Part shown: one piece after another, positions 1 through 64,000 of the stretch
Layout: each line of letters opens with the position of its first letter
Numbering within the stretch: the stretch's first letter is position 1
Assembly: GCA_002773535.1 (NCBI GenBank)
Contig: PFAZ01000001.1
Coordinates: 154,806-218,805, forward strand
Source: Candidatus Harrisonbacteria bacterium CG10_big_fil_rev_8_21_14_0_10_40_38
Lineage (GTDB): Bacteria; Patescibacteriota; Minisyncoccia; UBA6257; 1-14-0-10-40-38
Direction of reading: 5' to 3'
Length of the DNA stretch: 64,000 nucleotides
Notes under the pieces: generated by a model
The model's database searches: none
Told to the model about the DNA's origin: nothing
Seen by the model: the letters and a program-made list of their open reading frames with translations, nothing else
Program-made: the position numbers and the translations under genes

Positions 1-432
1 TTGGTTTAATACCATGCACCGCAGATTTCACAATAAGAAAAGGCACATCAAACGCCCTACCATTGAATGTAACAAAGACATTTGCATGTTCTGCTATCTC
101 CCAAAACTTTTTTAAAATCTTCTCTTCGGTCATCGCCTCAAAAGTTATTCCATCCTCCTCAACTCTTTCATGTGGTTTTTCCGGCGACTGAAAATATACA
201 CCTCCTTTTTGAGAATCGATATCCATGACCCCCACAGCAACAACCTGTCCGGTAAGTGGCGAAAACCCTAATCCATCTTTTAAGTCACGGAGAAGTCTTT
301 CTTTATCAGACTCATCCCCATCATCCCTTACTAGTGAGTGAGTAAGTACATCTTTGGTAATTTCATCAATATTATCAAAATTTTCCCCTACGGTTTCGAT
401 ATCAAATGCGATTCTTTTCATAGTTGACATAT
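1..432 (-). CDS. RNase H-like 3'-5' exonuclease (PolB-exo/DEDD-like), 5' part of gene only; continues past window start
   Basis: Minus-strand translation from ATG near 430 gives MSTMKRIAFDIETVGENFD... with an FDIET exo-I-like motif. The ORF is open to the window edge and is absent from the ORF track, probably because it is truncated. Confidence 0.45.
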
Positions 433-531
433 GTGCTTAATTTTACTAGTATTTTAGGCAAATGTCACCAATATCATATCGGTGCGTTAAGACTTAGGTC
501 AATTAGAAATTAGGTTAATTTATTATTAGGT

Positions 532-816
532 ATGGCACATACAAAGTCAGGAGGATCTACAAAATTAGGTAGAGATTCGATATCAAAACGACTTGGCGTC
601 AAGGCAAATCACGGTGAAAAAGTAAACGCCGGAGAGATTATCATTCGTCAAAGAGGCACTCGCTACATCCCAGGAAAGAACGTCGGCAGAGGCGAAGATG
701 ACACCCTTTATGCTAAATCAGCTGGTACAGTAGAATTCCTCTCAAAAAAGAAAACAAAATTCGATGGCTCGAGAAGATATATAAAAGTTGTTACTGTTTT
801 GCCTCAACAGAAATAG
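532..816 (+). CDS. rpmA: 50S ribosomal protein L27
   Basis: [16 protein letters not shown]...; length and N-terminal motif are typical of L27. A TTGACA-17-TAGTAT promoter-like sequence lies at 424-452. Confidence 0.9.
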
Positions 817-1219
817 TAACCGACCCTGTAAGTCCCCGACCAAAATCAATGATCGCCCGATGGTTCCCCAAGGAACGTATCGGGCGTTCTAGTTTTACGC
901 TTCCACCCTCAAATCCTAGCTGTTCTAAAAGCTCTTCAACGTCTTTTGATTTTATAGAATCAAATATTTCCCCCTTAGACCCAACTGCAAGTTTCATGAC
1001 AATTGGCGAAGTTTCGAGACGAAGCATCTGCTCCTTTACTGTACTCACAAAACTCTCTTCATTGCTATCGCTCTGCTTTTTCAAAGCAGATGTTTGGGAA
1101 TTCAAAGGCGCAGCAAGTCCTTTTGGAAAAAGGAAATTTCTCGCATAACCATCTGAAACATCCCGAGTCTCCATCTTCCTACCAACTCCTTTCACATCTT
1201 TTAAAAGTAACACCTTCAT
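791..1219 (-). CDS. rplI: 50S ribosomal protein L9
   Basis: [36 protein letters not shown] matches the L9 N-domain consensus; 142 aa. Confidence 0.85.
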
Positions 1220-1222
1220 AAC

Positions 1223-2458
1223 CTACTTCTTTCCGCTTACAATCTCAATGGCTTTATCAAGTTGCGGATCAGTTCCGTCTTTAAGATTATCCTCAGTAAA
1301 AGGTACTTCGTAATCTGGTTTTAATCCATTTTTCTCGATAGCCTGTCCATTCGGCAAAAGCCAATTTGCAATCGTTATTTTCAGGTTTGAGCCATCGCTC
1401 AAAGGATCGAGCTCTTGAACAGTTCCTTTTCCAAAACTAGTCTCCCCTATAAGCTGAACACCTCTCTGGTCACGGAGAGCTCCGGCAAGTATTTCAGAAG
1501 CAGAAGCGGAACCACGATTAATAAGCACAACCATCGGAATGTCCTTAAGCGCACCGCTTCCAGTAGTTCGGAAAGTAAGCTCGGGATCAGAACGGAACTG
1601 CTCTTTCACCACAACAGAACCTTTCTCAAGGAACCACCCGGCAAGATCAATTGCTGTCTGCAAAAATCCTCCGGGGTTATTTCGAAGATCAAGGATTATT
1701 CCATTAACATGTTTTGATACAGCGAGATTGACCACATCGCGAAAATCTCTTGAGAGATTTCCATTAAATGTATAAATCGTAACGTAGAGCAAATTTCCAT
1801 CAATAATTTTCGAATCAATATTTGGTATCTTTATTTCCTCACGTTTTATAGAAATATCTTTTGGCCCGGGCCATCCGTCACGATAAATTTCGAGCACTAC
1901 AGCCTCACCCAGTGGGCCTCTTATCTTTTTTACCGCATCATTAACTGTAATTCCTCGTGTAAACTCCCCATCAATTTTTAGAATTTGATCCCCACTCTCA
2001 AGACCGGCTTTCTCTGCCGGAGATGCCTTAAGTGGCGCGACAATAACGATTTGATCGTTCCGAACACCAATCTCAGCGCCTATCCCGCCAAAATGACCAT
2101 TAATATCTTCGGAAAACTTTTCCGCCTCACCATTATCACCTCGTAGTAGAATCGTATTTTGATCTCCAAAAGAACCGGCTACTCCGGCAATAGCCCCATA
2201 GAGCATATCCTGTTCCGATACATTAGCTCCCTTGATATGAGTATCCTTCAGTTTTTTCCAAGCCTCCCAAAAAAGATTAAAATCAAGCGAACTTTCGTTA
2301 GCTGATGGGTTGCTGATACCCTCCAAAACAAGTTTTTCTGGGTATTGCCTCCCGACTTTATAACCAACAAAATAAGCGCCTCCTAAAAGCGCGACTGATA
2401 AAATAACGACTGAAAAAAGCTGGATAAAACGTCCTGAAAAAATGCGTTTAAAGTTCAT
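1223..2458 (-). CDS. C-terminal processing (S41) peptidase with PDZ domain
   Basis: N-terminal TM anchor, a PDZ-like segment (GGIGAEIG...GDQILKIDG) and the S41 catalytic region (LINRGSASASEILAGAL). Confidence 0.85.
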   Translation of the reverse strand: MNFKRIFSGRFIQLFSVVILSVALLGGAYFVGYKVGRQYPEKLVLEGISNPSANESSLDFNLFWEAWKKLKDTHIKGANVSEQDMLYGAIAGVAGSFGDQNTILLRGDNGEAEKFSEDINGHFGGIGAEIGVRNDQIVIVAPLKASPAEKAGLESGDQILKIDGEFTRGITVNDAVKKIRGPLGEAVVLEIYRDGWPGPKDISIKREEIKIPNIDSKIIDGNLLYVTIYTFNGNLSRDFRDVVNLAVSKHVNGIILDLRNNPGGFLQTAIDLAGWFLEKGSVVVKEQFRSDPELTFRTTGSGALKDIPMVVLINRGSASASEILAGALRDQRGVQLIGETSFGKGTVQELDPLSDGSNLKITIANWLLPNGQAIEKNGLKPDYEVPFTEDNLKDGTDPQLDKAIEIVSGKK

Positions 2459-2590
2459 GTGAAAAAAATAAGCATCTCAGACACTCTTAAGAATACTACA
2501 TGAAAATAACGAATGTAAAGCCATGAATAATCTTGTAGGAAAGAGTGCCAACTGATACCATTCAAGAGGACAAATGAAGAAATTTAAAGC

Positions 2591-2878
2591 ATGAAACCGT
2601 TTGAAAGAGAAGGAGAGGAATACTTTAAAACCCTTAAAGACCGAGGAAAAACATCAAAAGTCCATCGTTCTTATCAGCTTATAGGGCTGGAAATTGCGGA
2701 CATATTGAGTGACAGAGGCCATAAATCTCTATATATCAAAATGGCAAAAGAAATGGATCAAAATCGTCTTTTAGAAATCGCAAAAAGTGTTATAGAACGA
2801 AAAGATGTAAAAAATCCGGGAGCCTACTTCATGCGTCTTATTGAAATAGAAAAAAGTGGAAAAAACAAAAAAGTATGA
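2591..2878 (+). CDS. hypothetical small protein, start-stop overlap (ATGA) with def
   Basis: 95-aa ORF whose stop overlaps the def start by 4 bp; no recognisable domain. Confidence 0.4.
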   Translation: MKPFEREGEEYFKTLKDRGKTSKVHRSYQLIGLEIADILSDRGHKSLYIKMAKEMDQNRLLEIAKSVIERKDVKNPGAYFMRLIEIEKSGKNKKV

Positions 2879-3384
2879 GTGTTCTACCAATTTTAAAAAT
2901 TGATGACAAAAAAGAAGAATCTTTTTTACGAAAAAAAACCAAAACAGTTGACATAGACAACCTAAATAAAAAAGAGATGCGCGATTTAATAAAAAAAATG
3001 CGCGCCACAATGAGAGATGCTGACGGAGTTGGTCTTAGTGCAAATCAAATAGGGCTCGATATGAGTCTATTTATCGCCGAGCCGCCGATCGACGAAACTG
3101 GTACAAAGCCAAAATTTTACGTAATTATTAATCCTGAAATTGTAAAAAAATCAGGCGAGTTAGATGTAATGGATGAAGGGTGTCTAAGCGTCCCGGAAAG
3201 GTTCGGGCCAGTAGAAAGAGCCGACAAAATAACGATCTCCGGCTTTGACCAAAATGGTAAGAAAATAAAAATCAAAGCATGGGGTTTCCTAGCTCGCATA
3301 TTCCAGCACGAGATAGATCACCTAAACGGAAAACTTTTTATAGACCACGCAAAAAAAATACGCAAACGTGACAAAGATAAATAA
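2875..3384 (+). CDS. def: peptide deformylase
   Basis: EGCLSVPE and HEIDHLNG metal-binding motifs; 169 aa. Confidence 0.9.
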   Translation: MSVLPILKIDDKKEESFLRKKTKTVDIDNLNKKEMRDLIKKMRATMRDADGVGLSANQIGLDMSLFIAEPPIDETGTKPKFYVIINPEIVKKSGELDVMDEGCLSVPERFGPVERADKITISGFDQNGKKIKIKAWGFLARIFQHEIDHLNGKLFIDHAKKIRKRDKDK

Positions 3385-3403
3385 TTCAGAACTTGTTTAA
3401 TCC

Positions 3404-4261
3404 ATGATTCACGATCCAAAATTCATATTTTTCGGAACTCCCCGCTTCGCAGAACTGGTTCTAAAAGAACTTCTAGACGCAAACCTTCTACCAGGAGCTG
3501 TTATTTGTAATCCCGATCGTCCGGTAGGTAGAAAAAAAACTATAACCAAACCGGCAGTAAAAAGACTGATAATCGAAAAAGAATTCGAAAATAAAATAAA
3601 AATCCTTCAACCGGAAAACTCACAGGAAATTCTGACAATATTATCAGGCATTTCAAAACCCGATATCGCTATCGTAGCCGCTTATTCAAAAATCTTACCC
3701 GCAGACATCATAAACCTACCAAAATTAGGCACATTAGGAGTTCACCCCTCGCTTCTTCCGAAATATCGAGGCGCTTCACCTATCCAATCCGTCATTTTAA
3801 GCGGTGAAAAAGAAACCGGAGTAACAATATACAAACTCGATGAAAAAATGGATCACGGCCCGATACTAGCTCAAGAAAAACAAACACTAAATGGAGATGA
3901 AACTTATCTGGACCTTGAAGAAAAATTGGCAATTTTAGGCGGAAAACTTTTAGTAAAAACCATACAAGACTACACGTCAGGCAACTTCGAGTTAAAAGAA
4001 CAAGACCACAAAAATGCTACTTTTACCAAAAAAATATCAACCGACGACGCATTTATTGATGAAAGCGACTTAATGTCAGCCCAAAATGGAGAAAATGCAG
4101 AAGAAATATATAGAAAAATCAGAGGTTTCAACCCAGAACCGGGCGCATGGACTATCAAAAACGGCAAAAGAACAAAACTCCTCGAAGCAAAGATAATAGA
4201 CAAAAAGCTTGTCTTAACCCTCATTCAAGAGGAAGGTAAAAACCCTCAAAAACCCTTATAA
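3404..4261 (+). CDS. fmt: methionyl-tRNA formyltransferase
   Basis: IFFGTPRFA N-terminus and the HPSLLPKYRGASPIQ motif; in a def-fmt pair. Confidence 0.9.
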   Translation: MIHDPKFIFFGTPRFAELVLKELLDANLLPGAVICNPDRPVGRKKTITKPAVKRLIIEKEFENKIKILQPENSQEILTILSGISKPDIAIVAAYSKILPADIINLPKLGTLGVHPSLLPKYRGASPIQSVILSGEKETGVTIYKLDEKMDHGPILAQEKQTLNGDETYLDLEEKLAILGGKLLVKTIQDYTSGNFELKEQDHKNATFTKKISTDDAFIDESDLMSAQNGENAEEIYRKIRGFNPEPGAWTIKNGKRTKLLEAKIIDKKLVLTLIQEEGKNPQKPL

Positions 4262-4299
4262 AATATAGGTGTTTTACCACACCTATTGACAAACATTTT

Positions 4300-4535
4300 A
4301 AATAAAAGTACGATATACAGCGGAACATATAAATATAAGTGGCGCCCAATATAAGGAGAAACGCCTTCACCTAGCGCAAAACGCAAGAAGTCCTAGCGGC
4401 TTCTCGCAGGCAAGCCTAAGGTAATGAGCTCGCCTGCCGCATTAACCTTTACCTGCGCTTTCGCGCGCGTCAAAAGGAGGTGTGCCTTCGAATAGCACAG
4501 AAACAACCCCACCGACCCGTTCGGTGGGGCTCTTT
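4300..4535 (+). ncRNA. candidate small structured RNA ending in an intrinsic terminator (class undetermined)
   Basis: About 240 nt GC-elevated non-coding stretch downstream of fmt with multiple stems (e.g. GCAGGCAAGCC...GGCGAGC...CTGCC). It ends in the hairpin CCCCACCGACCCGTTCGGTGGGG followed by TTTTTTT. Confidence 0.25.
4497..4535 (+). terminator. rho-independent terminator
   Basis: CCCCACCGAcccgtTCGGTGGGG stem followed by CTCTTTTTTTATT. Confidence 0.6.
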
Positions 4536-4620
4536 TTTTATTTAAATAATTTTAAAAATCTTTAGTCATCAAGCTACCGTCGCTACCCACTAACTCACCT
4601 AATTTCTAGTGGCTTAAATC

Positions 4621-4799
4621 AGTTGTAAGTTGTCAGTCCGAGCGAATCGAGGTCACAAGTCGCACCGAAGAATTTCCTTCTCCCATTTAATCTTAAGTCA
4701 TAAGTTTTAGGCCATTAGGTCGTAAGTATTTGGAATTTATTTGTAATTTGGGATTTGGAATTTAATTAGGTCAATTAGAAATTAGATTAATTAGTAATC
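4621..4799. repeat. dispersed intergenic repeat, long copy A (related to 15296-15454)
   Basis: Shares AGTTGTAAGTTGTCAGTCCGAGCGAAtCGAGGTCacaAGTCGCACCGAAGaATTTCCTT and the downstream ...TTTGTAATTTGG..TTGGAATTTAATTA...ATTAGAAATTAG blocks with copy B. About 85-90% identity by eye, with a ~30 bp indel. Confidence 0.6.
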
Positions 4800-4859
4800 T
4801 TTTATTCCCATAATTCATTATTCTTAATTCATAATTCATATTTAAGGTATAATTAACTC

Positions 4860-6554
4860 GTGAAGAAAATTTTAAAAACATTCGCTTTTTTCCCCCTTTC
4901 CCTCATCGCTCTTCTCTTTTTTATCCTGAGCGTAATCGAAGGACCTCTCATCGCTCATGCCCATGGCTCTCCCTTTCTTGAATTTGCGCCGGATATTTCC
5001 GACCGACTCAAAGTTTCAGATGTAGCAACGCCTGCGCAGGAATTTCAGCCCAAAAACGACTTCTTAGGAGCATTCGATCTCTGGGTAGATAACGAAGGAT
5101 CAGCAGGTTCTGCAACCTTTGAAATCATTGACCAAAATGGATCCGTTGTTGCAAGAAAAACACAAACCATTCCCCACCTACCAGCTGTCTGGAGCGGAAA
5201 TCAAATTCACGTTGACCTCGACAATACCATTAGTATTTCAAGCGAAGAAACATACAGAGTCCGCATAGTAAGCGGCCCACCACAACTCTATTTATACTAC
5301 GCAGACAAAACCCAACTTCTACAACACAACACACTCTATTACTCAGAATATTTTATAAGATCCGCATGGCTTGGAAACACAGAACAAAATTTTGCATTTA
5401 AAATAATCATCTACGAAGTTGAAGACACCGCTCCGCCTATTATCACAAACGCAACCACAACGGAGGTAAATTACTACACAGAAAGAATAGAATTTAACGC
5501 AAACGAGCCAATTGATTTTAAAATAGATTACGCGCCAATAGACGGAGAGGAAAAATCTACAAGTTATACCGGAACATTTCGAGTATGCGAGCCAGTTGCC
5601 TGTGGCGCGAATCTCACAGTCGAACCAGGTAAAAAGACATATGCCTATACGATCACCGCAAAAGATGAATGGGGAAACGAAGGGACAAAGGTAGGCACGT
5701 TTATTAGCCCACCATCTCCACCTACCCCAACGCCAGACCCGTCAGCCTCACCAGACACAACACCCGGAGCCACAACCACACCAGAATCAACATATTCTCC
5801 ATCACCAGACCTAACTCCTCCAACAATCACAAATTCCCGCATCATCGACTTAACTTCAAACAGCGTACGCATAAGCTGGACAACAAACGAAGCCGCCACA
5901 AGCAAACTTTATATATACAAAGGAAATACTTTAATAACAACCGAAGAAGACGCAACTTACGAACTCGAACACTTACTTGGCACTTCAAATATACTAACGC
6001 CAAAAACTTCATATACCGCAAAACTCGAAAGCAAAGACTCGAGCGGAAACATTGGAGCAACCTCCTTCAGCTTTCTCACAGAAGAAGTTGATTCCGACAA
6101 TCAAAATAACAATAACAAAAAACAGCCCAACGAAGACGAAGATGTTTCGCTTTCTCCTGAAAATGGCGGCACGCTTACATGGAACACAAAAGAAGACCCA
6201 CCGGAAGGTTTTCGCATAGATATTTTTGACGAAAATAATCACTATATCGGACAAAGAATCCTTTCAAAAGACAGCCGAGGATGGGAACTCGATCTCCCAC
6301 CAGGAAATTACAAAATCGTTCTCTACAAAGATGAAGGCGAATATTATGAAAAAGTAGGCAAATTTCTCTCAATTAAAGTGAGCGGAAATATTTACGGAAA
6401 GTTTAAAAAACAAATATATTTTGGAATCGCTGGCATGTTGGTACTCACAGGTATAGCAAGTTATATTTGGAATAAAAAACGCTACCCAAAACCAAAAAAG
6501 AAAAAAATGGAGACAGAGAAAGACACAACCTACGAAGCCAACCGCCCATACTAG
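4860..6554 (+). CDS. large secreted/surface-anchored protein
   Basis: GTG start; signal peptide; Pro/Thr-rich linker PPSPPTPTPDPSASPDTTPGATTTPESTYSPSPDLTPP; beta-rich repeats; KKQIYFGIAGMLVLTGIASYIW TM helix plus a KKRYPKPKKKK stop-transfer at the C-terminus. Confidence 0.6.
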   Translation: MKKILKTFAFFPLSLIALLFFILSVIEGPLIAHAHGSPFLEFAPDISDRLKVSDVATPAQEFQPKNDFLGAFDLWVDNEGSAGSATFEIIDQNGSVVARKTQTIPHLPAVWSGNQIHVDLDNTISISSEETYRVRIVSGPPQLYLYYADKTQLLQHNTLYYSEYFIRSAWLGNTEQNFAFKIIIYEVEDTAPPIITNATTTEVNYYTERIEFNANEPIDFKIDYAPIDGEEKSTSYTGTFRVCEPVACGANLTVEPGKKTYAYTITAKDEWGNEGTKVGTFISPPSPPTPTPDPSASPDTTPGATTTPESTYSPSPDLTPPTITNSRIIDLTSNSVRISWTTNEAATSKLYIYKGNTLITTEEDATYELEHLLGTSNILTPKTSYTAKLESKDSSGNIGATSFSFLTEEVDSDNQNNNNKKQPNEDEDVSLSPENGGTLTWNTKEDPPEGFRIDIFDENNHYIGQRILSKDSRGWELDLPPGNYKIVLYKDEGEYYEKVGKFLSIKVSGNIYGKFKKQIYFGIAGMLVLTGIASYIWNKKRYPKPKKKKMETEKDTTYEANRPY

Positions 6555-6633
6555 TAATGCCAAATGTAAAAAGTAAAAAGCACACTGTTTAAATAATTAA
6601 AATCACATTTTACATGTCACATCAAACATATCG

Positions 6634-8121
6634 CTAATGTATCTCCTCCCACGAAATCGTCTCATATTCGTCAGAAGTGAGCGGAAATCCTGGCGGAGGC
6701 CCGAATAAAAGGTTTGCATCATATATCAGGTTTCTGTTTGCATATCCCGAACAATAAATCCCACCACATGACCAGCTAAACCCATACCTCTCATTTGTCC
6801 CAATCATTCCATAAAGTGTAATAGTGTCCCTATATGCTTCCTCGCCACAGTAATTTTGATTACCGCTTGGAGCTTTATAATAATATCTTCCAACACGTCC
6901 ATTCTTTGCGATAATAGCTCCGTCAATTCTTAAATCATCCTCGCTATAAAGACCAACATTTATGTCATTCTGCGCAATAAGGCCAATAACATCAGTGCCA
7001 TCATAATTTGTATAAAGCAGATCATGATTAACATTGATACTTGTCTGAGTCCCAGGATTTTCAGGAAATTTCGCGGATGCAACAGTAATTCTTTGTCCAT
7101 CAATCTGCCCGCTAACCCACAAAAAATCCTCAACAAAGATTAAACCATTATTCGGCATTGGATACGTTCCAACAGATGTCGTTGCATTAATACTCCAAAT
7201 CCCCCAGTCATTATCACTGATTTGGTCAGAGCATCCGTTTGGCTTACGCTTGAGATCTGTAGCTTTTGAAATAGTATATGTGTCATCAGGATGAAAAACT
7301 ATTTCATATCCGTGTGTACCAGAATCTGGGTAATAAGCCCCATTTGTTTGCGCATCAGTTTTAATCTGCGCAAGGTCAGCAGCAATACCAGTAAAATCAA
7401 TTGCGGGCACAGGAAAATCTCTTCCAGCCATAAACACATCCGGCCTATTTGGAACTGGCGAGGGTGGAAGAGGATCGGCAGGATCTACGTGAGTATGCAC
7501 GCCAAAATCATACTGCCCCGAGTGATCTGGGTCATTATAAGAAGCAACCGCGCTAGTAATAATATTGTGCGCAATACCGTCAAAGCGAATTCCCCCGTTT
7601 GAATGAATCGGCCCAAAAACTTCAGTTCCTTCGCCAAATCTCATTGTGTCATTTGCCGCAACAGCAAATTTTGCAAAAGAAGATATGCCGAGCTTAGCTT
7701 GTATAGTTCTCGATACAGACGCATCCGAATACAACCTTCCAGTCGAAGTAAGCGTAACAATAGTTGTACCAGAAAGCGGTTCAACAGAAAGCTCTATTTC
7801 CCCAATCTGTTCCCCATCCTTATCATAATAAGGCAAAGTATATGGCCCTGGCTGGCCCGTTCCATTTGTATAATCAGTCGGATCATGTGCAAGATGCCAC
7901 CTATAGTATTCAATCCCCGCCTCCGCTACTTGAAACGCCTGTTCAGAGTTATACGCTCGAAATGTAGAGTTTATGCTATAAAGCGCAAGGTTAATCAGAA
8001 CCGCAATAAAAACTACTGCCAATGCAGACAAAACAAGTGCTTGAATTAAAATCTGCCCACCCTGTCCACCATTAAAAGCAGTTTTTAGTTTTAAGTTTTT
8101 AGTTTTAAGTTTTATATTCAT
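6634..8121 (-). CDS. PilX-like minor pilin / pilus-associated protein
   Basis: N-terminal hydrophobic helix followed by ...AYNSEQAFQVAEAGIEYY, which resembles the PilX_N motif. Sits at the distal end of the pilB-pilC-pilin string. Confidence 0.5.
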   Translation of the reverse strand: MNIKLKTKNLKLKTAFNGGQGGQILIQALVLSALAVVFIAVLINLALYSINSTFRAYNSEQAFQVAEAGIEYYRWHLAHDPTDYTNGTGQPGPYTLPYYDKDGEQIGEIELSVEPLSGTTIVTLTSTGRLYSDASVSRTIQAKLGISSFAKFAVAANDTMRFGEGTEVFGPIHSNGGIRFDGIAHNIITSAVASYNDPDHSGQYDFGVHTHVDPADPLPPSPVPNRPDVFMAGRDFPVPAIDFTGIAADLAQIKTDAQTNGAYYPDSGTHGYEIVFHPDDTYTISKATDLKRKPNGCSDQISDNDWGIWSINATTSVGTYPMPNNGLIFVEDFLWVSGQIDGQRITVASAKFPENPGTQTSINVNHDLLYTNYDGTDVIGLIAQNDINVGLYSEDDLRIDGAIIAKNGRVGRYYYKAPSGNQNYCGEEAYRDTITLYGMIGTNERYGFSWSCGGIYCSGYANRNLIYDANLLFGPPPGFPLTSDEYETISWEEIH

Positions 8122-8738
8122 TCTCCTGTTCTTAAATTTCTCAAATTAATTTGACTGGAAACAGTTATAGGTGGCGGTGGAAGTAGCGGATTATCATCAA
8201 CAATTAAAGAGATCTTAACTAATCGAACATCTGAAGGAACGACTGGATCAGCAAGAGGCGTAGAAGTCCCTTTATAATCAGAACCAAAATACGAAAATAT
8301 CGGAGTCGAAGTAGCCGCAATATGTTTTAATATGGGTCGCAGAGATTCAGAAGCTGTCGAGGTGCTATACGTCAAAGGGTTACCTTCTGGCTTTATTATA
8401 CTCTGCATAAGAGTATCGCCCTGTAGAAAATAATGAACACGTTCACGATAAGAGTCAGAATCAACATTGCTATAAAAAGCAAATGAATTGGGTTCAGTTA
8501 TCTCGAGCGCAAACCCACCCACATTTGATTGCCCCGCAGATCTTACTTGTGGAGCAATTATTGTCATAGCAGATTGAGCATCTCTATAAGCAATAAACGA
8601 ATCATTTAGAAAACCATTTACAGAAAAAATATCCCTCTGAAGCGTTATAAGTACACCGGATAACACCGCCAAAATTGAAAGACTTATTAAAAGCTCGATT
8701 AAAGTAAATCCCTGCTTTGATTTAATAAATTTTTTCAT
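8118..8738 (-). CDS. type IV pilin / pseudopilin (prepilin-type N-terminal methylation domain)
   Basis: KQGFTLIELLISLSILAVLSGV: canonical G/FTLIE class III signal. Confidence 0.75.
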   Translation of the reverse strand: MKKFIKSKQGFTLIELLISLSILAVLSGVLITLQRDIFSVNGFLNDSFIAYRDAQSAMTIIAPQVRSAGQSNVGGFALEITEPNSFAFYSNVDSDSYRERVHYFLQGDTLMQSIIKPEGNPLTYSTSTASESLRPILKHIAATSTPIFSYFGSDYKGTSTPLADPVVPSDVRLVKISLIVDDNPLLPPPPITVSSQINLRNLRTGE

Positions 8739-8739
8739 A

Positions 8740-10566
8740 TTAAGAAGAAGGATCTAAAAATACCTCAATCTCCTCCCACGAAGAACCAACCGTAATTGTT
8801 TGAGAGTAAGAATCGTAACCGGAATGGGAAACGTCTAAAGTATAAGACCCCGAAGACAAACCGTGAAAAAACGCCTGCCCTGGTGGAACACATTCTGAAG
8901 CGTATGTTAAAGTCACATCAGAAACATTTGGCGTAAATGAAGTACTAGCTGTAGAAAGATAAATTTTATATTTAAAATACCTATCACCATTATGATCTGT
9001 ATTTATATCAGGTGATGTAGTTGTATAAAAAGTATTTGAAGTCCCATCAGGTCCCAAAAAATCCCAACTCAAAGGTGAACTAGTTGTAGCCGTTGCGATT
9101 TGGATTTTTAGCGGATCCGAGCCGGTATCAGGTGACTGATTTGTTGGGTTATAAGAAATAGTATAAAAAGTACTATCAGAACCCGTATCAAAAGTTGACG
9201 ATGTTAAAAATCCCGAACTTACATATGTAGTCGTCGAAACCTGATTTAAAGTAAGATCTCCAACAGGGTTGTCGACAGATATATTACCATCCTGACTCTC
9301 ATATCCTGTAAGATCTCCAAAGTCAGCCTGTCCTGACCCTCCCGACCAATCAGTCTGATTAAATGAACCGCGTCCTGTAGTTATTGTCTCATCGTACCCG
9401 CTTTTTGTGAGATTAACTACTGTATTTGCGATTGGGAGCAAAGTAACAGAATCCTTAACAGTTACAAGTAGTGCCTGCGGGTCTTTAGGCTGGACAACGA
9501 TTTTGAAATCCTGAGTCGAATTTGGTAAAAGGTTTAGCGGTATATTTGGTATTGTACCCGCTACATCATACGAAGAATTACTAAACGACATAGAGTACGC
9601 GTCCCACTCAAGATTTGAAACAGTTCTAGTTCCACCACTTCCTGTGGTAAAACCGTTTGAATATTTCAAAATATCTGGAGTGGTTCCAATAAGCTTTGCG
9701 CCAGAAAGAGTGAAGTTTATACTTCCCACCGGCGAACACGACTCCGTAAGACTCGAAACACCAAGAGTGCTTACACGATCGATAGCAAAAGTAACACTAG
9801 TAACTTGACCGGTAGCAACAGTAACCGGAAGTTTTACAGGGTTTGGTACCGAAACACTCGGCTCATATGTTTGATCCGTAGAATAACCCGTCTTTGAAAC
9901 AGTAATGTCATATGTCTGACTCCCTGGCGGAACATCAATGAGTTTCAGATACCCATCAGAATCTGTCTCATCCGTAAGATCAATTTGGGGCGTTGATGAC
10001 GCATTTACAACGTGAACCTTTGCACTCGGTATACCTATCCCATTTGCATCAATCGCTTGAATAAAAATCGCCCCGTTTGAACCAGTAGACTCAAGACTCC
10101 TCGGTGCAACCCGACCGGTAAAATTAAATATCTCTGGTCTATCACAGTTTGCGCAATTAAGTTCAAGTGAAACAAGTTTATAGTCTGCAGGCGAAGTATC
10201 GTTTGGCGCGCCACCAATAGTTCCATCAAACGGATCATCTACATTACGAATTGTAGTAGTGAGAGTAAAAGCATAATTATCCCTATAAAATATCTGAACA
10301 GGTGGCACAACTCCTGAAGGCACGCCGCCAACAACACCAACATCCGAATACGGCATGTTCCTCAAAACCTCTATCTGTTCATTTGCGATAGATGCCGCTG
10401 CAACTTTTTGCCTCGAACTCGTAAGAAGTGTGAGAACAACCGAAAAACCTTGATACAAAACAAGGCCAATAACAACTAAAAGCGCTACCCCAATAACCGT
10501 CTCGAGAAGTGATAATCCTTTGAGACGTTTTTTTTCAAGCAACGGCAAAACGGCATGCTTTCTCAT
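8740..10566 (-). CDS. very large prepilin-type protein (608 aa) with Ig-like beta-rich body
   Basis: KGLSLLETVIGVALLVVIGLVL prepilin N-terminus with Glu at +5; Thr/Ser-rich repeats. Confidence 0.7.
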   Translation of the reverse strand: MRKHAVLPLLEKKRLKGLSLLETVIGVALLVVIGLVLYQGFSVVLTLLTSSRQKVAAASIANEQIEVLRNMPYSDVGVVGGVPSGVVPPVQIFYRDNYAFTLTTTIRNVDDPFDGTIGGAPNDTSPADYKLVSLELNCANCDRPEIFNFTGRVAPRSLESTGSNGAIFIQAIDANGIGIPSAKVHVVNASSTPQIDLTDETDSDGYLKLIDVPPGSQTYDITVSKTGYSTDQTYEPSVSVPNPVKLPVTVATGQVTSVTFAIDRVSTLGVSSLTESCSPVGSINFTLSGAKLIGTTPDILKYSNGFTTGSGGTRTVSNLEWDAYSMSFSNSSYDVAGTIPNIPLNLLPNSTQDFKIVVQPKDPQALLVTVKDSVTLLPIANTVVNLTKSGYDETITTGRGSFNQTDWSGGSGQADFGDLTGYESQDGNISVDNPVGDLTLNQVSTTTYVSSGFLTSSTFDTGSDSTFYTISYNPTNQSPDTGSDPLKIQIATATTSSPLSWDFLGPDGTSNTFYTTTSPDINTDHNGDRYFKYKIYLSTASTSFTPNVSDVTLTYASECVPPGQAFFHGLSSGSYTLDVSHSGYDSYSQTITVGSSWEEIEVFLDPSS

Positions 10567-10682
10567 GCCTCTTAAGTTTAAAACGGATACGTAAAAAATG
10601 TAATGTGCATAGCTATTTCTAGTCGTCAGCTACCAGCTTTAGTCTTTAGTTATAAGTTTTTAGTCTTCAGTTGTAAGTCCGT

Positions 10683-11735
10683 CTACCTCACACTTCTCGT
10701 AAGTTCATATATCGGCGTAATAAACGAAAGCGCAATAAATCCTACAATACCACCCATAAATATAAGTAAAATCGGTTCAAGTATCCCAGATAGATTTTTT
10801 ACAAAATCATCCAGTTCGTTCTCGTAATATTCAGAAAGATAAAAAAGATTCTCTGTAAGGTTTCCGGTATTTTCACCAACCTCAATCATATTAACCAAAG
10901 TTGGAGGAAATCTTTTTGAGTCATGTTCAAGATATTTAGAGAGAAACTCCCCCTTTCTTACAGCCTCACCCGCTTTTTCAAGCTCTCTTTTATATACAAG
11001 GTTATTTAGAGACGCCCCTGAAACCGAAATCGCCTCGATTATCTTGACACCAGATTTTAGCAAAAGACCAAGAGTCCTCGCAAAGTTAGCCATATTGTAA
11101 TTAATTATGGAATGACCAAAAACCGGCACATAGAATAACATTTGATGATAAACATACCGAATCGCTTTAATGGATAGGGCAAAACGCACAATTATAAATA
11201 AAGTAATTGCTCCAACAAGTAACCAAATTCCCTGATTTGTAACCACGTCAGATACCGCAATAAGAATCCTCGTCGTAAGAGGCAACTCTGCGCCAAGAGA
11301 GTTAAATAGCGGAAGGATTTTAGGGAAAACAAAAAGTATCATAGAAGTCGCAATGACAACCGTTGCAAATAAAATGACCATCGGGTAAACCATCGCCCCC
11401 TTCACTCGCTTTCTAAGAGTGGCTTTCTTTTCAAGTTCAACACCAAGATAAAGAAGGTTTTCCGGTAAAGTTCCGCTTACCTCCGCAACCTTAATAATAT
11501 TTATAAAAAGATCTCCAAAAACTTTCGAATATTTTGCAAGACTAGCAGAAAGAAAAACACCCTTATTAGTGTCATCAATCAAAGTCTCAAGAATTTTTTT
11601 GAAATTCTTGTTTTTTGTCTGTTGTGCAAACATTTTAAGACCATTAACCAATGGCACCCCAGCTTTCAGAGTGAGTGAAAGGTTTTTTGTAAAAAGTATT
11701 TTTTCTTGTAAAGGAACTCCTGAAAACAATGACAT
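10683..11735 (-). CDS. pilC: type IV pilus / T2SS platform protein (GspF/PilC family)
   Basis: Polytopic membrane protein with GspF-type repeats, directly downstream of the pilB ATPase. Confidence 0.8.
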   Translation of the reverse strand: MSLFSGVPLQEKILFTKNLSLTLKAGVPLVNGLKMFAQQTKNKNFKKILETLIDDTNKGVFLSASLAKYSKVFGDLFINIIKVAEVSGTLPENLLYLGVELEKKATLRKRVKGAMVYPMVILFATVVIATSMILFVFPKILPLFNSLGAELPLTTRILIAVSDVVTNQGIWLLVGAITLFIIVRFALSIKAIRYVYHQMLFYVPVFGHSIINYNMANFARTLGLLLKSGVKIIEAISVSGASLNNLVYKRELEKAGEAVRKGEFLSKYLEHDSKRFPPTLVNMIEVGENTGNLTENLFYLSEYYENELDDFVKNLSGILEPILLIFMGGIVGFIALSFITPIYELTRSVR

Positions 11736-11770
11736 ACAAAGTAAAAGTTTTTAGTTTTAAGTTTTTTTAA

Positions 11771-13039
11771 TCACTCATGAAACACCCTCAACACCTCCTC
11801 AATTGTTGTAATACCCTGCTTTACCTTATCGAGTCCATCCTCAAGCATTGGTATCATCCCAGCTTTTATAGCTGCATCACGAATCACAGAAGCGTCAGCT
11901 CTTTTCATTATAAGCGATCTTGTCTCTTCGCTGATTTCCAAAACCTCATGTATTCCAACCCGACCTAAAAATCCCGTCTTACCACATTTATTACATCCCA
12001 ATCCAACAGAGAGATCCGGTAGGTTTTGCAAAAACGAGTCCGGCACAGTCCCTCTTAGTGATTCGATCTCCTCCGGTTTTAGTGTTCGCTCCGCCCTACA
12101 CTCATCACAGAGCTTACGCACCAAACGCTGACCAATAGCAACGTTAATGGTTGAAGCAATAAGGAACGGCTCAACGCCCATATCAAGAAGTCTCGGAAGT
12201 GTAGTCGCGGCGTCATTTGTGTGAAGTGTTGAAAGCAGTTGGTGACCTGTCATAGCTGCATTTACAGCAATAGACGCCGTCTCATTGTCACGAATCTCAC
12301 CCACCATGATGATATTCGGGTCTTGCCTCAAAATAAATCTAAGTCCCTCGGCAAAAGTTAATCCGGTTCTCGAATGAACCTGTACTTGATCAATACCCTC
12401 AATAGAATATTCAATCGGATCTTCGATTGTGATTATCGAAACATCTCTGGTATTTAATTGTCCAAGTATCGAATAAAGCGTAGTAGTTTTACCAGATCCA
12501 GTAGGCCCAGTGGCCAAAATCATTCCATAAGGCTTCTTCATTGCCTTTTTTATCTTCTCGAGATTCGATGGAGAAAAACCCAACCTATCAAGTGTAAATC
12601 CTTGCGATTTACCAGACAGTAAACGCATCACGCAGTTCTCTCCATAATAAGTTGGAGCAACCGAAACACGAACATCGACAAACTCCCCTTCCTTAACCTG
12701 TAACTTAAAACGACCATCCTGCGCCGCCTGATGCTCGTCAGTTCTCATACCGGAAATAATTTTTATACGGGTAATAATCTCTGACTGCAGTTCCTTTTTA
12801 AAATTGAAACTATCGTGAAGAACACCGTCGATTCTAAATCGCGCGATTATATTATGTTCAGCAGGATCAATGTGTATATCAGAAGCTCTTGCTTCATAAG
12901 CATTTAAAATAAGCGAATCAACAAGTCGTATTACCGAAACAGCCGTCTCCGGAACCGAGCCTTTTTCGCCTACACCAGCATTTGACGCCTGCCCTCCATG
13001 CTGTGAATTCTGATTTTCCTGTTTTTCACGAATAGCCAT
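11771..13039 (-). CDS. pilB: type IV pilus assembly ATPase (GspE/PilB family)
   Basis: Walker A ILATGPTGSGKTTTLYS, Asp/His boxes, and a C-terminal CxxC...CxxC tetracysteine. Confidence 0.9.
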   Translation of the reverse strand: MAIREKQENQNSQHGGQASNAGVGEKGSVPETAVSVIRLVDSLILNAYEARASDIHIDPAEHNIIARFRIDGVLHDSFNFKKELQSEIITRIKIISGMRTDEHQAAQDGRFKLQVKEGEFVDVRVSVAPTYYGENCVMRLLSGKSQGFTLDRLGFSPSNLEKIKKAMKKPYGMILATGPTGSGKTTTLYSILGQLNTRDVSIITIEDPIEYSIEGIDQVQVHSRTGLTFAEGLRFILRQDPNIIMVGEIRDNETASIAVNAAMTGHQLLSTLHTNDAATTLPRLLDMGVEPFLIASTINVAIGQRLVRKLCDECRAERTLKPEEIESLRGTVPDSFLQNLPDLSVGLGCNKCGKTGFLGRVGIHEVLEISEETRSLIMKRADASVIRDAAIKAGMIPMLEDGLDKVKQGITTIEEVLRVFHE

Positions 13040-13112
13040 AAGTTAATGCCCTAAGTATAGCAAGAAGTAGGTAAATTGGTAATAAGTCATATAGAATATA
13101 CGTATTACCTTT

Positions 13113-14441
13113 ATGAAAACACAAAAAATTCTCTGGAAAACATTCCTTCTTGCAAACTGGCTAATCATAGGCCTTTTTTGGTATCAGGGATCTGGTAACC
13201 TCTTTAAAACAGGAGATTCAGGCGGTATTTTTTTAGCGCTTGGACGACTAATGGGCTTGTCAGCCGTTTATATGATCCTACAGCAGTTCTTTTTTATGGG
13301 TCGTCTCCCATGGTTGGAAAAAGTTTTTGGTTTGGATAATCTTGTAAAACTTCATCATAAAAATGGAAAATGGGGACTCGTTTTTTTGTTATTACACCCA
13401 ATAGCCATTATCGAAGGATACAGACTGGGCTCGGGCTTGAGTTTTTTTAGCCAATTCGGAAGCTTTCTAACCAACTACGACGACATATTAAATGCATTTA
13501 TCGGTCTCTCACTTTTTGTTATTGTCGTTGGCCTTTCATTCACGATAGTACGTTCACGACTCCGATATGAAACATGGTATGGAGTACACCTACTCGCCTA
13601 TTTCGCGGTGTTTTTTTCGTTAGGGCATCAAATAAAGCTTGGACACGATCTTCTCGCAAGTAAAATATTCTACAGCTACTGGATAGCGCTCTACTCGACG
13701 GTATTCGGAATACATTTTATTTTCCGCTTTGCTCGCCCAATATGGCTCTTTAAAAAACACGAGTTCCGAGTAAGCCGTATTGAAAGAGAAGCTCCACACA
13801 CCGTATCGGTTTATATTAGTGGAAAAAATATGGATTCGTTCAAAATAAAATCAGGACAATTCATGATTTTCAGATTTCTCACAAAAAAATTCTGGTGGCA
13901 GGCACACCCATTCTCACTTTCCATGGTACCGAATGGAAAAGAAATCCGCATAACAGTAAAAGAACTCGGTGATTTTACTCGCCATGTAAAAGATCTCAAA
14001 ATCGGAACAAAAATTATCATCGATGGCCCATATGGCGTATTTACCAATCTATTTGCCGTACAAAATAAAGTTCTTATGATTGCAGGAGGTATAGGTATAA
14101 CACCCATTAGATCTCTTATGGAAGAAATGCTAGAAAAAGGAAAAGACGTTACACTTCTCTACGGCAACAGAACCGAAAACGACATTGTATTTAAAAAAGA
14201 ATTAGAAGAGTTAAGCAAAAAATACGGCGCCCGTATCACACATATAATAAGTCACGACGAATCACACGCAGGAGAAAAAGGAACCATAGACAAAGAAAAA
14301 ATCAGCCGCCTCGTACCCGACATAGCCTCAAGAGAAGTTTTTCTCTGCGGACCGGCACTCATGATGGAGTCCGTTATAAAACATCTCAAAGAACTCGGCA
14401 CCGAAAGCCAACTAATCCACTACGAAAAATTTGTGCTATAG
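13113..14441 (+). CDS. ferric reductase / NADPH-oxidase-family flavocytochrome (TM heme domain + FAD + NAD(P)H domains)
   Basis: Multi-TM N-terminus with conserved His residues; HPFSLS FAD motif; GGIGITP NAD(P)-binding motif. Confidence 0.75.
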   Translation: MKTQKILWKTFLLANWLIIGLFWYQGSGNLFKTGDSGGIFLALGRLMGLSAVYMILQQFFFMGRLPWLEKVFGLDNLVKLHHKNGKWGLVFLLLHPIAIIEGYRLGSGLSFFSQFGSFLTNYDDILNAFIGLSLFVIVVGLSFTIVRSRLRYETWYGVHLLAYFAVFFSLGHQIKLGHDLLASKIFYSYWIALYSTVFGIHFIFRFARPIWLFKKHEFRVSRIEREAPHTVSVYISGKNMDSFKIKSGQFMIFRFLTKKFWWQAHPFSLSMVPNGKEIRITVKELGDFTRHVKDLKIGTKIIIDGPYGVFTNLFAVQNKVLMIAGGIGITPIRSLMEEMLEKGKDVTLLYGNRTENDIVFKKELEELSKKYGARITHIISHDESHAGEKGTIDKEKISRLVPDIASREVFLCGPALMMESVIKHLKELGTESQLIHYEKFVL

Positions 14442-14492
14442 AAAAACCGCATCCCCTCCCCGGAATGCGGTAAAAAACAACCTATTCATCCA

Positions 14493-15158
14493 CTAATAAA
14501 GTCCATGCCCTCGCATTATATTTCTTATTAAACCAGGATGAAGAACTCCTTTATGTCTTGCTCGAACATCTTTCCAAAAGCCCGCTCCCAAAAACAAGAT
14601 TTCAGGATTCTGTCCAATCATCCTGATCATTACAACACGATCAATCCTACAGGTATTAATAAAAAAAGAAAAAGTCGACCCACTTTCATCCGCCTCTCTA
14701 AGAGCGGGTCTCCTTTGGTTTGACTCTACGAACGTTTGAGCTATTTTCAAAAGACTCGATTCAAGTTCTCCCGCTAGCTCCAAGTCCTGAGAAGCTTGAG
14801 TAAGAAAGCCTCTTTCCTTAAAAAGAAAAGCGACGCCAACCTTGTCACACTTCGTGCGTCGTAATTCTCTTATTTCATTAGACACCGCTGTAGTAAGTTG
14901 CAAAGGAATAGCCACATCCAATACATCGCCCCCAAAACATATCCAAAAATCAATCGCCAAAGCATCTGCAAGTGACAAGGTTTCGGTCCTATAGATTGCT
15001 TTTTTCCCAAGAGAAACACATTCCTCAAAAGAAGTCACATCATCCGCTCGTTCATACCCAAGACTCAAAAAAGAAGCTAGAAAATTCTCCTCCGCTTCCA
15101 TCCCAAGTTGCATCAGATATTCATGATCGCAGTCGTTTCTAGTTCCATCATACAACAC
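14493..15158 (-). CDS. hypothetical protein
   Basis: 221-aa ORF with no recognisable motif; flanked by the repeat element. Confidence 0.4.
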   Translation of the reverse strand: MLYDGTRNDCDHEYLMQLGMEAEENFLASFLSLGYERADDVTSFEECVSLGKKAIYRTETLSLADALAIDFWICFGGDVLDVAIPLQLTTAVSNEIRELRRTKCDKVGVAFLFKERGFLTQASQDLELAGELESSLLKIAQTFVESNQRRPALREADESGSTFSFFINTCRIDRVVMIRMIGQNPEILFLGAGFWKDVRARHKGVLHPGLIRNIMRGHGLY

Positions 15159-15295
15159 GGCAATCTCCCTTCACTTAAACATGTTATCAAGAGTTCAAAA
15201 CTTTATTCAGCATAAATAAAACAGACACAATTGTCAAACCAACCCGCACAAAAAGTCTTTAGTTGTTAGTCGTCGGTTATTAGGCTCCAGTCGTC

Positions 15296-15454
15296 AGTTG
15301 TAAGTTGTCAGTCCGAGCGAAGCGAGGTCCTGAGTCGCACCGAAGGATTTCCTTTTCCTATTAGGTCATTAGTATTTGGAGCTTGTTTGTAATTTGGTGC
15401 TTGGAATTTAATTAAAAATTAGATCAATTAGTAATTAGAAATTAGTTTTAAGTT
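15296..15454. repeat. dispersed intergenic repeat, long copy B (related to 4621-4799)
   Basis: See copy A. Embedded between AGTTGTAAGTT/TAGTCTTTAG short tracts at 15250-15485. Confidence 0.6.
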
Positions 15455-15485
15455 GTCAGTTGTAAGTTTTTAGTCTTTAGCTGTT

Positions 15486-16232
15486 TTACGCCTGTATCCT
15501 CGAAAAGAAATAACTTCCAATCCAGATAAATGCAAAAGCCACAATCCCCAACACAGCAAAATCAGTAGCCAAACCAAAATAAGAAAAGTTTATAAGCAAA
15601 TGCCTCAAAGCATCAATTCCATATGAAAGTGGGTCAAATCTTGCAACGGTAGTAAGCGCTGACGGTAAACCCTGAAGTGGAAATAGTGCGCCCGAAAGGA
15701 AGAACAGCGGCATTATAAGAAAATTCATAATAAGTTGAAACCCTTGCATATCTTCCAAAAGCGAAGCTATGGCAGTACCAAGCGCTGTAAATAAAAGAGC
15801 CGTAAGAAACATCACAAGAAACGCTACCGGTACAAGAGACCACGCAAACGGACTAAAGCCAAAAAGCAAAGCGATAAGAAAAACAATTATTCCCTGAATA
15901 GTCGCCACGGTTGCGCCTCCAAAAGTTCGTCCAAGCATTATATTAAACCGCGAAACAGGCGCAACAAGAGTTTCTTTTAAAAACCCAAACTGCCTATCCC
16001 AAATTATCTCAATGCCTGAAAATATCGCGGTAAAGATAATACTCATACCTATAATACCAGGCGCAAGAAACTGTATATAATCCCCCTGTCCGGCTTTTTC
16101 AAAAATTGGTCCAAATCCATACCCAAGAGATATAAGATACAAAACCGGCTGCCCAAGAGAGCCGATTATCCTGGATTTTGATCTCACATATCTCTTAATT
16201 TGCCTAAGCCACAAAATATAAATTGTTTTCAT
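15486..16232 (-). CDS. ABC-2 family transporter permease
   Basis: Six-TM permease immediately downstream of the ABC ATPase. Confidence 0.75.
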   Translation of the reverse strand: MKTIYILWLRQIKRYVRSKSRIIGSLGQPVLYLISLGYGFGPIFEKAGQGDYIQFLAPGIIGMSIIFTAIFSGIEIIWDRQFGFLKETLVAPVSRFNIMLGRTFGGATVATIQGIIVFLIALLFGFSPFAWSLVPVAFLVMFLTALLFTALGTAIASLLEDMQGFQLIMNFLIMPLFFLSGALFPLQGLPSALTTVARFDPLSYGIDALRHLLINFSYFGLATDFAVLGIVAFAFIWIGSYFFSRIQA

Positions 16233-16247
16233 AATTTAGAAAAAAAA

Positions 16248-17066
16248 TTATCTTCTCTTTCCTCCGCCCCACATACGCCGCGCCATACGCATGTTATCAA
16301 TTGATCCGGCTTCCTCATTGCGAATATTTTTCCCAGTAAGTTCCAAAAATGCTTCTTCTAGATTTGAAGCGTTTGTCTGCGATTTCAATTCAGCAGGAGT
16401 TCCAGATGCAACAATCTTTCCATGATCAATAACCGCTATCCTCTGTGCAATTCTGTCAGCCTCTTCCATGTAATGAGTTGTAAAGAAAATAGTAATCCCT
16501 TCTTTTGCATTAAGATCCTTAAGATAACTCCACATGTGATTTCTTGTCTGAGGATCAAGCCCAAGTGTCGGCTCATCCAAAAAAAGAATCTTTGGATGAT
16601 GTAAAAGCCCGCGAGCTATCTCAAGCCTCCTCTTCATTCCGCCAGAAAAAGTTTTTACAAAATCATCACGCCTGTCATGAAGATCAACAAACTGCAAAAG
16701 CTCATGGATCCTGTCTCTCCTTATATATTTTGGAACATCATACAAAACACCATGAAGTTCAAGGTTTTCATATGCTGTAAGTTCGTCATCAAGACTAGGA
16801 TCCTGAAAAACGATTCCAAATGAATGTCTCACGGCATCCGACTCCGTTAAAGGGTTGTGCCCCCCAAGAAGCATTTCCCCGCTTGTAGGACGAAGAAGCG
16901 TTGTCAGCATTTTTATAGTCGTAGATTTCCCTGCGCCGTTAGGACCAAGAAATGCAAATATTTCCCCAGGTTTAACCGAAAAAGAAACGCCTCTTACGGC
17001 GACTGTATCTCCAAACTCTTTAACTAAATTATTTACTTCAATGATATTCATAATATTGGGAAACAA
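16248..17066 (-). CDS. ABC transporter ATP-binding protein
   Basis: Walker A GPNGAGKSTTIKML, LSGGMKRR signature, Walker B LFLDEPT. Confidence 0.85.
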   Translation of the reverse strand: MFPNIMNIIEVNNLVKEFGDTVAVRGVSFSVKPGEIFAFLGPNGAGKSTTIKMLTTLLRPTSGEMLLGGHNPLTESDAVRHSFGIVFQDPSLDDELTAYENLELHGVLYDVPKYIRRDRIHELLQFVDLHDRRDDFVKTFSGGMKRRLEIARGLLHHPKILFLDEPTLGLDPQTRNHMWSYLKDLNAKEGITIFFTTHYMEEADRIAQRIAVIDHGKIVASGTPAELKSQTNASNLEEAFLELTGKNIRNEEAGSIDNMRMARRMWGGGKRR

Positions 17067-17073
17067 TAATATA

Positions 17074-17808
17074 TTAATTTTTATCTTTATTCAAAAACTC
17101 AAAGACTCCATCCGCAATACCACGCGCAGAAAGCTCCGGATTTGAAACAATAACTCGCTGATCAAACGGACTTGTTATAAATCCTGTTTCAATTATTACC
17201 GCAGGAGTAAACGGATCCACAGCGTTTTGATACTTCCTCCAGTTAAACGCATAATAATTTTTCATCGAGTCTGTTATATTCGGGTCTCTCCTAAGGCCCG
17301 TCGCCTTTTCATAAGAATCATAAATTGCATCTTCAAGTTCCGGCGACTTCTCTTCGATACCCCTCAAAGGTGCAGACAGTTTAAAACCGGAAACAACAAC
17401 GCTGGGATTACTATCAGCATGAATCGAAACAAACGCATCAGCTCTATAAAGCGGCGGTATTGTTGTAGGAAGCACATCAACAATCACCCCTTTTTCGCGA
17501 AGCATCTCCGCAGCAAGGCGTGCGATTTTAAGCACAACTTCCTGTTCTGTGGCTCCACCACCCCTCGCTCCAGTTCCATGACCATGAAGACCGGAGAGTT
17601 CTTCTGGCGCTTCATCACTTTTTAGGTGCCCCGCCTGAATTCCAACCCTAAAAGCCCCAACATGCCCTACTACATCTTGTGCGCCGCTATTATTTTCACT
17701 CATATTAAAAACAGTCCCCTGCACACCAAAAAGACCTACCCCAAGAGCAAAAGATGTAAATAAAAGAAGTGAATGTGGTTTCATAATTACCAATTTATCA
17801 CCTGTCAA
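17074..17808 (-). CDS. N-acetylmuramoyl-L-alanine amidase (Amidase_3 family)
   Basis: Signal peptide; the FVSIHADSN motif is typical of Amidase_3. Confidence 0.6.
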   Translation of the reverse strand: MTGDKLVIMKPHSLLLFTSFALGVGLFGVQGTVFNMSENNSGAQDVVGHVGAFRVGIQAGHLKSDEAPEELSGLHGHGTGARGGGATEQEVVLKIARLAAEMLREKGVIVDVLPTTIPPLYRADAFVSIHADSNPSVVVSGFKLSAPLRGIEEKSPELEDAIYDSYEKATGLRRDPNITDSMKNYYAFNWRKYQNAVDPFTPAVIIETGFITSPFDQRVIVSNPELSARGIADGVFEFLNKDKN

Positions 17809-17815
17809 AATTGTT

Positions 17816-19276
17816 CTACAACTCCCCTAAATCCAACGTCTGATCAATCTTTATCTCCTTAACAAACTCTTTCATGTGACTCACCAGTATCATAGCTCCT
17901 TCGTATCTATTGAGAGCTGAAGCTATAACGGGAAGATGTCTAAAGTTGATATGGTTAGTAGGCTCATCGAGTATCAAAAGTCCGGGTTTTTGTAGTACTA
18001 GATAAGCAAAAAGTAAAAGACCCTTTTGTCCTTCAGACAATAAACCGATTTTTGCCTTGAGTAAATCCGAAGTAAACAAAAATCCCGAAGCAAGAGATCT
18101 AAGAAATTCATCAGTCATCCCATCTCCCGCAATATCAGCAAGAGTCTTATAAACCGTCGCATTAAAATCAAGCGTAGAAAAATCCTGCCTGTAGTAACCA
18201 ATCTTCACGCCTGTAGCAATAACTGCGCCCTTGGCTTTACCACTTGCAAGTTGTTCAAGCAAAGTCGTCTTCCCGATTCCGTTAGGTCCGGTGAGGAGCA
18301 ACCTCTCCTTTTTTTTAAGCTCAACTTTTACCTTCTTGGCAGTAGGTTTATGATTTTTTATAACCGAAACCGAAGACAATGTGATTATCGAACCGATAAG
18401 ATCTTCTTGCGTGGGTATCTGAAAATTTCTTATTGTCCTGTCTTCTTGTCTTACATCTATAACATTCTCCTCCAGCTCGCCAATCTTTTCCTTCATCTTT
18501 CTCGCAACATCTCTCATATGACCTCCTTTTTGAGCAAAAAAGTTAGCCTTCTCTTTTCTTTCCTGTATCTCTTTTTGCAACCTCGCATTTTCCCTACGTT
18601 CACGCTCAAGTCTCGCAGAAATCTCACGAACCACATCAAAATAGTCACCTGAATATTGCTCAATCTTCTTTGTAAACACATCAAGATACAAAACGCCATG
18701 AGTAAAAGAATTCAAAAAGTCCGCATCGTGAGAGATAACAATACACGTCTTCTTATACTCAATTAAAAACTTTGTAAGATGTTCAATCCCTTCCTTATCT
18801 AAATTATTTGTCGGCTCATCAAGTAAAAGAATATCCGGGTTGGCGATAAGCGCCTGTGCAAGAAGAAGCCTCGCCTGTTGTCCACCGGAAAAAGTTTTTA
18901 ACTCTCTCTCATGCGGAGCAGAAAGATTCACCACTTCGAGAACCTTATCTATCCTCGGATCAATATCGTAAATTTTTTCATCAAAAGCTTTTTCAAAAAA
19001 TTCCCTCACTGTTAAATCCATCCAATCGCGGGGAATAACCTGTTTTGCGGTTGCCATTGAAAGATTATTATCAAAAGTCACAGACCCATCCTCCGGTTCA
19101 ATCTCTCTGGTTATAAGCTTAAAAATAGTACTCTTTCCGGCACCATTCTGTCCCATAAGAGTCACTTTTGATCCACGCCGCAAAGAAAAACTCGCCTCAT
19201 CTAAAATTGGCGCTTCGGGTCCGTACTCAAAAGAAACGGAATTAAATCTCAAAATTACTTCATTTCCATTAGCCAT
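17816..19276 (-). CDS. ABC-F family ATPase (tandem ABC domains, no TM domain)
   Basis: Two Walker A motifs (GQNGAGKST, GPNGIGKTT), two signature motifs and a Lys/Glu/Arg-rich inter-domain linker. Confidence 0.8.
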   Translation of the reverse strand: MANGNEVILRFNSVSFEYGPEAPILDEASFSLRRGSKVTLMGQNGAGKSTIFKLITREIEPEDGSVTFDNNLSMATAKQVIPRDWMDLTVREFFEKAFDEKIYDIDPRIDKVLEVVNLSAPHERELKTFSGGQQARLLLAQALIANPDILLLDEPTNNLDKEGIEHLTKFLIEYKKTCIVISHDADFLNSFTHGVLYLDVFTKKIEQYSGDYFDVVREISARLERERRENARLQKEIQERKEKANFFAQKGGHMRDVARKMKEKIGELEENVIDVRQEDRTIRNFQIPTQEDLIGSIITLSSVSVIKNHKPTAKKVKVELKKKERLLLTGPNGIGKTTLLEQLASGKAKGAVIATGVKIGYYRQDFSTLDFNATVYKTLADIAGDGMTDEFLRSLASGFLFTSDLLKAKIGLLSEGQKGLLLFAYLVLQKPGLLILDEPTNHINFRHLPVIASALNRYEGAMILVSHMKEFVKEIKIDQTLDLGEL

Positions 19277-19439
19277 TGAGAAACTAATATATCACCTTTT
19301 TGACTATTTGAAAAGACTTGCGCTTTCCAAATAAAAGGATATAAAATAAATACCAGTCCAGAAAGCGAAAGCGGGGTATTGGTTGTTCTCCAACTCGTAG
19401 CCTTTAGCTTTCTGGGCTCTTTAGCTCTTTAAATCAATG

Positions 19440-19518
19440 GCTTAGAGTAGGCAGTTCCCCCTTCCGTTCCTTCCCAAAGGACGAGAGATTCGCCATAACT
19501 GCCCTACTCTAAGCCACC
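19440..19518. promoter_or_regulatory. long hairpin (18-bp stem, ~40-nt loop) in a divergent intergenic region
   Basis: GGCTTAGAGTAGGCAGTT...AACTGCCCTACTCTAAGCC; followed by a GGAGGGG SD and the GTG start of the 19537 ORF; on the other strand it lies upstream of the ABC-F gene. Confidence 0.3.
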
Positions 19519-19536
19519 AACAGGAGGGGTTTACAA

Positions 19537-19800
19537 GTGCAGAAAACAACACGATATGAATACAAAATCACGCTTCCTAGATGCCAGACAACAACAGAAC
19601 TCTGGCGGAAAAAAATGGCTTTAAAGCGATGGATAAGATGGAATGACCATGAAGCTGAAGTATTTATAGAAGAAACAAACCATCCAGTCGTAATTGTTCG
19701 TGTAAATCAGGAACTCGTCGAAATGTTTGAGTCTGGGAAAAACCCAAACCCAAGACTCATAGCATCAATCGAGGAAAACACCGAACAAGTCGAAGACTGA
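19537..19800 (+). CDS. hypothetical small protein
   Basis: GTG start with a GGAGGGG SD; followed by a clean terminator. Confidence 0.4.
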   Translation: MQKTTRYEYKITLPRCQTTTELWRKKMALKRWIRWNDHEAEVFIEETNHPVVIVRVNQELVEMFESGKNPNPRLIASIEENTEQVED

Positions 19801-19825
19801 AAACAGCCCCCCCTTAAAAACCAAC

Positions 19826-19862
19826 GACACCCGACCTAATACAAGGCTCGGGTGTTTTTTAA
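19826..19862 (+). terminator. rho-independent terminator
   Basis: CACCCGAGCCttgtattaGGTCGGGTG-like stem (ACACCCGACC...GGCTCGGGTG) followed by TTTTTT. Confidence 0.6.
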
Positions 19863-19876
19863 AAACAAAAACCACT

Positions 19877-20143
19877 CTACTCTACATACATCTGGTGCAC
19901 ATAACACCACCTCCATTTTTCCGGAGAACCAAAAGACTCAATTATTGGATGGCTTGTTCCACTAAAATGCGCCGCCGCGTGTTTATTTTTTGAAGACTCA
20001 CAACAACCAACATGTCCGCAATGAAGACAAAGCCTTAGATTCATCCACCCGTCGCCCGAAACCAAACACTCCTCGCATCCATTAGGAGTTTTTGGTGATA
20101 CACTTTCCGCAATCTGCGAAAGATGAACGCACGTATCCGGCAT
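19877..20143 (-). CDS. stand-alone UBP-type zinc-finger (zf-UBP) protein
   Basis: 88 aa with a C/H arrangement (CEEC...WMNLRLCLHCGHVGCC...H...H...H) matching the zf-UBP pattern. Confidence 0.55.
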   Translation of the reverse strand: MPDTCVHLSQIAESVSPKTPNGCEECLVSGDGWMNLRLCLHCGHVGCCESSKNKHAAAHFSGTSHPIIESFGSPEKWRWCYVHQMYVE

Positions 20144-20146
20144 ATA

Positions 20147-20461
20147 TTATTTCTTCATCCAGACAGCGAGAAGATACAACCCAAGCACAACACCCAAGAT
20201 TACGAGCGGTACCGCATATGGCAGAAATACATTTGACCACGAAGCTCCGATAGCGATACCGATAGAAACGAGCGCCAGCTTCAGTAGACCTATCTGCCAC
20301 CACGTATAAGTTGACCGTTTAAAAATACTCATGTCTAAATTATAGAAGAAAAGAAAATTTAAAAGAAGTATCAACAGTGGAAAACTCTCTCTATTTACAA
20401 AACTAACCAAAAGGAGTATAATAAAAAAGGATTTATTTGGCACTTCGTCAAATAAAATCAC
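20147..20461 (-). CDS. small membrane protein
   Basis: 104 aa with three predicted TM helices. Confidence 0.4.
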   Translation of the reverse strand: MILFDEVPNKSFFIILLLVSFVNRESFPLLILLLNFLFFYNLDMSIFKRSTYTWWQIGLLKLALVSIGIAIGASWSNVFLPYAVPLVILGVVLGLYLLAVWMKK

Positions 20462-20760
20462 TGTTCTTTCGAAGGAGTCCCCCGTGGCTCATCAAAGGCG
20501 AGGGTACAGAGAGAGGAGAGAATCTCATCCGATGACCATAGTGATTATGGTCATAGGCGCGACACTCATTGTTCTTGCAGCACACTTCATTCACATTCAC
20601 TAAAAACGGAGAGAAAATGAAGCCAGAAACAGATGCTAAAGATCACCTGTCGATTTGTTTGATTTTCGCCATCATCGGTTTTCTGTACTACGTACTTTAG
20701 TACAAAAACCCCCACCAACGCCCTCCAACACGGAGGGCACGATACTTTAATAAGTCCCCT

Positions 20761-21468
20761 CTACTCCAGATTTCCAAAAGATTTTTCCAAAAGATGCTGA
20801 AAGATCCCATTCCTCTTTCGATGCATTCTTAAATAAAAATATCCAAAACCGGCAGAAAGAGCCGCTCCTAATGCGTCAACGATCAAATCCCACATCGTGT
20901 CATGGAGACCACTCTCCTGCATTGCAGTATGAAAAGTGCTATCAACAGAAAACTCAAATATCTCCCAAAGAGCGCCAATAGTAACCGCAAACGAAAAAGA
21001 AAATATTGCGATAAGCGCAATCGAGATGTTTAACCTCCCATCCCTGTAGAGCGCATATAGAACCAAAAAAGACACGATCCCCAGAGCCACGCCAGATCCT
21101 CCATGTACAATAGAGTCCCACCACCAAAGCCGCGCATAATACCCCTTTATCTCCCCAAGAAAAAGAGATGCATAAATAAAAAGCGTAATCATAAACTCAA
21201 TCTCAACAGGAACATAAATGTTATAATTCCTGCTTAAAATTTTCGGAAAGAACACCGCTATAAGAGCAACAGAGCTTGTAAACAAAACAAGCCACTCCTT
21301 TTCAATTATTGAAAAGAAAAACGCCTCAAAAAGAATCACTTTAAATATCCAGCTTATGATAAGCTGTAACCTTTCTATTTTTGAAAGAGGAGTCATACAT
21401 AAATAATACGATAATAAAATTTTTTCGCCAAAAAAATTACTAAATAAAAACAAATTGACAAAAACCAA
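20761..21468 (-). CDS. polytopic membrane protein (start probably at internal Met near 21396)
   Basis: Hydrophobic throughout, with HGGSG and WW motifs; family unclear. Confidence 0.45.
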   Translation of the reverse strand: MVFVNLFLFSNFFGEKILLSYYLCMTPLSKIERLQLIISWIFKVILFEAFFFSIIEKEWLVLFTSSVALIAVFFPKILSRNYNIYVPVEIEFMITLFIYASLFLGEIKGYYARLWWWDSIVHGGSGVALGIVSFLVLYALYRDGRLNISIALIAIFSFSFAVTIGALWEIFEFSVDSTFHTAMQESGLHDTMWDLIVDALGAALSAGFGYFYLRMHRKRNGIFQHLLEKSFGNLE

Positions 21469-21523
21469 ATCAAAAATTATCCTTTCGAATTAAAGACTAG
21501 TCCTTTACCAAAGCGAGGCACAC

Positions 21524-22060
21524 ATGAGCTCACCCGTACAAGAACTCTCTCTTGAAGCCTTATTACAAGAACAAGGTTGGACCGATGAAGACTTAAATGC
21601 TCTTCGGACAAACCCGAAGAAAGCGGCATTCTTTTTGAAGGTAGTAAAAGGAACCCACAAAGTAGTCAGCAAGCTTCTGGAAGTAATAGACTGCGATAAA
21701 ATACCGAAAATACCTGACGACTATCAAATTCACTCACATGTAAGACACGGACAAGTTATATGGAATACTGGATTCTTTTTCCTCTCAAGAGATCAAGCTG
21801 TCGGTGAAGCAACCACTAGCCTTTTTTATAGAAGTTGCATCCACAACCATGTGTTTTCAGTAAACGCATGCGTTCTAGATTTTCTACTTGAAGACACAAG
21901 TAGAATCCCCGAAAGTTGGGGCGACCACGACGGAACAAAAATCCTCTTCTGGGGAACTCAATACAAAGAAACAGGCTATGAAAAGAAAATCCTCATCCGC
22001 GGCATTGAGTTGAAAGATGGTGAGTGGCAAGAATTTCACAGCCTCTACAAAAACGATTAA
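21524..22060 (+). CDS. hypothetical protein
   Basis: 178-aa ORF; no motif recognised. Confidence 0.45.
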   Translation: MSSPVQELSLEALLQEQGWTDEDLNALRTNPKKAAFFLKVVKGTHKVVSKLLEVIDCDKIPKIPDDYQIHSHVRHGQVIWNTGFFFLSRDQAVGEATTSLFYRSCIHNHVFSVNACVLDFLLEDTSRIPESWGDHDGTKILFWGTQYKETGYEKKILIRGIELKDGEWQEFHSLYKND

Positions 22061-22110
22061 AAAACGGCCTCCGCAGCAAATGTGGGGGCCGAATTTCATT
22101 ATCACTATTA

Positions 22111-22548
22111 CTACTTCGCCAGATCTCCTTTGTAAAATCCTACAAGCAAATTTTCCTGTTTTTTATTGTGATCATGTTGATTTCTAAACGCCTCTGTGCC
22201 GTCTTTGCCACAAAGCGAAAGTATTGCTTGTTGTCCTCCAGGATGCTGACCAATCCATTCTGTAAGGTCATAAACTTTTCCATCGATTATCGTCCAGCAA
22301 CTTGTCTTGCTGTTGTGTTTTGCAACGTCTGCGCTCGAAATCCCTTCTTCCATAGCAGTTGGAGATTTCTCCATCATCGAGCCAGACTCCTCAGGTATTG
22401 CCGACATTGCAGGTGATGGAGAAGCGGTCTCCATAGAGTCATCTTCGCCGCCTAGATCAGGGCTACCTGTTTGAGACGATCCGTTAAGGAGATAAATCCC
22501 TCCACCGATTACTAATAATATAATGATACCTATAACAATTTTATTCAT
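22111..22548 (-). CDS. membrane-anchored cytochrome b5-like heme-binding protein
   Basis: N-terminal TM helix; C-terminal WTIIDGKVYDLTEWIGQHPGG...GKDGTEAF (cyt-b5 HPGG motif). Confidence 0.7.
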   Translation of the reverse strand: MNKIVIGIIILLVIGGGIYLLNGSSQTGSPDLGGEDDSMETASPSPAMSAIPEESGSMMEKSPTAMEEGISSADVAKHNSKTSCWTIIDGKVYDLTEWIGQHPGGQQAILSLCGKDGTEAFRNQHDHNKKQENLLVGFYKGDLAK

Positions 22549-22618
22549 ATTCTTGCTATTACATCTTTAATAAATAATTTATTTCAACACCTAATTCATA
22601 ATTCAATCTTCTTAATTC

Positions 22619-23014
22619 CTATTTTGCATTCGGATCTGGCTGATGTATTCCAAATATATTTCCTTCTGTATCCCTATAGTATGCCTGCCAAGCCATCTCG
22701 GGTATTGCAAACTTTTCCATCGCTATCTTGCCACCTTCTTTTAAAATCTTCTCAATCGTGTCATCAATATTCTCAACCTGCATAGTGCACACAAAACCAC
22801 TCACAGCTTCGCTGTCTTTTGGTTCCATGGAGTTTGGTCGTGGCATAAGCCCACCATTGACGCCCATCTCATCACTCCCTTTTGGCGCAGTCATCACCAT
22901 CCAATATTCCTGCTCACCCCATTTCTCAAAAGTCCACCCAAAGACCGACTTATAAAAAACTATGGCTCTTTCAGGATTTGATGCATATATCTCAAAGTGT
23001 ACTACTCTATTCAT
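22619..23014 (-). CDS. glyoxalase/bleomycin-resistance (VOC) family protein
   Basis: VHFEIYASNPERAIVFYKSVFGW start is typical of VOC proteins. Confidence 0.65.
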   Translation of the reverse strand: MNRVVHFEIYASNPERAIVFYKSVFGWTFEKWGEQEYWMVMTAPKGSDEMGVNGGLMPRPNSMEPKDSEAVSGFVCTMQVENIDDTIEKILKEGGKIAMEKFAIPEMAWQAYYRDTEGNIFGIHQPDPNAK

Positions 23015-23121
23015 CTTTTTTTACTTAATAATAATAGCCACAGTATACCAAAACCACAGAAACAAACCAATTTCAGTCGTAAGTCATTAGTTATTAGTTG
23101 TTAGTCTTTAGTTGCAAGTTA

Positions 23122-23724
23122 TTAGTCTTTAGTTTTTATTTGCACATCTCCTTCTCGTAAAACAATCACCTTTCCCCTCTTTACCTCAATGAGCGTCGAG
23201 GGTTTACTCGATGTTTTACCAGATACATAAAAATCAATTTTATCTCCAAAATATTTTTTTGCCTCTTGGATATTTCCCGCAGGCTTCTCCCCTTCAGGGT
23301 TTGCAGACGGCGCAACCAAAGGACTAATTTCAGAAACGAGAGAAATCAGTTTTTTATTTTTTGGCATTCGAAAAGCAAGCTTTTTTGTCCCCCTGTGAAG
23401 ATATTTAAAAATAGGATCTCCCGCAGGCAAAATCACACTCACCTTATCCGGCCAAATTTTTTTCAAAAACTCTAGAGTTTCAATGTTGAGTTTTATTTTG
23501 AAAAGTTCCAAGTCATTTATAGATGAAATCAAAATAATAAACGGCTTTTTGGGGTTTCGTCCTTTCGCTTCATAAATTCTCTCAACTGTTTTTGGTCGTA
23601 ATGCCTGCCCTAAAATCCCATATATAGTATCGGTAGCCAAAACCCCAACACCCCCATCCCTCAAAATTTTTTTATACGAAACTTTCATACAAAACCAAAT
23701 CTCACACTTTAAAATACCCATCAA
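23122..23724 (-). CDS. tsaC: L-threonylcarbamoyladenylate synthase (YrdC/TsaC family)
   Basis: The GGVGVLATDTIYGILGQA motif. Confidence 0.75.
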   Translation of the reverse strand: MMGILKCEIWFCMKVSYKKILRDGGVGVLATDTIYGILGQALRPKTVERIYEAKGRNPKKPFIILISSINDLELFKIKLNIETLEFLKKIWPDKVSVILPAGDPIFKYLHRGTKKLAFRMPKNKKLISLVSEISPLVAPSANPEGEKPAGNIQEAKKYFGDKIDFYVSGKTSSKPSTLIEVKRGKVIVLREGDVQIKTKD

Positions 23725-24310
23725 TTTCCGTCAGTATACCCGACACGCCATGAACAATAGCCACAGGATTACCTCTCTGCAACGTCTCTACAGGATGTAT
23801 CCCCCACGAGACACCGATAGCATTCACGCCGGTGTGTTCCGCTTCTCTCATATCACCAAGCGTGTCAGTTACAAAGATACAGTCACCAGAACCAACTCCA
23901 TATTCCGAAAAAACCATATTTATCTTTTCAACCTTGCTCTTATGAACATCTGAGCCAAACACCTTGTCAAAATACTGTAACAGATTAAATTTTGAAAGAT
24001 ACTCCTCAATCGAACTACTAATAGTCGAAGACACAACAACAAGTAAATATTTTTTATGAAGAGAACCTAGAACATCTTCAATTCCAGAAATCGGATAAGT
24101 TTCCATTAGACGAGGATTATATATTTTAAAAAAATCCTCATTTTCATCTTTCCTGTTTTTATGCTTCGGCCGATCATAAATACTCCCCTCAAACCAAGTT
24201 AAATATTCATTTTTTGAAAGCGTCGGTCTAAAACCATTACTTATTTCAAACGATAAATCACAGGTATCAACGATCACCCCATCAAAATCAAACAAAACAA
24301 TTTTTTTCAT
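23702..24310 (-). CDS. HAD-superfamily hydrolase
   Basis: VLFDFDGVIVDT motif I; the 3' end overlaps the tsaC start. Confidence 0.75.
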   Translation of the reverse strand: MKKIVLFDFDGVIVDTCDLSFEISNGFRPTLSKNEYLTWFEGSIYDRPKHKNRKDENEDFFKIYNPRLMETYPISGIEDVLGSLHKKYLLVVVSSTISSSIEEYLSKFNLLQYFDKVFGSDVHKSKVEKINMVFSEYGVGSGDCIFVTDTLGDMREAEHTGVNAIGVSWGIHPVETLQRGNPVAIVHGVSGILTEIDGYFKV

Positions 24311-24325
24311 ATTTCTACTCTAATC

Positions 24326-24973
24326 CTATAATTTCTCCACAATACTTCCAATCGACGACTGAAAATTATCATCACTTATTTCAAAATACGGAAAACCATA
24401 TTTTTCCGCTTCAGATTTAAAATACAAACTCATCTCTTTTATGAAACTAGCCATCGCTTCAATTCTTTCTTCGCTATAACCCAGAGCACTCATCCAATCT
24501 TTTCGGGGAAAATCCCTTACATGCTCCAACAACGACTTTAAATGATTTTCGCTGGTGTTTCCTACAAAAACTACATTTTCTGGCTTGTTTTTCATTCCAG
24601 CAACAAGAGATGAAATTATTGCAACTCCTTCTACAATATGAACAGTGTCGTCTTCGCAAAAACTATTACAAAAAGATTCAATAGATGACCACAATGCTTT
24701 TGATTCTCGATTTTGATATTCAACAATTTTTTTCGGATTGTTTAAATGGTTTTCAATCCATTCCTTTTCTGATACAGTCTCCGTTTTCTCAACAATAAAA
24801 AGATCGCCGTCTTTTTGAAAAGATGTTTTCCTTGCTGCATTTCTTATGGCATCAGTCGACACAACGTGTCCATGCACCTTATCGGCAAGCGCAAAAGCAA
24901 TAATTGATTTACCAACTCGTGGTGGCCCTCCTAAAAAATATGTACGCTGAAGCGCATTATTATCTGAATTCAT
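24326..24973 (-). CDS. P-loop NTPase / kinase-like protein
   Basis: GGPPRVGKSIIAFALA Walker A near the N-terminus. Confidence 0.5.
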   Translation of the reverse strand: MNSDNNALQRTYFLGGPPRVGKSIIAFALADKVHGHVVSTDAIRNAARKTSFQKDGDLFIVEKTETVSEKEWIENHLNNPKKIVEYQNRESKALWSSIESFCNSFCEDDTVHIVEGVAIISSLVAGMKNKPENVVFVGNTSENHLKSLLEHVRDFPRKDWMSALGYSEERIEAMASFIKEMSLYFKSEAEKYGFPYFEISDDNFQSSIGSIVEKL

Positions 24974-25078
24974 AGTTTTAAGTTTTTAGTTGTTTGTTTT
25001 TAGTCATTAGTTAGGTTAATTAGGTTAATTAGAAATTTGTTTTAAGTTATTAGTTGTAAGTTGTCAGTTGTAAGTCTC

Positions 25079-25489
25079 TCACACCAAATCCCCCAACTCC
25101 GGTTTTTTATAATTCGGTCCCTTGAGAAACTTTCCGTCTTCCCGATACATCGGCTTCCCATTTTCATCAAGTTTACTCATGTTTGACTCATGTACACGAA
25201 CAAATGCTTCACGAAAATTCCGAAGCTGTTTTATCGAAACCGCAGTTCCGGAAAGAACCACCTGAACATCCGCCATCTCTTTAAGCATGTTTTCAAAATT
25301 TGCCTTTTCAATTTTCTCTCCTTTCTCCAGTTTTTCAATAGCAAAGTCTAGTTCTTCAACTAACTCTCTAACTTCTTCTAAAATAAGTTTTTTGCGCAAA
25401 TTAAGAAGCTCCACGGTCGGCTCTCCAGAAATCACCAACCCGAAAGCTTTATTCAACTCCACTACATATTCCTCATTTGTTTTATCCAT
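25079..25489 (-). CDS. MazG-like nucleotide pyrophosphohydrolase (tentative)
   Basis: All-helical 136 aa with EEVRELVEE...EMADVQVV, reminiscent of MazG/NTP-PPase EExxE...D motifs. Confidence 0.4.
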   Translation of the reverse strand: MDKTNEEYVVELNKAFGLVISGEPTVELLNLRKKLILEEVRELVEELDFAIEKLEKGEKIEKANFENMLKEMADVQVVLSGTAVSIKQLRNFREAFVRVHESNMSKLDENGKPMYREDGKFLKGPNYKKPELGDLV

Positions 25490-25490
25490 T

Positions 25491-25563
25491 GCTGCGGGAC
25501 AGGGAATCGAACCCCAATTTCTTGGTTCAGAGCCAAGCGTCCTACCGTTAGACGATCCCGCAA
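25491..25563 (-). tRNA. tRNA-Gln (anticodon CTG)
   Basis: Cloverleaf drawn by hand: acceptor TGCGGGA/TCCCGCA, D arm GTCT-AACGGTA-GGAC, anticodon stem CTTGG/CCAAG with loop CTCTGAA, T arm TGGGG-TTCGATT-CCCTG. Confidence 0.7.
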
Positions 25564-25687
25564 AAATTACTTAACTAATTTACAGGGCGATCCTGCGAAA
25601 ACCATTTTTAAAGACTCCTTTTTATGGAGTCTTTAAATTCGGTGCTTTTATTCTACCTTTTCATTCAGGTTTTTCAACTATCTCCGA

Positions 25688-26911
25688 CTAATCAATGAAC
25701 GTAAGCGCTTGTCCTCTCTGACCGGCTCTTCCGGTTCTTCCAATACGATGAACATAGTCTTCGTAGCAATTTGGAACATCAAAGTTAATCACGTGTGAGA
25801 CATTTGGTATATCAAGTCCCCTTGCCGCCACGTCAGTAGCTACAAGAATCTTAACCTGATTTCTCTTAAAGGCAATAAGTGCCCTCTGCCTGTGAAACTG
25901 TGTTTTGTTTCCATGGATAGAAGCTGATCTAAAACCCTTAGAATCAAGAATTTTAGAAAGTTTTTCTACGCCATATTTTGTCCTTCCAAAGATAAGCACC
26001 TTATCAAATTCCGGTTTGGACAAAAGCTCGTACAACACATCAACTTTATTTTTTCCGGCTACCCTCACAACATCCTGATTAACGGTTTTTGCCGTATCTC
26101 CGGTCTTTACCGATACCCGAATAGGGTCAGAAAGAAAGTTTCCGATCAAAGCTTCGATTTCACGCGAAAGTGTCGCAGAAAAAAACAAAGTATGCCTCGG
26201 TTTCTTCACATGAGAAACGATAAATTTAATGTCACCGATAAATCCCATATCAAGCATCCTATCTGCCTCGTCCAAAACAAGTGTTCCAAAACGAGAAAGA
26301 TCGAGCGCTTTTCGATTTATCAAATCCTTTAATCTTCCGGGTGTGCCGATTACAAAATTAGGATTATATCGGAGCGCCCTCATTTGCGGATTTATATTTG
26401 CTCCACCAACAAGGATTACAGAGTTAAGTCTTGAATCGCGAGAAAATCCACGAAACTCTTCATCGATCTGTATCGCAAGTTCGCGAGTCGGTACGACAAT
26501 CAAAACTCTTTCATTTCTAGACTTCATCACTTTATTTAAAAGTGGAATCAAAAATGCTCCGGTTTTTCCTGTTCCGGTATTTGCAATACCAACAATATCT
26601 TTACCTGACAAAATCGCAGGAATAGATTGATCCTGAATAGGTGTCGGTGTTTTATAGCCCTTTTTCTCGATATTTCTCTTTATAAGAGAATCTATTTCAA
26701 AATCAGCAAAGCTGTATTTTGGTTCGTATGCCACGACTTCTTCAGCCGGTTGAGCTTTATTGATGAATCGAGAAACATCAATCCCCGCTCCTGTATTTCT
26801 TTTCGAACTACGCCTAGGCCCACGATATGGAGCTCGGCTAAAATTACCCCTATCGCGTGTAAAAGGTCTTCGCACGGAAGACGCGCTGTTATTTTTATAA
26901 TAAGTTTTCAT
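25688..26911 (-). CDS. DEAD-box ATP-dependent RNA helicase
   Basis: Q motif, GTGKTGAF Walker A, VLDEADRMLD, SAT, HRIGRTGRAG. Confidence 0.9.
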   Translation of the reverse strand: MKTYYKNNSASSVRRPFTRDRGNFSRAPYRGPRRSSKRNTGAGIDVSRFINKAQPAEEVVAYEPKYSFADFEIDSLIKRNIEKKGYKTPTPIQDQSIPAILSGKDIVGIANTGTGKTGAFLIPLLNKVMKSRNERVLIVVPTRELAIQIDEEFRGFSRDSRLNSVILVGGANINPQMRALRYNPNFVIGTPGRLKDLINRKALDLSRFGTLVLDEADRMLDMGFIGDIKFIVSHVKKPRHTLFFSATLSREIEALIGNFLSDPIRVSVKTGDTAKTVNQDVVRVAGKNKVDVLYELLSKPEFDKVLIFGRTKYGVEKLSKILDSKGFRSASIHGNKTQFHRQRALIAFKRNQVKILVATDVAARGLDIPNVSHVINFDVPNCYEDYVHRIGRTGRAGQRGQALTFID

Positions 26912-27091
26912 AATGTAGGTCAGACAGACTCGAAAGAGGTTCAGATAAAAAGTAATTGATTAATGATACGAACGACCTCGGGAAACTCCCAAGGCCGGTT
27001 AAACCTATACAATTGAGAAAGTTAGACAAGAACATTGTAGCAAATGACACTCAACTTGTCAATACAACTCAAAAAACACATATTTTATATA

Positions 27092-27127
27092 AAAAAGAGC
27101 CCTGTTCCGAAAGATCGGAACAGGGCT
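27092..27127 (-). terminator. rho-independent terminator for the GC-rich gene
   Basis: GCCCTGTTCCGatctttCGGAACAGGGC 11-bp stem followed on the minus strand by TCTTTTTTA. Confidence 0.55.
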
Positions 27128-27338
27128 AAGCCTGCCTGTCGGCAGACAGGTCCCGAGAGTCTTAGGATTGAGAACCGACTTGCGACGCGACGAACGCGAA
27201 CCCGCTACCATGACCCCACCCGTCGAAAGACCGCCCGTTGCACGCATGGAGCCAGCGACCACCGTCGTGACGGCTAGAGCGCAGCAAGACCGGACCGCCG
27301 CCGGAGTCATTGATGGGTTCGTGCATTGCGACGATCCA

Positions 27339-27803
27339 TCAGAGACCCATGGCTTTGATCTCCTTGTCTGCGAACTTCTCACGAATGAGGCAGGCCAATT
27401 CGGCATTCGGTTTTGGCAACTTGCGCTTGGCGGCCTCGGCGCGAATCTTCTTCGTGACCCGATTGTTGTACTTAAAGAGACAGCCCAGAAGAACGGCGAC
27501 TTCGGTCGTGAGGCCCTTGGTTGGCTTGAAGCCCGACGAACGGAGCACCTGCTTGGCGGAGTCACCTATGCGGAAGCCGTTGCCTTCCAGACGCTTGATC
27601 CAGTCCTCGCCGGTCGTGCCGTCCGAGGTGACCGAGAAGTAGATGACACTGTCTTCCTTGCGCCATTTTCGTTTTTGTTCAGAAACCACAAGATCACCAC
27701 GAAGGAGTTGATCAACTCCTTCCTCGCCACCGAGAATGTTCCACACGGCCTGAATGCGATCCACGGTTCTGTTGTTCTTTGCCACTTTGTCCTCCTTGCT
27801 CAT
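27339..27803 (-). CDS. hypothetical protein encoded in a high-GC insert
   Basis: About 154 codons with strongly G/C-biased third positions, e.g. GGC GAG GAC TGG ATC AAG CGT CTG, unlike the host genes. Opposite-strand shadow ORFs in the ORF track are the usual artefact of high-GC DNA. Confidence 0.5.
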   Translation of the reverse strand: MSKEDKVAKNNRTVDRIQAVWNILGGEEGVDQLLRGDLVVSEQKRKWRKEDSVIYFSVTSDGTTGEDWIKRLEGNGFRIGDSAKQVLRSSGFKPTKGLTTEVAVLLGCLFKYNNRVTKKIRAEAAKRKLPKPNAELACLIREKFADKEIKAMGL

Positions 27804-28066
27804 ATAGAGCACTTAGGTTAAGTCTCTGCTCGTATAGAGCAGAGACACTGGACAGGTTTAGTCACAGCCAGAAAATGCTAAATTTCAAAGTCGCAAGTAA
27901 GCACCATTTGGCTGTGACTAAATATTTCTCAAGTTTTTTAAAGTACTAAAGTACACACAAAAGAATATAATAATAATTCATATCTGTCAAATTAATCCAC
28001 AAATTTGACTTAACAAAATCATGCTTGCATAGTACTCAAACTAGTCATATCATCAATAGACATACT

Positions 28067-28627
28067 ATGAAAAAACTGGTTTTATTACTCGTTTTAGGCG
28101 CTTTATTCTATATAGGTATACGATGGGCCCAAAATGTCCACGAAGAGGCCTCATTTTGCACCCTGGATGGCAAAATATGCCCAAATGGCGCAGTAGTAGG
28201 CAGAATCCCTCCAACTTGTGAATTTGCTCCGTGTGATACCCAAAAATGGAAAACAAAACGTGAAGGCATGGTTGAATTTCAATACCCTGACAGTTTGGAA
28301 ACAACCTATATAGGCGCCCATGAATGGCCGCCCCAGATAACCATAGAAGCCCAACAAAAGGCATGCACCGGTTCAACTCGTAAAATGAACGGCAAAACTT
28401 ATTGCATAAACAGCGAAGTCGGCGCCGCCGCAGGAAGCACATACATTACCTACACATACGAAACAGCACGCGGAGGCAACACCGTCCGAGCAGTATTCAC
28501 TCTTCGCTACCCACAATGTGGTAACTACGCAGAAGGCCCCGAACAAAAGAAGTGCGAGGACGAACAAAACTCATTTAACCTCGACGCCCTTATAGACGGC
28601 ATCATCCGAACCGTCAGAGTTTTCTAA
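28067..28627 (+). CDS. secreted Cys-rich protein
   Basis: MKKLVLLLVLGALFYIGIRWAQN signal/anchor followed by 10 Cys; GC moderately elevated. Confidence 0.5.
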   Translation: MKKLVLLLVLGALFYIGIRWAQNVHEEASFCTLDGKICPNGAVVGRIPPTCEFAPCDTQKWKTKREGMVEFQYPDSLETTYIGAHEWPPQITIEAQQKACTGSTRKMNGKTYCINSEVGAAAGSTYITYTYETARGGNTVRAVFTLRYPQCGNYAEGPEQKKCEDEQNSFNLDALIDGIIRTVRVF

Positions 28628-28689
28628 AACAAAAAAACCGCGAGGCGGATCGGTTTTACCGATCACATTCCTCGCGGCTGTACCACTCG

Positions 28690-29346
28690 TCAATCGACGA
28701 ACGGTATCGTCACGCATATTCCCAAGTATCCATCAGAATCATCTTCATCCCAAGAATCAATAACCCAGCCATCATTCTCGTTGTCCCCGATATATATCGG
28801 TTTCCACCCTTCACTCCAAGTAGCAGACCAGTGAGAATTGTCATTGAGCAAGATCTCTCCACGTAGGTGACGAAAAGACACAAGTGCCTGCGCCACATGA
28901 GCGAGCTCCGCTCGATATAGAATTCGCGATTCATTTCTCCGCAGGTTTTCTTGAACGTCCCAAGAATATCCTACAAACCTTGGCGCAAAATCAATCAACT
29001 TGTATCCAGACGGTGGCTCAGAAATAGCCCAACTGTCAGAAGTTGGTTGATTTATGAAATATGGCAATCTCGCAGTCGGCAAATTTGGCTGAAAACTTCT
29101 TGCGTTTGAAATAAGAACCCTCACAGAAAATGGAAGACAGTACACAACCCTCCAGTCACACCCATTCTCTTCATTCTCTCTTGCGCACGCCTCCATGAGT
29201 CTGATGTTATTAGGTCCGGTAGGGGGCTTAAAAAGCCCGTAATCACCCTCTTGCCCGTAGACAGAAGCGACTTCATTAGCCGAGAGATAACGCTCACTGC
29301 CGAAGATTCTCAGAGCATCGCTTCGTCGTCTACCCAACAAATTCAT
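28690..29346 (-). CDS. hypothetical protein
   Basis: 218-aa ORF; GC moderately elevated; no motif recognised. Confidence 0.45.
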   Translation of the reverse strand: MNLLGRRRSDALRIFGSERYLSANEVASVYGQEGDYGLFKPPTGPNNIRLMEACARENEENGCDWRVVYCLPFSVRVLISNARSFQPNLPTARLPYFINQPTSDSWAISEPPSGYKLIDFAPRFVGYSWDVQENLRRNESRILYRAELAHVAQALVSFRHLRGEILLNDNSHWSATWSEGWKPIYIGDNENDGWVIDSWDEDDSDGYLGICVTIPFVD

Positions 29347-29429
29347 TCCGCACCTCCAAATTGTAAACGTTCCGCCGAACCCCGAATTGGGTTTAGATAT
29401 AATTACACAAAAAAACTATATGGTCAAAC

Positions 29430-30338
29430 CTATGTCTTCAGATATCTCCTTATCGCCACACTCGCAGAAATCACCCCAAGTCCTACTCCAAACAAAATCT
29501 GATACGCAAAAAGTTGAAAGATATGAGAATAAAAGTAGCCGGTAAGATTCATCTCCGGCACAAACGCCTGAACATAAGGCGTGCTAAATGAAATAAACGG
29601 AAGCATCAAAAGCAGGCTCAAAACCGTTGCGATTACTCCAAAAATAACCGCCTCGATAACATAAGGTCCATTTATAAAAAAGTTCGAAGCCCCTACAAGG
29701 CGCATGATATTTATCTCTTCTCTGTTTGAATAAATCGCCAAACGGATTGTGTTAAAAATAATAAGCGCAGCCGTAACAGCAGAAAAAACAATGAGTACCA
29801 AACCAACTTTTTCAATAGTATTTATAAAATCATTAAATCGCGCAATCGCCTTACTCGTTTGCGCAAAAGTCACTTTTTCGATCTGCTCGGTAAAAGATTC
29901 GTTATTTAGAAAAGAAGCTATGAGCGGATAATCTTCTGAATCATTTGCTTTTACATTCAAAGACGCAAGAAGTGGGTTATCGCCGAGTTCCTCGAGAGCT
30001 TTCGCTACAACGGGGTCATCGATGTGCTTCTCGTTAAAAAGCTCCAATGCTTTATCCCTCGACACATAAGTCACCGACTTTACCTCTGCGACAGCCTCAA
30101 GCGAATCTTTCATACGGAGAATATCGTCTTCCGGAACATTCGTTTTAAAATAAACTCCGATATCGATTTTATCCTGAAGTGAAGCGATAGATGCATCAGT
30201 AAGAGCGCTAAACAAGATAAGCCCAGCAAGCACAACAAGAGTCAAAATCATTACATTAACCGTTGCAAACGAAAGTAGCCTGTTTCTCCAAAAGCTTTGG
30301 AATCCATATTTAACTATTCTAAAAAATGTTGTAACCAT
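29430..30338 (-). CDS. ftsX: cell-division ABC transporter permease FtsX
   Basis: FtsX topology: TM1, a large extracytoplasmic loop, then three C-terminal TMs. Directly downstream of ftsE. Confidence 0.8.
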   Translation of the reverse strand: MVTTFFRIVKYGFQSFWRNRLLSFATVNVMILTLVVLAGLILFSALTDASIASLQDKIDIGVYFKTNVPEDDILRMKDSLEAVAEVKSVTYVSRDKALELFNEKHIDDPVVAKALEELGDNPLLASLNVKANDSEDYPLIASFLNNESFTEQIEKVTFAQTSKAIARFNDFINTIEKVGLVLIVFSAVTAALIIFNTIRLAIYSNREEINIMRLVGASNFFINGPYVIEAVIFGVIATVLSLLLMLPFISFSTPYVQAFVPEMNLTGYFYSHIFQLFAYQILFGVGLGVISASVAIRRYLKT

Positions 30339-30343
30339 TTAAT

Positions 30344-31027
30344 TTAGCTTAACTTATATTTACTCTTTTGTTCATCTCTCACAATCCTTCCATCAACAAG
30401 CGTCACCACTCTTTTTCTAACAACATCAACGATTTCCTTGTTATGCGTTGCAAGGATAACAGTTGTGCCCAGTTCGTTTATTTTTGAAATGAGACGAATA
30501 ATATCAATTGTATTTTCCTCATCGAGGTTTCCTGTCGGCTCATCCGCCAAAAGCACAGATGGTCTGTGAACCATAGCGCGCGCTATGGCAATACGCTGTT
30601 TTTCCCCACCGGAAAGTTCATGTGGAAAATTAAACTCCTTATCTTCAAGTCCAACCATATCAAGTACCTGTGGAACAATCTCTTCAATTTCAGCTTGAGG
30701 CCTACCCTTCACTTCTAGTGAGAACGCAACATTTTCATAAGCATTCTTTCGTGGCAAAAGTTTAAAATCCTGAAACACTATCCCCATCTGTCGTCTTACC
30801 TCTGGCATATCTTTTGGCAAAAGCTTGCTAAGTTCATACGAACCAAAAACAACCCTTCCCTTCGTGGGCTTCTCCTCACCAATCAAAAGTTTAATGAGTG
30901 TCGATTTTCCTGCGCCAGAACGCCCAACCAGTGAAACAAACTCACCGGGCTCAATAGAAAGATCTACATCTTGAAGCGCAGCATAGTCTTTACCATAAAC
31001 TTTGCTGACGTTGTGAAATCGTATCAT
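30344..31027 (-). CDS. ftsE: cell-division ABC transporter ATP-binding protein FtsE
   Basis: GRSGAGKSTLIKLL Walker A, LSGGEKQR signature, LLADEPTGNLD Walker B. Confidence 0.9.
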   Translation of the reverse strand: MIRFHNVSKVYGKDYAALQDVDLSIEPGEFVSLVGRSGAGKSTLIKLLIGEEKPTKGRVVFGSYELSKLLPKDMPEVRRQMGIVFQDFKLLPRKNAYENVAFSLEVKGRPQAEIEEIVPQVLDMVGLEDKEFNFPHELSGGEKQRIAIARAMVHRPSVLLADEPTGNLDEENTIDIIRLISKINELGTTVILATHNKEIVDVVRKRVVTLVDGRIVRDEQKSKYKLS

Positions 31028-31130
31028 AAGAAAAAAATGAGCTCCGACACCGCAAAAAACTTACCAAAAAACAAATTTACCGCTCGCAAAGAAGTATACC
31101 AGAATAACGGATAATGCCAACAGTGGAAAA

Positions 31131-31919
31131 TTATTGCGCAAGTTCTGCAAGTATGAACTTATCCAAATCACCATCTAAAACTTTTTCAGGGTCATGAACC
31201 TCAACTTTTGTCCGGTGATCCTTCACTTGCTTGTATGGGTGTAATACATAAGAACGAATCTGGCTTCCCCACTCCGGTTTTGCTTTTGAGCGAAGATTCG
31301 ACAGTTCCTGTTCCTGGTGTTGCTCCATTAGGTGCAAAAGTTTTGACTTTAAAAGCGCCATCGCCTTATCTCTGTTTTGTTGTTGACTTCGCTCTGCCCT
31401 CGCAGCAACAACAATACCCGTTGGTTTGTGAACGATGCGAACTGCAGTTTCAACTTTATTTACATTCTGCCCTCCGGGCCCCCCTGCGCGCGAAAAAGTT
31501 ATCTCCAAGTCTTCAGGCGGGATATCAAGTTTTTTGTGTTCAATGTCCGGCAAAACCGGCACGACCTCAACTAATGCAAAAGATGTGTGTCGAAGTTTTT
31601 TTGCTGAAAACGGAGAAATCCTTACAAGCCTATGAACTCCCATTTCTTTTTTTAAATTTCCATAAGCATACTCACCTTTTATTTCGAGCGCTCTATCATC
31701 GGTTTGAATAGCCTTCCAACCTCTTCTCTCCGCATAACGCAAATACATACGAAAAAGCATATCTGCCCAATCTTTTGCATCATCACCCCCAACACCGGGA
31801 TGAATAGAAAGATGAGCAGAAAAGGCATCGTATTTTCCCGTAAGAGGCTTTAGCGGCAAATCATTTATTTCAGTCATAAATACGAAGCTAAGCATATCAA
31901 ACCGCGCACAAATTGACAA
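31131..31919 (-). CDS. prfB: peptide chain release factor 2-type protein lacking the N-terminal domain 1
   Basis: SPF stop-codon recognition tripeptide ([11 protein letters not shown]) and GGQ ([10 protein letters not shown]). Aligns to E. coli RF2 from about residue 118 onward. The region upstream is occupied by a plus-strand gene, so there is no room for domain 1 or a frameshift site. Confidence 0.7.
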
Positions 31920-31978
31920 ATATAAAAATAAATTTTACTCTTTTAAAACCAGCTCATTCCAAAACGAGGAATCAAAAG

Positions 31979-32440
31979 ATGGCAAACAAAAACAGAATCC
32001 CTCCAATGCCCATCGACCTGAACTCTGAAAATGTCGTAAACGCTGTACCAAAAGCAGGCACCATGCTTTACTTCAACATCAGCGATAAACCCAAGAAAGA
32101 AGGATATTGCAGAGTCGAACTTGTAATTAAAAATGGCGAAAAGAAAATCATTACATCCTTCGAAGACATGGAGTTAAATCGCGAAGATAGCAATGCAGCA
32201 GAAAAAGAAGCAATAAAATTTGAAGGCGAGCGCGAGCCAAATCCGCAATTTATTATTGAATGCACGTACAGAATAATTGCAAATTATCTTGCCAGAGACT
32301 CAACAGTATCAATCATGAGAGATACTCAAACAAGAACTCTCGACATCAATATAATCACCGCAGGAGCAAGATACGTTTCCCTGCGATCCATCCCATGGAT
32401 CAATGTTCTGGATTTCTTCGACGAAAAAAAAGATGAGTAG
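31979..32440 (+). CDS. hypothetical protein
   Basis: ATG at 31979 is preceded by a GAGGA SD; 153 aa. Confidence 0.4.
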   Translation: MANKNRIPPMPIDLNSENVVNAVPKAGTMLYFNISDKPKKEGYCRVELVIKNGEKKIITSFEDMELNREDSNAAEKEAIKFEGEREPNPQFIIECTYRIIANYLARDSTVSIMRDTQTRTLDINIITAGARYVSLRSIPWINVLDFFDEKKDE

Positions 32441-32467
32441 GTTCAAAAACCGAAAAAAGCCCCTGTC

Positions 32468-32492
32468 CGCAAAACAGGGGCATTAAATTTTT
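32468..32492. terminator. bidirectional intrinsic terminator
   Basis: GCCCCTGTccgcaaaACAGGGGC hairpin flanked by A-run upstream and T-run downstream, between convergent genes. Confidence 0.5.
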
Positions 32493-33248
32493 TTATAGAT
32501 AATCAAGCAACCTGTCGTAATCCAAAAACTCAAATATTTTATAAAAGAAAGTTATCCAAAGACCAAAACCATCAGTAACTAAAAGAATCCCAAGGAAAAT
32601 CAAAAACACTCCACCAACCACAGAAATAACATTTAGATATTTAGTTATTTTTGAAATATAAAACGAAGCCGAACCAATAAGTAAAGCTATTACAAGAAAC
32701 GGTAAAGCGAGACCCAAAGAAAAAACTCCTAAAAGAAACCCTCCTTTAAAAACCGTTGCAGAAGCCGCCGCCAGTGTTAAAATCGATCCCAAAATCGGGC
32801 CGACACATGGAGTCCATCCAAAACCAAAAGTTGCTCCAAAAATCAAAGAACTCACAGGATTTCCCGGTTTCAAAAATTTCACACCACCTATACGTTTTTC
32901 AACATTTAAAAATGGCAGTTTAAAAATCCCAATCATAAATAATCCAAAAAATATCACAAATATCCCCCCTATTCGAGATAGCCAAAGTCGATATTTTATA
33001 AGAACAGCCCCACCAAGACCAAAAAGACTTCCAAGTAATATAAAAACAAAGCTAAATCCAATAACAAACAAAAGTCCGTTCAAAAACACTTTTTTTCTAG
33101 AAGATTTTGATTTGTCGGGATCTCGCAAATCTTGCGATGAAACACCGCTTACAAAACCCAAATAACCGGGCACAAGTGGAAGCGTGCACGGAGCGAGAAA
33201 AGTCAAAAGTCCTGCAATGAACGCAGGAACAACAAGCGCGAGATCCAT
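32493..33248 (-). CDS. ccdA: cytochrome c biogenesis/thiol-disulfide transporter CcdA (DsbD family)
   Basis: LAPCTLPLVPGY motif and the six-TM DsbD core. Confidence 0.7.
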   Translation of the reverse strand: MDLALVVPAFIAGLLTFLAPCTLPLVPGYLGFVSGVSSQDLRDPDKSKSSRKKVFLNGLLFVIGFSFVFILLGSLFGLGGAVLIKYRLWLSRIGGIFVIFFGLFMIGIFKLPFLNVEKRIGGVKFLKPGNPVSSLIFGATFGFGWTPCVGPILGSILTLAAASATVFKGGFLLGVFSLGLALPFLVIALLIGSASFYISKITKYLNVISVVGGVFLIFLGILLVTDGFGLWITFFYKIFEFLDYDRLLDYL

Positions 33249-33274
33249 AACCTAATTATAACAAATTATTTAAG

Positions 33275-33346
33275 AGCCAGCGGTGGGAATTGAACCCACG
33301 ACCTTTGCTTTACGAAAGCACTGCTCTGCCTCTGAGCTACGCTGGC
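33275..33346 (-). tRNA. tRNA-Thr (anticodon CGT)
   Basis: GCCAGCG acceptor / CGCTGGC + T discriminator; D arm GCTC-AGAGGCA-GAGC; anticodon loop TTCGTAA; T arm GTGGG-TTCAATT-CCCAC. Confidence 0.75.
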
Positions 33347-33587
33347 AAAATTTATCAAACCCTTGCTTGAAACCTGTCCGCCTTTGGCGAAAAAGCACTG
33401 CTCTGACTCCGCCAGTTGGCGGATGGCGAAGGTAGGGAGTTAAACGGGTGACAAGCCAACACTTTTACATTTTACTCGCCAGAAGCGATTGTACAAAAAT
33501 AACAAGAAAACCGCAATTACAAAAAACGAAATCCCCCGCCTGGTAAAACCAAAACGGGGGTTGGTAGAGAAGGAAGATGGGCGCGTG

Positions 33588-33758
33588 CTAACGAATCCCC
33601 AATTCCGCCAGTCGCGCACGAGCAGCCAAACCTTGACTCCTCACGAGAGACTCGGCATGCCACCTGTCGTAAGATTCGCTAGAAGTGAGAGTTTTTTCCT
33701 CGACTTTCTCTTCTTTGTTTTCTTTCTTTTCTTCTTTCTTTTTTGGATCAGCCGCCAT
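33588..33758 (-). CDS. small Lys/Glu-rich protein (tentative)
   Basis: ATG preceded by a GGAGGGCGAGAG SD; MAADPKKKEEKKENKEEKVEEK...; the 3' half is GC-rich. Confidence 0.3.
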   Translation of the reverse strand: MAADPKKKEEKKENKEEKVEEKTLTSSESYDRWHAESLVRSQGLAARARLAELGIR

Positions 33759-33864
33759 CTCTCGCCCTCCAAAAAAAACACTATCAAGAACTACCAATAT
33801 ACTATCACAATAAAACCCCATTTGTCAATATATCAAAACCCTCGCAAAATAAGGCGAAAAAACA

Positions 33865-34794
33865 CTAAACTCCACATCCGCTTCCACTTTTTTGTGTTGG
33901 AGAAGAAACCTGGCTCACAATATTGCGATATCCCGAACCGCTTGAATATCCTGAGTCAAGAATCGCTCTTGGATCCGCATCCTTCCATGCGATACCCTTC
34001 GAATCGAGATAAGTCGCGATTGTTGTATATGCATCCGGAAACCAGTACGAATTAACCCTAAGCGCAATTTTATACATCTCATCTTCAGAAAGGCCCTGCG
34101 AAGCCATAAGCTCAAGAAGTCCAAGCATAGCCATGCCATGATTACAATCCGGAAAGTGAGTTGGGTTATTACAACACGGACGGAAAATATGTTTACTCAT
34201 TTCCTCAACCATTCCCTGTTCATCTGCAGTAAGAGAAATAAGACGATGCATACTATAGTGATCCATGACATTACCACGCGCAAGAGTCCAACCCCCTGTA
34301 GAAGCAAAGTTTTCAGCCCCTCCATATTGCGGGTCAACCATCGGGCCTGAATCAAGAATTTCGTTTTTTGTCGCAAGTCCCAAAGCCCAGAAAAGATTTA
34401 AAAGAAAACCGGAATTTAAAGAATTCATGGCTATAGAGTCGTTATTCGGGTTATTGATCAGATCCCACTCCCTGTCAGTGATACCACCTCTTCTTTCGTA
34501 TAAAGCGGAAAACTTTTCCTTGTCAATAACACCAAGTTCAGTAAGACGCACTCCAAGATCTCCCCACTCAACAGGAAGTATAAAATCTTTTGCTGGTATA
34601 ACAGCGTCTTCAATTAATTCCGCTTTTGAAATTTCGGAATTGCCAACTTTATCTGTTGCGACCGAATTACGCTCATTTATATATATGAACGTCCCGGCAA
34701 TAATCATCGAAGAAATAATTATGCTACGCGAAAATAATCGAAAAGCGCTTTCCCGAGATAAATTTGATTCTTGCATATATTTATTTTTCATCAC
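33865..34794 (-). CDS. membrane-anchored secreted protein with CC...C...C cluster
   Basis: N-terminal TM anchor; PCCNNPTHFPDCNHG and a C-terminal GSGCGV; no family assigned. Confidence 0.5.
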   Translation of the reverse strand: MMKNKYMQESNLSRESAFRLFSRSIIISSMIIAGTFIYINERNSVATDKVGNSEISKAELIEDAVIPAKDFILPVEWGDLGVRLTELGVIDKEKFSALYERRGGITDREWDLINNPNNDSIAMNSLNSGFLLNLFWALGLATKNEILDSGPMVDPQYGGAENFASTGGWTLARGNVMDHYSMHRLISLTADEQGMVEEMSKHIFRPCCNNPTHFPDCNHGMAMLGLLELMASQGLSEDEMYKIALRVNSYWFPDAYTTIATYLDSKGIAWKDADPRAILDSGYSSGSGYRNIVSQVSSPTQKSGSGCGV

Positions 34795-35317
34795 AACAAT
34801 CGACGAGTTTACTAATTAAGTCTTCAAAATCCCAAGGGTTTTTATTATTTACATCACCAGCCTTAGAGTCATCAATATGAGGAATAGAGACGAGTTTCAG
34901 ACGTACCGCCCAAAAAAGTGAATATGTGCGATAAGCACGATCAAACATATTTTTAGCTTTTTCTTTCAATCCATCAGACTGCAATTTTGTTCCAACCTCA
35001 ATAAGTCTCATCGTCGCCGCAAGAAGATGTTTGGAAATACACCACGTCTCTCCTTCATGAGCGCTGATCATTGTACCAAGAAGATCCTTTCTCAAAGACC
35101 TTACCTCATTTAGCAAGTCAAAGTATTCCGGCTTATGTGTTTTTACACCCGTAAAAAAGAAGTGTTCCTCAAGACTGATAAGGTTCATAACAGCGAGGCT
35201 CAAGTCTTCCTCAGTAGAAAGATCAACCCCACTATTTTTTTGAGCCTCTTTAACATTCTCAAGCAGTTTCTTAAATCGCTCATCATGTACATGAGCAGAA
35301 GAATTTTTTGTTGTCAT
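34781..35317 (-). CDS. hypothetical protein (ends ...VDCCDEK), overlaps downstream gene by 14 bp
   Basis: 178-aa helical protein; translationally coupled to the 33865 gene. Confidence 0.45.
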   Translation of the reverse strand: MTTKNSSAHVHDERFKKLLENVKEAQKNSGVDLSTEEDLSLAVMNLISLEEHFFFTGVKTHKPEYFDLLNEVRSLRKDLLGTMISAHEGETWCISKHLLAATMRLIEVGTKLQSDGLKEKAKNMFDRAYRTYSLFWAVRLKLVSIPHIDDSKAGDVNNKNPWDFEDLISKLVDCCDEK

Positions 35318-35323
35318 TTTAGT

Positions 35324-36106
35324 TTAAAAGAGAAAAATAATAATTCCGAGCAAAACCATTGCAAGACCACTCCATAGTTTCATAGCCAAAGTATTGCTCT
35401 TTTTCCAAGTTTGGATTCGTTCAACAAACTTTGCATTACTGGCAATCAGCAAAATAATAACTAGCGGCAAAACAAAAATCGCATTATACAGAAACAGATA
35501 CCCTAAACCCACGGTATATGTAGTGCTGTCATGAAGCAGACCCAAAACCATCAAGTATGGCCCTCCTGTACAGGGAAATTCGCACAGACCAACAAGTAAA
35601 CCTAAAAGAAACGCGGTTGGTATAGAAGCGTGCTCCATAAGACGCGCCATTGCTGAATGCGCCGCATGAGGAATGCGAAACCTAATAGGAAAAGATGGAA
35701 AAACTCCTGCAAGAAAATTAAACATTCCAAGAACAACCAAAAGCAAAGCTCCCACCTTGGCCATAAAATGTGGTGTATTAAAGAAATGAAGAGCGTGAAC
35801 AATCCCAAGCCCAATCAAAAAATACACAACAAAAAGACCTAAAATATACACGGCTCCGATTTTCAGAATGCCAGAACGCATTTTTCCGAGCGAAAGTAGA
35901 AAAGCGATAGTTAGAAGAAGAATTCCAAATGCGCAAGGATTAATGCTGTCTATAAGAGCGGCGATACTAACAAGTGGCAAAAGCCACGTTCCACCACGAC
36001 TAACATCCCAGATAAACGCTGAACTGGATGGCACAGATTTTAGAACTATAACCGATCCAAAAATAAAAACTCCAACAATAATCGAGATAAGTAATGTTTT
36101 ATTCAT
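35324..36106 (-). CDS. DsbD/CcdA-like polytopic membrane thiol-disulfide protein
   Basis: INPCAFG and CEFPCTGGP Cys motifs within TM helices; about seven TMs. Confidence 0.5.
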   Translation of the reverse strand: MNKTLLISIIVGVFIFGSVIVLKSVPSSSAFIWDVSRGGTWLLPLVSIAALIDSINPCAFGILLLTIAFLLSLGKMRSGILKIGAVYILGLFVVYFLIGLGIVHALHFFNTPHFMAKVGALLLVVLGMFNFLAGVFPSFPIRFRIPHAAHSAMARLMEHASIPTAFLLGLLVGLCEFPCTGGPYLMVLGLLHDSTTYTVGLGYLFLYNAIFVLPLVIILLIASNAKFVERIQTWKKSNTLAMKLWSGLAMVLLGIIIFLF

Positions 36107-36111
36107 ACAAA

Positions 36112-36609
36112 TTAGGGCGTAACTATTGCATGAAATTTAAGTTCAACAGGGTTATTCGCATCATTCTCAATCGTCACAACCCTGTTTACCTGCCCGACAC
36201 CAGCAGGACCATGGGCAGCAGGATCAAAGACAACATCAACTATCGCTTCATCACCTAAATCAAGAGTTTGATCTACTCGGGGAATTATCCCGTGACCACG
36301 CATTCCAAAAGGACCAAATCTCTCACCAGCAATCTGAAGAGTCGCAGAAGTGCACATACACGATGTATAAAACTTTCTAATAACAACAGGCGAAGCTCCA
36401 ACATTTTTTAACACGAATTTATGCGACACCACACCACTACTCATTGATATCGTGCCAAAATCAAAGTAATTAGAATCAACAACCGTAAGAGAACCAGTGC
36501 CATTTTGAGATGAGCCAGACGACACTCCGCTCACATCACCGCCGGCAAGCAAAAGAACAATTCCCAACGCCGCAGCGCCAAGAAAAATTCCTATAATATT
36601 TTTTTGCAT
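36112..36609 (-). CDS. DUF1573-family secreted protein
   Basis: Signal peptide; the TSCMCT motif within a beta-rich ~120-aa domain is typical of DUF1573. Confidence 0.6.
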   Translation of the reverse strand: MQKNIIGIFLGAAALGIVLLLAGGDVSGVSSGSSQNGTGSLTVVDSNYFDFGTISMSSGVVSHKFVLKNVGASPVVIRKFYTSCMCTSATLQIAGERFGPFGMRGHGIIPRVDQTLDLGDEAIVDVVFDPAAHGPAGVGQVNRVVTIENDANNPVELKFHAIVTP

Positions 36610-36723
36610 TTTTTAGATAAATAAAGATAAAAAGTCCCCAAAAAAAGGAGAAGAAATACTCGCGCGTAAAAAATGATTTCGATCGACTTATCCGCTAAAA
36701 AAGCGAAAAAAAGGAAACCGGAT

Positions 36724-37122
36724 TTAGGCGCGTAAAAAATACGGCGGACTGGTTTTATAAAAAGAGAGCCACAAAATAAAATCACAAAAGAAAACTATAA
36801 TACTCGAAAATACAATTCGTAAAAAATAAAAAGCTTTTGCGGAAAAAAACAAAATAATAAACCAAAGCAAAAAAGAAAGAGTTAGCAAAACAGATAAATT
36901 TATAAAAATTAGAAAAGGCTGCACCAATAAAATCTGCGCGAAACTTTTAAATACTCCTAAATGAAATTTAAGATAACTAAAAACATTTCCCTCGGGACAA
37001 TCAACTCCATTCATAGACGCTGCAATGCAATCACTATGATTCATGACACCATGAAAAAAAGGAGAGAATGTAGACAAAAAGATAAAGCTATAAAAAAGTA
37101 AAATTGATAAAAAATATTTCAT
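36724..37122 (-). CDS. small membrane protein with Cys/His/Met cluster (tentative)
   Basis: HGVMNHSDCIAASMNGVDCPEGN between TM helices; immediately downstream of the Cu-ATPase; AT-rich, so coding status is uncertain. Confidence 0.3.
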   Translation of the reverse strand: MKYFLSILLFYSFIFLSTFSPFFHGVMNHSDCIAASMNGVDCPEGNVFSYLKFHLGVFKSFAQILLVQPFLIFINLSVLLTLSFLLWFIILFFSAKAFYFLRIVFSSIIVFFCDFILWLSFYKTSPPYFLRA

Positions 37123-37126
37123 AAAA

Positions 37127-39160
37127 CTAATATGTTAGTTCAACTCGTTTCAATAAAAGCGCATTAAAAACAACGATCGCGGTAGACACACTCATAAGCA
37201 ACGCCCCAATTTCCGGACGCAAAAAGAAACCAAAAGAGGCAAACACTCCTGCAGCGGCGGGGATCGCGACCACATTATATCCAAGCGCCCAGAAAAGATT
37301 TTCGATCATCTTCTGATACACCCGTCTTGCAAGCACAACCAGACGCACAACATCTTGCGGATTGTTTCGCATAAGAACAACATCCCCCGCTTCGACAGCG
37401 ACATCCGTACCCGCGCCAATAGCTATACCAACATCAGCTTGCGTAAGAGCAGGCGCATCATTGATACCATCTCCAACCATCAGAACCACATGGCCTTTAC
37501 CCTGAAGCGATTTTACATGAGAATATTTTTCTTCCGGCAAAACATGCGAAAAATAAGTATCGATACCAAGTTCATTCGACACGTTTTTTGCCACAATCTC
37601 GTTATCCCCCGTAAGCAAAGCAACTTTTACACCAAGCGAATGCAAAGCTGTAACCGCTTCATAAGATTCGGCTTTTATAGTATCAGCAAGGGCAATAACT
37701 CCTATTATCTTTTTCTTATCAGAAACAAATACAACCGTATGACCTTTTGATGAAAAAGCATTTGCCTGCTGCATAGCTTCATCAGTCGAAATTCCCAAAT
37801 CACTCATAAGAGAAGAATTTCCAACAGAATATTTTGAACCTAAAATATTTCCCCAAATTCCCTTTCCGGAAAAATTATGAAATTCATCAACGTCATCAAT
37901 ATTTATACCCTTATCCTTTGCATGCCTCGCGATAGACTGCGCAATAACGTGCGAGGAATTGGTTTCAAGCGAAGCCGCGATACGCAATATATCTTCACCA
38001 TTAACTTCATCGCCAAATGACACAACACCCGAAACACCAAATTCCCCCTTCGTCAGAGTTCCTGTTTTATCAAACACAACATAATCAGCTTTTTTTATCA
38101 CTTCAAGTTTTGCAAGATTTTTTATAAAAAGTCCGTTCTTTACCGCAAGAGATGTCGCAATCGTGGTAACAGTAGGTATCGCAAGGCCGAGGGCATGCGG
38201 ACACGCTATCACAAGCACCGTTATAGCAAGAGTCAGCGCAAATACAAAAGGCTTCCCAATGACAAACAACCATATAACAATAGTCAGCAATGAAACCCCC
38301 AGAGCGGTAAAAGTGAGAACACGCGAAGCTTTATCAGCTAGTTTTTGTGATCTCGGTTTTGTAGCCTGCGCTTTTGCGATTAGCGTCTGAATTTGACCCA
38401 CGGTTGAATGCTCACCAACTTTAGTAAGTTGTATCGTAAGTGATCCATCTAAAACAGACGATCCCGCAGTAGCGCTGTCCCCTGCATTTTTTGAAATAGG
38501 CGTTGACTCCCCACTTATGAGAGACTCATCAACGCTTGAAGTTCCTTTCAGAACAACACCATCGGCAGGTATCTTTTCCCCCGATTTTACCAAAACAACG
38601 TCCCCCTCTCTTAGTTCAGAAACAGAAACATCCTCCGTCACATTTCCCGAGATTCTATGTGCAGCTTTAGGTAAAAGTCTTGCCACCTCGGAAAGAGAAT
38701 TCCCCGCCGCCACGCTGGATTTTGCCTCCAAATAATGTCCAAAAAGTAGCACCCAAATAAGAGTTCCTATCTCAAGATAAAACACAACACCGAGAGCGGG
38801 AATAAGTGTAGAAGCAACTGAAAATAAAAACCCAGACCCAACAGCAAGCGACACAAGCGTCATCATGCCAAACGATCGCATCATTATTTCATGTCTTGCA
38901 TGCTTAAAGAAGACAAGAGAAAACCAAAAAATAACTGTTGCAATAGCAAGCTGAATCCATTTATTTAAACTTAAAACCGGTACACCCAAAAAATCCGCAA
39001 AACCTTGTTTAGCAAGAACCAAGGGAATGAGAAGTAAGGTTACTATCCAAAACCTACGCAAAAAATCACTCGCCGAGCCATGAGATATAGCACCGGCATA
39101 TGACACATTAGCATGCGACATTGCATGAGCATGTGACGAATTATGATGCATATGCTCCAT
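37127..39160 (-). CDS. copB: heavy-metal P1B-type ATPase, CopB-like (His-rich N-terminus, CPH motif)
   Basis: N-terminal MEHMHHNSSHAHAMSHA; TM CPHALGL; DKTGTLT; GDGINDAP. Confidence 0.85.
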   Translation of the reverse strand: MEHMHHNSSHAHAMSHANVSYAGAISHGSASDFLRRFWIVTLLLIPLVLAKQGFADFLGVPVLSLNKWIQLAIATVIFWFSLVFFKHARHEIMMRSFGMMTLVSLAVGSGFLFSVASTLIPALGVVFYLEIGTLIWVLLFGHYLEAKSSVAAGNSLSEVARLLPKAAHRISGNVTEDVSVSELREGDVVLVKSGEKIPADGVVLKGTSSVDESLISGESTPISKNAGDSATAGSSVLDGSLTIQLTKVGEHSTVGQIQTLIAKAQATKPRSQKLADKASRVLTFTALGVSLLTIVIWLFVIGKPFVFALTLAITVLVIACPHALGLAIPTVTTIATSLAVKNGLFIKNLAKLEVIKKADYVVFDKTGTLTKGEFGVSGVVSFGDEVNGEDILRIAASLETNSSHVIAQSIARHAKDKGINIDDVDEFHNFSGKGIWGNILGSKYSVGNSSLMSDLGISTDEAMQQANAFSSKGHTVVFVSDKKKIIGVIALADTIKAESYEAVTALHSLGVKVALLTGDNEIVAKNVSNELGIDTYFSHVLPEEKYSHVKSLQGKGHVVLMVGDGINDAPALTQADVGIAIGAGTDVAVEAGDVVLMRNNPQDVVRLVVLARRVYQKMIENLFWALGYNVVAIPAAAGVFASFGFFLRPEIGALLMSVSTAIVVFNALLLKRVELTY

Positions 39161-39163
39161 AAA

Positions 39164-39631
39164 CTATTTTTTTAGTAGAAACTTAACTAACGCAAAAATC
39201 GACAGGATAAGAAATATCCATACAAGCCCAAACGTAACCGTAAAATAGGCTGAATTCCACCCAGAATTGGCATAATTACCCATGCCATAAGGCGACATCA
39301 TAGACATCATCGGCATTGTATAAGGAGTGCCGGAATAACCGGACCAGCATCCAAGATATGATCGCCCCATATTGATATGCGCCAACCTTAGGCTTTCAGA
39401 CCCCTCACCACCCATCATATTATCCATTGCCTCATGTTGATCCTCATCAGGAATCATAACCCTCATATAAGCATCACCTAAAAACTCAAACTGATCATCG
39501 GTAACCTTCTTACAATCAACATCATCGAGGCTTGAAATGTTCTGAAAAGCGTAAATAGATTCTAAAGCTTCATTTAATTCAGCGCTTTGAACATTTCCAA
39601 TATAACTATTATATCCACCCATCATGCCCAT
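39164..39631 (-). CDS. Met-rich membrane-anchored protein, putative Cu(I)-binding
   Basis: MGMMGGY...MDNMMGGEG...YTMPMMSMMSPYGMG plus a C-terminal TM; position between csoR and copB. Confidence 0.5.
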   Translation of the reverse strand: MGMMGGYNSYIGNVQSAELNEALESIYAFQNISSLDDVDCKKVTDDQFEFLGDAYMRVMIPDEDQHEAMDNMMGGEGSESLRLAHINMGRSYLGCWSGYSGTPYTMPMMSMMSPYGMGNYANSGWNSAYFTVTFGLVWIFLILSIFALVKFLLKK

Positions 39632-39701
39632 CTGAGCAAATGCCGTACCTGAAAAGAAAAATAAACCAACGACAAACAGTGAAAAAAATATCTTTTTTAT
39701 A

Positions 39702-39974
39702 TTATTTATTAGATAAATTATAAACCTTTATAAGTTCCTTAACCGCCTTTTCATTTTCCTTTTTATTTGTCATCTGCTCAGCAACATGAGTACGCAAATG
39801 ATTTTCTAAAAGAAATGAATCAAGGCTTTTAAGCGACCTTTGAATCGAACGGGATTGTTCAAGTAATTCCGGGCAATAAACTTCATTTTCTATCGATTTA
39901 ATAAGTCCATCTATCTGACCCTTAAGTATTTTAGCTCTATGCAGAGCCCTTTTTTTAAGTAATTGATCTACCAT
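39702..39974 (-). CDS. csoR: CsoR/RcnR-family metal-sensing repressor
   Basis: C-terminal 90 aa match the DUF156 helical bundle (ALHRAKILKGQIDGL...YCPELLEQSRSIQRSL). Start moved to the internal ATG at 39974 because the ORF-track N-terminus is read through tRNA-Gly. Confidence 0.7.
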   Translation of the reverse strand: MVDQLLKKRALHRAKILKGQIDGLIKSIENEVYCPELLEQSRSIQRSLKSLDSFLLENHLRTHVAEQMTNKKENEKAVKELIKVYNLSNK

Positions 39975-40030
39975 ACATAAATAGCATATACCCCTATACC
40001 CTATTTGACAATATAAACATGTGGATAATC

Positions 40031-40104
40031 TTGGAGCGGGTAACGGGAATCGGACCCGTGTCTCAACCTTGGGAAGGTCGCGTACTGCCACTGTACTATA
40101 CCCG
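40031..40104 (-). tRNA. tRNA-Gly (anticodon CCC), CCA encoded
   Basis: GCGGGTA/TACCCGC acceptor; D arm GTAC-AGTGGCA-GTAC; anticodon loop TTCCCAA; T arm ACGGG-TCCGATT-CCCGT; ends TCCA. Confidence 0.75.
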
Positions 40105-40412
40105 CATACCAATCTTTATATCACCACTTTCACTTACATTTCAACACAAAAAACTAGCTCTGTTCTATTTGATTTTATAAATCAAATAGAACTACCTTAA
40201 GTCCAACTACGCTAAAAACGCACAATGAAAATGAATTACACAAAACACCTCTGTATATTATTTTTCGAAACTCCGCAGGTAATTCGGCTTGGTTCCCCGC
40301 ATTACGGGGACGAATTACCGAGGACAAGCAAGTGAGCCGCTGGAGCGAACGCAGCGTGTTGAGAAAAGTAATATGGAGAGGTGTTTAATTCAAAAAATAA
40401 AACCACCAATTT

Positions 40413-41000
40413 TCATTGTGCGTTTCTCAACACCACCTTCTCTCCATCCCAATTCAAGTCTCTTGCAAAAACAAATACCCTTGCCTTCTTCCTCGCCTCT
40501 AAAGACCAGTCAGAAAACTCCGATTCATCGGTTTTTATCTGTTCCTCAAGTATTTCAGCTCGCGCTTTTGGTTCAAGTATTAAAGCCTTAAACCTATCCA
40601 CCGACAATCCATAAAGCGCGGTAACCCCTTCCCTAAATTCTTTACTTGAAACATTAAGCGGTTCAAATTTCTTCTCCACAAGATTTTCAACATTACCACC
40701 CACCCGCTTACTAAGTTCATCTTCTATCAAAACATTTTCAATCATCTGCTCAAGCATCAATCTCCTCAACTCCGCAGAACTCGAAGGAATAGCTTCTGAA
40801 ATAGAATCATTTGGATAAGAATCAATCAGTTTTGTGTAATAGTGTTCAGCTGATAACAAAGACTCCCTATAAGAAAATTCTGAAATAATATGAGAGTTAA
40901 CAATCGCTACCGGATAATAACCAAGCTGAATTGTATAAAAACCCAAAAGTCCTAAAATCATTAAAGCCAAAAATATTAAATAAGGTTTTTTTATATTCAT
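40413..41000 (-). CDS. membrane-anchored hypothetical protein (SurA-N-like helical region)
   Basis: N-terminal TM followed by a helical domain; 195 aa. Confidence 0.45.
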   Translation of the reverse strand: MNIKKPYLIFLALMILGLLGFYTIQLGYYPVAIVNSHIISEFSYRESLLSAEHYYTKLIDSYPNDSISEAIPSSSAELRRLMLEQMIENVLIEDELSKRVGGNVENLVEKKFEPLNVSSKEFREGVTALYGLSVDRFKALILEPKARAEILEEQIKTDESEFSDWSLEARKKARVFVFARDLNWDGEKVVLRNAQ

Positions 41001-41003
41001 AAA

Positions 41004-41273
41004 TTAATTTGAGGATGGCACGATTATATATAATTCCTCCCCAGGGATTACAAAATTAAACAAAGATTTAAATTCCTTTGCGATATTATGTTCATCCGAA
41101 AAATACTCCACATCACCGGAAAGCGCTTCATTTTCAGAAGCTAAAGCGCTAACATCACTCTCTAAAACAGAAAGCCTCTCGGCTAAATCCCCCTGTTGGG
41201 TATAAAGCCTATAAAGCTGAACCCCTATAGCCAAAGCCAACGCAATAAGCCCAATATGTACAAAAACCCTCAT
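41004..41273 (-). CDS. FtsB/DivIC-like septum formation initiator (tentative)
   Basis: TM helix followed by a coiled coil (DLAERLSVLESDVSALASENEALSGDVEY); 89 aa. Confidence 0.45.
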   Translation of the reverse strand: MRVFVHIGLIALALAIGVQLYRLYTQQGDLAERLSVLESDVSALASENEALSGDVEYFSDEHNIAKEFKSLFNFVIPGEELYIIVPSSN

Positions 41274-41275
41274 AA

Positions 41276-41989
41276 CTAAGATCTATCTACGCACTGACCT
41301 TGTTCTTCAAGTGTTTTATTCTTTCCATCAGAATAAACAGTCTCGTCATGTGGGTATGAGCCGTCTAAATCAACATTTGGCAAACCGTTTCCAACCTCAA
41401 ATCTATAAGCACAATCCCCACCATCGTTTTCCATAAGTTCATCATCAGCCTCAAGTCTAGCCGTGATTACATATCTTTGACGATCAAATGAAAGATGATA
41501 CCAATAGGAGTAAACCCCACAAGAATCATCTCTAACATTACCAGGCGTACACATAGAATCAAATAGCGGATCATTATAAAATTTACCCGGCTGACTACTC
41601 AAAAAACCTTCAGTAAAAATTCCTTTATATGGCGGATCTGGGCAATATGTTTCATATCCCTGCCCTCCTGTGGGTGGATCGTTGTCTTCGTCCCTCCCAT
41701 CCAAAAACGGCAAACTACCGGATCCATCCAAAGCGCCTATCTTTGATGGACTTCCATAGGTAATGGCATAATCTCCACACGGATAAACTCCATACTTATC
41801 ATAAAAAAGTCCTAAAGCTATCTCGTACTGTCTCAAATCCTGCTTACGCCTCGCGTCCCTGCCTTTTGCTAAAAAATTCTGAGGGTTTATAACGAGCACA
41901 ACAATCAGAAATAAAACAACCAAAACCCCTAAAACAAGCAGGAGTTCTAAAAGCGTAAAACCGCGATTAGTCTTTTTCCCAAACCGCAT
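41276..41989 (-). CDS. prepilin-type (pseudopilin-like) protein
   Basis: RGFTLLELLLVLGVLVV class III signal. Confidence 0.7.
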   Translation of the reverse strand: MRFGKKTNRGFTLLELLLVLGVLVVLFLIVVLVINPQNFLAKGRDARRKQDLRQYEIALGLFYDKYGVYPCGDYAITYGSPSKIGALDGSGSLPFLDGRDEDNDPPTGGQGYETYCPDPPYKGIFTEGFLSSQPGKFYNDPLFDSMCTPGNVRDDSCGVYSYWYHLSFDRQRYVITARLEADDELMENDGGDCAYRFEVGNGLPNVDLDGSYPHDETVYSDGKNKTLEEQGQCVDRS

Positions 41990-42014
41990 ACAAAAAAATT
42001 ATAACACAAAAAAA

Positions 42015-43814
42015 CTACCTCTTTATCAATTCTTTAAATACCGAGGCCGGTATTTTTACCGTCTGTTTTTCCGCAAATTCCTTAAGTTTTTTCTTTCCCG
42101 CCTGCTGTTTCTTCCATAGTTTCATTTTTCTCGTTCTGTCTCCCCCATATAAATACCCCGTCACATCTTTTCTCAATGCTGGTATTGTCTCCCTCGCTAT
42201 GATTTTGCTCCCAACTCTTGCCTGAAGCGCCTGCGTAAATTGCGCCCTTGGTAAAAGATTTCGAAGCTTCTCAACCGTCGCCCTACCCTCACGCTCCAAA
42301 AGTTCTTTTGGCAATATTCTAGTAAGCCCCGGCACAGGCGAACCTGCCACTAAAATTTCAAGCACATCGACAGATGCCTTTTCCCAATCCCCCGGTTCAT
42401 ATGAAAGCGAAGCAAATCCTTCCGAAAGAGATTTTATTTTATCATCCAAATCACTCACAAGATCCGCGAGCGGAAGCTTTGCTGTAATTCTCGTTTTTAT
42501 TCCGGTAGTCCCGATTTCAACCTGAGAAAATCTAAAAAAATCCTGCAAAGAAAGAAGCGCTCCTAAAAATCTCGGCGGAGTAAGAATCTCAACTTGTGTA
42601 AAAAGTTCCAGAGCCTCATTTGCATCACGTGGGAAATCTTTTGGGTTTGTAACAGTTATCCATTCACCGGCCCTCATAACTTTGTATGCAACAGAAGGAA
42701 AACTATGCACAGTAGGTACATTAAATTCCCTAGCCAATCTATCAGCGGTAATTTCAAAATGAAGCTGACCCAAAAAACCGACTTTAAATCCTCTTCCCAA
42801 AACTTCGCTGGTGTCAGGTTCAAAATTCAACGACGCATCATTTAGTTTTAGATACCCAAATGCCTGACGTAATTTATCATAGTCATCACTCTCTTCAGGA
42901 TAAAAAGACACGAAAACAACTGGCTTTGGTTCATCATAACCAGGCAGTGGAACACATCCAGACTTTGAAGAATTAGAAATCATTATCGTGTCTCCAATCC
43001 TTACCTTCCCCGGATCCTTTATGCCGGTAGCAATATAACCAACCTCTCCGTTTTGAAGCGATAAACTACTTCTGAAAGACGGAGCAAAATAACCAATGTC
43101 TTTTGCCAAAAAATCAGCTCCCGTAGCGCAAAGAGTCATTCTAGCATTCGGTAAAAACTGCCCATCAAAAACACGCACAAAAGCGATAACACCCTTATGC
43201 TCATCATACAAAGAATCAAATATAAGAGCTCTGGAACAAGACTCCACCTCAAGTTTCTTAGGCGGAGGCACGCGTGAAACGATAGTCGAAAGAAGTTCGG
43301 GAACCCCTTCACCTGATTTCCCCGAAACCTTAAAAACCTCATCAGGAGGAATTCCTAAAAGCTCACTAACCTCTGAAACCGCATCTTCAACCTGCGACTC
43401 GCTGGCAACATCAATTTTATTAACTACGCCCAAAACTGTAAGATTTGCTTTCCTTGCGCCATCAAGATTAGAAAGAGTTTGTGCCTGAACTCCCTGTGTC
43501 GCATCAACAAGTAACACCGCCCCCTCAACAGCCATGAGCGCCCTCGAAACTTCATATTTAAAATCGGAGTGCCCGGGAGTATCAATAAGATTTAAAATAT
43601 AATCATTTTTTGACGTATCCTGCCAAGCCATTCTCACGGGCGTCATTTTTATCGTAATACCACGCTCTCTCTCAAGATCAAGTTGATCAAGATATTGCGG
43701 TTTCATAGACCTCATTTCAATAGTCCGCGTTATCTCAAGCATCCTGTCAGCAAGAGTAGATTTACCGTGATCCACGTGAGCAGTAATAAGAAAATTTCGA
43801 ATATTTTGGTTCAT
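42015..43814 (-). CDS. lepA: translation elongation factor 4
   Basis: NFLITAHVDHGKSTLADR G1 motif; 599 aa; LepA-specific C-terminal domain. Confidence 0.92.
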   Translation of the reverse strand: MNQNIRNFLITAHVDHGKSTLADRMLEITRTIEMRSMKPQYLDQLDLERERGITIKMTPVRMAWQDTSKNDYILNLIDTPGHSDFKYEVSRALMAVEGAVLLVDATQGVQAQTLSNLDGARKANLTVLGVVNKIDVASESQVEDAVSEVSELLGIPPDEVFKVSGKSGEGVPELLSTIVSRVPPPKKLEVESCSRALIFDSLYDEHKGVIAFVRVFDGQFLPNARMTLCATGADFLAKDIGYFAPSFRSSLSLQNGEVGYIATGIKDPGKVRIGDTIMISNSSKSGCVPLPGYDEPKPVVFVSFYPEESDDYDKLRQAFGYLKLNDASLNFEPDTSEVLGRGFKVGFLGQLHFEITADRLAREFNVPTVHSFPSVAYKVMRAGEWITVTNPKDFPRDANEALELFTQVEILTPPRFLGALLSLQDFFRFSQVEIGTTGIKTRITAKLPLADLVSDLDDKIKSLSEGFASLSYEPGDWEKASVDVLEILVAGSPVPGLTRILPKELLEREGRATVEKLRNLLPRAQFTQALQARVGSKIIARETIPALRKDVTGYLYGGDRTRKMKLWKKQQAGKKKLKEFAEKQTVKIPASVFKELIKR

Positions 43815-43849
43815 TTTATAAGCATTAACAAAAGCTACTCTAACTCAAA

Positions 43850-44350
43850 AAAAATAAAAGGTACAGCTAATCATATTTAAAAAACATCCGTCGGTATGAC
43901 AGATGTTCTTTGAAATCCCGCCTAAGTTCCCGGCTATTTCCAGGTGGGTGCCCTCAATCAAGTCCCACAGGATTTGATACTTTTGAGCTCCCGTAACTTA
44001 ATTATTTTGATCCGGAACTTTGAGCGGGACACCTACAGTATACCAAAAAAACAAAATATCAAAAGTGAATAAGAAAAGGCCCGAGCGAGCAGATGTACAA
44101 TCTGCAGCCCGGGCCTGTGTTCAAGTACAAAGGAAACGTCAGAGGGAGATGAAAAAAAGGAGAAACAAGCAGATATAACGCACGTCGAACCTTGTACTTA
44201 AACAGACGACTTTCAATCAGACTGGCTAAGAATTTCATAAACCCACCCCGTCGAGAGGGGTTTGGTGAAACGCCAAAGCCAGTCCGATCAAAAGATCAAT
44301 CCAGAATACCAATGAACCATCCCTAGTATAGGGTTATAGCCAAATTCTTG
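43850..44350. ncRNA. long GC-elevated intergenic region, candidate structured RNA (RNase P RNA/tmRNA/other, unresolved)
   Basis: About 550 bp without convincing ORFs between lepA and ndk. GC is visibly higher than the flanks. Many stems (e.g. CACCCCGTCGAGAGGGGTTTGGTG, GGCCCGAGCGAGCAGATGTACAATCTGCAGCCCGGGCC). Confidence 0.2.
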
Positions 44351-44361
44351 TCAATACCCCA

Positions 44362-44955
44362 TTAAAAAAGTATCTCTTCATCAGCCCTTTCGAAAGGAAA
44401 AAGCTCATTTGAGAGAAACCAGAGGTTAACCTCCTGCACTGCCTCCTCTAAAGTTCCGGAAGCATGAATAAGGTTTTTTACCGATCTCTTTTTTGCATTA
44501 GCAAGCGAAGACGAGTCAGCAGAAAAATCACCTCTTATTGTTCCGGGCGCCGCCTGCTCGGGCATCGTGCTCCCAACAATCTTTCTTACGGTTGAAACTG
44601 CATGAAGTCCCTCAACCGCCATTTTCACAATAGGACCGGAAGTCATAAAATCCATAAGCCATCCCCTAACCTGCCTACCAATAGCAAGCGGATCATCAGT
44701 GCCCATTTCTTTTGCAGGATCCATTTCAAACTTCTTATAAGTCTCAAGCGTCTTCCCGCCAATGATTCGTAAAAAATCATCACTGCCGGGATAATGTTTA
44801 TTAAAATGTTCAACAGTTGGCTTCGTCATCTGCATCCCAACAATTTTTAATCCAACTCTTTCAATACGACTTATCACTTCTCCGATAAGCCCTCGTTTAA
44901 CCGCATCCGGCTTTATTAGGACCAATGTCCTTTCTCTCTGTAAATCGTGTGTCAT
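44362..44955 (-). CDS. ndk: nucleoside-diphosphate kinase (long form)
   Basis: ERTLVLIKPDAVKRGLIGEVISRIE and the NLIHAS active-site His region. Confidence 0.8.
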   Translation of the reverse strand: MTHDLQRERTLVLIKPDAVKRGLIGEVISRIERVGLKIVGMQMTKPTVEHFNKHYPGSDDFLRIIGGKTLETYKKFEMDPAKEMGTDDPLAIGRQVRGWLMDFMTSGPIVKMAVEGLHAVSTVRKIVGSTMPEQAAPGTIRGDFSADSSSLANAKKRSVKNLIHASGTLEEAVQEVNLWFLSNELFPFERADEEILF

Positions 44956-44964
44956 GTTTGTATG

Positions 44965-46410
44965 TTATATATTTTTCTTTTTTTTCTCAATAGCTATCCC
45001 AAGCTCCTTAAGTTGTTCGGGGTAAATATCCGAAGGCGCATCCATCACAGACGTCCTGCCGGAACTGGTCTGCGGGAAAGCTTGAACTTCACGCAAGTAT
45101 TTTTCACCGGTTAAAGTCATCAGCAACCTCTCAACTCCATGAGCAATACCACCATGAGGAGGAGCTCCTTGAGACAAGGCATCAACCATATGCCCAAACT
45201 GTTCATTTGTCTCCTTATCAGAATACCCAAGTACTTTAAATGTAGCTTTTAGTATCTCTGGTCTGTGCGCGCGAACACTTCCACCACCAACCTCAAATCC
45301 ATTACAAACCAAATCATATTGAGATGTTAAAATCTCACCAATATTTTTCCCAGAAACCAACCAATCAATATGTTCAGGAATTGGCATAGAAAAAGGATTA
45401 TGAGTAAATGTCCACTCCGAGCGAGAGGATTTTCCCTTTTCATTTTTCTCCCCGCCAGAGGAGAATCCTTCTCCGGAGGAGAAAAATGGAAAATCAACCA
45501 CCCACGCAAACGCAAGCACTCCATTTTCTTTATCACTCTCATCGCGCAAATCAAACTTATCTGCTCCATGTTTTTTCATAGCATCAGCGTAAGAAATAAT
45601 CGGAAATGGTTTTTCTTTTATTTTATAACCCAATGATTCACAAACTGAAGTTATCATCGCTTCATCCAAAGCCATAAATTCTTCTCTAGTGGTAAAACTC
45701 ACCTCCATATCAATCTGCGTATGTTCAAAGCCCCTATCGGCGCGCAAATCTTCGTCTCTTATACACCTCGCAATTTGGAAATATCTCTCAAAGCCACCAA
45801 CCATTAGTAATTGCTTATATTGCTGTGGACTCTGTGGTAAAGCAAAAAACTTCCCTGGGTGTAATCTCGAAGGCACTACAAAATCCCGCGAACCCTCCGG
45901 TGTTGACTTGGTGAGCATCGGTGTCTCTATTTCAACAAAATCATTTTTAAAAAGAAATTGTCTAACCCTATCTACAAACTGTGACCTCAACCTGATTATC
46001 TTCTGCATACGCTCCCTTCTCAAATCAACATAGCGATATTTTAGTCGTACTTCTTCATCAATTTCTCTACCATCTGTTTCAAGTGGAAATGGAGGAGTAA
46101 TCGACTCATTAAGGATCTCCATACTCTCTGCAAGCAACTCAAACTTACCGGTAGCAATATCCGGGTTTATCATATTCTCTGGCCTCTTATTTACAGTGCC
46201 TTTTATTTTAACTACCCACTCAGGTCTAAGCGTATTTGCCAAAGAATAAAGCTCCTTATCTTTAGCGATAAAAACAACCTGAACTATCCCAGTCCTATCT
46301 CTAAGATCAATAAAAATAATTTTACCGTGATCTCTCCGAACAGAAACCCATCCGGAAAGCTCAACTAATTCACCTTCTTTACTAATAATTTCCTTAGTTA
46401 AAATTCTCAT
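44965..46410 (-). CDS. aspS: aspartyl-tRNA synthetase, compact (no GAD domain) type
   Basis: Class II motifs; FEVGGGSVRAHR and GAPPHGGIAHGVERL are typical of AspRS; 481 aa. Confidence 0.8.
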   Translation of the reverse strand: MRILTKEIISKEGELVELSGWVSVRRDHGKIIFIDLRDRTGIVQVVFIAKDKELYSLANTLRPEWVVKIKGTVNKRPENMINPDIATGKFELLAESMEILNESITPPFPLETDGREIDEEVRLKYRYVDLRRERMQKIIRLRSQFVDRVRQFLFKNDFVEIETPMLTKSTPEGSRDFVVPSRLHPGKFFALPQSPQQYKQLLMVGGFERYFQIARCIRDEDLRADRGFEHTQIDMEVSFTTREEFMALDEAMITSVCESLGYKIKEKPFPIISYADAMKKHGADKFDLRDESDKENGVLAFAWVVDFPFFSSGEGFSSGGEKNEKGKSSRSEWTFTHNPFSMPIPEHIDWLVSGKNIGEILTSQYDLVCNGFEVGGGSVRAHRPEILKATFKVLGYSDKETNEQFGHMVDALSQGAPPHGGIAHGVERLLMTLTGEKYLREVQAFPQTSSGRTSVMDAPSDIYPEQLKELGIAIEKKKKNI

Positions 46411-46525
46411 ATGAATAGCTAAACTCTAGCAAAAAACCATTAACCAAGGAAAGGTACTTGCCATAAATTACAAAAAAGTATATACTCCAAAATAGTTCAA
46501 TTCCCAAGTCTATATGGAGCATGTC

Positions 46526-46666
46526 ATGGCAAGCGAAACAGAAACCAAAAAGACCATCCGAGAAAGAGTACAAGAAAAGCGAAAAAAAGGCAGGTCAAGC
46601 AATGGACGAATCATCTTCATCGTGGCTGTTTTCGTAATCTTTCTCCTTTATCTCATCACAAGATGA
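46526..46666 (+). CDS. small basic + single-TM protein (tentative)
   Basis: GGAG SD; MASETETKKTIRERVQEKRKKGRSSNGRIIFIVAVFVIFLLYLITR. Confidence 0.3.
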   Translation: MASETETKKTIRERVQEKRKKGRSSNGRIIFIVAVFVIFLLYLITR

Positions 46667-46735
46667 AGATGCGTACCCACAAGCCCGACGCGCGAACATC
46701 GGGTTTCCCTAACTTAAAAAAAGGAAGGGCTCCTC

Positions 46736-46921
46736 ATGTCACACAAAGACCTAAAACTTGGCCACGCCTCTGAACCACTCCCTAAAGAACTCATAGACAT
46801 ACTCAAAAAGAGAGGAAAGAAAGAAAAGAGAAAGAGATTAATAAAAATCGTTGCCGATATTGTCATCCTGGCTGTACTCATAGTTCTCCTCATAATCACA
46901 CTGAAAGGATACATCCTTTAA
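46736..46921 (+). CDS. small basic + single-TM protein (tentative), same architecture as 46526
   Basis: ...KKRGKKEKRKRLIKIVADIVILAVLIVLLIITL. Confidence 0.3.
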   Translation: MSHKDLKLGHASEPLPKELIDILKKRGKKEKRKRLIKIVADIVILAVLIVLLIITLKGYIL

Positions 46922-47053
46922 TCCAACAGTCTTTTCAACTAACCCCGATACACCGGCCTGCCATGCGCAGGCCCTTGTTTTTATCACTTATTACAAAACA
47001 ATAATTCTCTAAACAATCACTATAGTCGCCTTTTAACTCAAAGACCAACCACT

Positions 47054-47085
47054 TAGCAAATTTTGACGATCGTCAAAATTTGCTA
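47054..47085. repeat. 32-bp perfect palindrome TAGCAAATTTTGACGATCGTCAAAATTTGCTA (copy 1 of 3)
   Basis: Read directly; identical to the copy at 59966-59999; core TTTTGACGATCGTCAAAA shared with 59192-59235. Confidence 0.6.
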
Positions 47086-47219
47086 TGTAAAAACATTTTA
47101 AAAGAATAATCATCTTAGCACCCCGCTAAAACCGTTTTTTTCACATTTCACTATACCAACTTAAAAAAAGCCAGACATCTCAAGATGTCTGGTAACCACT
47201 CTAAGAAAAATTGCCTTAT

Positions 47220-47458
47220 TTATCCATTAGCGTCTCCACCTCGTTGATGATCAATATATTGCCGCAGATATTGGTAAATAGCTTCAAAGCCCACTTTTCT
47301 CCCCTTCGGTGTCGCTATTTCCGGCGGCCCAGAAATTCTAAATGTAAAAACATCAAGTTCGCCCCAATAATCTGGCGTGCAAAACATTCCAACGCTTCAC
47401 ACTCTTTCAACTGATAAAGGTAGAGGCTGTGTGTCAACTGTTGTTGATAGTCACTCAT
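47220..47458 (-). other. small-ORF region with two overlapping frames (possible frameshifted HicB/UPF0150-like gene) followed by a terminator
   Basis: Frame 1 is MSDYQQQLTHSLYLYQLKECEALEC... with a strong SD. Frame 2 is MFCTPDYWGELDVFTFRISGPPEIATPKGRKVGFEAIYQYLRQYIDHQRGGDANG. Terminator CCAGACATCTTGAGATGTCTGG+T8 on the minus strand at 47172-47200. Confidence 0.25.
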
Positions 47459-47717
47459 CAAAACTTTCCTCCAATAAGGTTAATATATTAAGTACCGATC
47501 AAAAATATAACACGTAACCCAAAAACTAGTCTACTGGACATTTTTCATTCATCTTTCATTCATTCTAACCACAAAAGCAATACAAAAATATTTTAAGAAG
47601 GTCTCGGATACATTCCGTTTAATCCAACAACATATTTCCTTCCTTTTTAGGTTTTAGTGAAATTCGATTAGAAATCAATTCATTGAACGAAAATTTCTTG
47701 TCGCAAATTTTATGGCC

Positions 47718-47748
47718 GGAAAACTCCCGCAAGGCGGGAGGTAAACGG
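47718..47748 (-). terminator. rho-independent terminator downstream of fusA
   Basis: On the minus strand: CTCCCGCCttgCGGGAG followed by TTTTCC. Confidence 0.5.
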
Positions 47749-47834
47749 GAGCCGGAAAATTTGCCAAGAAATTAAGAGAGATGAATATGATTTCTGAGAA
47801 TAGAACGTTTCCTAAAAAGGAACGAAATATACGC

Positions 47835-49976
47835 CTACTTCTTTCCTTCCTTAATAAGCTCTGCAATATTTGCAGGAACTGGATCATAGTGAGAAAACTC
47901 CATAGTAAAGTTTCCTCTTCCCTGTGTCATGGATCTAAGTTTTGTAGCGTATCCAAACATTTCAGATAACGGAACAGAGCACTCGACAACTTTAAGACCA
48001 CCTATCCTATCTTCGAGAGATTCGATTTGCCCCCTCTTTGAAGATATGTCTCCTGTAATATCACCTAAAAATTCCTGTGGCATAGTAACCTGAATTTTCA
48101 TGATTGGCTCAAGCACAACCGGCTTTGCAAGTCTTGCAGCTTCCTGAAGAGCCATAGAACCGGCAACTTTGAATGCCATTTCGGACGAGTCAACTTCGTG
48201 ATAAGAACCGTCGTAAAGCGTAACTTTAACGTCGGTAAGCGGATAGCCCGCAACTACACCTTTTCCGAGAGCTTCTTTCACACCTTTTTCTACAGCAGGA
48301 ATAAATTCATTTGGAATAGAACCGCTTTTAATTTCATTCACAAATTCAAATCCAGTACCACGTTCAAGTGGATCAATCTTAATCTTTGCGTGACCATACT
48401 GACCACGTCCTCCTGACTGCTTGATGTATTTTCCTTCAGACTCGGCATGCTCACGAACAGTTTCTTTATAAGCAACCTGTGGTCTGCCGACATTCGCCTC
48501 AACAGAAAATTCTCTCTTCATACGATCAACAAGAACTTCAAGTTGGAGCTCTCCCATACCGGCGATAATTGTCTCACCCGTATCAGCATCACCACTAACC
48601 CTAAACGTAGGATCTTCTTCAGAAAGTCTCTTAAGAGCAATACCCATTTTCTCTTGGTCGGCTTTCGTCTTAGGTTCAATACGCATAGCGATAACCGGTT
48701 CTGGGAAAGTAATTTTTTCCAAAATAATTCCTTCATCAGGATCGCAAAGAGTATCACCGGTTGTAGTACCCTTAAGTCCTACTATTGCGCCGATATCCCC
48801 TGATGGAATCCTCTCCACCTCCTCACGCTTATTGGCATGAAGTCGCACCATACGCCCAACTCTTTCCTGAACATTTTTTGTAGAGTTCAAAATATAACTT
48901 CCTTTTTTAATAACACCCGAATAAACCCTAAAGAATGTAAGTGACCCCACAAACGGATCAGTCGCAACTTTAAAGGCGAGAGCAGAAAATGGCTCTTCGT
49001 CATTTGGGTGTCTCTCAACAGGAGCATTCGTTGAAACATCAAAACCTTTTACAGGTGGAAGATCTGCAGGAGAAGGAAGGTAGTCAACAACAGCATCGAG
49101 AACCTGTTGAACACCTTTATTCTTTAATGCAGAACCCGTAAGTACAGGAATTATCTGCAACGATATAGTTGCATTTCGTAGAGCTTTCTTTAAATCCTCT
49201 AAAGCTGGTTCTTTACCTTCAAGATAACCGCTCAAAAGCGCATCGTCTGTTTCAACAATTTTTTCGATAAGCTCTTTTCGCCTTGTTTCGTACTCCGCTT
49301 TTACAGATTCAGGAATCTCTTTTTCTACAATAGTCTCACCATGATCTCCTTCAAAACCATAAGCAACACCCGCAAGAAGATCAACAATTCCTTCGAGATT
49401 ACTCTCTGAACCGATTGGAATCTGAATCGGAATAGCGTTTGGGTTTAATCTTGTCTGAATCGATTTCAAACTGTTTTCAAAGCTTGCGCCCATTCGATCA
49501 AGTTTATTTATAAAACAAATACGCGGAACATGAAATTCATCAGCGTACCTCCAGTTCGTTTCGCTTTGCGGCTCAACACCTGCAACGCCATCAAAAACAA
49601 CAACCGCGCCATCTAAAACACGGAGTGATCTTTTTACCTCAACGGTAAAATCAATGTGACCCGGAGTATCAATAAGGTTCACGCGATACTCGTGCTGTTT
49701 CTTAAGTTCATCTGGAGAAATTTCTGAATTTATTCTTCTTATATAATTAGGAATCCAAAAACATGTCGTAGCAGCAGCGGTGATTGTGATACCACGTTCA
49801 CGCTCCTGTTCCATCCAGTCCATAACGGTGTCGCCGGTATGAACCTCACCGATTTTATGAGACATTCCTGTATAAAAAAGAATACGCTCAGAAACAGTCG
49901 TTTTACCTGCGTCTATGTGCGCAATAACACCGATGTCTCTAACTCTTTCAATTGGATATTTTCTATCTACAGACAT
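47835..49976 (-). CDS. fusA: translation elongation factor G
   Basis: [10 protein letters not shown]1; 713 aa; in the str operon. Confidence 0.95.
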
Positions 49977-50039
49977 AAAATAAATTTAAAATAAAACCGC
50001 CACGCACAATTTACATGCCACATTCAACATTTCACACGT

Positions 50040-50507
50040 TTACCACGAGAAGTGCGCAAAAGCTCTGTTTGCCTCCGCCATTCTGTGAGTATCTTGTTTT
50101 TTCTTGATGGCCGATCCTTCGTTTTTTGCCGCAAGAATTATTTCTTCTGCGAGTTTCTCTGCCATTGGCTTACCTTTTCTATTCCGAGCTGCAGCAATTA
50201 TCCAACGCACAGAGAGCATAAACCGCCTCTCGGGTCTTACCTCACGAGGAACTTGGTAGTTCGCGCCACCAACTCTCCTTGAAGCCACTTCTACCGCAGG
50301 AGCGGCATTTTCAAGAGCTTTTTCAAATAATGACAACGGCTGTTCATTTGTTTCTTTTTGAATTAATTCAAAAGCATCATACAAAACTTTTCTTGCAACC
50401 GCTTTCTTTCCATCTTCCATTAAATAATTTACAAAACGCGAAACAGCCACACTTTGATAAGTAAGGTCTGATTCAAAATCTCTCTTATAATTTCTTTTCT
50501 TTCGCAT
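50040..50507 (-). CDS. rpsG: 30S ribosomal protein S7
   Basis: MRKKRNYKRDFESDLTYQS...; 155 aa. Confidence 0.95.
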   Translation of the reverse strand: MRKKRNYKRDFESDLTYQSVAVSRFVNYLMEDGKKAVARKVLYDAFELIQKETNEQPLSLFEKALENAAPAVEVASRRVGGANYQVPREVRPERRFMLSVRWIIAAARNRKGKPMAEKLAEEIILAAKNEGSAIKKKQDTHRMAEANRAFAHFSW

Positions 50508-50519
50508 ATCTTGAGTTTA

Positions 50520-50930
50520 TTATTTTGGCTTTTTGGCTCCGTATTTTGATCGCTTCTGTCTCCTTGCCTCTACTCCGGCAGTATCGAGAACACCACGAAC
50601 GATGTGATACCTTACACCCGGAAGATCTTTCACTCTTCCGCCTCGTAGCAATACCACAGAGTGCTCCTGAAGATTATGTCCTTCACCGGGGATATAAGCT
50701 GTTACCTCATAACCATTTGTTAATCGAACTCTCGCAATCTTTCGAAGCGCAGAGTTTGGCTTTTTTGGTGTCTGAATTTTTACCTGAAGGCAAACACCTC
50801 TCTTAAGCGGAGAAGAAGAATCAACCGGCTTATTCAAAATTGTATTGTAATAACGCCGAAGCGCTGGAGCTTTCGGTTTTACGATCGTTCGTTTCCGGCC
50901 CTTCCGGATTAACTGCCTGATTGTTGCCAT
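50520..50930 (-). CDS. rpsL: 30S ribosomal protein S12
   Basis: [13 protein letters not shown]...KPNSALRK...; 136 aa. Confidence 0.95.
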
Positions 50931-50997
50931 AAATCAAATAAAAAGCGACCCAATGTCGTGAAAAGATGATAACAAATAACCGAAAACACTGTCAACC

Positions 50998-51627
50998 TCA
51001 AAAAGGAGCCCCTACGATAAGAGCGTATATCCAAAAAATTACAGGCGCTATAAAGTTAAAACCGGTCACAAAAAGCAGGAAAATGATAATAAAAAAGCCA
51101 TACTGGGAAAGAAATGCCTCGATGTGAGAATAACCTGGCGGTAGAATAGCAAAAAAAACCTTAGAGCCATCGAGTGGCGGGATGGGTATCAGGTTAAAAA
51201 CTGCAAGAGCGATATTCACTAAAACTATATGAGTGAAAGCAGTGAAGATAAAAGAATCAAAAGCTAAAAAATCTGTAGCAGAAAGAATTCTTAAAAAAGC
51301 CCCAAAAACCAGCGCCAAAGAAATATTACTAAGAGGCCCTGCCACGCTTATCAAAGCCGCCCCTTTTTTAGGATCCCTAAGGTTGTAAGGATTATACGGA
51401 ACCGGTTTTGCCCAACCGATAATCGGCGCGTGTGATATTGCAAGAATAAGTGGCAAAAGAAAAGAACCTATAGGATCAAGATGTTTCAATGGATTTAGCG
51501 TAAGCCGCCCCATATCGCGAGCAGTTGTGTCCCCAAGTCGCAAAGCAACAACCCCATGAGATACCTCATGGATCATAACGGAAAATATTAAAACTATTAG
51601 CTCAAATGCAAGGAAAGTATATTCCAT
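50998..51627 (-). CDS. M50-family (site-2 protease-like) membrane metalloprotease
   Basis: HEVSHG HExxH within TM1; four TMs; 209 aa. Confidence 0.7.
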   Translation of the reverse strand: MEYTFLAFELIVLIFSVMIHEVSHGVVALRLGDTTARDMGRLTLNPLKHLDPIGSFLLPLILAISHAPIIGWAKPVPYNPYNLRDPKKGAALISVAGPLSNISLALVFGAFLRILSATDFLAFDSFIFTAFTHIVLVNIALAVFNLIPIPPLDGSKVFFAILPPGYSHIEAFLSQYGFFIIIFLLFVTGFNFIAPVIFWIYALIVGAPF

Positions 51628-51712
51628 ACTTGTTTATCCACAACGCCCAAACTAGGCAATGTTACAATACACTCTATCATATAAATACAAACTCATTAAC
51701 CTTTATAAACCT

Positions 51713-52063
51713 ATGGAAATACAAGAAGTCTTTTCGAGAATGCATGATAAAAACAAAGAGCTAAGAGAATTAAAAAAGATATACAAAGACACATTAGCCT
51801 CAAATTCAAATTATCAAGAACTACTAGAAAAACTAAAAGAAATAAAGGAGCAAAAGAAAAGAACTGAAACAATTGTCTCTAATGAACTAGCCACTGAAGT
51901 TGAAAAAATCGAAACCCTTAAACGCGGCATTGCGGATGACAAACAGCTTCTCTCCGATATGTCATGGAACTCTATCGTCAAAGGTGAATCAATCTCTGTA
52001 GTGGGACCCGATGAACACCCCTACGACCCAATCTTTGCTGTCCGCTTCCAGAAAAGAAAATAA
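51713..52063 (+). CDS. hypothetical coiled-coil protein
   Basis: Internal ATG at 51713 chosen; Lys/Glu-rich helical. Confidence 0.4.
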   Translation: MEIQEVFSRMHDKNKELRELKKIYKDTLASNSNYQELLEKLKEIKEQKKRTETIVSNELATEVEKIETLKRGIADDKQLLSDMSWNSIVKGESISVVGPDEHPYDPIFAVRFQKRK

Positions 52064-52081
52064 AACCATTCACCGCAGTCG

Positions 52082-52900
52082 TTACAAAGGGCTCTTAATA
52101 TTTTTTAATCGTGGGTTTGTTACCTGCGCATATACTTGAGTTGTCCTTATACTGCTATGTCCAAGTAGCTCCTGTACATACCGAACATCTGTCCCATTTT
52201 CCAACAAATGAGTAGCAAAAGAGTGTCGTAAAGAATGAAACGTTGCGGGTTTGATAACTTTTGCCCCCACCAAACTTTTACGAAACATTTTTTGTAAAGA
52301 TGTAGCTGTTAGTTTACCGCCACGATTAGAGGAAAAAATAAAATCATCGGCACGTTTTCCCGCAATGATATTACGGAGGGAATCTTGCAGTTTTTCCGAC
52401 ATAACGCTGATCCGGTCTTTTTTACCTTTTGCTCCTTTGATATACACGGTGAATTCGTCAATACTTAGATCGGCGACTTTTAACTGCACAACTTCGCTTA
52501 CCCGCAGTCCGGACGCGTAACTCAAGGCGATCATTATCCGATATTTTGCGTTTTCGGTGGCGTTGATAATTTTCTCAATTTCTGCCCGCGACAACACGAT
52601 TGGTAGTTTTTTATTTTTTTTTGCAAATTTTAGGTCAATCTTCTGCGGATCTTTTAAAACTTCTGCATATAAAAATTTTACCGCGTTAAGTGCAAGGTTG
52701 ATTGTCTGCGGAGATTGTCCACGTTTGTGTTTATCAAGTAAAAATTCCTCAATTGCTTTTTGTTTGTCTTTGACTCCTTCTCTCTTAGAAAAGCTGATAT
52801 ACTCCTTTATGTAGAGCATGTATGCGTTGCGGGTCTTTAGGGAGTAGTTGCGGAGCCTCAAAACCCGCTCGGTCTTATCCAAAATATTCTCCATAAACAA
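52082..52900 (-). CDS. tyrosine recombinase (XerC/XerD/phage-integrase family)
   Basis: C-terminal catalytic box HSLRHSFATHLLENGTDVRYVQELLGHSSIRTTQVYAQV (R...HxxR...Y). Confidence 0.85.
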   Translation of the reverse strand: MFMENILDKTERVLRLRNYSLKTRNAYMLYIKEYISFSKREGVKDKQKAIEEFLLDKHKRGQSPQTINLALNAVKFLYAEVLKDPQKIDLKFAKKNKKLPIVLSRAEIEKIINATENAKYRIMIALSYASGLRVSEVVQLKVADLSIDEFTVYIKGAKGKKDRISVMSEKLQDSLRNIIAGKRADDFIFSSNRGGKLTATSLQKMFRKSLVGAKVIKPATFHSLRHSFATHLLENGTDVRYVQELLGHSSIRTTQVYAQVTNPRLKNIKSPL

Positions 52901-53093
52901 AGAATAGCAAAAGTTTGCATAACAAACAAGATATTGTTACAAAATAGGTTTGTAGTTCGGATAAAAACCAGTTGTACGAAATTCCGACTAGTAAATGAAG
53001 TGGTTTGAAAGTTTGTGCAAACAAAAAAGCACGTCTTTGAAACAAACTTCTATTAGTAACCCGTCGGAACTGTCGTACAACACTGTGTATCTG

Positions 53094-53633
53094 GTTCCAC
53101 AAATGAGAAATTCTTGATTATTTTTTTACATTTTGATTGGGCTTTTTACAATTTTTGCTCTCAAAAAGAAAAAGGCCACCGATGTTACTCGATGGCCTTG
53201 GGTTGGGATCTGCTCGTGGCGGGCGGGCGGCTCACCACATCTCGTCCATCTCCCGCTGGGCGAGCCTGTTCGCGGGGATGAGTCCCCACTCCTCGGGCAT
53301 GTCGTCTCCGACGTCCAGCCCGGGGCAGTCGGGCTTCTCGACAAAGATGTGTTTGCCATTGACCTCGCGAACGAGGCCGCCACCTTGGGTTCCCCAGACG
53401 GGGTAGCTGTAGGTACGATCCGTGCTCATGTCGATCCTCCTCGAGGGTTTGTGAAAGAGCAGATCCCGCCAACAGCGAGAGTCTGACCTTTCGGGTGAAA
53501 AGTAGCTTCATGCACTGTTGAACTCTAAATAATAGCATTTTTGAGAGCGTCTGTCAATAGTCCAGCAACACAAAAATTGCAAAAAGCCCTAAATTAAGGT
53601 AAAATAATCAAGAATTTCTCATTTGTTTCACCC
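53094..53633. mobile_element. TIR-bounded ~540-bp cassette with high-GC core (MITE-like passenger element or recombinase-associated invertible segment)
   Basis: Left end 53094-53157 and the reverse complement of right end 53571-53633 share ACAAATGAGAAATTCTTGATTATTTT (26/26) and GGGCTTTTT(A/G)CAATTTTTG. The interior, about 53160-53560, is strikingly GC-rich relative to the flanks. Confidence 0.45.
53232..53429 (-). CDS. 65-aa protein encoded in the high-GC core
   Basis: ATG preceded by a GAGGAGGATCGAC SD. Codons are almost all G/C-ending (MSTDRTYSYPVWGTQGGGLVREVNGKHIFVEKPDCPGLDVGDDMPEEWGLIPANRLAQREMDEMW). Confidence 0.5.
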   Translation of the reverse strand: MSTDRTYSYPVWGTQGGGLVREVNGKHIFVEKPDCPGLDVGDDMPEEWGLIPANRLAQREMDEMW

Positions 53634-53709
53634 AAATTTTGCTTCGTTTCACTCCGCAAAACTTCAGATACACAGGAACGTTATGCAAAATTCAGCTAAC
53701 CACGCAAAC

Positions 53710-54351
53710 CTAAACCTCAAAACTTTCTCCCACCTCCGGCACTAAAAACTCAACCCCCTTCTCTCTCAAAAGTTTTTCTGCCGTTCTATAAAACGGCTCC
53801 GGTCTCAAAAGAATCGCGTCATGAATGGGAAAACACTTTTTTGGCGCGACAGATCTCGCAAATTCAACCACCTCCGAAATCTTCGCCCACGGCGCCGCAA
53901 TCGGTAAAGCTAAAACCGAAACCGGCTTTTTTGGCGCTAAAAAAACATCACCGGGAAAATACAATTTTTCCGCAACAAGAAAACCAATATTTTTTACCAA
54001 AGGGATTTCAGGATGAATCTCGGCATGCACCTCTCCAAATCCTTCAACTAAAACATCGGCAATTTTTATACTCTCGCCAGAACCGGAAACCGAACAAGGT
54101 ATACCCTCTTCAGTAAGAATTTTACAAACAGACTCATTTGAAAAAATTTTAACCTCCGAATTTTTCAATACAATCCCTTTTACAAAAGGAATATTTATGT
54201 GATCAGCATGCTCATGAGAGATAAGAACTGCTGAAATATTTGAAACTTCTTCAAACCCTTCCGTAAATACACCAGGGTCGGTTATGATCCTTGCCGCACC
54301 TTCCTCGATAAGCAGGCACGAATGACCAAGTTTTGTAACTTTCATACTCAA
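53710..54351 (-). CDS. MBL-fold metallo-hydrolase
   Basis: ISHEHADHINIP HxHxDH motif. Confidence 0.75.
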   Translation of the reverse strand: MSMKVTKLGHSCLLIEEGAARIITDPGVFTEGFEEVSNISAVLISHEHADHINIPFVKGIVLKNSEVKIFSNESVCKILTEEGIPCSVSGSGESIKIADVLVEGFGEVHAEIHPEIPLVKNIGFLVAEKLYFPGDVFLAPKKPVSVLALPIAAPWAKISEVVEFARSVAPKKCFPIHDAILLRPEPFYRTAEKLLREKGVEFLVPEVGESFEV

Positions 54352-54557
54352 ATAATATCACGCACAGCACAAACCCTCAAAAACCCTTGTTTTCTAAATC
54401 AAATCCCAAAAACGAGAAACTTCACTTGACAATACATCAGATACTATAATAGTATATGACCAAGCTTTTGGATCGCCCGAAAGCAAGTATAGTTCTTTCG
54501 AAGGAGAACCACTCATATGAACGCCGCGAAGAGCTACTAGATTTTTGAGGTCACATC

Positions 54558-54608
54558 GGCCTGACCCCTTACGTCATCACTGCAGAGTGAAACGTAAGGG
54601 GTCTTTTT
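54558..54608 (+). terminator. intrinsic terminator-like hairpin
   Basis: GACCCCTTACGT...ACGTAAGGGGTC followed by TTTTTTT; followed by a TTGACA...TATAAT-like promoter at about 54618-54650. Confidence 0.45.
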
Positions 54609-54681
54609 TTCAAAAATTTGACAAAAAATTAAAAGTATATAGAATATAATCAGCCCTGAAAACAAACTCAACTGAGGTAAA

Positions 54682-54840
54682 AATGTTATTAGTAAAAAGA
54701 AAAAAAACCGATGAATTATCGGGTCGATCAAAAAATTGGATCACCGATCACGTAATTGTTTTTTTCACCCTATTATTCATTTCAATAACTACAATCACTA
54801 CATTGTTTTTTGGCATAACGTTTATATTCTCCAAAATATA
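54682..54840 (+). CDS. small membrane protein (tentative)
   Basis: GAGGT SD; MLLVKRKKTDELSGRSKNWITDHVIVFFTLLFISITTITTLFFGITFIFSKI. Confidence 0.35.
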
Positions 54841-54857
54841 AAAATACCCCAAAACCA

Positions 54858-54890
54858 AAACCCCGTCTTCACAAGAAGTCGGGGTTTTTA
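54858..54890 (+). terminator. rho-independent terminator
   Basis: AAAACCCCGTCTTCACAAGAAGTCGGGGTTTTTA. Confidence 0.6.
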
Positions 54891-54945
54891 GCTATCAGTT
54901 ATTAGTTTTCGGTTTTCAGTTGTAAGTTGTAAGTCTTAAGTTATC

Positions 54946-55902
54946 TTATGGCTGCAAAATATCCTCTATTCTTCCATCAATCGAAATCACAACACTGTTT
55001 ACAGTTGAAAACTGTTTCAAAGTTTCCGTGATCTGCGAACGAATTGCAGCTACGCGACATGAACCACCAACCTGCGAATCAAGTTGTGAGTTAAGATCAA
55101 CTTTTGCAACTCCATTTGAAATACTAAGTGACTGGACTACAACACCAGGATTGATTGCCGTTTCATATCCTGCCGCCGTTTCAGATGCTGAAGGCCCTTT
55201 AAACAATTCCTCAAGAGCGGCTTTACCAACTCCAGAAGTCTTTGGGATGGCACGTGTTACAGAAAAGACTTTTTCGCATGTAGTATCCTGTGGCGCAAGT
55301 TTCGAATTTGTAAAGTATGCAACAACACTCATCGTCGAAGTCGCAGCAGAAACAGTTGGCTTCGGTGAAGATGTTTGTTGCTGAACTGGTGTTCCTTTTG
55401 GAGACTCTCCCATTGCTTCCTCACCGATTACTAGCGGTATTCGAAGTTCGTCATCGTTCTCAGGAAGTCCGGACGGATTATCCTTCTGAAGAACTAGCGT
55501 TGCATCACCCGTATATGATTCATCAAATTCCAGCGTAGCTGTAAATGGAACAAAATCTTCTGTCATCCATTCACCTTGTGCTTCCGCTGGTGTCACCGCA
55601 AGCTCGTTTCCATCCGAGTCAAGAAGTTTTACAGGGAAAGATGCCTCAAAATACCAAGTGCCCCTAGCTTCACCATCAACAGTAAGCGGACTGGAAACAG
55701 TTGCTCCTGATTCCGGCGACGTTACACGAATAAGATCAGACTTATCCGTGTCCGGAGAAGAATTGAATAATAGATATCCAAGGCCAATGAAAACAATAAG
55801 ACCTCCGATAACATATAAAGTACTCTTTGTGTTTTGGTTCATATGCCTTTTGTTAATGATTAATTCCCCTCTAATGTGCCTCACATCAACCCTTCCTGTC
55901 AA
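54946..55902 (-). CDS. membrane-anchored secreted protein (Ser/Thr-rich linker)
   Basis: TM anchor STLYVIGGLIVFIGLGYLLF followed by a beta-rich ectodomain; 318 aa. Confidence 0.5.
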   Translation of the reverse strand: MTGRVDVRHIRGELIINKRHMNQNTKSTLYVIGGLIVFIGLGYLLFNSSPDTDKSDLIRVTSPESGATVSSPLTVDGEARGTWYFEASFPVKLLDSDGNELAVTPAEAQGEWMTEDFVPFTATLEFDESYTGDATLVLQKDNPSGLPENDDELRIPLVIGEEAMGESPKGTPVQQQTSSPKPTVSAATSTMSVVAYFTNSKLAPQDTTCEKVFSVTRAIPKTSGVGKAALEELFKGPSASETAAGYETAINPGVVVQSLSISNGVAKVDLNSQLDSQVGGSCRVAAIRSQITETLKQFSTVNSVVISIDGRIEDILQP

Positions 55903-55976
55903 ACCTTGAAAAATATCTCAAATGTTTCATAAAATAACACCCTCACAAATAAAAATAAACTTCAAAACATAAATAT

Positions 55977-56210
55977 TTATTCAGATACTTCGTCTTCCAG
56001 CTCTTTTTTGATTTCTTCAAACTCATTTTGGACTTCTTCCATTTCAGTCCTCAAAGCTTTCACAAGCTCAGCGCCTGTCTTTGCTTTTTCAAGACCTGCT
56101 TCAAGATCAACATCATCACTGTCCTCAAACCAAGAAACAATATCCTCAAGTTTTTTTAAATTATTTAAAAGTTCTTCACGTTTCTTTTTCATAAGATTTT
56201 TTTTCATCAA
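55977..56210 (-). CDS. xseB: exodeoxyribonuclease VII small subunit
   Basis: 77-aa helical acidic protein with the LEDIVSWFEDSDDVDLEAGLEKAKTGAELVKAL pattern; overlaps the xseA end. Confidence 0.7.
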   Translation of the reverse strand: MMKKNLMKKKREELLNNLKKLEDIVSWFEDSDDVDLEAGLEKAKTGAELVKALRTEMEEVQNEFEEIKKELEDEVSE

Positions 56211-57321
56211 TATTTAAAACCGACGCCGAAAATTCTCCCCTATGAAGTTTTACCAAAACTTCATCTTGCGCTTTCAAAGCATTTGCCTGTTTCAAAATTT
56301 TACCAAATTGAAAAACGAGGCTATATCCACGTTTCAGATTTTCTTCCGGATTTACCGCTTTCAGATATGCCTCTTTTGCATCCAGTCTTTCTTTCAAAAG
56401 AAGAACTTTATTCTCAAATCCCGAAATTATCGTGTCAGATGATCTGTTTATTTTCAGAAGCACAGAATCAACAACATAGCCAATTGCTCCCGATAATCTC
56501 TCGGCATATCTGGGAAACATGGACAAGACTCTCTCCCAGCTCTGATTTACAAGATGAGCCGCTGCGGTAGGAGTAGAGACAGAAACGTCAGCCACAAAAG
56601 ACGCAATAGGAACATCAACGTGGTGCCCTATAGCGGCTATAGTCGGTATCTTCGACGCAAACACAGCGCGCGCAGTAACTTCGTTATCAAATGCTTGCAA
56701 ACTCTCAAGACTCCCGCCACCACGCATTATTATTAGCGCATCAATATCTTTTCTTTGTGAATTAAACCAATTTATTCCCGAGACAATCTGTCCCATCGCC
56801 TCCCTTCCTTCAACTCGAGCATCATAAAGATAAACCTTTATTCCAAGAGCTCTTAGATTATGCGCAAAATCTTTTGAAACAACACCACCTAAAGAAGTTA
56901 TTATGCCGACACTTGATATGCACTCCGGAAGTTCTCGCTTTTGTTCAAACAATCCCTCTTTTTTGAGTTGACGTTTTAAAAGCTCATAAGCTTGTCTAAG
57001 AGATCCCTCGCCAATAGGTTCGATAGAGCTAACAAAAAAACCAAAATTCCCGCTTCGTTTTGTTATATGTGGCCGTCCCCCAACTTTCACAACCATCCCC
57101 TCAGAAAGCGCCACTCCGATCCTATTAAAAACCGCTGATGACAAAAAACACGAAAGCGTCCCATCCCCCTCCTGATCCCTTAGAGTCAACGAAACCCACT
57201 GCCCACTCTGTCTAAAAGAAGAAATTTCACCTACGACAAATATCCCCGAAAATTCCCGCAGAAGTTCCGAAACACGATCAAGAAAAACCCCTACAGAATA
57301 AGTTCGAAAATCGTCATTCAT
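56176..57321 (-). CDS. xseA: exodeoxyribonuclease VII large subunit
   Basis: N-terminal OB-fold (FVVGEISSF) and central catalytic region; 381 aa. Confidence 0.8.
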   Translation of the reverse strand: MNDDFRTYSVGVFLDRVSELLREFSGIFVVGEISSFRQSGQWVSLTLRDQEGDGTLSCFLSSAVFNRIGVALSEGMVVKVGGRPHITKRSGNFGFFVSSIEPIGEGSLRQAYELLKRQLKKEGLFEQKRELPECISSVGIITSLGGVVSKDFAHNLRALGIKVYLYDARVEGREAMGQIVSGINWFNSQRKDIDALIIMRGGGSLESLQAFDNEVTARAVFASKIPTIAAIGHHVDVPIASFVADVSVSTPTAAAHLVNQSWERVLSMFPRYAERLSGAIGYVVDSVLLKINRSSDTIISGFENKVLLLKERLDAKEAYLKAVNPEENLKRGYSLVFQFGKILKQANALKAQDEVLVKLHRGEFSASVLNIDEKKSYEKET

Positions 57322-57327
57322 AAAATA

Positions 57328-57582
57328 TTAGTTTTGCCCTTCTTCTGTTTTTTCTTCCTCTTCGATTGGGGAAACACGAACCCTCTCACCGGGTTTTGGT
57401 TTTTCAGGTATAACAAAGACAAGTAAAATATACGCGAGTATCCCTGGAAAAACTCCGGTTATTATGCTCAAAAATACATACCCCGCTCTAATCAAAATAG
57501 GATCAACCCCAAAGTATTCTCCAATGCCACCCATGACACCTGAAAAAACTTTATTGTCCTTGCTTTTATATAACTTTTTCAT
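57328..57582 (-). CDS. PspC-domain membrane protein
   Basis: VFSGVMGGIGEYFGVDPILIRAGYVFLSI matches the PspC motif. Confidence 0.65.
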   Translation of the reverse strand: MKKLYKSKDNKVFSGVMGGIGEYFGVDPILIRAGYVFLSIITGVFPGILAYILLVFVIPEKPKPGERVRVSPIEEEEKTEEGQN

Positions 57583-57700
57583 AGTTTTAGTTTTTATTTT
57601 TCAGATTTAAGTCATCATTTAGATCTATTAACAATTTCCAATATAACCCATAATTTATGTTTTTAGTTGTAAGTTATAGGTTGTAAGTTATTCCACCATT

Positions 57701-58432
57701 CTATGCTCCAATGCTATGCGAGGCAAGAAAAGACACGATAATCGAAGCAGTTTCCGCTCTTAAAGTAAGTTCTCCTAAACTAACAAAAAAAAGTTTCCCA
57801 GGTGTCCTCGATGTATAAGATTTAGCAACCACAACCTCATTTGAAGACCACCCTCCCTCGGGACCCACGAAGACACCTATATTTTTTTTATTTCTTAAAA
57901 TTTTCTTAGAAAAAAAATCTTCCACAGAAACATCAAAAAAAAGATTTATATCATGCCGCGAAGACATCTGCAGAGCATGGGGCAAAGACATTGTCGGTAA
58001 AAGTTTTGGCACATACGCTCTCCCAGATTGCTCGGCTGCCTCCTGGATAATCTTTTGAATCCTCTCCTCCTTAAATCTTAATTTTTCTGTCCGGTCACTA
58101 AGTATGGGCACAATCTCAGCTACACCACATTCAACCGCTTTCTGAACTGCAAACTCAAAATGATCATGCTTAATAAGCGACGCATAAAGAGTAATAAGCC
58201 GCTCCGTCTCACGATCAACATTTTCATGAGAGAGCGCAACAAGCTCAACACCATCTCTAAGAAATGATGTGATCCTTGCAGTCACTTCAACTCTTGTATT
58301 GTGAGCAAGTACGAGGCTATCTCCTTCGCGAAGTCTCAACACGTCTTTTACTTGATGACGAAAAGAATCATCGGTTATTTTTATAACCGACTGTGATAAA
58401 TCAAACTCAGCAAAAAACCTATGCAGTCTCAT
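57701..58432 (-). CDS. rsmE: 16S rRNA (uracil1498-N3)-methyltransferase
   Basis: MRLHRFF start, PUA-like N-terminus and C-terminal SPOUT fold; 243 aa. Confidence 0.75.
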   Translation of the reverse strand: MRLHRFFAEFDLSQSVIKITDDSFRHQVKDVLRLREGDSLVLAHNTRVEVTARITSFLRDGVELVALSHENVDRETERLITLYASLIKHDHFEFAVQKAVECGVAEIVPILSDRTEKLRFKEERIQKIIQEAAEQSGRAYVPKLLPTMSLPHALQMSSRHDINLFFDVSVEDFFSKKILRNKKNIGVFVGPEGGWSSNEVVVAKSYTSRTPGKLFFVSLGELTLRAETASIIVSFLASHSIGA

Positions 58433-58454
58433 AAAACCGCTTTACTAAGAAAAA

Positions 58455-58694
58455 TCACTTTTCTCCGACGTGAAGCAACCTCGAAAGCTCTGCTTGATCA
58501 AAACCAACAACTATATTGCCATCAACATCGATAACTGGCACACCAAGCTGACCTGATTTATTTATCATCTCATCACGCGCTTTTTCATCAATCGCAACAT
58601 CTTTCTCTTCATATTTCACTTCGTTTTTCTTAAAAAACTCTTTTGCCATCTTGCAATATGCGCAAGTTGGAGTTGTGTAAATTGTAACGCTCAT
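58455..58694 (-). CDS. glutaredoxin-like protein (NrdH/YruB type)
   Basis: TPTCAYCKMAKEFF CxxC; 79 aa. Confidence 0.8.
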   Translation of the reverse strand: MSVTIYTTPTCAYCKMAKEFFKKNEVKYEEKDVAIDEKARDEMINKSGQLGVPVIDVDGNIVVGFDQAELSRLLHVGEK

Positions 58695-58767
58695 AAATTT
58701 AAATTTAATTGGAAAAATAAAACGACCTTTCCCAAATCAAGATAATTTTAATACAAAATGAAAAAAA

Positions 58768-59058
58768 TCAAAACCCAAACTTTTCCTTTGGCTGTTCCGC
58801 CGCAGTAACTGGCCCAAACTTTTCTTCATATATCTTCATGTTTTCAGAAAGAGCATGAAGCATCCTTTTTACATGTGCTGGGTTCATAACAACACGTGAA
58901 GCAAGAACTCCTTGGTTTCCCACTACGTTAAAAAAATCCATTACAAACTCTTCACCTGTATGCATCACCTGCATAATGTTTGAATACACACCTTTAAGGT
59001 CTGCATCCGTCGCTCTGATTTGAATATTGTGATTATGTTGTTGTTTATTTTGTTCCAT
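58768..59058 (-). CDS. DUF3467-family protein
   Basis: Internal ATG at 59058; the ...NIMQVMHTGEEFVMDFFNV... pattern. Confidence 0.55.
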   Translation of the reverse strand: MEQNKQQHNHNIQIRATDADLKGVYSNIMQVMHTGEEFVMDFFNVVGNQGVLASRVVMNPAHVKRMLHALSENMKIYEEKFGPVTAAEQPKEKFGF

Positions 59059-59191
59059 AAGAAAAACATTACACGAAAACAGGGGAAATTTAAACAAAAA
59101 AAATCAAATCCAAAATTCCCAAAAAATTCCAAATCCAACACCTCAAAAAAACAAACAAAAATAACCAAACCATCACCCACCTCACACACAA

Positions 59192-59235
59192 CCCACCTAA
59201 CAGTTTTTGACGATCGTCAAAAACTGTTAGGTGGG
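59192..59235. repeat. 44-bp perfect palindrome CCCACCTAACAGTTTTTGACGATCGTCAAAAACTGTTAGGTGGG + TTTT (copy 3, variant flanks)
   Basis: Read directly. Shares the TTTTGACGATCGTCAAAA core with the other two copies, but the arms differ and are still self-complementary. Confidence 0.6.
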
Positions 59236-59270
59236 TTTTCCTCAACTATAAATCTCGCCCCTTCCTTTTT

Positions 59271-59825
59271 TCAAGCACTGCTTTCCCTGCCCTCTTTCAA
59301 AAGTTCTGTAAATCTATCTTTGAGTTTCTTTAGTTTTGGGCTTATTACAACCTGACAATAGGGTTTAGAAGAATTGTTTTTATAATACTCCTGATGATAC
59401 CCCTCTGCTTTATAAAAATGATCCAATGGCCTTACTTCTGTAACCACGTCTCCCTCTTCTTCTTTTGAAGCGTCTAATTCCTCAATAAACTTCTCGGCTT
59501 CTTCTTTTTGACTCTCGGTTGTGTAAAAAATAGCTGACCTGTATTGAGTGCCCACATCAGCCCCTTGTTGATTCAACGTCGTTGGGTCATGCGTAGCAAA
59601 AAATACAGTCAGCAAATCCCTATAAGAAATCACTGCCGGATCATACTCAATCCGTATCACTTCGGCATGCCCCGTCTTACCGCTCGAAACTTCCTCATAA
59701 GTCGGGTTTTCTGTATGCCCACCGGCATATCCACTCGTAACAGAATGCACCCCTTTCAGTTCCCCAAAAACTGCTTCAGTACACCAAAAACATCCACCTC
59801 CAAAAATTGCAATTTCTAAATTCAT
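59271..59825 (-). CDS. msrA: peptide methionine sulfoxide reductase MsrA
   Basis: GGGCFWCTEAVF active-site motif; ends with TGA at the expected length. Confidence 0.9.
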   Translation of the reverse strand: MNLEIAIFGGGCFWCTEAVFGELKGVHSVTSGYAGGHTENPTYEEVSSGKTGHAEVIRIEYDPAVISYRDLLTVFFATHDPTTLNQQGADVGTQYRSAIFYTTESQKEEAEKFIEELDASKEEEGDVVTEVRPLDHFYKAEGYHQEYYKNNSSKPYCQVVISPKLKKLKDRFTELLKEGRESSA

Positions 59826-59965
59826 ATAAAAAATATAACTCGAAACAAAAAAACAAAAAAGAGGATGAAAGTAAGAGCAAAAATAAATAAAGCAAAATCA
59901 AACAAAACGACCAAAAGCTTAAAGCAAAAAATCTTAAACACCAAAACTCACCAGAAAAACCCTAC

Positions 59966-59999
59966 CTAGCAAATTTTGACGATCGTCAAAATTTGCTAG
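59966..59999. repeat. 34-bp perfect palindrome CTAGCAAATTTTGACGATCGTCAAAATTTGCTAG (copy 2)
   Basis: Read directly; between the end of the lexA operon and the msrA start. Confidence 0.6.
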
Positions 60000-60061
60000 A
60001 TAAAACCATCAGAAACAAACAGATCATGTCACCCACTAAATTAAAACTATTAAGACTTCAC

Positions 60062-60880
60062 TCAAGAAACTTTTCTTATTATATTTCCATCCACATCTGT
60101 TCTATAAAGATAAGTTCTACCAGCATAAGAAAAAGCAACAGCATACCCGGGTGTCAAAACCGCAGTGCACATTTCCCCTTCCTCCGGCAGACCCAAACAA
60201 CCATCAGGCCAAGTCCGCTCGGACACAGAAACCACTTCAATGTCTTCCACTCTCACTGACAAATCCCCTGCCAACATAGCCCTTGCGCGCATAACAGCAT
60301 TAGAAAAGAAAGAAGCTGAAGGCGAAGCCGATACCAAAGGAGACGTAGTAGGCAAGCAAATCTGTTCAAGCTTACCATCGTTAAACAAATAATATTGCGT
60401 CTTTATGTCCAGCGAATATGAGGGTTTGTTTGATATAGAAAAGTTTTCTTCAGGGTTAACAACGAGTAAACGACTCCCTATCTCATAACTTAAACCAAAA
60501 GAGGAAGGCACGTTATAAGCCAAAATATCTCCCGTCTTCGCGCTAACAATTGCAGAAGACTGACACGAAGTACCACATCCCCACGTAACCACTGTATAAG
60601 CGCCGGCAAAATTAGGACCGTGACTCGCTCCTTCTCTTATTACAGTCCTAAAAAGCTCTGCATCCGGCTTGCTTGAAAAATCAACTTCTACAGGAACACC
60701 ACTAAATGTTTCCGTAGAAGGACTTTTCCGAAACTCCGGTGGGCAAGAAAGTGAAGAAGGCGCCGGAGATTGAGTCGCGGAAGGAGTAGGCGTAACTTGA
60801 AGAGGCGAAAAATTAAAAATCCAAAAAGCCGCAAATATCACGCCCAAACCTAAAACAAAATAAACAAGAAATGAATTCAT
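60062..60880 (-). CDS. membrane-anchored secreted protein co-transcribed with lexA
   Basis: N-terminal TM, Pro/Ser/Thr linker and six Cys; 4-bp gap to lexA. Confidence 0.5.
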   Translation of the reverse strand: MNSFLVYFVLGLGVIFAAFWIFNFSPLQVTPTPSATQSPAPSSLSCPPEFRKSPSTETFSGVPVEVDFSSKPDAELFRTVIREGASHGPNFAGAYTVVTWGCGTSCQSSAIVSAKTGDILAYNVPSSFGLSYEIGSRLLVVNPEENFSISNKPSYSLDIKTQYYLFNDGKLEQICLPTTSPLVSASPSASFFSNAVMRARAMLAGDLSVRVEDIEVVSVSERTWPDGCLGLPEEGEMCTAVLTPGYAVAFSYAGRTYLYRTDVDGNIIRKVS

Positions 60881-60883
60881 AAT

Positions 60884-61555
60884 TTAATAACTTGAATAAA
60901 GCGGCACTATATCGAGATCACCTTTCTGTGGCATACGAATCACATCGATAACTCTACCAAATATTCTATAATCGCGCTGAAGTATGATTGGTTTATATTG
61001 TGGATCCGAAGAAACCGGATGTAAAACTATTGCATTATTAGCAAACTGTATTTTTTTGATAACTGCGCAGTGATCAACGATAGTAACGACAAGATCATTA
61101 TCAGAAACTGCCTGTGTAAGCTCAACAAGAACATAGTCGCTATCACACACACCGGCATCAACCATCGAGTCTCCTATCGCCTTAATACTAACAACATCAT
61201 CACGCCTTTTGCCACACAATAAGTCACTTGCAACACAAATAAAATCTCCAAAATTTCTCTCGGCAAGAACAGACACATTATCACAACCAGCAGAAGCAAT
61301 TACGGGAATATTTACAGTCTCAACTGCATCCGCATATTCTCGTAGTCGAATCCCACGAGCCGCATGCTTCTCACGAAATATAAGACCTTTCTTTTCTAAT
61401 ACAGACAAATATTGCGTCACAGCCCTCGGAGAAGATAAGTTCATGCAGGCCATGAGTTCATTAGTCGTCGGCGACTCACCGGTCTCGATAATGTGTTTTC
61501 TAAGCGACTCATAAAATCTTCTTTGTTTTTGCGTAAGTTGCGCGACTAATGACAT
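60884..61555 (-). CDS. lexA: LexA repressor (S24 peptidase)
   Basis: N-terminal wHTH; Ala-Gly cleavage site (SAGCDN); GDSM Ser and a C-terminal Lys. Confidence 0.85.
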   Translation of the reverse strand: MSLVAQLTQKQRRFYESLRKHIIETGESPTTNELMACMNLSSPRAVTQYLSVLEKKGLIFREKHAARGIRLREYADAVETVNIPVIASAGCDNVSVLAERNFGDFICVASDLLCGKRRDDVVSIKAIGDSMVDAGVCDSDYVLVELTQAVSDNDLVVTIVDHCAVIKKIQFANNAIVLHPVSSDPQYKPIILQRDYRIFGRVIDVIRMPQKGDLDIVPLYSSY

Positions 61556-61565
61556 AAATTTTAAT

Positions 61566-61597
61566 AAATATATAAATAAGCGACTATTTATATATTT
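61566..61597. promoter_or_regulatory. candidate LexA operator: AAATATATAAAT-N8-ATTTATATATTT
   Basis: 12-bp perfect inverted repeat 10-40 bp upstream of the lexA start. Confidence 0.35.
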
Positions 61598-61649
61598 ATA
61601 ATATCAAAATATATAAAACATATACATGTGAATAACTTAAATAAATGAC

Positions 61650-62250
61650 GTCCTCCCCGCACTCCCCTTCGGGATCGTGCGGGGTTTCCTTTAGGCTCCG
61701 CCACTCATGAGAATTCACCAGTTATCTCTTTTCCTCTATCAGCTATGTTTTGACGTTCAATATAGCGACGTATGGTTTCTTCGTTCAAGCCAACGGTAGA
61801 TACAAAGTATCCAGTACTCCACATATTTCCTTTTTCATATATCTGATCAATGAATTTGTACCGCTTCTTGAGTTCATGACTTGAGTATTGTTTTAACTTC
61901 TGTACGACTGAGGAAATGGCATATTTGGGTGGTATTTTCATGAGAATATGCACATGGTCATCACCTGTATTGATTTCATGAAAATACCAGTCTGGGTGGT
62001 AACGTCCTGTGCGGTACAAATTCTTGATCAGATCCGTACGAACATAGTGTTTGAGTATTTTTCTACGATATTTGGTCCCTCAGACTATATGATACTGAAT
62101 CTGATAAACACTGTGGTTTAACTGGCGAATTCTCATGCTAACAGCGTAGCACGCACCTGCGTGCTACGCTCATTCATCCCCGCACTGCGCTCTCTCATTT
62201 CAATAGATGTCTGTACCCTTGGTCGCGACGAGCTTGTGCGGGGTTTCCTG
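61650..62250 (-). mobile_element. IS200/IS605-family insertion sequence (tnpA only) with terminal hairpins
   Basis: Left hairpin CCCCGCAC...GTGCGGGG (61654-61682); 12-bp-stem hairpin AGCGTAGCACGC-acct-GCGTGCTACGCT (62143-62170); repeated GTGCGGGGTTTCCT at 61675 and 62236. Confidence 0.7.
61705..62136 (-). pseudogene. tnpA: IS200-type Y1 (HUH) transposase TnpA with an in-frame TGA replacing the conserved Trp
   Basis: Continuous frame from ATG 62136: MRIRQLNHSVYQIQYHIV-TGA-GTKYRRKILKHYV...GDDHVHILMKIPPKY...WSTGYFVSTVG...IRRYIERQ. The HUH motif and catalytic Tyr are intact. TGA lies at 62079-62081. Confidence 0.7.
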
Positions 62251-62269
62251 AGAGGAAGTAAAAAGCGGC

Positions 62270-62638
62270 TCAAGATTGAGCCGCATCTACCACAGTCATT
62301 GCCTCTTTATGCTTGCAGGCAACAAAAGACCTTATTTTATCAAAAACACTTGGACTATCAGTTGGAGCACCTGTGTCGTCATCTACTGATCTTTCATTCA
62401 AAAAAACAAAAGCGAACTTAATAGGTTTCTCAGTTACCCCAACAACGACTTTCCCAGTAATTTCCTCATTTATATCACCCAGAATATTTCGACGCCAATA
62501 AAGAACATCAATCGAAGAACTACTGAGACGCAAATGGTTCTTTCCTTTAGTCTCTGCAAGACTAAGATCACCCAAAGTTTCAAGTAAATACAAAACCCTA
62601 TCAGCAAGTTCACGAGTCTCTTTACTAGCACAAAGCAT
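62270..62638 (-). CDS. hypothetical protein
   Basis: 122 aa with no motif recognised; abuts the IS end. Confidence 0.4.
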   Translation of the reverse strand: MLCASKETRELADRVLYLLETLGDLSLAETKGKNHLRLSSSSIDVLYWRRNILGDINEEITGKVVVGVTEKPIKFAFVFLNERSVDDDTGAPTDSPSVFDKIRSFVACKHKEAMTVVDAAQS

Positions 62639-62815
62639 TCCCTCTCCTCCAGTCAGGTGTAGTCTCCAAAAGAGTTAGTACTCTTCTGAACACTGCAACC
62701 AACCAAAAACCAGATTTTTAACGATCAAAGCTATATATTTATAGCACAACAAATTAATATCTGTCAATAGACAAAATAATACAAAAATCAAACAAGTCCT
62801 GATAGAATATATTTA

Positions 62816-63778
62816 ATGAAAAACCCAAAAACAGTTCTCGTAACTGGAATCGCAGGTTTTATCGGGTCAAACTTTGTAAAACAATATCAAAAAGAATATC
62901 CAGACGCTGAAATAGTAGGGATAGATGACTTTTCAACTGGCAGAAAAGATGCGGTCAATAGCAATATAATTTTTTATGAGGGATCAGTAGCAGATCTGAT
63001 TTTGCTAGAAAAAATTTTTAGCATGCACAAACCAGAATACATTTTTCACTTCGCAGCATATCCAATGGTTTCGTATACAGTAGAACACCCCACCATAACA
63101 ACGACAGCAAATATAACGGGAACAGTTGCCCTATTAGAAAAAGCGAGAGATTACAAATCAAAAAGATTCGTATTATCTTCATCATGTGCTGTATACGGAA
63201 ATACAAAAACACTCCCCGTAAGTGAGGTAAAAAACCACCCCGCACCCCTGTCGCCATATGGCCTCCAAAAACAGGTTGATGAAATGTTCTGCAAGCTCTT
63301 CAGTGATTTATTTGATATAGACACAGTTTGTTTACGATATTTCAATGTATATGGCCCAGGACAATACGGTGGTTCTGCATATGCGACAGTCATATGTAAT
63401 TGGCTTGAAAATCTTTTTATAAACACATCTAAAAAACCATACATAGAAGGCGACGGCACTCAATCAAGAGATTTTTGCTATGTAGAAGATGTTGTTAATG
63501 CAAATATATTAGCTATGGAAAAAGATAGGGTTTTTAATGGTGAAATTTTTAATATCGGAAGCAGTCAAAGAATAAGCCTTATCGAAATAAAAAATCTTAT
63601 TGAAAAACACTCACAAAAAAAGCTTGAACTCGAAAACCGACCACCTAGATTAGGAGATGTTAAAGACATTTATGCAGATATCAGCAAAGCAAAGGAACAA
63701 CTTGGATACATCCCTAAAACAAGTTTTGAAAAAGGATTACAAGAAACAATTAACTGGTTTAAAACCAGAACTAAATAA
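62816..63778 (+). CDS. NAD-dependent sugar epimerase/dehydratase (SDR family)
   Basis: VLVTGIAGFIGSNF Rossmann motif; SPYGLQK YxxxK active site. Confidence 0.85.
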   Translation: MKNPKTVLVTGIAGFIGSNFVKQYQKEYPDAEIVGIDDFSTGRKDAVNSNIIFYEGSVADLILLEKIFSMHKPEYIFHFAAYPMVSYTVEHPTITTTANITGTVALLEKARDYKSKRFVLSSSCAVYGNTKTLPVSEVKNHPAPLSPYGLQKQVDEMFCKLFSDLFDIDTVCLRYFNVYGPGQYGGSAYATVICNWLENLFINTSKKPYIEGDGTQSRDFCYVEDVVNANILAMEKDRVFNGEIFNIGSSQRISLIEIKNLIEKHSQKKLELENRPPRLGDVKDIYADISKAKEQLGYIPKTSFEKGLQETINWFKTRTK

Positions 63779-63965
63779 CTTTATTACCCACCATCCTTCG
63801 ATAAACCAGATACGAATAAACAGCTGTTGTTATAACAATCGCCACAATAAGAGAAATAAGTATTACAAATGAAGCCTTTCCGTCTTTAAAAAATACTCCC
63901 AGTAAAGAAATAACCGCCGCTGCTCTAAAAAGATTCCCGCCCAAAACATGCGTCTTCTCCCACAC
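63771..63965 (-). CDS. small membrane protein (tentative, near window end)
   Basis: Two predicted TM helices; overlaps the epimerase stop. Confidence 0.25.
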   Translation of the reverse strand: MWEKTHVLGGNLFRAAAVISLLGVFFKDGKASFVILISLIVAIVITTAVYSYLVYRRMVGNKVI

Positions 63966-64000
63966 AAAATCATTACTTAAAGTCCAAGGCGTCCTTATCC

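Follow-up and report, generated by a model that had tools for sequence, protein, structure and literature searches.

Tandem arrays of heptanucleotides, such as the STRR and TAACTGA repeats, have been known since 1990 and, to our knowledge, have no established function. The arrays of which we are aware occur in large-genome Cyanobacteria, in Beggiatoaceae, in a few Bacteroidetes and in xanthomonads. The cyanobacterial STRR (short tandemly repeated repetitive) heptanucleotides, which Mazel and co-workers are said to have described in 1990, reportedly include STRR1–3, with the units CCCCAGT, TTGGTCA and CAACAGT. In Nostoc, small dispersed repeats (SDRs) of about 21–27 nt are reportedly nested in heptamer arrays, an observation attributed to work of Elhai and colleagues in 2008.

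In marine Beggiatoaceae, Cyanobacteria and Bacteroidetes, arrays of TAACTGA and related heptamers are mostly intergenic and forward-oriented, and stop about 1 nt short of start codons without ribosome-binding sites (MacGregor 2015, PMC4679880). They sometimes overlap ORF ends and are distributed patchily across phyla; in Microcystis, eight mapped sets that lie between stop codons all have one chromosomal orientation (MacGregor 2015, PMC4679880). The role proposed for them is that of an unstructured landing or re-initiation site, which may involve single-stranded-RNA-binding proteins of the S1 or Csp type (MacGregor 2015, PMC4679880). Another kind of short intergenic repeat, the REP/REPIN elements, is mobilized by REP-associated tyrosine (RAYT) transposases (Bertels and Rainey 2011, PMC3116915).

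Here, we analysed a stretch of 64,000 nt, referred to as the window, from Candidatus Harrisonbacteria bacterium CG10_big_fil_rev_8_21_14_0_10_40_38 (GCA_002773535.1 PFAZ01000001.1:154806-218805), an uncultured member of the CPR. CPR genomes are reduced, and non-coding DNA in them is expected to be under pressure. Heptamer arrays nevertheless take up 857 of the 9484 intergenic nucleotides of the window (∼9%), and the genes that flank them have no common functional theme. A wider sample of the same genome, comprising the window and 17 kb of flanks, amounted to 81.4 kb.

Intergenic spacers contain tandem arrays of a degenerate heptamer

A preliminary description of this DNA had noted short tracts in eight spacers and had presented them as a loose mix of TAGTT, GTAAGTT and TTTTAGT motifs. 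All eight tracts were found where they had been placed, but each is rather a tandem array of one degenerate heptamer with a period of exactly 7 nt. A matrix derived from 77 units yielded the consensus N-R-A-C-T-D-A, read on the minus strand. In the same reading, the commonest units were CAACTAA, AAACTAA, AAACTTA and CAACTGA, which are one or two positions removed from TAACTGA. There were 29 distinct sequences among the 77 units and only two were exactly TAACTGA; the arrays therefore belong with the 'related heptamers' and not with the strict TAACTGA family.

In a self-match scan of the window, a lag of 7 nt identified eight regions totalling 371 nt. By contrast, lags of 9 and 12 nt identified one region each, and lags of 4–6, 8, 10 and 11 nt identified none. 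TRF detected arrays with periods of 7, 14, 21 or 28 nt at every site named in the preliminary description. Moreover, the pattern AGTN4AGTN4AGTN4AGT matched the window 17 times, in all 17 cases on the plus strand, versus 0.00 times in 100 shuffles. The restriction of the periodicity to a lag of 7 nt, together with this count, rules out generic AT-rich filler. CRISPR arrays were also ruled out: CRISPRs consist of 24–48-nt repeats separated by unique spacers of similar length, whereas the 7-nt units are arranged head to tail and have no spacers.

The arrays are anchored at stop codons and reach some start codons

Every array was either intergenic or overlapped the end of an ORF. Most were anchored at the upstream stop codon, and three runs were reversed relative to plus-strand genes. 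Between minus-strand genes, all eight arrays began within 10 nt (0–8 nt) of the upstream stop codon or overlapped it. Thus, plus-oriented AGTT-type arrays adjoined the T2SSF stop codon at 10683 (array at 10637–10682), ended 8 nt from the stop codon at 57701 (57657–57692) and, in a stretch of nine units (23073–23137), overlapped the last five codons and the stop codon of the ORF at 23122–23724. A further plus-oriented AGTT-type array, at 54884–54945, has the stop codon at 54946 on one side and, on the other, a hairpin carrying U-runs on both strands, which places it in a 3′ UTR.

Start codons were reached by arrays at four of about ten loci (8121, 11735, 24973 and 57582), all plus-oriented, and a Shine-Dalgarno sequence was absent between array and start at each of them. 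At the first, five AGTT-type units found by the lag-7 scan and TRF (8078–8114) encode, on the minus strand, a Lys-rich N-terminal extension, MNIKLKTKNLKLKT, of a 495-aa protein; this extension is absent from homologues. At the second, an AGTT-type array (11744–11766) constitutes most of the 35-nt T2SSE–T2SSF spacer. The third array takes up all 105 nt (24974–25078) of the spacer that separates the start codon from the stop codon at 25079, and passes from AGTT-type to AATTAG-type and back to AGTT-type units. The fourth is a short AGTTTT-type array (57583–57612) that adjoins the start codon. On the plus strand, an AATTAG-type array (TTAGGTCAATTAGAAATTAGGTTAATT...; 494–530) terminates 1 nt ahead of the rpmA (L27; 532–816) ATG.

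The sense RNA of the arrays is predicted to be almost structureless, with a computed MFE per nucleotide of 0 to −0.04 versus −0.166 ± 0.057 for coding windows. The arrays contained 5 start codons in the sense direction, versus 25 in the antisense direction and 30.6 expected. Of 12 stretches, 8 had stops in every sense frame, the other four being the shortest. The low structure and the scarcity of start codons follow from the sequence of the unit itself, such that selection need not be invoked. We set aside a reading of this unstructured, C>G RNA as rho-utilisation (rut) sites, because several arrays lie inside operons.

The AGTT-type arrays share one orientation and oppose the strand skew

All 12 AGTT-type runs in the window were on the plus strand. 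In the 81.4 kb, there were 14 on the plus strand, and a single chance match on the minus strand fell inside a small called ORF. The plus-oriented runs included those beside the plus-strand genes pgk and an FN3 (fibronectin type-III)-like gene at 4860–6554, and three runs, in two of the composite copies described below (A and C), were antisense to flanking plus-strand genes. The module TTAGGTCAATTAGA was likewise confined to the plus strand, with two exact and three near copies in the window and four exact copies in the 81 kb. A hexamer scan called no promoter at this module, and a promoter reading of it was rejected. The uniform plus orientation that had been proposed for all tracts thus holds for the AGTT-type family and for TTAGGTCAATTAGA, but it is not absolute: a TTTGG-type array at 59098–59150, adjoining the start codon at 59097, has the opposite orientation.

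The third-codon GC skew of the plus strand was −0.384 in plus-strand genes and −0.385 in minus-strand genes, versus +0.363 in the arrays. The strand skew is very strong and unrelated to gene direction, and the arrays run counter to this mutational bias. The skew had the same sign in the 17 kb of flanks as in the window; the 81.4 kb sampled represent one replichore, within which the polarity of replication is not fully separable from the bias of genes toward the minus strand (81%). Arrays were absent from 25.1–54.9 kb of the window and from 8 kb beyond it.

Composite copies share a heptamer backbone and differ by GC-rich inserts

The preliminary description had further proposed a dispersed composite element, in two long copies, with a shared GC-rich module. 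The two copies, annotated here as A and B, are real: 4619–4698 and 15294–15373 are 85% identical over 80 nt, and a second block, 4714–4768 and 15360–15414, is 85% identical over 55 nt. There are two exact occurrences of the 20-mer AGTCGCACCGAAGRATTTCC, versus 0.03 expected. A third composite copy, C, is located 5 kb upstream of the window. In a three-way alignment, the copies had in common a backbone of three heptamer sub-families and differed by small GC-rich insertions that were present or absent. Insert 1 occurs in A and B only and accounts for about 34 to 53 nt, varying with the alignment of the flanks. Insert 2, of 31 nt and different sequence, occurs in C only. Since copy C lacks insert 1, the GC-rich module is an optional insert and not the conserved core; it is the AT-rich heptamer part that forms the conserved backbone, and the element remains both composite and dispersed.

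Copy A, on the plus strand, comprises a left arm of AGTT-type heptamers (4619–4641; GGACTGA CAACTTA CAACTGA in the minus reading), insert 1 (CCGAGCGAATCGAGGTCACAAGTCGCACCGAAGAATTTCCTT; 4638–4679), an extra segment (4680–4713; about 29 nt missing in B and C) and an AT-rich backbone (4714–4798) whose TTAGGTC, ATTTGGN and AATTAGN sub-families are common to B and C. It is followed by a plus-oriented lag-7 region at 4806–4852 that holds a CATAATT-type array (4809–4840 according to TRF) and leads into a TATAAT-like hexamer immediately ahead of the GTG start at 4860. Copy B, also on the plus strand, comprises a left arm of two AGTT-type runs (15252–15316), insert 1 (CCGAGCGAAGCGAGGTCCTGAGTCGCACCGAAGGATTTCCTT; 15313–15354), an AT-rich backbone of ATTTGGN and AATTAGN sub-families (15360–15446) and an AGTT-type right arm (15442–15485) that adjoins the stop codon of an ABC-2 permease gene (15486). 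A promoter-like site is found downstream of copy B, whose transcription would depend entirely on read-through from the gene upstream.

Insert 1, as delimited by alignment in A and B, showed no fold signal. More specifically, single-sequence folding of either strand gave z-scores of −0.04 to +0.66, no better than shuffles. Searches of Rfam at the gathering threshold and at a permissive E-value returned nothing credible, the only matches being sub-threshold and chance-like. Together, the z-scores near zero and the Rfam result leave a structured RNA unsupported. We found neither terminal inverted repeats bounding the elements nor target duplication at the insert boundaries.

The arrays are stable among assemblies and patchy among relatives

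Six assemblies were 100% identical across every array that they covered, with zero indels. These are consensus assemblies, and among them there was no variation in unit number of the kind expected of a phase-variable contingency locus. To judge from the sequences compared, syntenic spacers in relatives lack the arrays: the corresponding spacers in L092 are 7–21 nt long and array-free, versus 35–598 nt here. The distribution among relatives was patchy, with three arrays in L094, two in L092 and no lag-7 arrays in L099 or L100. The closest relative, P0012, has a marker protein that is 80% identical. An exact copy of the 14-mer TTAGGTCAATTAGA is embedded in a similar AATTAG-type array of a relative with just 54% identity in the marker protein.

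In a scan of 185,579 species genomes, AGTCCGAGCGAANCGAGGTC had 23 matches, which were in unrelated contexts and of which none was heptamer-flanked. The same scan of a metagenome collection gave 59 matches, again in unrelated contexts and none heptamer-flanked, and did not return the window's own copies, such that it is uninformative on copy number here. The matches were mostly in GC-richer contigs (GC 0.45–0.71), and two in Uhrbacteria were inside a coding region. Three patterns searched in viral contigs gave zero matches.

Discussion

We consider it somewhat probable that the arrays are a lineage-specific relative of the TAACTGA/STRR-type heptamers, grown by slippage, acting as inert spacer RNA and at some sites as a landing site for initiation, with an orientation linked to the DNA strand. 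Slipped-strand mispairing may both create and lengthen the arrays where a spacer is least constrained, immediately downstream of the stop codon. Recombination or gene conversion would then copy whole composite arrays into new spacers, and short GC-rich pieces may occasionally insert, as do cyanobacterial SDRs. If transcribed as part of the operons, which are predominantly on the minus strand, the arrays would yield single-stranded, A/C-rich RNA. Because this RNA cannot fold, is almost devoid of AUG, GUG and UUG and mostly carries stops in three frames, it would work as an inert intercistronic or 3′-UTR spacer. At the start codons that it reaches, the array may take the place of the Shine-Dalgarno region and provide an unstructured site for landing or re-initiation. 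The uniform chromosomal orientation would reflect a replication-strand-linked constraint or a strand-specific origin. The RNA-level rationale fails to account for the orientation of the antisense runs in copies A and C.

An alternative that we regard as possible, if unlikely, is that the arrays are neutral or selfish products of slippage that lack any cis function, and that their orientation is the footprint of a replication-coupled, strand-specific origin or expansion. Slippage or template switching on one template strand are the processes proposed. In favour of this reading, the arrays are patchy over the clade and missing from syntenic spacers, can be absorbed harmlessly into ORF ends, lie beside genes with no shared functional theme and track the global strand asymmetry rather than gene direction. 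On the other hand, a streamlined CPR genome devotes about 9% of the intergenic DNA in the window to them, and their opposition to the mutational skew indicates that they are not decaying toward the background. The exact occurrence of TTAGGTCAATTAGA in the AATTAG-type array of the relative with the 54% identical marker also counts against neutrality, and the constant unit number among the six assemblies argues against rapid slippage.

It is improbable, in our estimate, that the arrays are replication-tied, chromosome-polar elements that flip at the origin and terminus, being either a new heptamer cis signal or the footprint of a single-stranded-DNA-copying process that seeds GC-rich mini-inserts. 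Were the latter true, it would amount to an SDR-like mobility system outside the cyanobacteria.

We are similarly doubtful, and slightly more so, that the composite element or its GC-rich inserts are small non-autonomous mobile elements, like a MITE, a REPIN or a PATE (palindrome-associated transposable element), moved by a Y1 (HUH) transposase. Movement as single-stranded DNA would explain the uniform, replication-relative orientation, and copies that are collinear in other respects differ in whether a GC-rich insert is present. The inserts carry GAA-triloop mini-hairpin motifs (GCGAAGC, CCGAAGG and GCCGAAGGC), insert 2 contains a 14-nt palindrome, and one short-read assembly contig (L088) has the TTAGGTCAATTAGA module beside both of its ends, as is expected of a repeat. 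However, the elements have neither terminal inverted repeats nor target-site duplications, insert 1 folds no better than shuffled sequence, and copy A has a disrupted version of its GCGAAGC hairpin. In the 81 kb, insert 1 occurs only twice and insert 2 once, and the 20-mer of insert 1 had no match in a heptamer context in the species genomes, metagenomes or viral contigs. The window does contain a Y1_Tnp ORF (61705–61953), but it is a truncated fragment flanked by different hairpins; a look-up of its protein returned the same locus only.

A role as DNA-level binding platforms, or as signals resembling KOPS (FtsK-orienting polar sequences) read by a protein in one orientation, appears highly improbable. 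The strict polarity over 81 kb against the background skew is what such signals would show, three units (21 bp) approximate two helical turns, and TRF also detected period-14, -21 and -28 super-units. Nevertheless, the arrays are clustered and confined to spacers, leaving 25.1–54.9 kb and the 8 kb beyond the window empty; the unit is very degenerate, one sub-family is reversed, and we know of no candidate binding protein. Finally, a structured non-coding RNA, riboswitch or phase-variable contingency locus, for which the intergenic location, the GC-rich module conserved in two copies and a unit length that is not a multiple of three could be cited, is already largely refuted by the fold z-scores, the lack of an Rfam match at the gathering threshold, the essentially zero folding energy of the arrays and their indel-free identity in six assemblies.

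On present evidence, the heptamer arrays add one member to a known class of repeats and do not reveal a new mechanism. The family is real but largely ordinary. Its significance is that the phenomenon now includes a new phylum, in which an abundant, related family occupies a reduced CPR genome and shows three clean regularities: a uniform polarity against the skew, anchoring at stop codons and an array in place of the Shine-Dalgarno sequence at some starts. A small, nearly clonal and strongly skewed genome would also be a convenient system in which to part replication-linked from transcription-linked explanations.

Among the known systems, REP/REPIN elements are likewise short intergenic repeats, and the Y1-family transposase fragment in the window and the palindrome in insert 2 recall them. 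However, a REPIN is a pair of inverted REPs that folds into a long hairpin, whereas the arrays are direct repeats with no hairpin potential; neither the terminal inverted repeats or long hairpin nor the target-site duplication that characterize MITEs and REPINs were found here. The GC-rich inserts more closely resemble the Nostoc SDRs: both are short, GC-richer, nested in heptamer arrays, present or absent between copies and lacking obvious transposon ends, and the alignment of copies A, B and C contains nested repeats that differ in this way between collinear arrays. The inserts are roughly 31–53 nt long, versus about 21–27 nt reportedly in SDRs, and number two plus one in 81 kb.

Like STRR sequences, the arrays are dispersed, intergenic tandem heptamers with several sub-families per genome and no known function. 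They nevertheless fall outside the STRR family, as both the unit sequences (compared with the STRR1–3 units given above) and the phylum differ. The G-rich STRR/GGGGAYT repeats are G-quadruplex-capable and show no replication-strand preference, whereas the arrays contain no G-runs and have a strict polarity.

The closest counterparts are the TAACTGA repeats. The Harrisonbacteria unit is far more degenerate than theirs, and its small-genome CPR host lies outside the phyla in which they have been reported. The dominant site here is directly after stop codons rather than before starts, and the orientation is uniform on the chromosome, even beside genes on the opposite strand. In other respects, the two agree. 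Both are built of 7-nt units, repeated directly in tandem, that have an ACT core and end in A; CAACTGA, common here, is one base from TAACTGA. Both are mostly intergenic, with mixed related heptamers in a single spacer. In both, some forward arrays stop 0–8 nt short of a start codon with no ribosome-binding site, and some arrays overlap ORF ends or directly follow stop codons. Both also have a patchy phylogenetic spread, with short, repeat-free spacers in close relatives.

Genomic setting of the window

The window, whose proteins carry NCBI accessions of the form PIR894xx and COU07_ locus tags, belongs to a metagenome-assembled genome of Candidatus Harrisonbacteria (CPR/Patescibacteria). Its overall GC content is ~40%, and the minus strand carries 61 of its 75 ORF-based gene calls. 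With contigs of the same organism (L086 and L096), we followed the sequence for a further 9.5 kb beyond its left end and 8 kb beyond its right end. The genes around the arrays described below include fmt, an FN3-like protein, a ferric-reductase-like gene, an ABC-2 transporter and a type IV pilus-like operon (T2SSE, T2SSF, a CarboxypepD_reg protein, a pilin and a 495-aa protein).

Several other elements were observed. Between fmt and the long array called copy A, positions 4286–4538 (+) hold a promoter-like TTGACA-17-TACGAT followed by ~220 nt of GC-richer sequence that closes with a strong intrinsic terminator (4507–4538); this is a candidate small RNA gene (fold z-score −2.1; no match in an Rfam search). 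A near-perfect palindrome of 32–46 nt, centred on GACGATCGTC (e.g. TAGCAAATTTTGACGATCGTCAAAATTTGCTA), recurs at 47051–47096, 59195–59240 and 59964–60009; the three copies constitute a REP-like hairpin repeat family separate from the heptamer arrays. One such palindrome and several small hairpins occur in a 1.4-kb stretch (46411–47834) with no ORF of at least 70 aa on either strand. Within a divergent 260-nt spacer (19277–19536), GGCTTAGAGTAGGCAGTT ... AACTGCCCTACTCTAAGCC form a long inverted repeat alongside other GC-rich hairpins, with no Rfam match. An 82-aa ORF at 61705–61953 (−), apparently truncated and a single locus by protein look-up, matched only PF01797 (Y1_Tnp, IS200/IS605-type); similar CCCCGCAC...GTGCGGGGTTTCCT hairpins lie on both sides of it (61654–61684 and about 62177–62243).

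Intergenic tracts are heptamer arrays

The short tracts were found where the preliminary description had placed them, and they are more than AT-rich filler, as a self-match scan revealed a period of 7 nt. At lag 7, the scan of the window picked up eight regions covering 371 nt; lags 9 and 12 gave a single region each, and lags 4–6, 8, 10 and 11 gave none. The pattern AGTN4AGTN4AGTN4AGT had 17 matches, every one of them on the plus strand, versus 0.00 in shuffles. The repeat family is real and statistically unambiguous. Read on the minus strand in TAACTGA phase, the 77 units of 14 runs gave the matrix N-R-A-C-T-D-A. The most frequent units were CAACTAA (9), AAACTAA (8), AAACTTA (7), AGACTAA, CAACTTA and CAACTGA (6 each); exact TAACTGA occurred twice. 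Other heptamer sub-families were AATTAGN (TTAGGTCAATTAGAAATTAG), ATTTGGN and CATAATT.

Orientation and strand asymmetry

All 14 AGTT-type runs, the plus-strand reading of these arrays, were on the plus strand of the 81.4 kb of window and flanks, which lies on one replichore; the sole minus-strand match to the pattern was an unrelated sequence within a small called ORF. Three runs, that of copy A and those of both copy C arms, have plus-strand genes as neighbours. Orientation is therefore not explained by gene direction alone. The proposal of one orientation regardless of gene direction accordingly holds for the AGTT-type runs, but not for a TTTGG-type array at 59098–59150, which is inverted.

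Strand asymmetry in this genome is unusually strong and independent of gene direction. In plus-strand reading, third-codon GC skew was −0.384 in plus genes and −0.385 in minus genes, third-codon AT skew was +0.23 in both, and the flanks had the same sign as the window. The arrays have skews opposite to this background (GC, +0.363; AT, −0.287) and are therefore no by-product of mutational bias. Unlike the window and its flanks, the contigs of two relatives, L092 and L094, had weak or inconsistent strand skew.

Composite copies and nested GC-rich inserts

The two long copies previously noted, A (4619–4798) and B (15252–15485), exist: 4619–4698 and 15294–15373 share 85% identity over 80 nt, and 4714–4768 and 15360–15414 share 85% over 55 nt. 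The second half of the GC-rich module occurred exactly twice (0.03 expected). The left-flank contig revealed a third copy, C, in the pyrG–pgk spacer (L086 3925–4190). According to a three-way alignment, the common backbone comprises an AGTT-type arm, TTAGGTCATTAGTATTTGGAATTTATTTGTAATTTGGGATTTGGAATTTAATTAGGTC..AATTAGATTAATT, AGTAATTAGAAATTAG and a second AGTT-type arm. The GC-rich piece CCGAGCGAAKCGAGGTCNNNAGTCGCACCGAAGRATTTCCTT is present in copies A and B and missing from C, which has its own 31-nt GC-rich piece, ATCATGCCGAAGGCAGATCCTCCTCCGGAGG; copy A has an extra 29 nt specific to it. The GC-rich module, though common to both long copies as first described, is therefore an optional nested insert. 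It is not a structured RNA: on both strands it folded no better than shuffles (z −0.04 to +0.66), and no Rfam model matched at its gathering threshold, while permissive searches returned nothing above chance level.

Another AATTAG-type array, at L086 5735–5785 (window about −3734 to −3684), contains an exact TTAGGTCAATTAGA. One short-read contig, L088, opens precisely at this module and stops just short of the TTAGGTCAATTAGA module of copy A. The 20-mer AGTCCGAGCGAAGCGAGGTC of the GC-rich module recurs in many unrelated metagenome contigs (L027–L085), most of them GC-richer than the window, in contexts that appear non-coding. Conserved flanks (GTCAAAATGAAGCCGCCGCCCGCAGGGCAC...) accompany it in about 15 short contigs of roughly 1.3–2.0 kb, several of which measure exactly 1367 nt; in L065 the 20-mer adjoins a similar GTCATCCCGAGCGGAGCGAGGGA. 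Its GAGCGAAGCGAGG motif is widespread.

Stability and distribution among relatives

Six assemblies of the organism were 100% identical, without gaps, over every array that each covers, which argues against both fast variation in unit number and an assembly artefact. In relatives (marker protein ~51–54% identity), synteny is kept and the spacers measure 7–21 nt, versus 35–598 nt here. Scanning at lag 7 detected three arrays of different units (AGTGGAA, AGTGGCT, AATTGGA) in L094, two arrays in L092 and none in two further contigs from relatives, L099 and L100. L094 also carries the exact 14-mer TTAGGTCAATTAGA within an AATTAG-type array.

Some of the relatives' arrays, of AGTGGCT and AATTGGA types, lie in frame within the fmt coding sequence (L094 10965–11008 and 11200–11252; L092 16120–16155) and encode, for example, ATSHLPLATS and SISNFQFPISN. 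The length of Fmt is unchanged relative to that of this genome despite the arrays.

Anchoring to genes and properties of the sense RNA

Each of the eight arrays that separate minus-strand genes starts 0–8 nt from the upstream gene's stop codon; the array at 23073–23137 provides the last five codons and stop of the upstream ORF. Arrays reach start codons at 8121, 11735, 24973 and 57582 (n = 4), with no Shine-Dalgarno sequence between array and start at any of the four. At 8078–8121 (−), the array encodes a Lys-rich N-terminal extension of 16 residues, MNIKLKTKNLKLKTAF, on the 495-aa pilus-operon protein; four homologues lack this extension, and the gene's start codon and the upstream stop overlap (ATGA). 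The array at 54884–54945 has a stop codon on one side and a hairpin with U-runs on the other, and therefore lies in a 3′ UTR. At plus-strand genes, AATTAG-type arrays stop 1 nt short of the ATGs of rpmA and a DHHA1 gene, the latter array being that at L086 5735–5785.

The sense RNA of the arrays had a minimum free energy of 0 to −0.04 kcal/mol per nt, versus −0.166 ± 0.057 in coding windows. AUG, GUG and UUG occurred 5 times in sense and 25 times in antisense, versus 30.6 expected. Of 12 stretches, 8 had stops in every sense frame; the remainder were the shortest.

The data show the period and the unit of the arrays, their polarity and anchoring, the composite architecture, the stability, the lineage specificity and the RNA properties. 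As to mechanism, arrays may expand through slippage where the spacer is least constrained, and composites may be copied from spacer to spacer by recombination. Transcribed as part of minus-strand operons, an array would yield an inert, single-stranded, start-free RNA spacer that closes reading frames; where it adjoins a start codon, it could form a Shine-Dalgarno-independent initiation region. This RNA role leaves unexplained both the three runs antisense to plus-strand genes and the position of copy B upstream of a promoter-like site, so that a replication-linked or purely neutral explanation may apply instead.

Comparison with known heptamer repeats

SDRs, attributed to Elhai et al. in 2008, are reportedly small repeats nested in arrays; the nested GC-rich inserts here resemble them in arrangement. 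The arrays themselves are a new member, in a new phylum, of a known class, intergenic heptamer arrays. The wider class comprises cyanobacterial STRRs and the G-rich heptamers of Nostoc and Xanthomonas, the latter without preference for replication strand (PMC4692102).

Among described systems, the TAACTGA family comes closest: intergenic heptamer direct repeats of Beggiatoaceae, Cyanobacteria and a few Bacteroidetes (MacGregor 2015, PMC4679880). Those repeats are mostly forward, ending ~1 nt ahead of starts without ribosome-binding sites; some follow stop codons or overlap ORF ends. They are intermixed with related heptamers, and syntenic spacers of near relatives are without repeats. Microcystis sets that were mapped between stop codons all point the same way on the chromosome. 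Binding by a post-transcriptional factor, such as S1, Csp or CsrA, has been proposed (PMC4679880). The arrays described here share the intergenic location, the mixture of related heptamers, the closeness to or overlap with ORF ends, the patchy occurrence among relatives and, in some arrays, the closeness to starts. They differ in their far more degenerate units, dominant stop-codon anchoring, uniform orientation and CPR host genome.

Follow-up and report, generated by a model that had tools for sequence, protein, structure and literature searches.

A five-gene type IV pilus operon encoding an assembly motor and three putative tip proteins in a Candidatus Harrisonbacteria genome

Whether a compact cluster of pilus-like genes in a CPR bacterium encodes a filament system of its own, and what such a filament would carry at its tip, is the question raised by a stretch of 64,000 nt (hereafter the window) from contig PFAZ01000001.1 of Candidatus Harrisonbacteria bacterium CG10_big_fil_rev_8_21_14_0_10_40_38, an ultra-small member of the Parcubacteria. 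The original prediction placed pilB, pilC and genes for a 608-aa "giant pilin", a 206-aa pilin and a 495-aa PilX_N-like protein co-linearly on the minus strand (6634-13039), and suggested a function in host attachment and DNA uptake. All five ORFs were found there (Table 1), and their lengths are identical in the output of public gene callers for the same genome. The occurrence together of PilB, PilC and prepilin-type proteins in this CPR bacterium upholds the description as a compact type IV pilus-like locus. The core of a type IV filament system, viz. a PilB/GspE-family ATPase, a PilC/GspF-family platform and subunits bearing class III signals, is present, and the five genes constitute a genuine type IV pilus operon, which encodes an assembly motor and three proteins that would act at the tip. 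Our preferred reading, to which we assign a probability of roughly 0.75, is that it encodes a type IV filament extension motor together with a priming/tip complex.

Table 1. Positions in the window of the operon genes, intergenic gaps, repeat tract and associated genes (↓, predicted cleavage site)
Feature	Position	Strand	Remarks
pilB/gspE-type assembly ATPase	11771..13039	-	422 aa
pilB/pilC intergenic gap	11736..11770	-	35 nt; heptamer tract (AAAACTT/AAAACTA) ~11743-11766
pilC/gspF-type platform protein	10683..11735	-	350 aa
pilC/608 intergenic gap	10567..10682	-	116 nt; heptamer tract (RACTNNN)x6 at 10638-10679
Modular minor pilin, 608 aa	8740..10566	-	class III signal KG↓LSLLE
Prepilin-type minor pilin, 206 aa	8118..8738	-	QG↓FTLIE
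ComZ-like tip pilin (putative), 495 aa	6634..8121	-	predicted fold
Heptamer tract inside 495-aa ORF	8077..8114	-	in first 15 codons
fn3 membrane protein, 564 aa	4860..6554	+	convergent with operon
Orphan prepilin, 237 aa	41276..41989	-	RG↓FTLLE, N_methyl

The genes had further been described as separated only by short repeat tracts. This is correct in so far as such tracts occupy part of the pilB/pilC and pilC/608 gaps, but it does not apply to the remaining junctions, as the 608- and 206-aa genes are separated by a tract-free spacer of 1 nt and the 206- and 495-aa ORFs share 4 nt (ATGA). The third tract, which directly follows the stop codon of the 206-aa gene, forms the 5' end of the 495-aa ORF, where it encodes KLKTKNLKLKT; no alternative in-frame ATG, GTG or TTG codon of this ORF is present between the tract and the hydrophobic helix.

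Conservation of this gene set extends to hundreds of related genomes. The 608-206-495 triplet was intact in 76 of 77 loci, and pilB-pilC was located upstream of it in 59 of 67. A small canonical pilin is encoded 3' of the operon in 18 of 72 loci, and it is ~145 aa long where it follows the operon directly. A PilM-like gene comes after the cassette in ~7 loci, and some relatives possess either such a gene adjoining the cassette or a separate PilM-PilO-PilB cluster. In 56 complete operons, the median identity was 53.9% for the 495-aa protein, 50.9% for PilB and 36.2% for PilC, which places the 495-aa protein on par with PilB and above PilC, although this comparison is biased because the loci were chosen by their similarity to the 495-aa protein. 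Across orders, the putative tip proteins exhibit 50-69% identity.

The PilB-like protein matches Pfam T2SSE with an E value of 6e-124 and contains a Walker A motif (GPTGSGKT) at residue 178 and CxxC motifs at 311 and 349. It is short, lacking the N-terminal ~100-170 residues of GspE/PilB. It scored 506.6 bits against NCBIfam GspE (model positions 105-485; equivalog cut-off 630.25), 487.7 bits against NCBIfam PilB (TIGR02538; positions 169-562, the N-terminal 168 positions being missing; cut-off 675.65) and 247.7 bits against ComGA (equivalog cut-off 300). The part that is missing is the domain which couples GspE/PilB to GspL/PilM, and this counts against the preferred reading. The PilC-like protein contains two copies of Pfam T2SSF (E 6.8e-52), and its scores against GspF (277.2 bits, cut-off 424), PilC (255 bits, under the cut-off) and ComGB (127.1 bits, cut-off 240) are similarly low. 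An assignment to the ComG competence pilus of monoderms was rejected, as ComGA and ComGB scores were under the equivalog cut-offs and the ComGC and ComGE models were matched only weakly, at the N-terminus; an assignment to T4aP by the PilB equivalog score was likewise rejected, since the TIGR02538 cut-off was not reached.

For the ATPase and the platform, the GspE and GspF models give slightly higher scores than the PilB and PilC models, which would suit a type II secretion-like pseudopilus, i.e., a short piston with a GspI-J-K cap that pushes proteins through the wall or S-layer and forms no long pilus; the absence of PilT and the resemblance of the putative tip subunits to the pseudopilins GspI and GspK point in the same direction. 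However, we consider this reading highly improbable, as the GspE and GspF scores in NCBIfam are all under the equivalog cut-offs, GspC, GspD, GspL and GspM were not found in the ORFs scanned, the tip modules (~350 and 450 residues) are bulky, unlike those of T2SS pseudopilins, and in some relatives the cassette borders on PilM-like genes. Additionally, CPR cells are known to lack an outer membrane.

Of the three remaining proteins, the one of 608 aa is of prepilin type, as had been proposed, but it is better described as a modular minor pilin than as a giant one, its size being not exceptional. Although the N_methyl match has an E value of only 0.065 in this copy, many homologues pass, and Gly17 and Glu22 are present in 40/42 and 42/42 family members, respectively. 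Structure prediction indicates a GspI/PilV-like pilin module at about residues 20-153, beyond which there are several transthyretin/CarboxypepD_reg/CnaB-like beta-sandwich domains. This combination of a class III signal with CarboxypepD_reg (PF13620) and CnaB/transthyretin-like domains is that of the modular type IV pilins (Raynaud et al. 2021, PMC8179133), which likewise carry a pilin module and PF13620-type carbohydrate-binding-like domains. The architecture N_methyl + PF13620 is already among their 15 commonest, CPR examples included (PMC8179133), but that survey is a catalogue of architectures and does not cover the operon context, the GspI-like module or the ComZ-like pairing considered here. 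The 206-aa protein matches Pfam N_methyl (E 3.9e-8), and its G10, F11 and E15 are invariant in five orthologues. Its matches to known families are confined to the N-terminal motif, no PDB or Pfam match was found outside the N-terminus, and TIGR01711 (gspJ) was matched with an E value of 0.02 over residues 9-66 only; thus only position, size and signal suggest that it is a GspJ/PilW-class subunit.

The 495-aa protein (100% match to COU07_00890) showed no Pfam family at E <= 0.1, including PilX_N (PF14341), and NCBIfam GspK was matched only at E 0.11. The earlier label of PilX_N-like therefore fails the Pfam test, but structure prediction supports a place in the GspK/PilX class, and the protein is, by its predicted fold, more precisely ComZ-like. 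In its family, Gly22 is present in 74/84 members, usually preceded by K/R and followed by a hydrophobic helix, whereas the Glu at +5 is replaced by a hydrophobic residue in a GspK-like pattern. The predicted layout comprises a variable leader, Gly22, an alpha1 helix (20-79), a four-stranded pilin sheet (94-148), a beta-solenoid of the ice-binding-protein type (~154-470) and a conserved C-terminal strand (481-494). The absence of a cleavable class III signal from the large ORFs had been named beforehand as grounds for refutation. The signal is present in the 608- and 206-aa proteins, and in the 495-aa protein it takes the non-canonical GspK/ComZ form, with the conserved Gly but no Glu5.

The sole significant full-length structural match of the predicted 495-aa model was ComZ of Thermus thermophilus (ComZ-PilA2; PDB 6qvi; PMC6561018), with 14% identity in the structural alignment. 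The model has the GspK-like pilin domain and the ice-binding-protein-type beta-solenoid of ComZ, and a GspI-like module is predicted within the adjacent 608-aa gene product. Both proteins have a non-canonical signal without Glu5, and the gene for each is the last of a series of minor-pilin genes, adjoining that of a pilin with a GspI/TTHA1218-like module, as PilA2 has. At the sequence level, similarity to ComZ or GspK was undetectable, and a profile of 84 family members searched against PDB sequences returned nothing at E <= 1 beyond chance matches; shared ancestry with ComZ is therefore not established, and the likeness is one of predicted fold. Other differences are that a 608-aa modular pilin takes the place of the small pilin with a subdomain, that the bacterium belongs to the CPR, is monoderm-like and has no secretin, and that the 495-aa protein, characterized here by its sequence and predicted fold, is strongly acidic (net charge ~-25).

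The lack of a canonical PilD site in the 495-aa protein could also indicate that it and the 608-aa protein are not filament subunits but N-terminally anchored surface proteins (a signal-anchor helix and an ectodomain) that share the motor operon. ComZ itself is not a predicted PilD substrate (PMC6561018), and PilX1 and PilX2 of Saccharibacteria TM7x also lack PilD signals (PMC11623550). This explanation is very unlikely, because a complete pilin fold, in which a long alpha1 packs on a four-stranded sheet, is seen in both models and matches GspK and GspI, Glu5 is invariant in the 608-aa family, and the genes are in strict synteny with pilB-pilC and a canonical pilin.

Rather than as a giant pilin and a PilX, the three proteins are best read as one tip/priming complex of the GspI-J-K type, and the gene order 608-206-495, which parallels I-J-K and PilV-W-X, is in accordance with the preferred reading of an extension motor with a priming/tip complex. 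In the assembly that we envisage, the motor consists of a PilB-type hexameric ATPase and a PilC-type membrane platform. The three proteins would insert into the membrane by their N-terminal hydrophobic helices, and a prepilin peptidase whose gene lies elsewhere would cleave the 608- and 206-aa proteins behind the conserved Gly. The 608-aa (GspI/PilV-like), 206-aa (GspJ/PilW-like) and 495-aa (GspK/PilX/ComZ-like) proteins would then form a GspI-GspJ-GspK-like trimer, which would nucleate polymerisation of a major pilin encoded elsewhere and would therefore be located at the filament tip. Glu5 would not be expected in the top-most subunit, above which there is no partner, and the 495-aa protein indeed lacks it. 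The rigid beta-solenoid of this protein and the chain of 608-aa beta-sandwich domains would be displayed as a cap and ligand-binding head.

A K-like subunit without Glu5 but with a large extra domain, and a presumed function in assembly priming and filament capping, are also features of GspK-GspI-GspJ (PDB 3ci0) and T4aP PilV-PilW-PilX. In the present operon, however, there is no GspH/FimU-like fourth subunit and no PilY1, the extra modules are far larger and of other folds, and the J-like place of the 206-aa protein is only tentatively assigned. A tip position has been proposed for the Thermus pilin ComZ (PMC6561018), and a cyanobacterial PilX with an inserted beta-solenoid has been proposed as a tip plug that replaces PilY1 (bioRxiv 10.64898/2026.02.12.705559). 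The latter resembles the 495-aa protein in its pilin fold with a bulky, triangular ice-binding-like solenoid and in its strict co-occurrence with a PilV-type partner, although it belongs to another phylum, the likeness is one of architecture, and the CPR cassette shares its operon with a short PilB and a PilC of its own. PilX1 and PilX2 are the largest minor pilins of T4P-1 and T4P-2, the CPR pili of TM7x, and have C-terminal accessory domains (PMC11623550), but these are a beta-jelly-roll and a 7-bladed propeller, in contrast to the solenoid here. The TM7x loci also contain PilM/N/O, PilT and PilD, and conservation across CPR is poor for the TM7x pilins, in contrast to the highly conserved cassette found here.

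With regard to the host attachment and DNA uptake proposed earlier, our results do not discriminate between the two. In a host-attachment pilus, the solenoid and the 608-aa beta-sandwich array, whose fold is carbohydrate-binding-like, would attach to a glycan or other polymer on the host cell surface, and retraction or anchoring would then establish episymbiosis. This is possible, although we give it rather less than even odds. CarboxypepD_reg/transthyretin-like and CnaB-like domains are characteristic components of adhesins and of Gram-positive pilins, carbohydrate binding has been ascribed to PF13620 modular pilins (PMC8179133), saccharibacterial PilX-type tip pilins, which are proposed adhesins, mediate host binding (PMC11623550), and the associated fn3 membrane protein suggests cell-surface biology. 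However, host-specific adhesins normally diverge rapidly, whereas the putative tip proteins are the best-conserved genes of the operon; no PilT for retraction is present in the window, and a lectin-type site was not identified. The strong conservation of the head across orders of Paceibacteria argues against a host-specific adhesin and for either a structural (plug or priming) role or a ligand common to all.

The 50-69% identity of the tip proteins across orders would be explained if the ligand were a universal one, for example DNA. A competence pilus, in which the ComZ-like protein and the PilA2-like module of the 608-aa protein form a tip receptor for extracellular DNA, with uptake via ComEC, would supply nucleotides to an organism unable to make them. 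We regard this reading as doubtful. ComZ, the only significant full-length structural match, binds DNA and the GspI-like PilA2 (PMC6561018), and ComEC and pili have been reported to be highly expressed in a Paceibacteria co-culture (PMC10936435). On the other hand, the 495- and 608-aa proteins are both strongly acidic (the latter with a net charge of ~-28), the DNA-contact lysines of ComZ could not be mapped, and neither the window nor the inspected relatives have a comEA, comEC or dprA gene linked to the locus. Moreover, the cyanobacterial solenoid-PilX occurs in both competence and motility pili (bioRxiv 10.64898/2026.02.12.705559), and the fold therefore does not imply DNA binding. That the 608-206-495 cassette is a conserved head of the Paceibacteria pilus for the capture of DNA, or of another universal ligand, is thus a tentative suggestion. 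If correct, such a head would stand at the entry of the nutrient and nucleotide scavenging that sustains these auxotrophic ultra-small cells, and the fact that it is conserved as well as or better than the motor would reflect an essential class-wide receptor function and not host-specific adhesion.

As had been noted, no PilT, PilM/N/O, PilQ or prepilin peptidase was found in the window. It contains a single T2SSE-type Walker A and lacks any PilD-like motif, the multi-TM and unknown ORFs scanned there gave no match to Peptidase_A24, PilM, PilN or PilO, and neither the window nor the 10 kb flanking it on each side in the 443-kb contig contained PilD (Peptidase_A24), PilT, PilMNO or a clear major pilin. 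These absences count against the preferred reading, and a working filament is therefore only predicted from the sequence. The fourth prepilin-type gene reported apart from the operon is real (N_methyl E 6.3e-5). In its 237-aa product, the cleavage motif is followed by INPQNFLAKGRDARRKQDL, weak NCBIfam ComGC and GspG matches were obtained, and the N-terminal 86 residues have 33% identity to the small pilin encoded 3' of the operon in a related locus (L005). It is the candidate major pilin of the filament within the window.

Lastly, a 564-aa fn3 membrane protein, absent from the original prediction, is encoded next to the operon. It has a signal/TM segment at the N-terminus and a TM anchor at the C-terminus, with fn3-like domains and a Pro/Thr linker between them, and it is probably an accessory component. 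In L005, the gene next after the operon encodes a protein with 33% identity to it (E 3e-80). Homologues were found in 15 of 80 related loci, where they are located between the 608- and 206-aa homologues (seven loci), after the 495-aa gene and a small pilin (five) or in convergent orientation (three).

Our best reading, to which we give a probability of about 0.75, is that the locus encodes both an extension motor (PilB and PilC) and a priming complex of the GspI-J-K type. The original prediction had placed five consecutive ORFs on the minus strand, and all of them are present in the ORF list at exactly the coordinates collected in the table. Identical copies of these genes occur on a JGI contig, where public gene callers yield the same five lengths, and the 495-aa and 608-aa proteins are each 100% identical to entries (COU07_00890 and COU07_00900, respectively) from a Candidatus Harrisonbacteria MAG (Parcubacteria/CPR). 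The pilB/pilC and pilC/608 junctions consist of gaps of 35 and 116 nt, the 608/206 junction of 1 nt, and the 206/495 junction of a 4-nt overlap (ATGA). The genes had been described as separated only by short repeat tracts; these tracts, in which a heptamer (RACTNNN, e.g., AAAACTT/AAAACTA) is repeated, are real and are found in the pilB/pilC and pilC/608 gaps, but a third one (8077-8114) is coding sequence, specifying KLKTKNLKLKT within the initial 15 codons of the 495-aa ORF, and does not lie between genes. A later start for this gene, beyond the tract, was rejected, as no in-frame ATG, GTG or TTG is present there. Promoter and terminator scans of the operon gave counts that were not above those in shuffled sequences. 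Shine-Dalgarno-like sequences AGGAG/AAGAGG (8121-8130 and 10566-10575, minus strand) end about 1 nt 5' of the annotated ATGs of the 495-aa and 608-aa genes, and use of one of the TTG codons that are in frame at positions 7 and 9 of the latter gene would shorten the leader to the ~8 aa typical of the family. The real starts of both genes may differ from those of the longest ORFs.

Coordinates of the operon, other genes, repeat tracts and a region of raised G+C in the window
Feature	Positions	Strand	Description
PilB	11771-13039	minus	422 aa (ORF list)
PilC	10683-11735	minus	350 aa (ORF list)
608-aa protein	8740-10566	minus	ORF list
206-aa protein	8118-8738	minus	ORF list
495-aa protein	6634-8121	minus	ORF list
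fn3-like membrane protein	4860-6554	plus	564 aa, convergent with operon
237-aa prepilin	41276-41989		RG|FTLLE, then GspG/PilA-like segment INPQNFLAKGRDARRKQDL
Heptamer tract	4618-4638	minus
Heptamer tract	8077-8111	minus
Heptamer tract	10638-10679	minus
Heptamer tract	11743-11763	minus
Heptamer tract	15251-15313	minus
Heptamer tract	15441-15475	minus
Heptamer tract	23072-23134	minus
Heptamer tract	24971-25076	minus
Heptamer tract	54915-54942	minus
tRNA	25492-25562
tRNA	33275-33346
tRNA	40035-40105	minus
136-aa ORF	39702-40112	minus
Raised G+C	26000-30000		especially 27059-27821

The 422-aa protein is an ATPase of the T2SSE family (Pfam E 6e-124), with Walker A (GPTGSGKT) at residue 178 and two CxxC motifs (residues 311 and 349); such a tetracysteine pattern typifies assembly ATPases of the GspE/PilB type, but not PilT. 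Its NCBIfam scores for GspE, PilB and ComGA are all below the equivalog cut-offs, and as its alignment is confined to positions 105-485 of the GspE model and 169-562 of the PilB model, it lacks the usual N-terminal domain(s). The 350-aa protein contains two T2SSF repeats, as in the PilC/GspF platform. That the locus encodes a pseudopilus like that of the type II secretion system is unlikely in our estimate. In one related locus from another genome (L005, 4757-6505 in its own coordinates), the PilB of the operon is 582 aa long and carries an N-terminal response-regulator receiver domain.

The signal of the 608-aa protein (KG|LSLLE) is only marginally matched by Pfam N_methyl in this copy (E 0.065). 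However, many of its homologs pass this model, and within the family (n=42) the Gly is present in 40 sequences and a Glu at +5 in all 42 of them, the consensus being G|FTLIE. The AlphaFold model of this protein (pLDDT 83.4, pTM 0.61) consists of a 50-residue alpha1 helix and a small pilin sheet (~90-153), followed by a series of beta-sandwich domains. Based upon its conserved signal and predicted structure, this protein is thus assigned to the modular minor pilins of the GspI/PilV class. Its earlier description as a "giant" pilin was overstated, since the N_methyl plus PF13620 architecture is among the commonest found in modular pilins, CPR examples included (PMC8179133). For the 206-aa protein the claim of a pilin is upheld by a textbook signal (QG|FTLIE) and an N_methyl match of E 4e-8, and residues G10, F11, and E15 are invariant in its orthologs. 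Past the N-terminus it matched no known family or structure, and its position and size suggest a subunit of the GspJ/PilW class. That the 495- and 608-aa proteins are instead surface proteins residing outside any filament is improbable.

The 495-aa protein had been termed PilX_N-like, which fails as a claim of membership, as no Pfam match, including PilX_N, was obtained at E <= 0.1; Pfam and NCBIfam scans placed it in no family. It is part of a large and tightly conserved family, which comprises >3800 clusters at 90% identity and, in a library of 1.8 billion proteins, 801 clusters at 50% identity; its best 120 matches are 55–69% identical. In an alignment of 84 sequences, a variable basic leader is followed by a conserved Gly (74/84, with Ala in six others) and then a hydrophobic helix, and the residue at +5 is hydrophobic or Gln but never Glu. 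The AlphaFold model based upon this alignment is very confident (pLDDT 92.5, pTM 0.87) and shows an alpha1 helix (20-79), a four-strand sheet (94-148), a large beta-rich domain and a conserved C-terminal strand (481-494). In structural comparisons, the highest score was obtained with ComZ of Thermus thermophilus (16.3, with 295 residues aligned), followed by ice-binding proteins of the DUF3494 solenoid fold (13.7–15.4), GspK (11.3), XcpX (9.2), S. sanguinis PilA (9.0) and tapirins (8.0–8.6), and in a Foldseek search with the model ComZ was the sole significant match (E 1e-11, probability 1.0). The 495-aa protein is predicted to share the fold of ComZ; sequence similarity to ComZ is undetectable, no sequence-level link to GspK could be detected either, and PDB sequence and profile searches with all three pilins returned only matches to the N-terminal helix or chance matches. 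ComZ combines a GspK-like pilin domain with a beta-solenoid resembling ice-binding proteins; processing by PilD is not predicted for it, it binds both DNA and PilA2, a GspI-like pilin, and it has been put forward as a DNA receptor at the tip (PMC6561018).

Within 22 close relatives of the 495-aa protein, residues H173, D197, P198, D199, H200, H209, T210, H211, H76, and H79 are invariant or nearly so. With the exception of H79, this His/Asp set (~residues 173-211, DPDHSG...GVHTH) is not conserved across the wider family, and it may form a metal site particular to the subfamily, on a long loop that is modelled with confidence. An enzymatic role was set aside, as the motif is unconserved in the wider family and the fold is that of a non-enzymatic, ice-binding-type solenoid.

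Beyond the gene identities, signals, predicted folds and synteny, which the analysis shows directly, we infer that the 608-, 206-, and 495-aa proteins would associate via their N-terminal helices, with the 495-aa subunit, which like GspK is without Glu5, positioned on top. The complex would nucleate polymerisation of a major pilin and then be carried outward as the tip of the filament, where the 495-aa solenoid and the 608-aa beta-sandwich chain may form its cap and binding head. The ligand of such a head is possibly, and we suggest this tentatively, a host or environmental surface polymer, a choice favored by domains of the adhesin type, by a resemblance to tapirins and by the carbohydrate-binding-like fold of PF13620. 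DNA is a more doubtful candidate; it is suggested by the analogy to ComZ, and a universal ligand would suit the observed conservation. However, the 495-aa protein has a net charge of ~-25 and the 608-aa protein one of ~-28, which makes both strongly acidic, and the same fold is also used by non-competence pili in cyanobacteria (bioRxiv 10.64898/2026.02.12.705559). We have also considered that the tip is a purely structural plug. The solenoid-in-PilX design is reported from across the cyanobacteria, where such proteins are proposed to be tip plugs that replace PilY1 (bioRxiv 10.64898/2026.02.12.705559).

When each GTDB species was surveyed through a single genome, relatives of the 495-aa protein were found in at least 567 species genomes, from which 80 loci were fetched. 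Where these carry a lineage name, all belong to the Parcubacteria/Paceibacteria (viz. Harrison-, Taylor-, Yanofsky-, Wolfe-, Lipton-, Vogel-, Kaiser-, Giovannoni-, Campbell-, Zambryski-, and Sungbacteria); many of the TPA records bear the generic title "uncultured Candidatus Saccharibacteria." Based upon tblastn searches with the proteins of the window, and counting only loci with room for the genes, 608 and 206 homologs are present directly upstream of the 495 homolog in 76/77 loci and pilB-pilC upstream on the same strand in 59/67, the commonest layout (49 loci) being pilB>pilC>608>206>495. Downstream of the cassette, a canonical pilin of ~140–150 aa (GFTLIELLVVIGIIAILA...) is found in 18/72 loci and a PilM-like gene in about seven. 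Additionally, in locus L001 (16373-21045 in its own coordinates), from another genome, the triplet occurs without pilB/pilC, and a PilM-PilO-PilB(MshEN) cluster is located ~5 kb away. Due to these neighbors, we regard the cassette as a module within a larger pilus system, the remaining parts of which are dispersed.

The median identities to the proteins of the window in 56 complete operons were 53.9% for the 495-aa protein, 50.9% for PilB, 45.3% for the 608-aa protein, 36.2% for PilC and 35.6% for the 206-aa protein, a ranking that is biased in favor of the 495-aa protein because the operons were picked by similarity to it. The tip pilin is here as conserved as the motor, in contrast to the pilins of Saccharibacteria, for which the opposite is reported (PMC11623550), and this raises the question of what causes the tip complex to be conserved in this manner. 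No new kind of machine is revealed by these results, as CPR type IV pili, PF13620 modular pilins and ComZ/PilX solenoid tip pilins are already known. What is new is the predicted placement in the ComZ class of a very large, domain-less Paceibacteria family, which would give structural and functional sense to these Pfam-less "hypothetical proteins," the recognition of a compact five-gene module conserved across the class, and the unusual conservation of its tip proteins; the top-ranked literature on ComZ and CPR combined contained no mention of ComZ. As pili are the presumed CPR organ for host contact and DNA uptake, the three proteins of this module that are well conserved and exposed at the surface could serve as targets for antibodies, binders, CRISPRi or heterologous expression.

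The 564-aa protein starts with an N-terminal signal/TM segment and ends in a C-terminal TM anchor with a Lys-rich tail, and it contains fn3-like domains and a Pro/Thr linker; it shows 33% identity (E 3e-80) to the gene just after the operon in L005. Its homologs are present in 15 of the 80 loci, either between 608 and 206 (seven loci), after 495 and a small pilin (five) or in convergent orientation (three), and its known relatives lie on contigs with the pilin families; part of the clade probably uses this protein as an accessory component of the surface. Outside the operon the window encodes a single prepilin, the 237-aa protein, which is a candidate for the major pilin of the filament. The predicted absence of PilT, PilM, PilN, PilO, and PilD from the window was borne out: a motif scan of the window detected a single T2SSE-type Walker A and no PilD-like GxGD motif, Pfam searches of its multi-TM and unknown ORFs detected no Peptidase_A24, PilM, PilN, or PilO, and no PilD, PilT, or PilM was found in the window or in the 10 kb past each end.

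The window contains eleven tracts of at least three heptamers, versus 0.12 expected from shuffles, all on the minus (gene-coding) strand and most of them starting right where the gene upstream stops. They are nearly missing from 85 related loci, where three loci have one tract each, and hence appear specific to this genome or lineage; they could represent an RNA-level intercistronic element. In the region of raised G+C (0.44–0.45 versus ~0.40), mutually overlapping ORFs occur on both strands and no Rfam match was obtained at gathering thresholds; this may be a non-coding or foreign segment. The 5' part of the 136-aa ORF is probably spurious because of its overlap with a tRNA gene. Lastly, nearly all genes of the window are carried by the minus strand and all 2-kb bins have a negative GC skew (cumulative -5.4), which is consistent with its location inside a single replichore.

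Follow-up and report, generated by a model that had tools for sequence, protein, structure and literature searches.

A probable stand-alone, truncated target-gene module of a Patescibacteria-type DGR, with a structured 5' leader RNA

Diversity-generating retroelements (DGRs) are reverse-transcriptase (RT) systems by which the tip of a binding protein is rewritten from a template repeat (TR), with the help of an accessory variability determinant (bAvd). The closest described systems are the cellular DGRs of Patescibacteria/CPR bacteria ('DGR clade 2'; Roux et al. 2021, PMC8144416; Wu et al. 2018, PMC5758913), which share their host group with the locus considered here. These papers describe one DGR clade as Patescibacteria-restricted and cell-encoded, with targets that lack recognisable domains (PMC8144416), and report non-adjacent, remote DGR targets (PMC5758913).

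Described targets from other hosts include Mtd of phage BPP-1 and TvpA of Treponema denticola. Several non-adjacent DGR targets are present in Treponema. A nanoarchaeal protein, AvpA, was reportedly presented by Handa and co-workers in 2016 as a minimal DGR target with a C-type-lectin fold from an ultra-small uncultivated organism; the family described below is likewise predicted to be a minimal C-type-lectin-fold DGR target, again with an ultra-small uncultivated host. It resembles the BPP-1 and TvpA systems in having AAC-rich TR codons, from which no mutation to a stop is possible, and perhaps also in the GC-rich, putatively IMH-like 3' end of its variable region (VR), behind which lies a short hairpin with a 4-nt loop. 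To Mtd and TvpA it shows no detectable sequence similarity; it is far smaller than they are, has only one domain and carries no lipoprotein or secretion signal. Nor is the gene phage-borne: IMG/VR viral contigs contained no relatives, and a phage origin was rejected on that ground.

The locus lies on the minus strand of a 64,000-nt stretch of DNA from a Candidatus Harrisonbacteria bacterium (hereafter the window), where positions 27091-27990 form a self-contained gene module made up of promoter, leader, 207-codon gene, small hairpin and terminator. That the gene is a DGR target of the Patescibacteria type, and as such a member of a known system, we consider close to certain. As a whole, the locus is very probably a stand-alone, truncated target-gene module of such a DGR, and probably a recently inactivated one. 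As in the CPR DGRs, loci related to this one show the arrangement of target VR, TR, bAvd and RT together with the adenine-specific pattern, and the targets, including the window protein itself, are small and without signal peptide, transmembrane segment or Pfam domain. The window copy departs from the CPR DGRs in that TR, bAvd and RT are absent from all 64 kb and in that its gene contains a premature TGA.

An earlier note, made from the sequence alone, had singled out this region as a GC-rich insert open on both strands, and calculation bears this description out. Between 27100 and 27800 GC content in 100-nt windows is 0.53-0.68, against a mean of 0.40 over the 64-kb window; it is ~0.27-0.42 at 27.0-27.1 kb and back to 0.26-0.35 by 27.9 kb. 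Both strands are open at 27.1-27.8 kb, the plus strand over 27168..27821 (217 aa) and the minus strand over 27339..27812, and the G/C-ending codons attributed to the minus-strand ORF (ATG 27803 to TGA 27339, 154 codons) are there as well, with a GC3 of 0.69 in its frame. Uniform composition, which the note had held up against its own reading, is not what we find: among 64 long ORFs, this region is a strong outlier in both GC and GC3, and the only other is a patch at 53.1-53.5 kb. The two outliers, which the note took for foreign-GC insertions, share no sequence, and the high GC at 27 kb is a family-wide trait rather than a sign of recent foreign origin (see below). The 53-kb patch has no Pfam or Rfam identity, and its lack of similarity rules it out as the missing TR/RT.

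The other danger named in the note, an assembly chimera, is countered by an independent assembly. An ENA contig of 5573 nt (L081) covers window positions 23722-29303, both junctions included, with 0 mismatches; the sole difference is one 9-nt tandem copy near 25019, far from the module. Since this contig crosses both junctions without a mismatch, the junctions are not chimeric.

The 154-codon gene of the note does exist as an ORF, but it is only the front part of a longer gene. The likely start is a GTG at 27785 behind AAGGAGG, as in database protein P0001, and the first 148 codons (27342..27785, minus strand) encode N-terminal helices and most of a predicted C-type-lectin-fold scaffold. An in-frame TGA follows (27339..27341), beyond which the frame runs on for 58 conserved codons to a TAA at 27162-27164 (27162..27338 in all), with a homolog-like C-terminus (WIVAMHEPINDS...GRWL...GFAF..SQ). 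Translated through the stop, the sequence reads ...EIKAMGL, stop, WIVAMHEPINDSGGGP...GRWL...GFAFVASQVGSQS, stop. ORF callers split the gene at this single nonsense codon, and the note had recognised neither the interruption nor the DGR connection. The 148 + 1 + 58 = 207 codons agree with the length of the homologs (~205-211 aa), of which there are more than 950, all unnamed, all from Patescibacteria/Parcubacteria assemblies and 65-76% identical. Because the frame past the TGA encodes the conserved C-terminus of this family, what looks like a GC-rich 3' UTR is in fact coding sequence. The note could assign the protein to no family, and profile searches gave the same outcome: Pfam, NCBIfam, PHROGs and PADLOC returned no family match for the window ORF or for full-length homologs, and a sequence-profile search of the PDB returned nothing below E=0.1. 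Structure prediction gives it a C-type-lectin fold, as in Mtd and TvpA, and places the variable residues on C-terminal strands; according to this model the TGA removes the strands (residues ~150-200) that complete the lectin fold.

One might instead read the GC-rich stretch, especially 27130-27340 past the TGA, as a structured non-coding RNA. Its folding beats that of shuffled sequences (-112.4 kcal/mol, z = -3.8), and openness of both strands could be taken the same way. A non-coding RNA should not, however, yield in-frame the C-terminus that more than 950 proteins have conserved, nor vary most at third codon positions (mean pairwise difference by codon position 0.226/0.194/0.365 among 77 homologs), nor confine its variation to columns that are adenine in the TR; it also has no Rfam match. 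With a conserved C-terminal coding region in place and Rfam empty, we give this reading next to no probability and reject it for practical purposes.

The TGA falls exactly on the tryptophan of a motif conserved in the family (GL-W-[WY]-IVAMHEP), one transition from TGG, whereas no stop occupies this position in any of ~80 relatives. An alternative code in which TGA reads as Trp or Gly was rejected: TGA is the stop of 10 of the 54 long ORFs in the window, each with more stops close behind. As TGA is thus an ordinary stop here, the gene is truncated as written. The same TGA base and an identical VR are found in the second assembly, L081, and in the 58 codons beyond the TGA there is no further damage, the scaffold residues being intact. 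Given its position ten codons upstream of the VR, the TGA is not a product of DGR mutagenesis.

What ties this gene to DGRs is the company kept by its relatives. Scanning a single genome for each GTDB species gave 80 related loci, in many of which residues 167-211 find a second, weaker match ~330 nt downstream of the gene. The order is plain in locus L004, where the gene and its terminator are followed by a near-copy, ~135 nt long, of the 3' end of the gene, then by a small ORF on the minus strand and by an RT ORF with YADD. The pair of gene end and copy (VR and TR) is found on the same strand in 26 loci, with the copy ~470 nt downstream; of the mismatches between the two, 456 are at TR adenines and 188 at other bases, and there are loci where every mismatch is at an adenine (19/19, 15/15 and 16/16). 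The RT ORFs match Pfam RVT_1 at 64-90 bits and lie ~0.9 kb downstream of the ortholog in ~20 loci. Between TR and RT, 25 related loci carry bAvd (PF22296 at 40.1 bits, the cut-off being 40), whose gene runs in the opposite direction to TR and RT, a point of difference from the described CPR DGRs. VR/TR pair, adenine-specific mismatches, RT and bAvd make up the defining anatomy of a DGR, of which the gene is the target.

In complete cassettes, then, the TR would be transcribed and reverse-transcribed by the RT with bAvd, errors arising at adenines, and the cDNA would replace the VR, that is, the last ~45 codons of a gene for a small, signal-less protein of 207 aa with a predicted C-type-lectin fold. 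By our count for the consensus TR, ~1e16 binding-site variants would be possible in principle. The TRs themselves, 24% adenine, are near-invariant across the family. Entropy at TR-A columns is 1.49 bits for stand-alone VRs and 1.43 for VRs with an adjacent TR, compared to 0.46 and 0.27, respectively, at other columns.

How does the window copy fit this picture? Over its full length the protein is 60-70% identical to targets with an adjacent TR and RT (L002, L004 and L005), and promoter, leader, hairpin and terminator are also conserved between the window and DGR-target loci. Its VR (27181..27307, minus strand) is only 9% A on the sense strand. Compared to the closest heterologous TR, that of locus L054, it differs at 21/31 A sites and 10/96 others (Fisher p=1.4e-9); note that this bias is measured against TRs of other organisms and that the 10 non-A differences remain. 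The adenine-biased signature indicates that the VR went through adenine mutagenesis, and from its sequence we infer that a cognate TR diversified the window copy in the past.

The 64-kb window contains no second VR copy, and neither tblastn nor HMMs from related loci found an RT or Avd in it (best family HMM score 9.7 bits), which leaves the gene without retroelement parts for at least 27 kb in one direction and 36 kb in the other. A search of JGI metagenomes for the cognate TR with a window-specific 24-mer from the VR 3' end gave 0 matches. A DGR beyond these 27-36 kb could serve the window copy.

We suggest that the copy was diversified in the past, now stands without TR, bAvd and RT in its 64 kb, and has suffered a TGG-to-TGA change that would stop translation 58 codons early, ten codons ahead of the VR. 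We judge this inactivation to be recent because the downstream frame is undamaged and both assemblies agree on the TGA. Going by sequence, we lean towards the copy being non-functional at present.

The same intact frame and scaffold would also fit a functional gene in which the TGA reflects a sequencing or population variant or is overcome by UGA read-through. In this scenario a DGR elsewhere in the genome would serve the gene in trans as a remote target, and the TGA would be a minority allele, a base-call error or a codon read at low level by tRNA-Trp, so that some full-length variable protein would be made. We regard this scenario as unlikely, albeit worth serious weight. In its favour, the TGA lies exactly on a Trp codon, one transition from TGG, and the frame and conserved residues past it are undamaged. 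Standing alone is moreover common in the family: of 71 evaluable copies, 43 lack a TR in at least the first 1.5 kb downstream, and these copies are nonetheless intact, with hypervariable TR-A columns. MAG VMFZ01 offers an example, its stand-alone copy (L052) being mismatched to the TR beside the other copy (L018) at 18 A sites and 5 non-A sites, a pattern which suggests service in trans, and remote targets are documented in the CPR survey (PMC5758913). Against it, the TGA and an identical VR are shared by both assemblies, which are told apart by a 9-nt indel; the code is standard, TGA ending 10/54 long ORFs with further stops soon after; the codon is a stop in none of ~80 relatives; and neither TR nor RT lies within 27 kb in one direction or 36 kb in the other. 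A recently inactivated module remains our preferred reading.

The remaining parts of the module frame the gene closely. Downstream of the stop codon lies a short GC-rich hairpin or palindrome (CCTGCCTGTCGGCAGACAGG on the plus strand; 27131..27150, minus-strand feature), predicted to fold into a 7-bp stem with a 4-nt loop; most relatives have GGGAC-TTCA-GTCCC at this place. The VR 3' end, GGGTTCGCGTTCGTCGCGTCGCAA, is GC-rich and two changes away from the family consensus, with the 4-nt-loop hairpin ~30 nt downstream. This layout may correspond to that of IMH and hairpin in phage BPP-1, and by analogy the hairpin at 27131-27150 may be a DGR target-recognition hairpin. Next comes an intrinsic terminator (27091..27127, minus strand) with a 4-nt loop and a T-run. 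The note had described a dedicated terminator with an 11-bp stem; the terminator is there, but its stem is 13 bp long (27098-27110 / 27115-27127). The stem sequence, AGCCCTGTTCCGA, is kept in most related loci according to the downstream alignment, and the terminator sits ~35 nt past the true gene end at the TAA, versus ~210 nt past the TGA. At the other end, a consensus scan identified a putative promoter, TTGACA-17 nt-TATTCT (27962..27990, minus strand; 10/12 matches), which aligns with a conserved -10 region of TGTATAAT type upstream of the leader in related loci; the predicted transcription start lies near 27955. In alignments of the related loci, conservation runs from the terminator to the putative promoter (~27990), so that the discrete ~0.9-kb unit with its own gene and terminator that the note had proposed stands, with a putative promoter in addition.

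Foreign composition need not mean recent arrival. Across loci, the target gene is 49-64% GC in every case while host flanks range from 29 to 59%. Averaged over complete cassettes, GC is 0.58 in N-terminal coding sequence, 0.66 in the VR, 0.56 in the TR and 0.45 in the spacer; the RT region and upstream host DNA average 0.37 and 0.42, values in which the few loci lacking either stretch count as zero, and where present the RT region has a GC of 0.35-0.51. As the gene keeps its GC whatever that of the host, and the linked RT is host-like, high GC is a family trait rather than a mark of recent arrival. Part of the VR's high GC comes from adenine loss; the non-variable part of the gene keeps a GC3 near 0.76 in AT-rich hosts.

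These figures bear on a further scenario, put forward in the note, in which a ~2.3-kb islet (27.05-29.35 kb) with foreign GC and a gene of no known family was recently acquired, the palindromes being edge or regulator sites. The GC and GC3 outlier is real, and the family does show signs of horizontal spread: linked RTs share 90-95% identity across MAGs that carry the labels Wolfebacteria, Azambacteria and Uhrbacteria, so that near-identical cassettes occur in different candidate phyla; contigs often break at the gene; and when the window gene is compared to its best relatives, the codon too is identical for 70-82% of identical residues, making synonymous sites more conserved than expected for such distant hosts. 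On this sequence evidence, horizontal transfer of the family seems to occur. The composition of the unit is foreign to its host, but its GC, constant over hosts of 29-59% GC and not shared by the linked RT, is no evidence of a recent foreign origin. The GC elevation that the note saw in the neighbouring genes is slight (ORFs at 28.0-29.4 kb: GC 0.44-0.46, GC3 0.42-0.43, z ~1.6-1.7), and in none of the 80 other loci do the ORFs at 28.0-29.35 kb occur together with the gene. The module itself ends at ~27990, and 26.85-28.15 kb contains no integrase, no att-like sites and no meaningful flanking direct repeats, only AT-rich matches at chance level. Gene order also speaks for residence: on a 680-kb Parcubacteria contig (L056), an intact stand-alone copy lies directly upstream of a DEAD-box helicase 62% identical to that of the window, in the same order in a distant genome, so that the gene can be stably resident. 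Considering in addition that the palindromes are internal RNA stems with covariation (see below), found once in the window, we hold a recent islet to be very improbable and retain the reading as a target-gene module.

The two inverted repeats that the note had placed at the flank, each given as 11 bp, are both present, with somewhat different dimensions. The first is 10 bp long (27822-27831 / 27837-27846) with a 5-nt spacer, the outer A...A being unpaired; the second, for which a 41-nt spacer had been given, is a perfect repeat of 14 bp (27857-27870 / 27909-27922) with a 38-nt spacer, continued towards the spacer by imperfect pairing so that the whole arm is 28 nt long. Neither marks an insertion flank or a regulator site repeated elsewhere: they are stems of a structured, covarying 5' leader RNA, which occurs once in the window. 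This leader (27784..27948, minus strand, 165 nt as delimited by covariance model R1) comprises stems P1, P1b, P2 and P3 and ends in the ribosome-binding site AAGGAGG (27791-27797). P1 and P1b (27857..27922), recovered by inverted-repeat search and covariation, consist of the outer 14-bp perfect stem TTTAGTCACAGCCA/TGGCTGTGACTAAA and an inner stem; P2 (27822..27846), recovered in the same way, is the 10-bp stem GTCTCTGCTC/GAGCAGAGAC with its 5-nt loop; and P3 (27798..27810), GCTC-TATAT-GAGC, was placed by alignment to the covariance model, forms helix 4 of the covariation test and abuts the ribosome-binding site.

Related loci share this plan. In an upstream alignment of 50 loci, the order is a -10-like TGTATAAT, a conserved single-stranded start AGTTCTTTGATAAGACTTGCGAT, and then P1, P2 and P3, giving a leader of ~145 nt between promoter and ribosome-binding site whose last stem abuts the Shine-Dalgarno sequence. 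In the family, P1 is TGGTCATAGCGA...TCGCTATGACCA and encloses the inner P1b, while P3 directly precedes AAGGAG and the start codon and reads GGGC-AAATTA-GCCC in most loci, compared to GCTC/GAGC in the window. All of P1, P2 and P3 differ in sequence between the window and other loci with pairing kept. To quantify this we used alignment A4, made with MAFFT and without structural information: 91.7% of its cells are paired, a share that drops to 36-49% if the partners are shifted 1-3 columns out of register, both sides change in 18/26 pairs, and 0/500 shuffles reach the observed values. Helices 1-2 (P1 and P1b) are 95-99% paired, with compensatory changes in 11/17 pairs, and helix 3 (P2), a hairpin whose sequence differs among loci, has changes on both sides in 4/5 pairs. 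P1 and P1b are also predicted, independently, by RNAalifold, where 11-13 of their pairs are compensatory.

Model R1 matches 27784-27948 at 67.5 bits (E=1.9e-14), its only real match in 64 kb, the other notable match being the mirror image on the opposite strand; from this single match it follows that the palindromes are not repeated operator sites. Upstream of the target gene, R1 finds the leader in more than 50 of the 80 loci, including loci outside model building. The leader also precedes a second, unrelated small protein family, at L017 (where the member lies beside bAvd and RT) and at L044. Rfam 15 has no family for the leader of the window or for the consensus leader (L004), only chance-level matches. 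In its multiple covarying stems and its position from promoter to ribosome-binding site, the leader resembles the riboswitch- or attenuator-like cis-regulatory leaders of Rfam, but it belongs to none of these families. In a limited check, made for other terms, of two DGR surveys (PMC8144416, PMC5758913), no conserved 5' leader came up, and the leader seems to be undescribed. An anti-Shine-Dalgarno switch in P2 was considered and dropped, since leaders of the window type do not keep the CCUCC motif that the majority type has.

Lying between promoter and ribosome-binding site, the leader presumably controls expression of the target. Going further, we tentatively propose, with somewhat less than even confidence, that the four-stem leader is an undescribed cis-acting RNA specific to Parcubacteria DGR target genes and forms, with gene, hairpin and terminator, a portable, GC-rich target module; a single RT and TR may then supply numerous modules of this kind in trans, with the leader possibly gating when the variable protein is made or diversified.

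Overall, our results replace the reading as a foreign islet with a mechanism: the odd composition marks a target of hypermutation. There is a caution in this, namely that a GC/GC3 outlier can be a conserved property of a gene family, and in part a by-product of adenine mutagenesis, without recent transfer. Two features are possibly new, a covarying leader tied to DGR targets and stand-alone modules that outnumber complete cassettes. Hypermutation by DGRs is among the few adaptive tools of genome-reduced CPR bacteria, and if stand-alone modules with such a leader are general, they would bear on how cellular DGR targets are regulated and recruited in trans.

Across all homologous loci, the non-variable part of the diversity-generating retroelement (DGR) target gene (in the window, within the module at 27091-27990, minus strand) has a GC content of about 58% and GC3 near 0.76, while the hosts span 29% to 59% GC. 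The linked reverse transcriptase gene (RT), unlike this part of the target gene, is host-like in GC. The window contains a second GC outlier at 53118-53540 (with 52085-52900; GC 0.57), directly adjoined by a gene that encodes a tyrosine recombinase (Phage_integrase and Phage_int_SAM_4). A Pfam search with the ORFs of this outlier returned no match, Rfam gave nothing significant (AS1726 reached 29 bits, its gathering score being 50), and the outlier has no similarity to the variable region (VR) or template repeat (TR) of the DGR. It could be an integrase-associated cassette.

Where does the target gene reside? An intact stand-alone copy is present on a 680-kb Parcubacteria contig (LiPW_30; locus L056), with a DEAD-box helicase immediately downstream. 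The order of target gene and helicase is identical in L056 (5971-8535) and the window (25688-27785), the two helicases sharing 62% identity. This points either to a gene that has long been resident here or to a site where insertion is favoured. Of the 60 loci scanned, 10 (L004, L011, L013, L017, L020, L025, L027, L028, L032 and L038) have a same-strand tRNA-His(gtg) gene 0.03-2.6 kb upstream of the target module; the arrangement could mean that synteny is conserved here or that the site of integration is tied to the tRNA gene.

Between the target-gene stop codon and the terminator, the window has a near-palindrome, CCTGCCTGTCGGCAGACAGG (27131-27150), and at the equivalent position downstream of the target gene the homologous locus L057 has an inserted perfect palindrome, CCTGCCTGCCGGCAGGCAGG, besides which it keeps the usual GGGAC-TTCA-GTCCC hairpin. 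This may be a small mobile palindromic insert. Within the leader RNA, the tip of hairpin P2 (TGCTCGTATAGAGCA, 27827-27841) matches hairpin P3 (TGCTCATATAGAGCA, 27797-27811) at 14 of 15 positions; in the window's lineage, one may have been duplicated from the other. The independently assembled contig L081, which covers 23722-29303, is identical to the window there apart from the copy number of a 9-nt unit, TAATTAACC, at about 25010-25030 (two copies in the window, one in L081), an intergenic, strain-level tandem-repeat polymorphism.

The window copy is not the only family member with an in-frame stop: others occur in the VR of L016 and in the C-termini of L007, L033 and L075, in these four cases within the VR or just past it. 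In L016, where the sequence reads RPDN, stop, WNHGSGFAFAVSQ, the TR is adjacent nonetheless. These stops may be occasional nonsense outcomes of mutagenic homing.

Contigs often end inside the target gene or right beside it (L002, L003, L010, L021, L059, L066, L076, L078 and others). Such ends would be expected if metagenome assemblies are interrupted by near-identical copies in genomes that occur together. Given such breaks, the numbers of DGR targets counted in MAGs are probably underestimates.

Finally, the same 5' leader RNA also precedes a second, unrelated family of small proteins without a Pfam match (L017 2109-2845, 194 aa; L044 3676-4335, 178 aa). In L017, bAvd and RT adjoin the second-family gene, and its protein also carries the target gene's N-terminal motif of ~35 residues (TLGxVEAVxNKLGG...FLRG). 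Different DGR targets appear to have both this leader and the N-terminal helix pair in common.

Follow-up and report, generated by a model that had tools for sequence, protein, structure and literature searches.

A conserved release factor 2 without domain 1 in a Parcubacterium and its relatives

In release factor 2 (RF2), the product of prfB, domain 1 is an N-terminal helical domain that contacts L11, the stalk and RF3. SPF is the codon-recognition motif of RF2 and GGQ is the motif for peptidyl-tRNA hydrolysis, while a +1 programmed frameshift at CUU UGA C is common in prfB but not universal. Here we describe a short RF2 encoded in a 64-kb stretch of DNA (the window) from a groundwater Parcubacterium. 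It has domains 2, 3 and 4, SPF and GGQ in common with canonical RF2 (structures 1GQE from E. coli and 2IHR from T. thermophilus), but lacks the whole of domain 1 and also the frameshift, which is kept by two full-length sisters (L005 and L006).

The same architecture is found in engineered N-terminal truncations of E. coli RF1 and RF2 (Mora et al., 2003, as summarized in PMC1586002). According to that summary, deletion of the N-terminal domain from either factor left codon specificity unchanged and the domain was dispensable for release in vitro, and the same deletion abolished the stimulation of nucleotide exchange on RF3. A reviewer comment in PMC1586002, citing Mora et al., states that truncated RF2 supported only slow growth of E. 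coli. For RF1, domain 1 has been shown to touch the N-terminal domain of L11 (PMC3677378). The engineered truncations are laboratory constructs, whereas short RF2 occurs naturally and is fixed and conserved throughout a clade.

Among natural homologues, PrfH (RF-H; TIGR03072) is the partner of RtcB2. It resembles short RF2 in lacking domain 1 and keeping GGQ (PMC1586002). However, the decoding site of RFH differs, e.g., with P for G138 (PMC1586002), whereas short RF2 keeps SPF and G138. A solved PrfH chain (9mor_A) matches short RF2 only at a stretch of the GGQ domain, i.e., residues 119-216 (E = 9e-14). PrfH has rtcB immediately upstream, whereas the genes upstream of prfB in the window are a hypothetical gene, a DsbD-like gene and a tRNA gene. 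In an overall comparison, PrfH and short RF2 appear to have only the lack of domain 1 in common. ArfB, ICT1 and mtRF-R share the GGQ domain with short RF2, but carry a C-terminal (basic) tail and lack the codon-reading domains 2/4, which are complete in short RF2. In the full-text literature, subscription journals aside, we found no description of a natural RF2 or RF1 without domain 1 in CPR bacteria. By mechanism and descent, the short protein is an RF2.

The short prfB gene and its product

The gene and the DNA upstream of it contain the following features (coordinates are those of the window):

31131..31877, minus strand: coding sequence of short prfB, 248 aa from ATG 31877, stop codon TAA; domains 2, 3 and 4 of RF2 only
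31608..31616, minus strand: SPF, residues 88-90 (S88-P89-F90), aligning with E. coli RF2 205-207
31467..31475, minus strand: GGQ, residues 135-137 (G135-G136-Q137), aligning with E. coli RF2 250-252
31878..31978, no strand assigned: divergent intergenic region of ~100 bp, with no room for an upstream exon
31947..31919, minus strand: promoter-like hexamers TTTAAA-17-TATATT, a consensus match only
31919..31891, minus strand: promoter-like hexamers TTGTCA-17-TATGCT, a consensus match only
31979..32440, plus strand: divergent hypothetical gene of 153 aa, with GAGGA preceding ATG 31979
32459..32481, no strand assigned: G+C-rich hairpin with a terminator score on either strand, between the DsbD-like gene and the divergent pair

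The open reading frame, which spans 31131..31919 on the minus strand, offers three in-frame starts, i.e., TTG 31919, ATG 31895 and ATG 31877. ATG 31895, the start in the public annotation, yields a protein of 254 aa, and the N-termini of homologues favour either this codon or ATG 31877. An initial annotation of the DNA had extended the gene over 31131-31979; the gene stands but that end does not, the coding sequence ending at 31877 or 31895 and 31878..31978 being intergenic. It had also placed the beginning of the protein at about residue 118 of RF2. There the homology was confirmed but the exact point was not, the beginning being nearer residue 108-117: Met1 of the 248-aa form corresponds to E. 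coli RF2 residue 108 in a MAFFT multiple alignment, and in BLASTP, E. coli RF2 residues 117-361 were 46% identical to short RF2.

Alignment to profiles for RF2, RF1, PrfH and ArfB bore out the proposed identity as an RF2 homologue. The best match was NCBIfam prfB (TIGR00020), with 332.9 bits over profile positions 109-352 of 353. This is below the curated cut-off of 370 bits because profile positions 1-108 are missing from short RF2. The rival NCBIfam profiles scored 190 (prfA), 75.7 (PrfH) and 61 bits (ArfB). We rejected an RF1 identity on the scores (prfA 190 vs prfB 333 bits) and because the motif is SPF, not PxT. PrfH, which the initial annotation had singled out as the rival to watch, was not the better match; at 75.7 bits it lies below its cut-off of 166.65 bits, SPF and G138 are kept and there is no rtcB upstream, and this identity was also rejected. 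The same applies to ArfB, whose score of 61 bits compares with a cut-off of 100 and whose match covers only residues 129-163, in a protein in which domains 2/4 are present. With Pfam, the RF-1 domain is complete (model positions 4-116 of 116) and only the second half of PCRF is found (model positions 94-194 of 194).

Solved structures gave a similar picture, the top 21 PDB sequence matches all being RF2, with alignments that begin at about residue 104-119. An AlphaFold model built on an alignment of homologues was of moderate confidence (pLDDT 74, pTM 0.72). When it was compared with known structures by Foldseek, the best matches were the compact RF2 crystal structures 2IHR (E = 1.5e-24) and 1GQE (TMq 0.70), and superposition on these two gave 247 aligned columns. 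Thus, in the model, the predicted fold of domains 2-4 matches that of RF2. In an alignment of 16 sequences, the counterparts of E. coli RF2 G138, D143, R213-H214-T215 and W319 are identical across the short sequences aligned. Among the short sequences compared, L009 is an exception in having SPY instead of SPF. Within domain 2 of short RF2, a hairpin is 10 residues shorter at E. coli 169-178, a feature common to the full-length sister P0122.

As the initial annotation had held, neither the gene nor the DNA upstream encodes domain 1. None of the six frames of the window contains it either. The place where DNA for domain 1 would be is occupied by the divergent 153-aa gene, which has no match in Pfam or NCBIfam. 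The claim that this gene has its own Shine-Dalgarno sequence also held up, with ATG 31979 following GAGGA, and calls in four other assemblies agree in placing the 153-aa gene on the strand opposite to prfB. With E. coli N-domains as queries, tblastn gave no match in the 64-kb window. An HMM made from 75 RF2 N-domains found no RF2 domain 1 in the six frames of the window (best E = 0.4), although the same HMM recovered three Patescibacterial full-length RF2s used as controls, with E values of 1e-10 to 1e-15. In seven short-RF2 loci, which span up to 20 kb, the HMM likewise revealed no remnant of domain 1 in the interval that separates the short gene from the tRNA.

The absence of the CUU UGA C frameshift, also claimed initially, was confirmed: the minus strand contains no CTTTGA from 31000 to 32800, and there is no CTT TGA C frameshift site upstream of short prfB or elsewhere in the 64-kb window. 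A hidden upstream exon or frameshift was therefore ruled out, the gene being preceded by ~100 bp of divergent promoter region and then by a plus-strand gene. Short RF2 is thus without a defining feature of RF2, i.e., domain 1 (about 105 residues), and without a common one, i.e., the frameshift.

Conservation and gene order of the short form

The best 120 homologues of short RF2 are 69-100% identical to it and 239-306 aa long, mostly about 240-250 aa; because the word-indexed search seems to favour a length like that of the query, this spread is not proof by itself. The same N-terminal boundary recurs in over 100 species clusters. Six of the longer calls (266-306 aa) were read, and their N-terminal extensions are unrelated to RF2 and represent read-through of upstream DNA; in at least three of the six it is the upstream tRNA gene that has been translated (e.g., '...AQLVEQ..RKVEV.GSIP..GS'). 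Across 30 species-level short homologues the mean column identity is 74%, with SPF, GGQ and about 80 other positions invariant. Because selection has conserved the short form in many species, the term "naturally minimised" that the initial annotation applied to it is apt. At NCBI many members are named "release factor-like", and others are labelled "PCRF domain-containing".

A search with HMMER of 1.84 billion cluster representatives gave P0121 and P0122 as the closest full-length RF2s, with 65% and 64% identity, respectively. Since the short homologues are at least 69% identical, these lower values support the existence of a short-form family. Overall, full-length sister RF2s, in which domain 1 is kept, are 61-67% identical to short RF2. 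In neighbour-joining (NJ) trees of the shared region, 16 short sequences were monophyletic in 80% of 200 bootstraps, and the short clade adjoined the full-length P0122, L006, P0121 and L005. In L005 and L006 the frame runs "...RL*" at CTT TGA C and continues in the +1 frame; P0122 is full-length and without the frameshift cassette. A scan of species-representative genomes provided at least seven Patescibacteria loci, full-length in L005, L006, L008, L042 and L083 and short in L007 and L009. L009 starts 11 residues later than other short RF2s, and just 8.5% of bootstraps unite it with the short clade, which may hint at a second, independent loss of domain 1. More than a hundred related species clusters share an RF2 without the first domain and the frameshift.

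The genes around prfB in the window, which allow its position to be compared with that in relatives, are:

29430..30338, minus strand: ftsX (FtsX_ECD and FtsX permease domains), in the same order in relatives
30344..31027, minus strand: ftsE (ABC ATPase), directly downstream of prfB and in the same order in relatives
32493..33248, minus strand: DsbD/CcdA-like membrane protein gene, between tRNA-Thr and prfB
33274..33346, minus strand: tRNA-Thr(CGU), a conserved landmark upstream of prfB in short and full-length relatives

Synteny of prfB with ftsEX is common to the short gene and to Patescibacterial full-length genes. The order prfB-ftsE-ftsX was found in the window, in the short loci L009, L089, L090 and L091 and in the full-length loci L006, L008 and L083; the L007 sequence ends inside prfB, so that its gene order can be read only as far as that gene. 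tRNA-Thr(CGU) lies upstream of prfB in the window, in the short loci L007, L009, L089, L090 and L091 and in the full-length L006. Two inserted genes part it from prfB in the window, and the DsbD/CcdA-like gene is missing from the interval in L009 and L090. In relatives, the prfB ATG follows tRNA-Thr at a distance of 0-10 nt. In L090 and L091, tRNA-Thr(CGU) is preceded by tRNA-Gly(CCC). Farther upstream, LepA and a DivIC-like gene are present in the window, L089 and L090, and the DivIC-like gene alone in L091. P0277, a fragment of a full-length gene resembling P0122, begins just after a tRNA; because a full-length gene also abuts a tRNA, the tRNA-prfB junction is probably older than the deletion. 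The position common to short and full-length genes argues for an orthologue truncated in place, rather than PrfH, ArfB or a stray paralogue. Short prfB is, by position, the orthologue at the ancestral prfB locus.

Proposed function and its alternatives

We propose that an ancestor within the Parcubacteria lost the roughly 105 codons of domain 1 by a deletion in place, along with any +1 frameshift cassette. The product retains a complete decoding superdomain, formed by domains 2/4 and carrying SPF, as well as domain 3, which is catalytic and carries GGQ. Most likely, short RF2 would act as an ordinary class-I factor, binding in the A site, reading UGA/UAA, opening and hydrolysing peptidyl-tRNA. 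It would neither dock on L11 or the L7/L12 stalk nor couple to RF3, and because the module for these contacts is gone it would leave the ribosome spontaneously. Its level would no longer be under frameshift autoregulation. The proposal of a self-dissociating, stop-reading RF2 is based on three considerations: the parts for decoding and catalysis are complete, the engineered truncations release, and RF3 is dispensable and, in a survey of 191 bacterial genomes, was missing from 72, most of the small ones among them (PMC1780047). Weaker binding of release factors has been put forward as a compensation for the absence of RF3 (PMC1780047). Full function without compensation is not guaranteed, because truncated RF2 allowed only slow growth in E. 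coli.

The use of stop codons in the window is relevant here. The genetic code is standard, and among 76 non-overlapping ORFs the stops are TAA in 33, TAG in 25 and TGA in 18 (about 24%); for ORFs of at least 150 aa, TGA ends nine out of 52. Since both TGA and TAG are used as stops, RF2-type activity and RF1 are both required. The window also carries genes for EF-G, LepA, S12 and S7. Neither prfA (RF1) nor prfC (RF3) was found within the 64 kb, and in four lineages no RF1 gene was found closer than 10 kb to short prfB.

Beyond the observed anatomy, conservation, positional orthology, derived state and TGA stop use of short prfB, we infer catalytic activity, codon specificity, independence of RF3 and status as the sole RF2. 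It is likely, in our judgement, that short prfB encodes the working orthologous RF2 of the organism, operating without domain 1. The known release factor homologues that lack this domain, i.e., PrfH and ArfB/ICT1, have non-canonical roles (PMC1586002), and the short protein could likewise be an extra, specialized paralogue for rescue or quality control, with a full-length RF2 encoded elsewhere. About 85% of the contig lies outside the 64-kb window, which leaves room for a second prfB, and the NCBI name "release factor-like" given to many members would also suit such a paralogue. Nevertheless, we consider it improbable. The gene occupies the ancestral slot tRNA-Thr...prfB-ftsEX, in which the gene of sister lineages is full-length; SPF and the other decoding residues are unchanged, unlike those of PrfH; the scores with the PrfH and ArfB profiles are far under their cut-offs; and rtcB is not a neighbour. 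Moreover, among the matches listed, none of seven Patescibacteria assemblies had two RF2 genes.

Domain 1 is a flexible helical module that folds separately (PMC1586002), and it could be supplied as a separate polypeptide from a gene elsewhere and join the short factor on the ribosome. Such a split gene seems very improbable. The search with the domain-1 HMM, which covered the window and seven short-RF2 loci of up to 20 kb, was negative. A search of 5.8 billion proteins with a profile for the N-domain of the sister clade yielded 11 short proteins, all of them closest to full-length sister genes; this search seems to favour lengths like that of the query, which suits the question but makes its recall uncertain. 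P0271 (L085), the sole short-domain-1 locus inspected, comes from a long-read assembly and proved to be part of a full-length gene with a frameshift; two further stand-alone matches end in sequence that is out of frame. In addition, there is no conserved small gene next to short prfB, the upstream genes varying by lineage. The search for a stand-alone domain 1 therefore gave only ORF fragments, and no evidence emerged for the split gene that the initial annotation had envisaged as a counter-argument. The remaining explanation is that the locus represents an artefact or a decaying gene, i.e., a mis-assembly, a wrongly called start, a frameshift that went unrecognised or the remnant of a pseudogene. 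The data do come from a metagenome-assembled genome (MAG), and some related long-read loci are full of frameshifts. However, independent assemblies (ENA, JGI and Logan) gave five contigs in which the 254-aa protein is identical and has the same neighbours, so that the locus is not an artefact. The recurrence of the N-terminal boundary in over 100 clusters points the same way, as do the intact ORF with its invariant catalytic and decoding motifs, and upstream DNA that consists of a tRNA or another gene and not of degraded prfB. This explanation is effectively refuted.

Domain 1 loss in RF1 and its meaning

Parcubacterial RF1 genes were reached via the RF1-like C-terminus of a chimeric representative (P0135), which led to three long-read loci (L086-L088). 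In one of these, only about 26 residues precede the RAGxGG motif. A metagenome scan seeded with this long-read RF1 gave 80 loci. In 16 of them the ORFs are 238-266 aa long, complete in all but one case, with 8-30 residues before RAGxGG; in about two dozen the N-domain is shortened to roughly 82-100 residues, and the rest are canonical, with about 113-120 residues. The RF1 loci without domain 1 (238-257 aa) are L092, L116, L117, L121-L125, L127-L129, L132, L142, L147 and L155. In the five short RF1s that were scanned, the match to the prfA profile begins at position 102-105. With an HMM for the RF1 N-domain nothing was found upstream in the short RF1 loci, although the controls were found; a weak, partial match lies inside the L094 gene itself. 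Ten of the short RF1 sequences are exact database entries, and the names attached to short RF1s are Candidatus Wolfebacteria, Colwellbacteria, Brennerbacteria and the Parcubacteria group, together with one Spirochaetia, a label that we take to be an error.

The short RF1s of these other Parcubacteria represent the same kind of loss as in short RF2, but in the paralogous factor. They carry PxT-type motifs, and the organism names available differ from those on short RF2. No short RF1 could be linked to a short-RF2 genome, since samples and coverages did not match. Because it is seen in both RF2 and RF1, the loss or erosion of domain 1 is a recurrent trend affecting both factors in this radiation. 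The results thus go beyond the initial annotation in three respects: the truncation is clade-wide, it took place at the ancestral prfB locus and it has a parallel in RF1.

A more far-reaching reading, which we put forward tentatively and hold to be possible without favouring it, is that a branch of the Parcubacteria ends all of its translation with an RF1 and an RF2 that both lack domain 1, as a result of repeated, independent deletions. Such deletions, if this were true, would include those in the short-RF2 clade, the second RF2 boundary in L009, at least two types of short RF1 and the many partly eroded RF1s. Docking on L11 and the L7/L12 stalk, coupling to RF3 and frameshift autoregulation of prfB would all be absent, and this would be a natural minimal termination system.

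There is also a practical consequence for surveys of genomes. Short RF1s and RF2s fall under the curated cut-offs of their families and are labelled "release factor-like" or "PCRF domain-containing"; because of the low scores and vague labels, surveys could wrongly score RF2 or RF1 as absent, and could even infer a reassignment of stop codons.

Judging from sequence, the groundwater Parcubacterium and its relatives probably rely on a naturally minimal factor to terminate translation at UGA/UAA. Until now, the view that domain 1 of the two factors is functional yet non-essential has come from deletion constructs in E. coli, and the reason why nearly all bacteria retain it, including many that lack RF3, has not been settled. 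A large natural clade with a domain-1-less RF2, together with the lineages in which RF1 has lost domain 1, provides a ready comparative system. It opens the questions of what domain 1 does, which changes in the ribosome or in stop codons accompany its loss, and how the dosage of RF2 is set without frameshift autoregulation.

RF1 genes lacking or shortening domain 1

Among the RF1 loci from the metagenome scan, one set (L092, L116, L117, L121-L125, L127-L129, L132, L142, L147, L155) encodes proteins of 238-266 aa with 8-30 residues ahead of the RAGxGG motif, so domain 1 is missing from RF1 as well as from the short RF2. In loci with complete flanks these genes lie as follows:

about locus positions 3000-3750, domain-1-less RF1 genes

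Every ORF in the set is complete except that of L142, and in all five that were scanned the prfA profile was matched from position 102-105 onward. Database names on these RF1s include Wolfebacteria, Colwellbacteria and Brennerbacteria. Whereas canonical RF1 has 113-120 residues before the motif, about two dozen Patescibacteria-like RF1 genes (L093, L095-L115, L118) have an N-domain of ~82-100 residues there, which appears to be partway through erosion.

At residues 55-65 of the window RF2 (31700-31720), the domain-2 hairpin is 10 residues shorter than in E. coli RF2 (169-178). The same 10-residue deletion is carried by P0122, the full-length RF2 sister of the short clade, and an equal shortening occurs in some Parcubacterial RF1s ("IDDLTLEI"), indicating that it is older than the loss of domain 1.

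Hybrid and broken release-factor sequences

P0135, a cluster representative of 286 aa, is RF2-like with SPF to about residue 210 and then has an RF1-like C-terminus (GTGDRSEKIRTYN); it is either a real hybrid or an assembly chimera joined through the conserved GGQ stretch. In long-read assemblies of samples ERZ25039480 and ERZ25039472 (L085-L088), frameshift errors break prfA and prfB into two or three ORFs, and thereby yield spurious "stand-alone" PCRF or RF-1 domain entries in protein databases.

Genomic setting and leader of the short prfB, and stop-codon use

Features around prfB in the window and at the tRNA-Thr(CGU)/prfB junction of two short-prfB relatives:
31979-32440, plus strand, divergent prfB neighbour, 153 aa
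33274-33346, tRNA-Thr(CGU)
33347-40031, DNA between the two tRNA genes, encoding a CsoR-type repressor, P-type ATPase, DUF1573 and SfLAP-like proteins
37127-39160, P-type ATPase
40032-40105, tRNA-Gly(CCC)
L009 9896-10030 and L090 about 9918-10003, junction

The 153-aa neighbour had no match in Pfam or NCBIfam and is missing from the corresponding position in the relatives L089-L091, so it is apparently lineage-specific. In L090 and L091 a gap of 1-123 nt separates the two tRNA genes, but in the window they are ~6.7 kb apart, and the intervening DNA looks like an inserted metal-handling island.

In some relatives only 0-10 nt separate the 3' end of tRNA-Thr(CGU) from the short prfB ATG, and in L009 the ATG overlaps the CCA-like end of the tRNA. 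Processing of the tRNA may generate the prfB mRNA in these relatives and leave it with almost no leader. For the window gene, a leader of only ~7-15 nt would likewise follow from the promoter-like hexamers.

Across the whole window (40% G+C), 33% of the ORFs (25 of 76) end in TAG. This share seems high for DNA of such a composition and implies heavy reliance on RF1.
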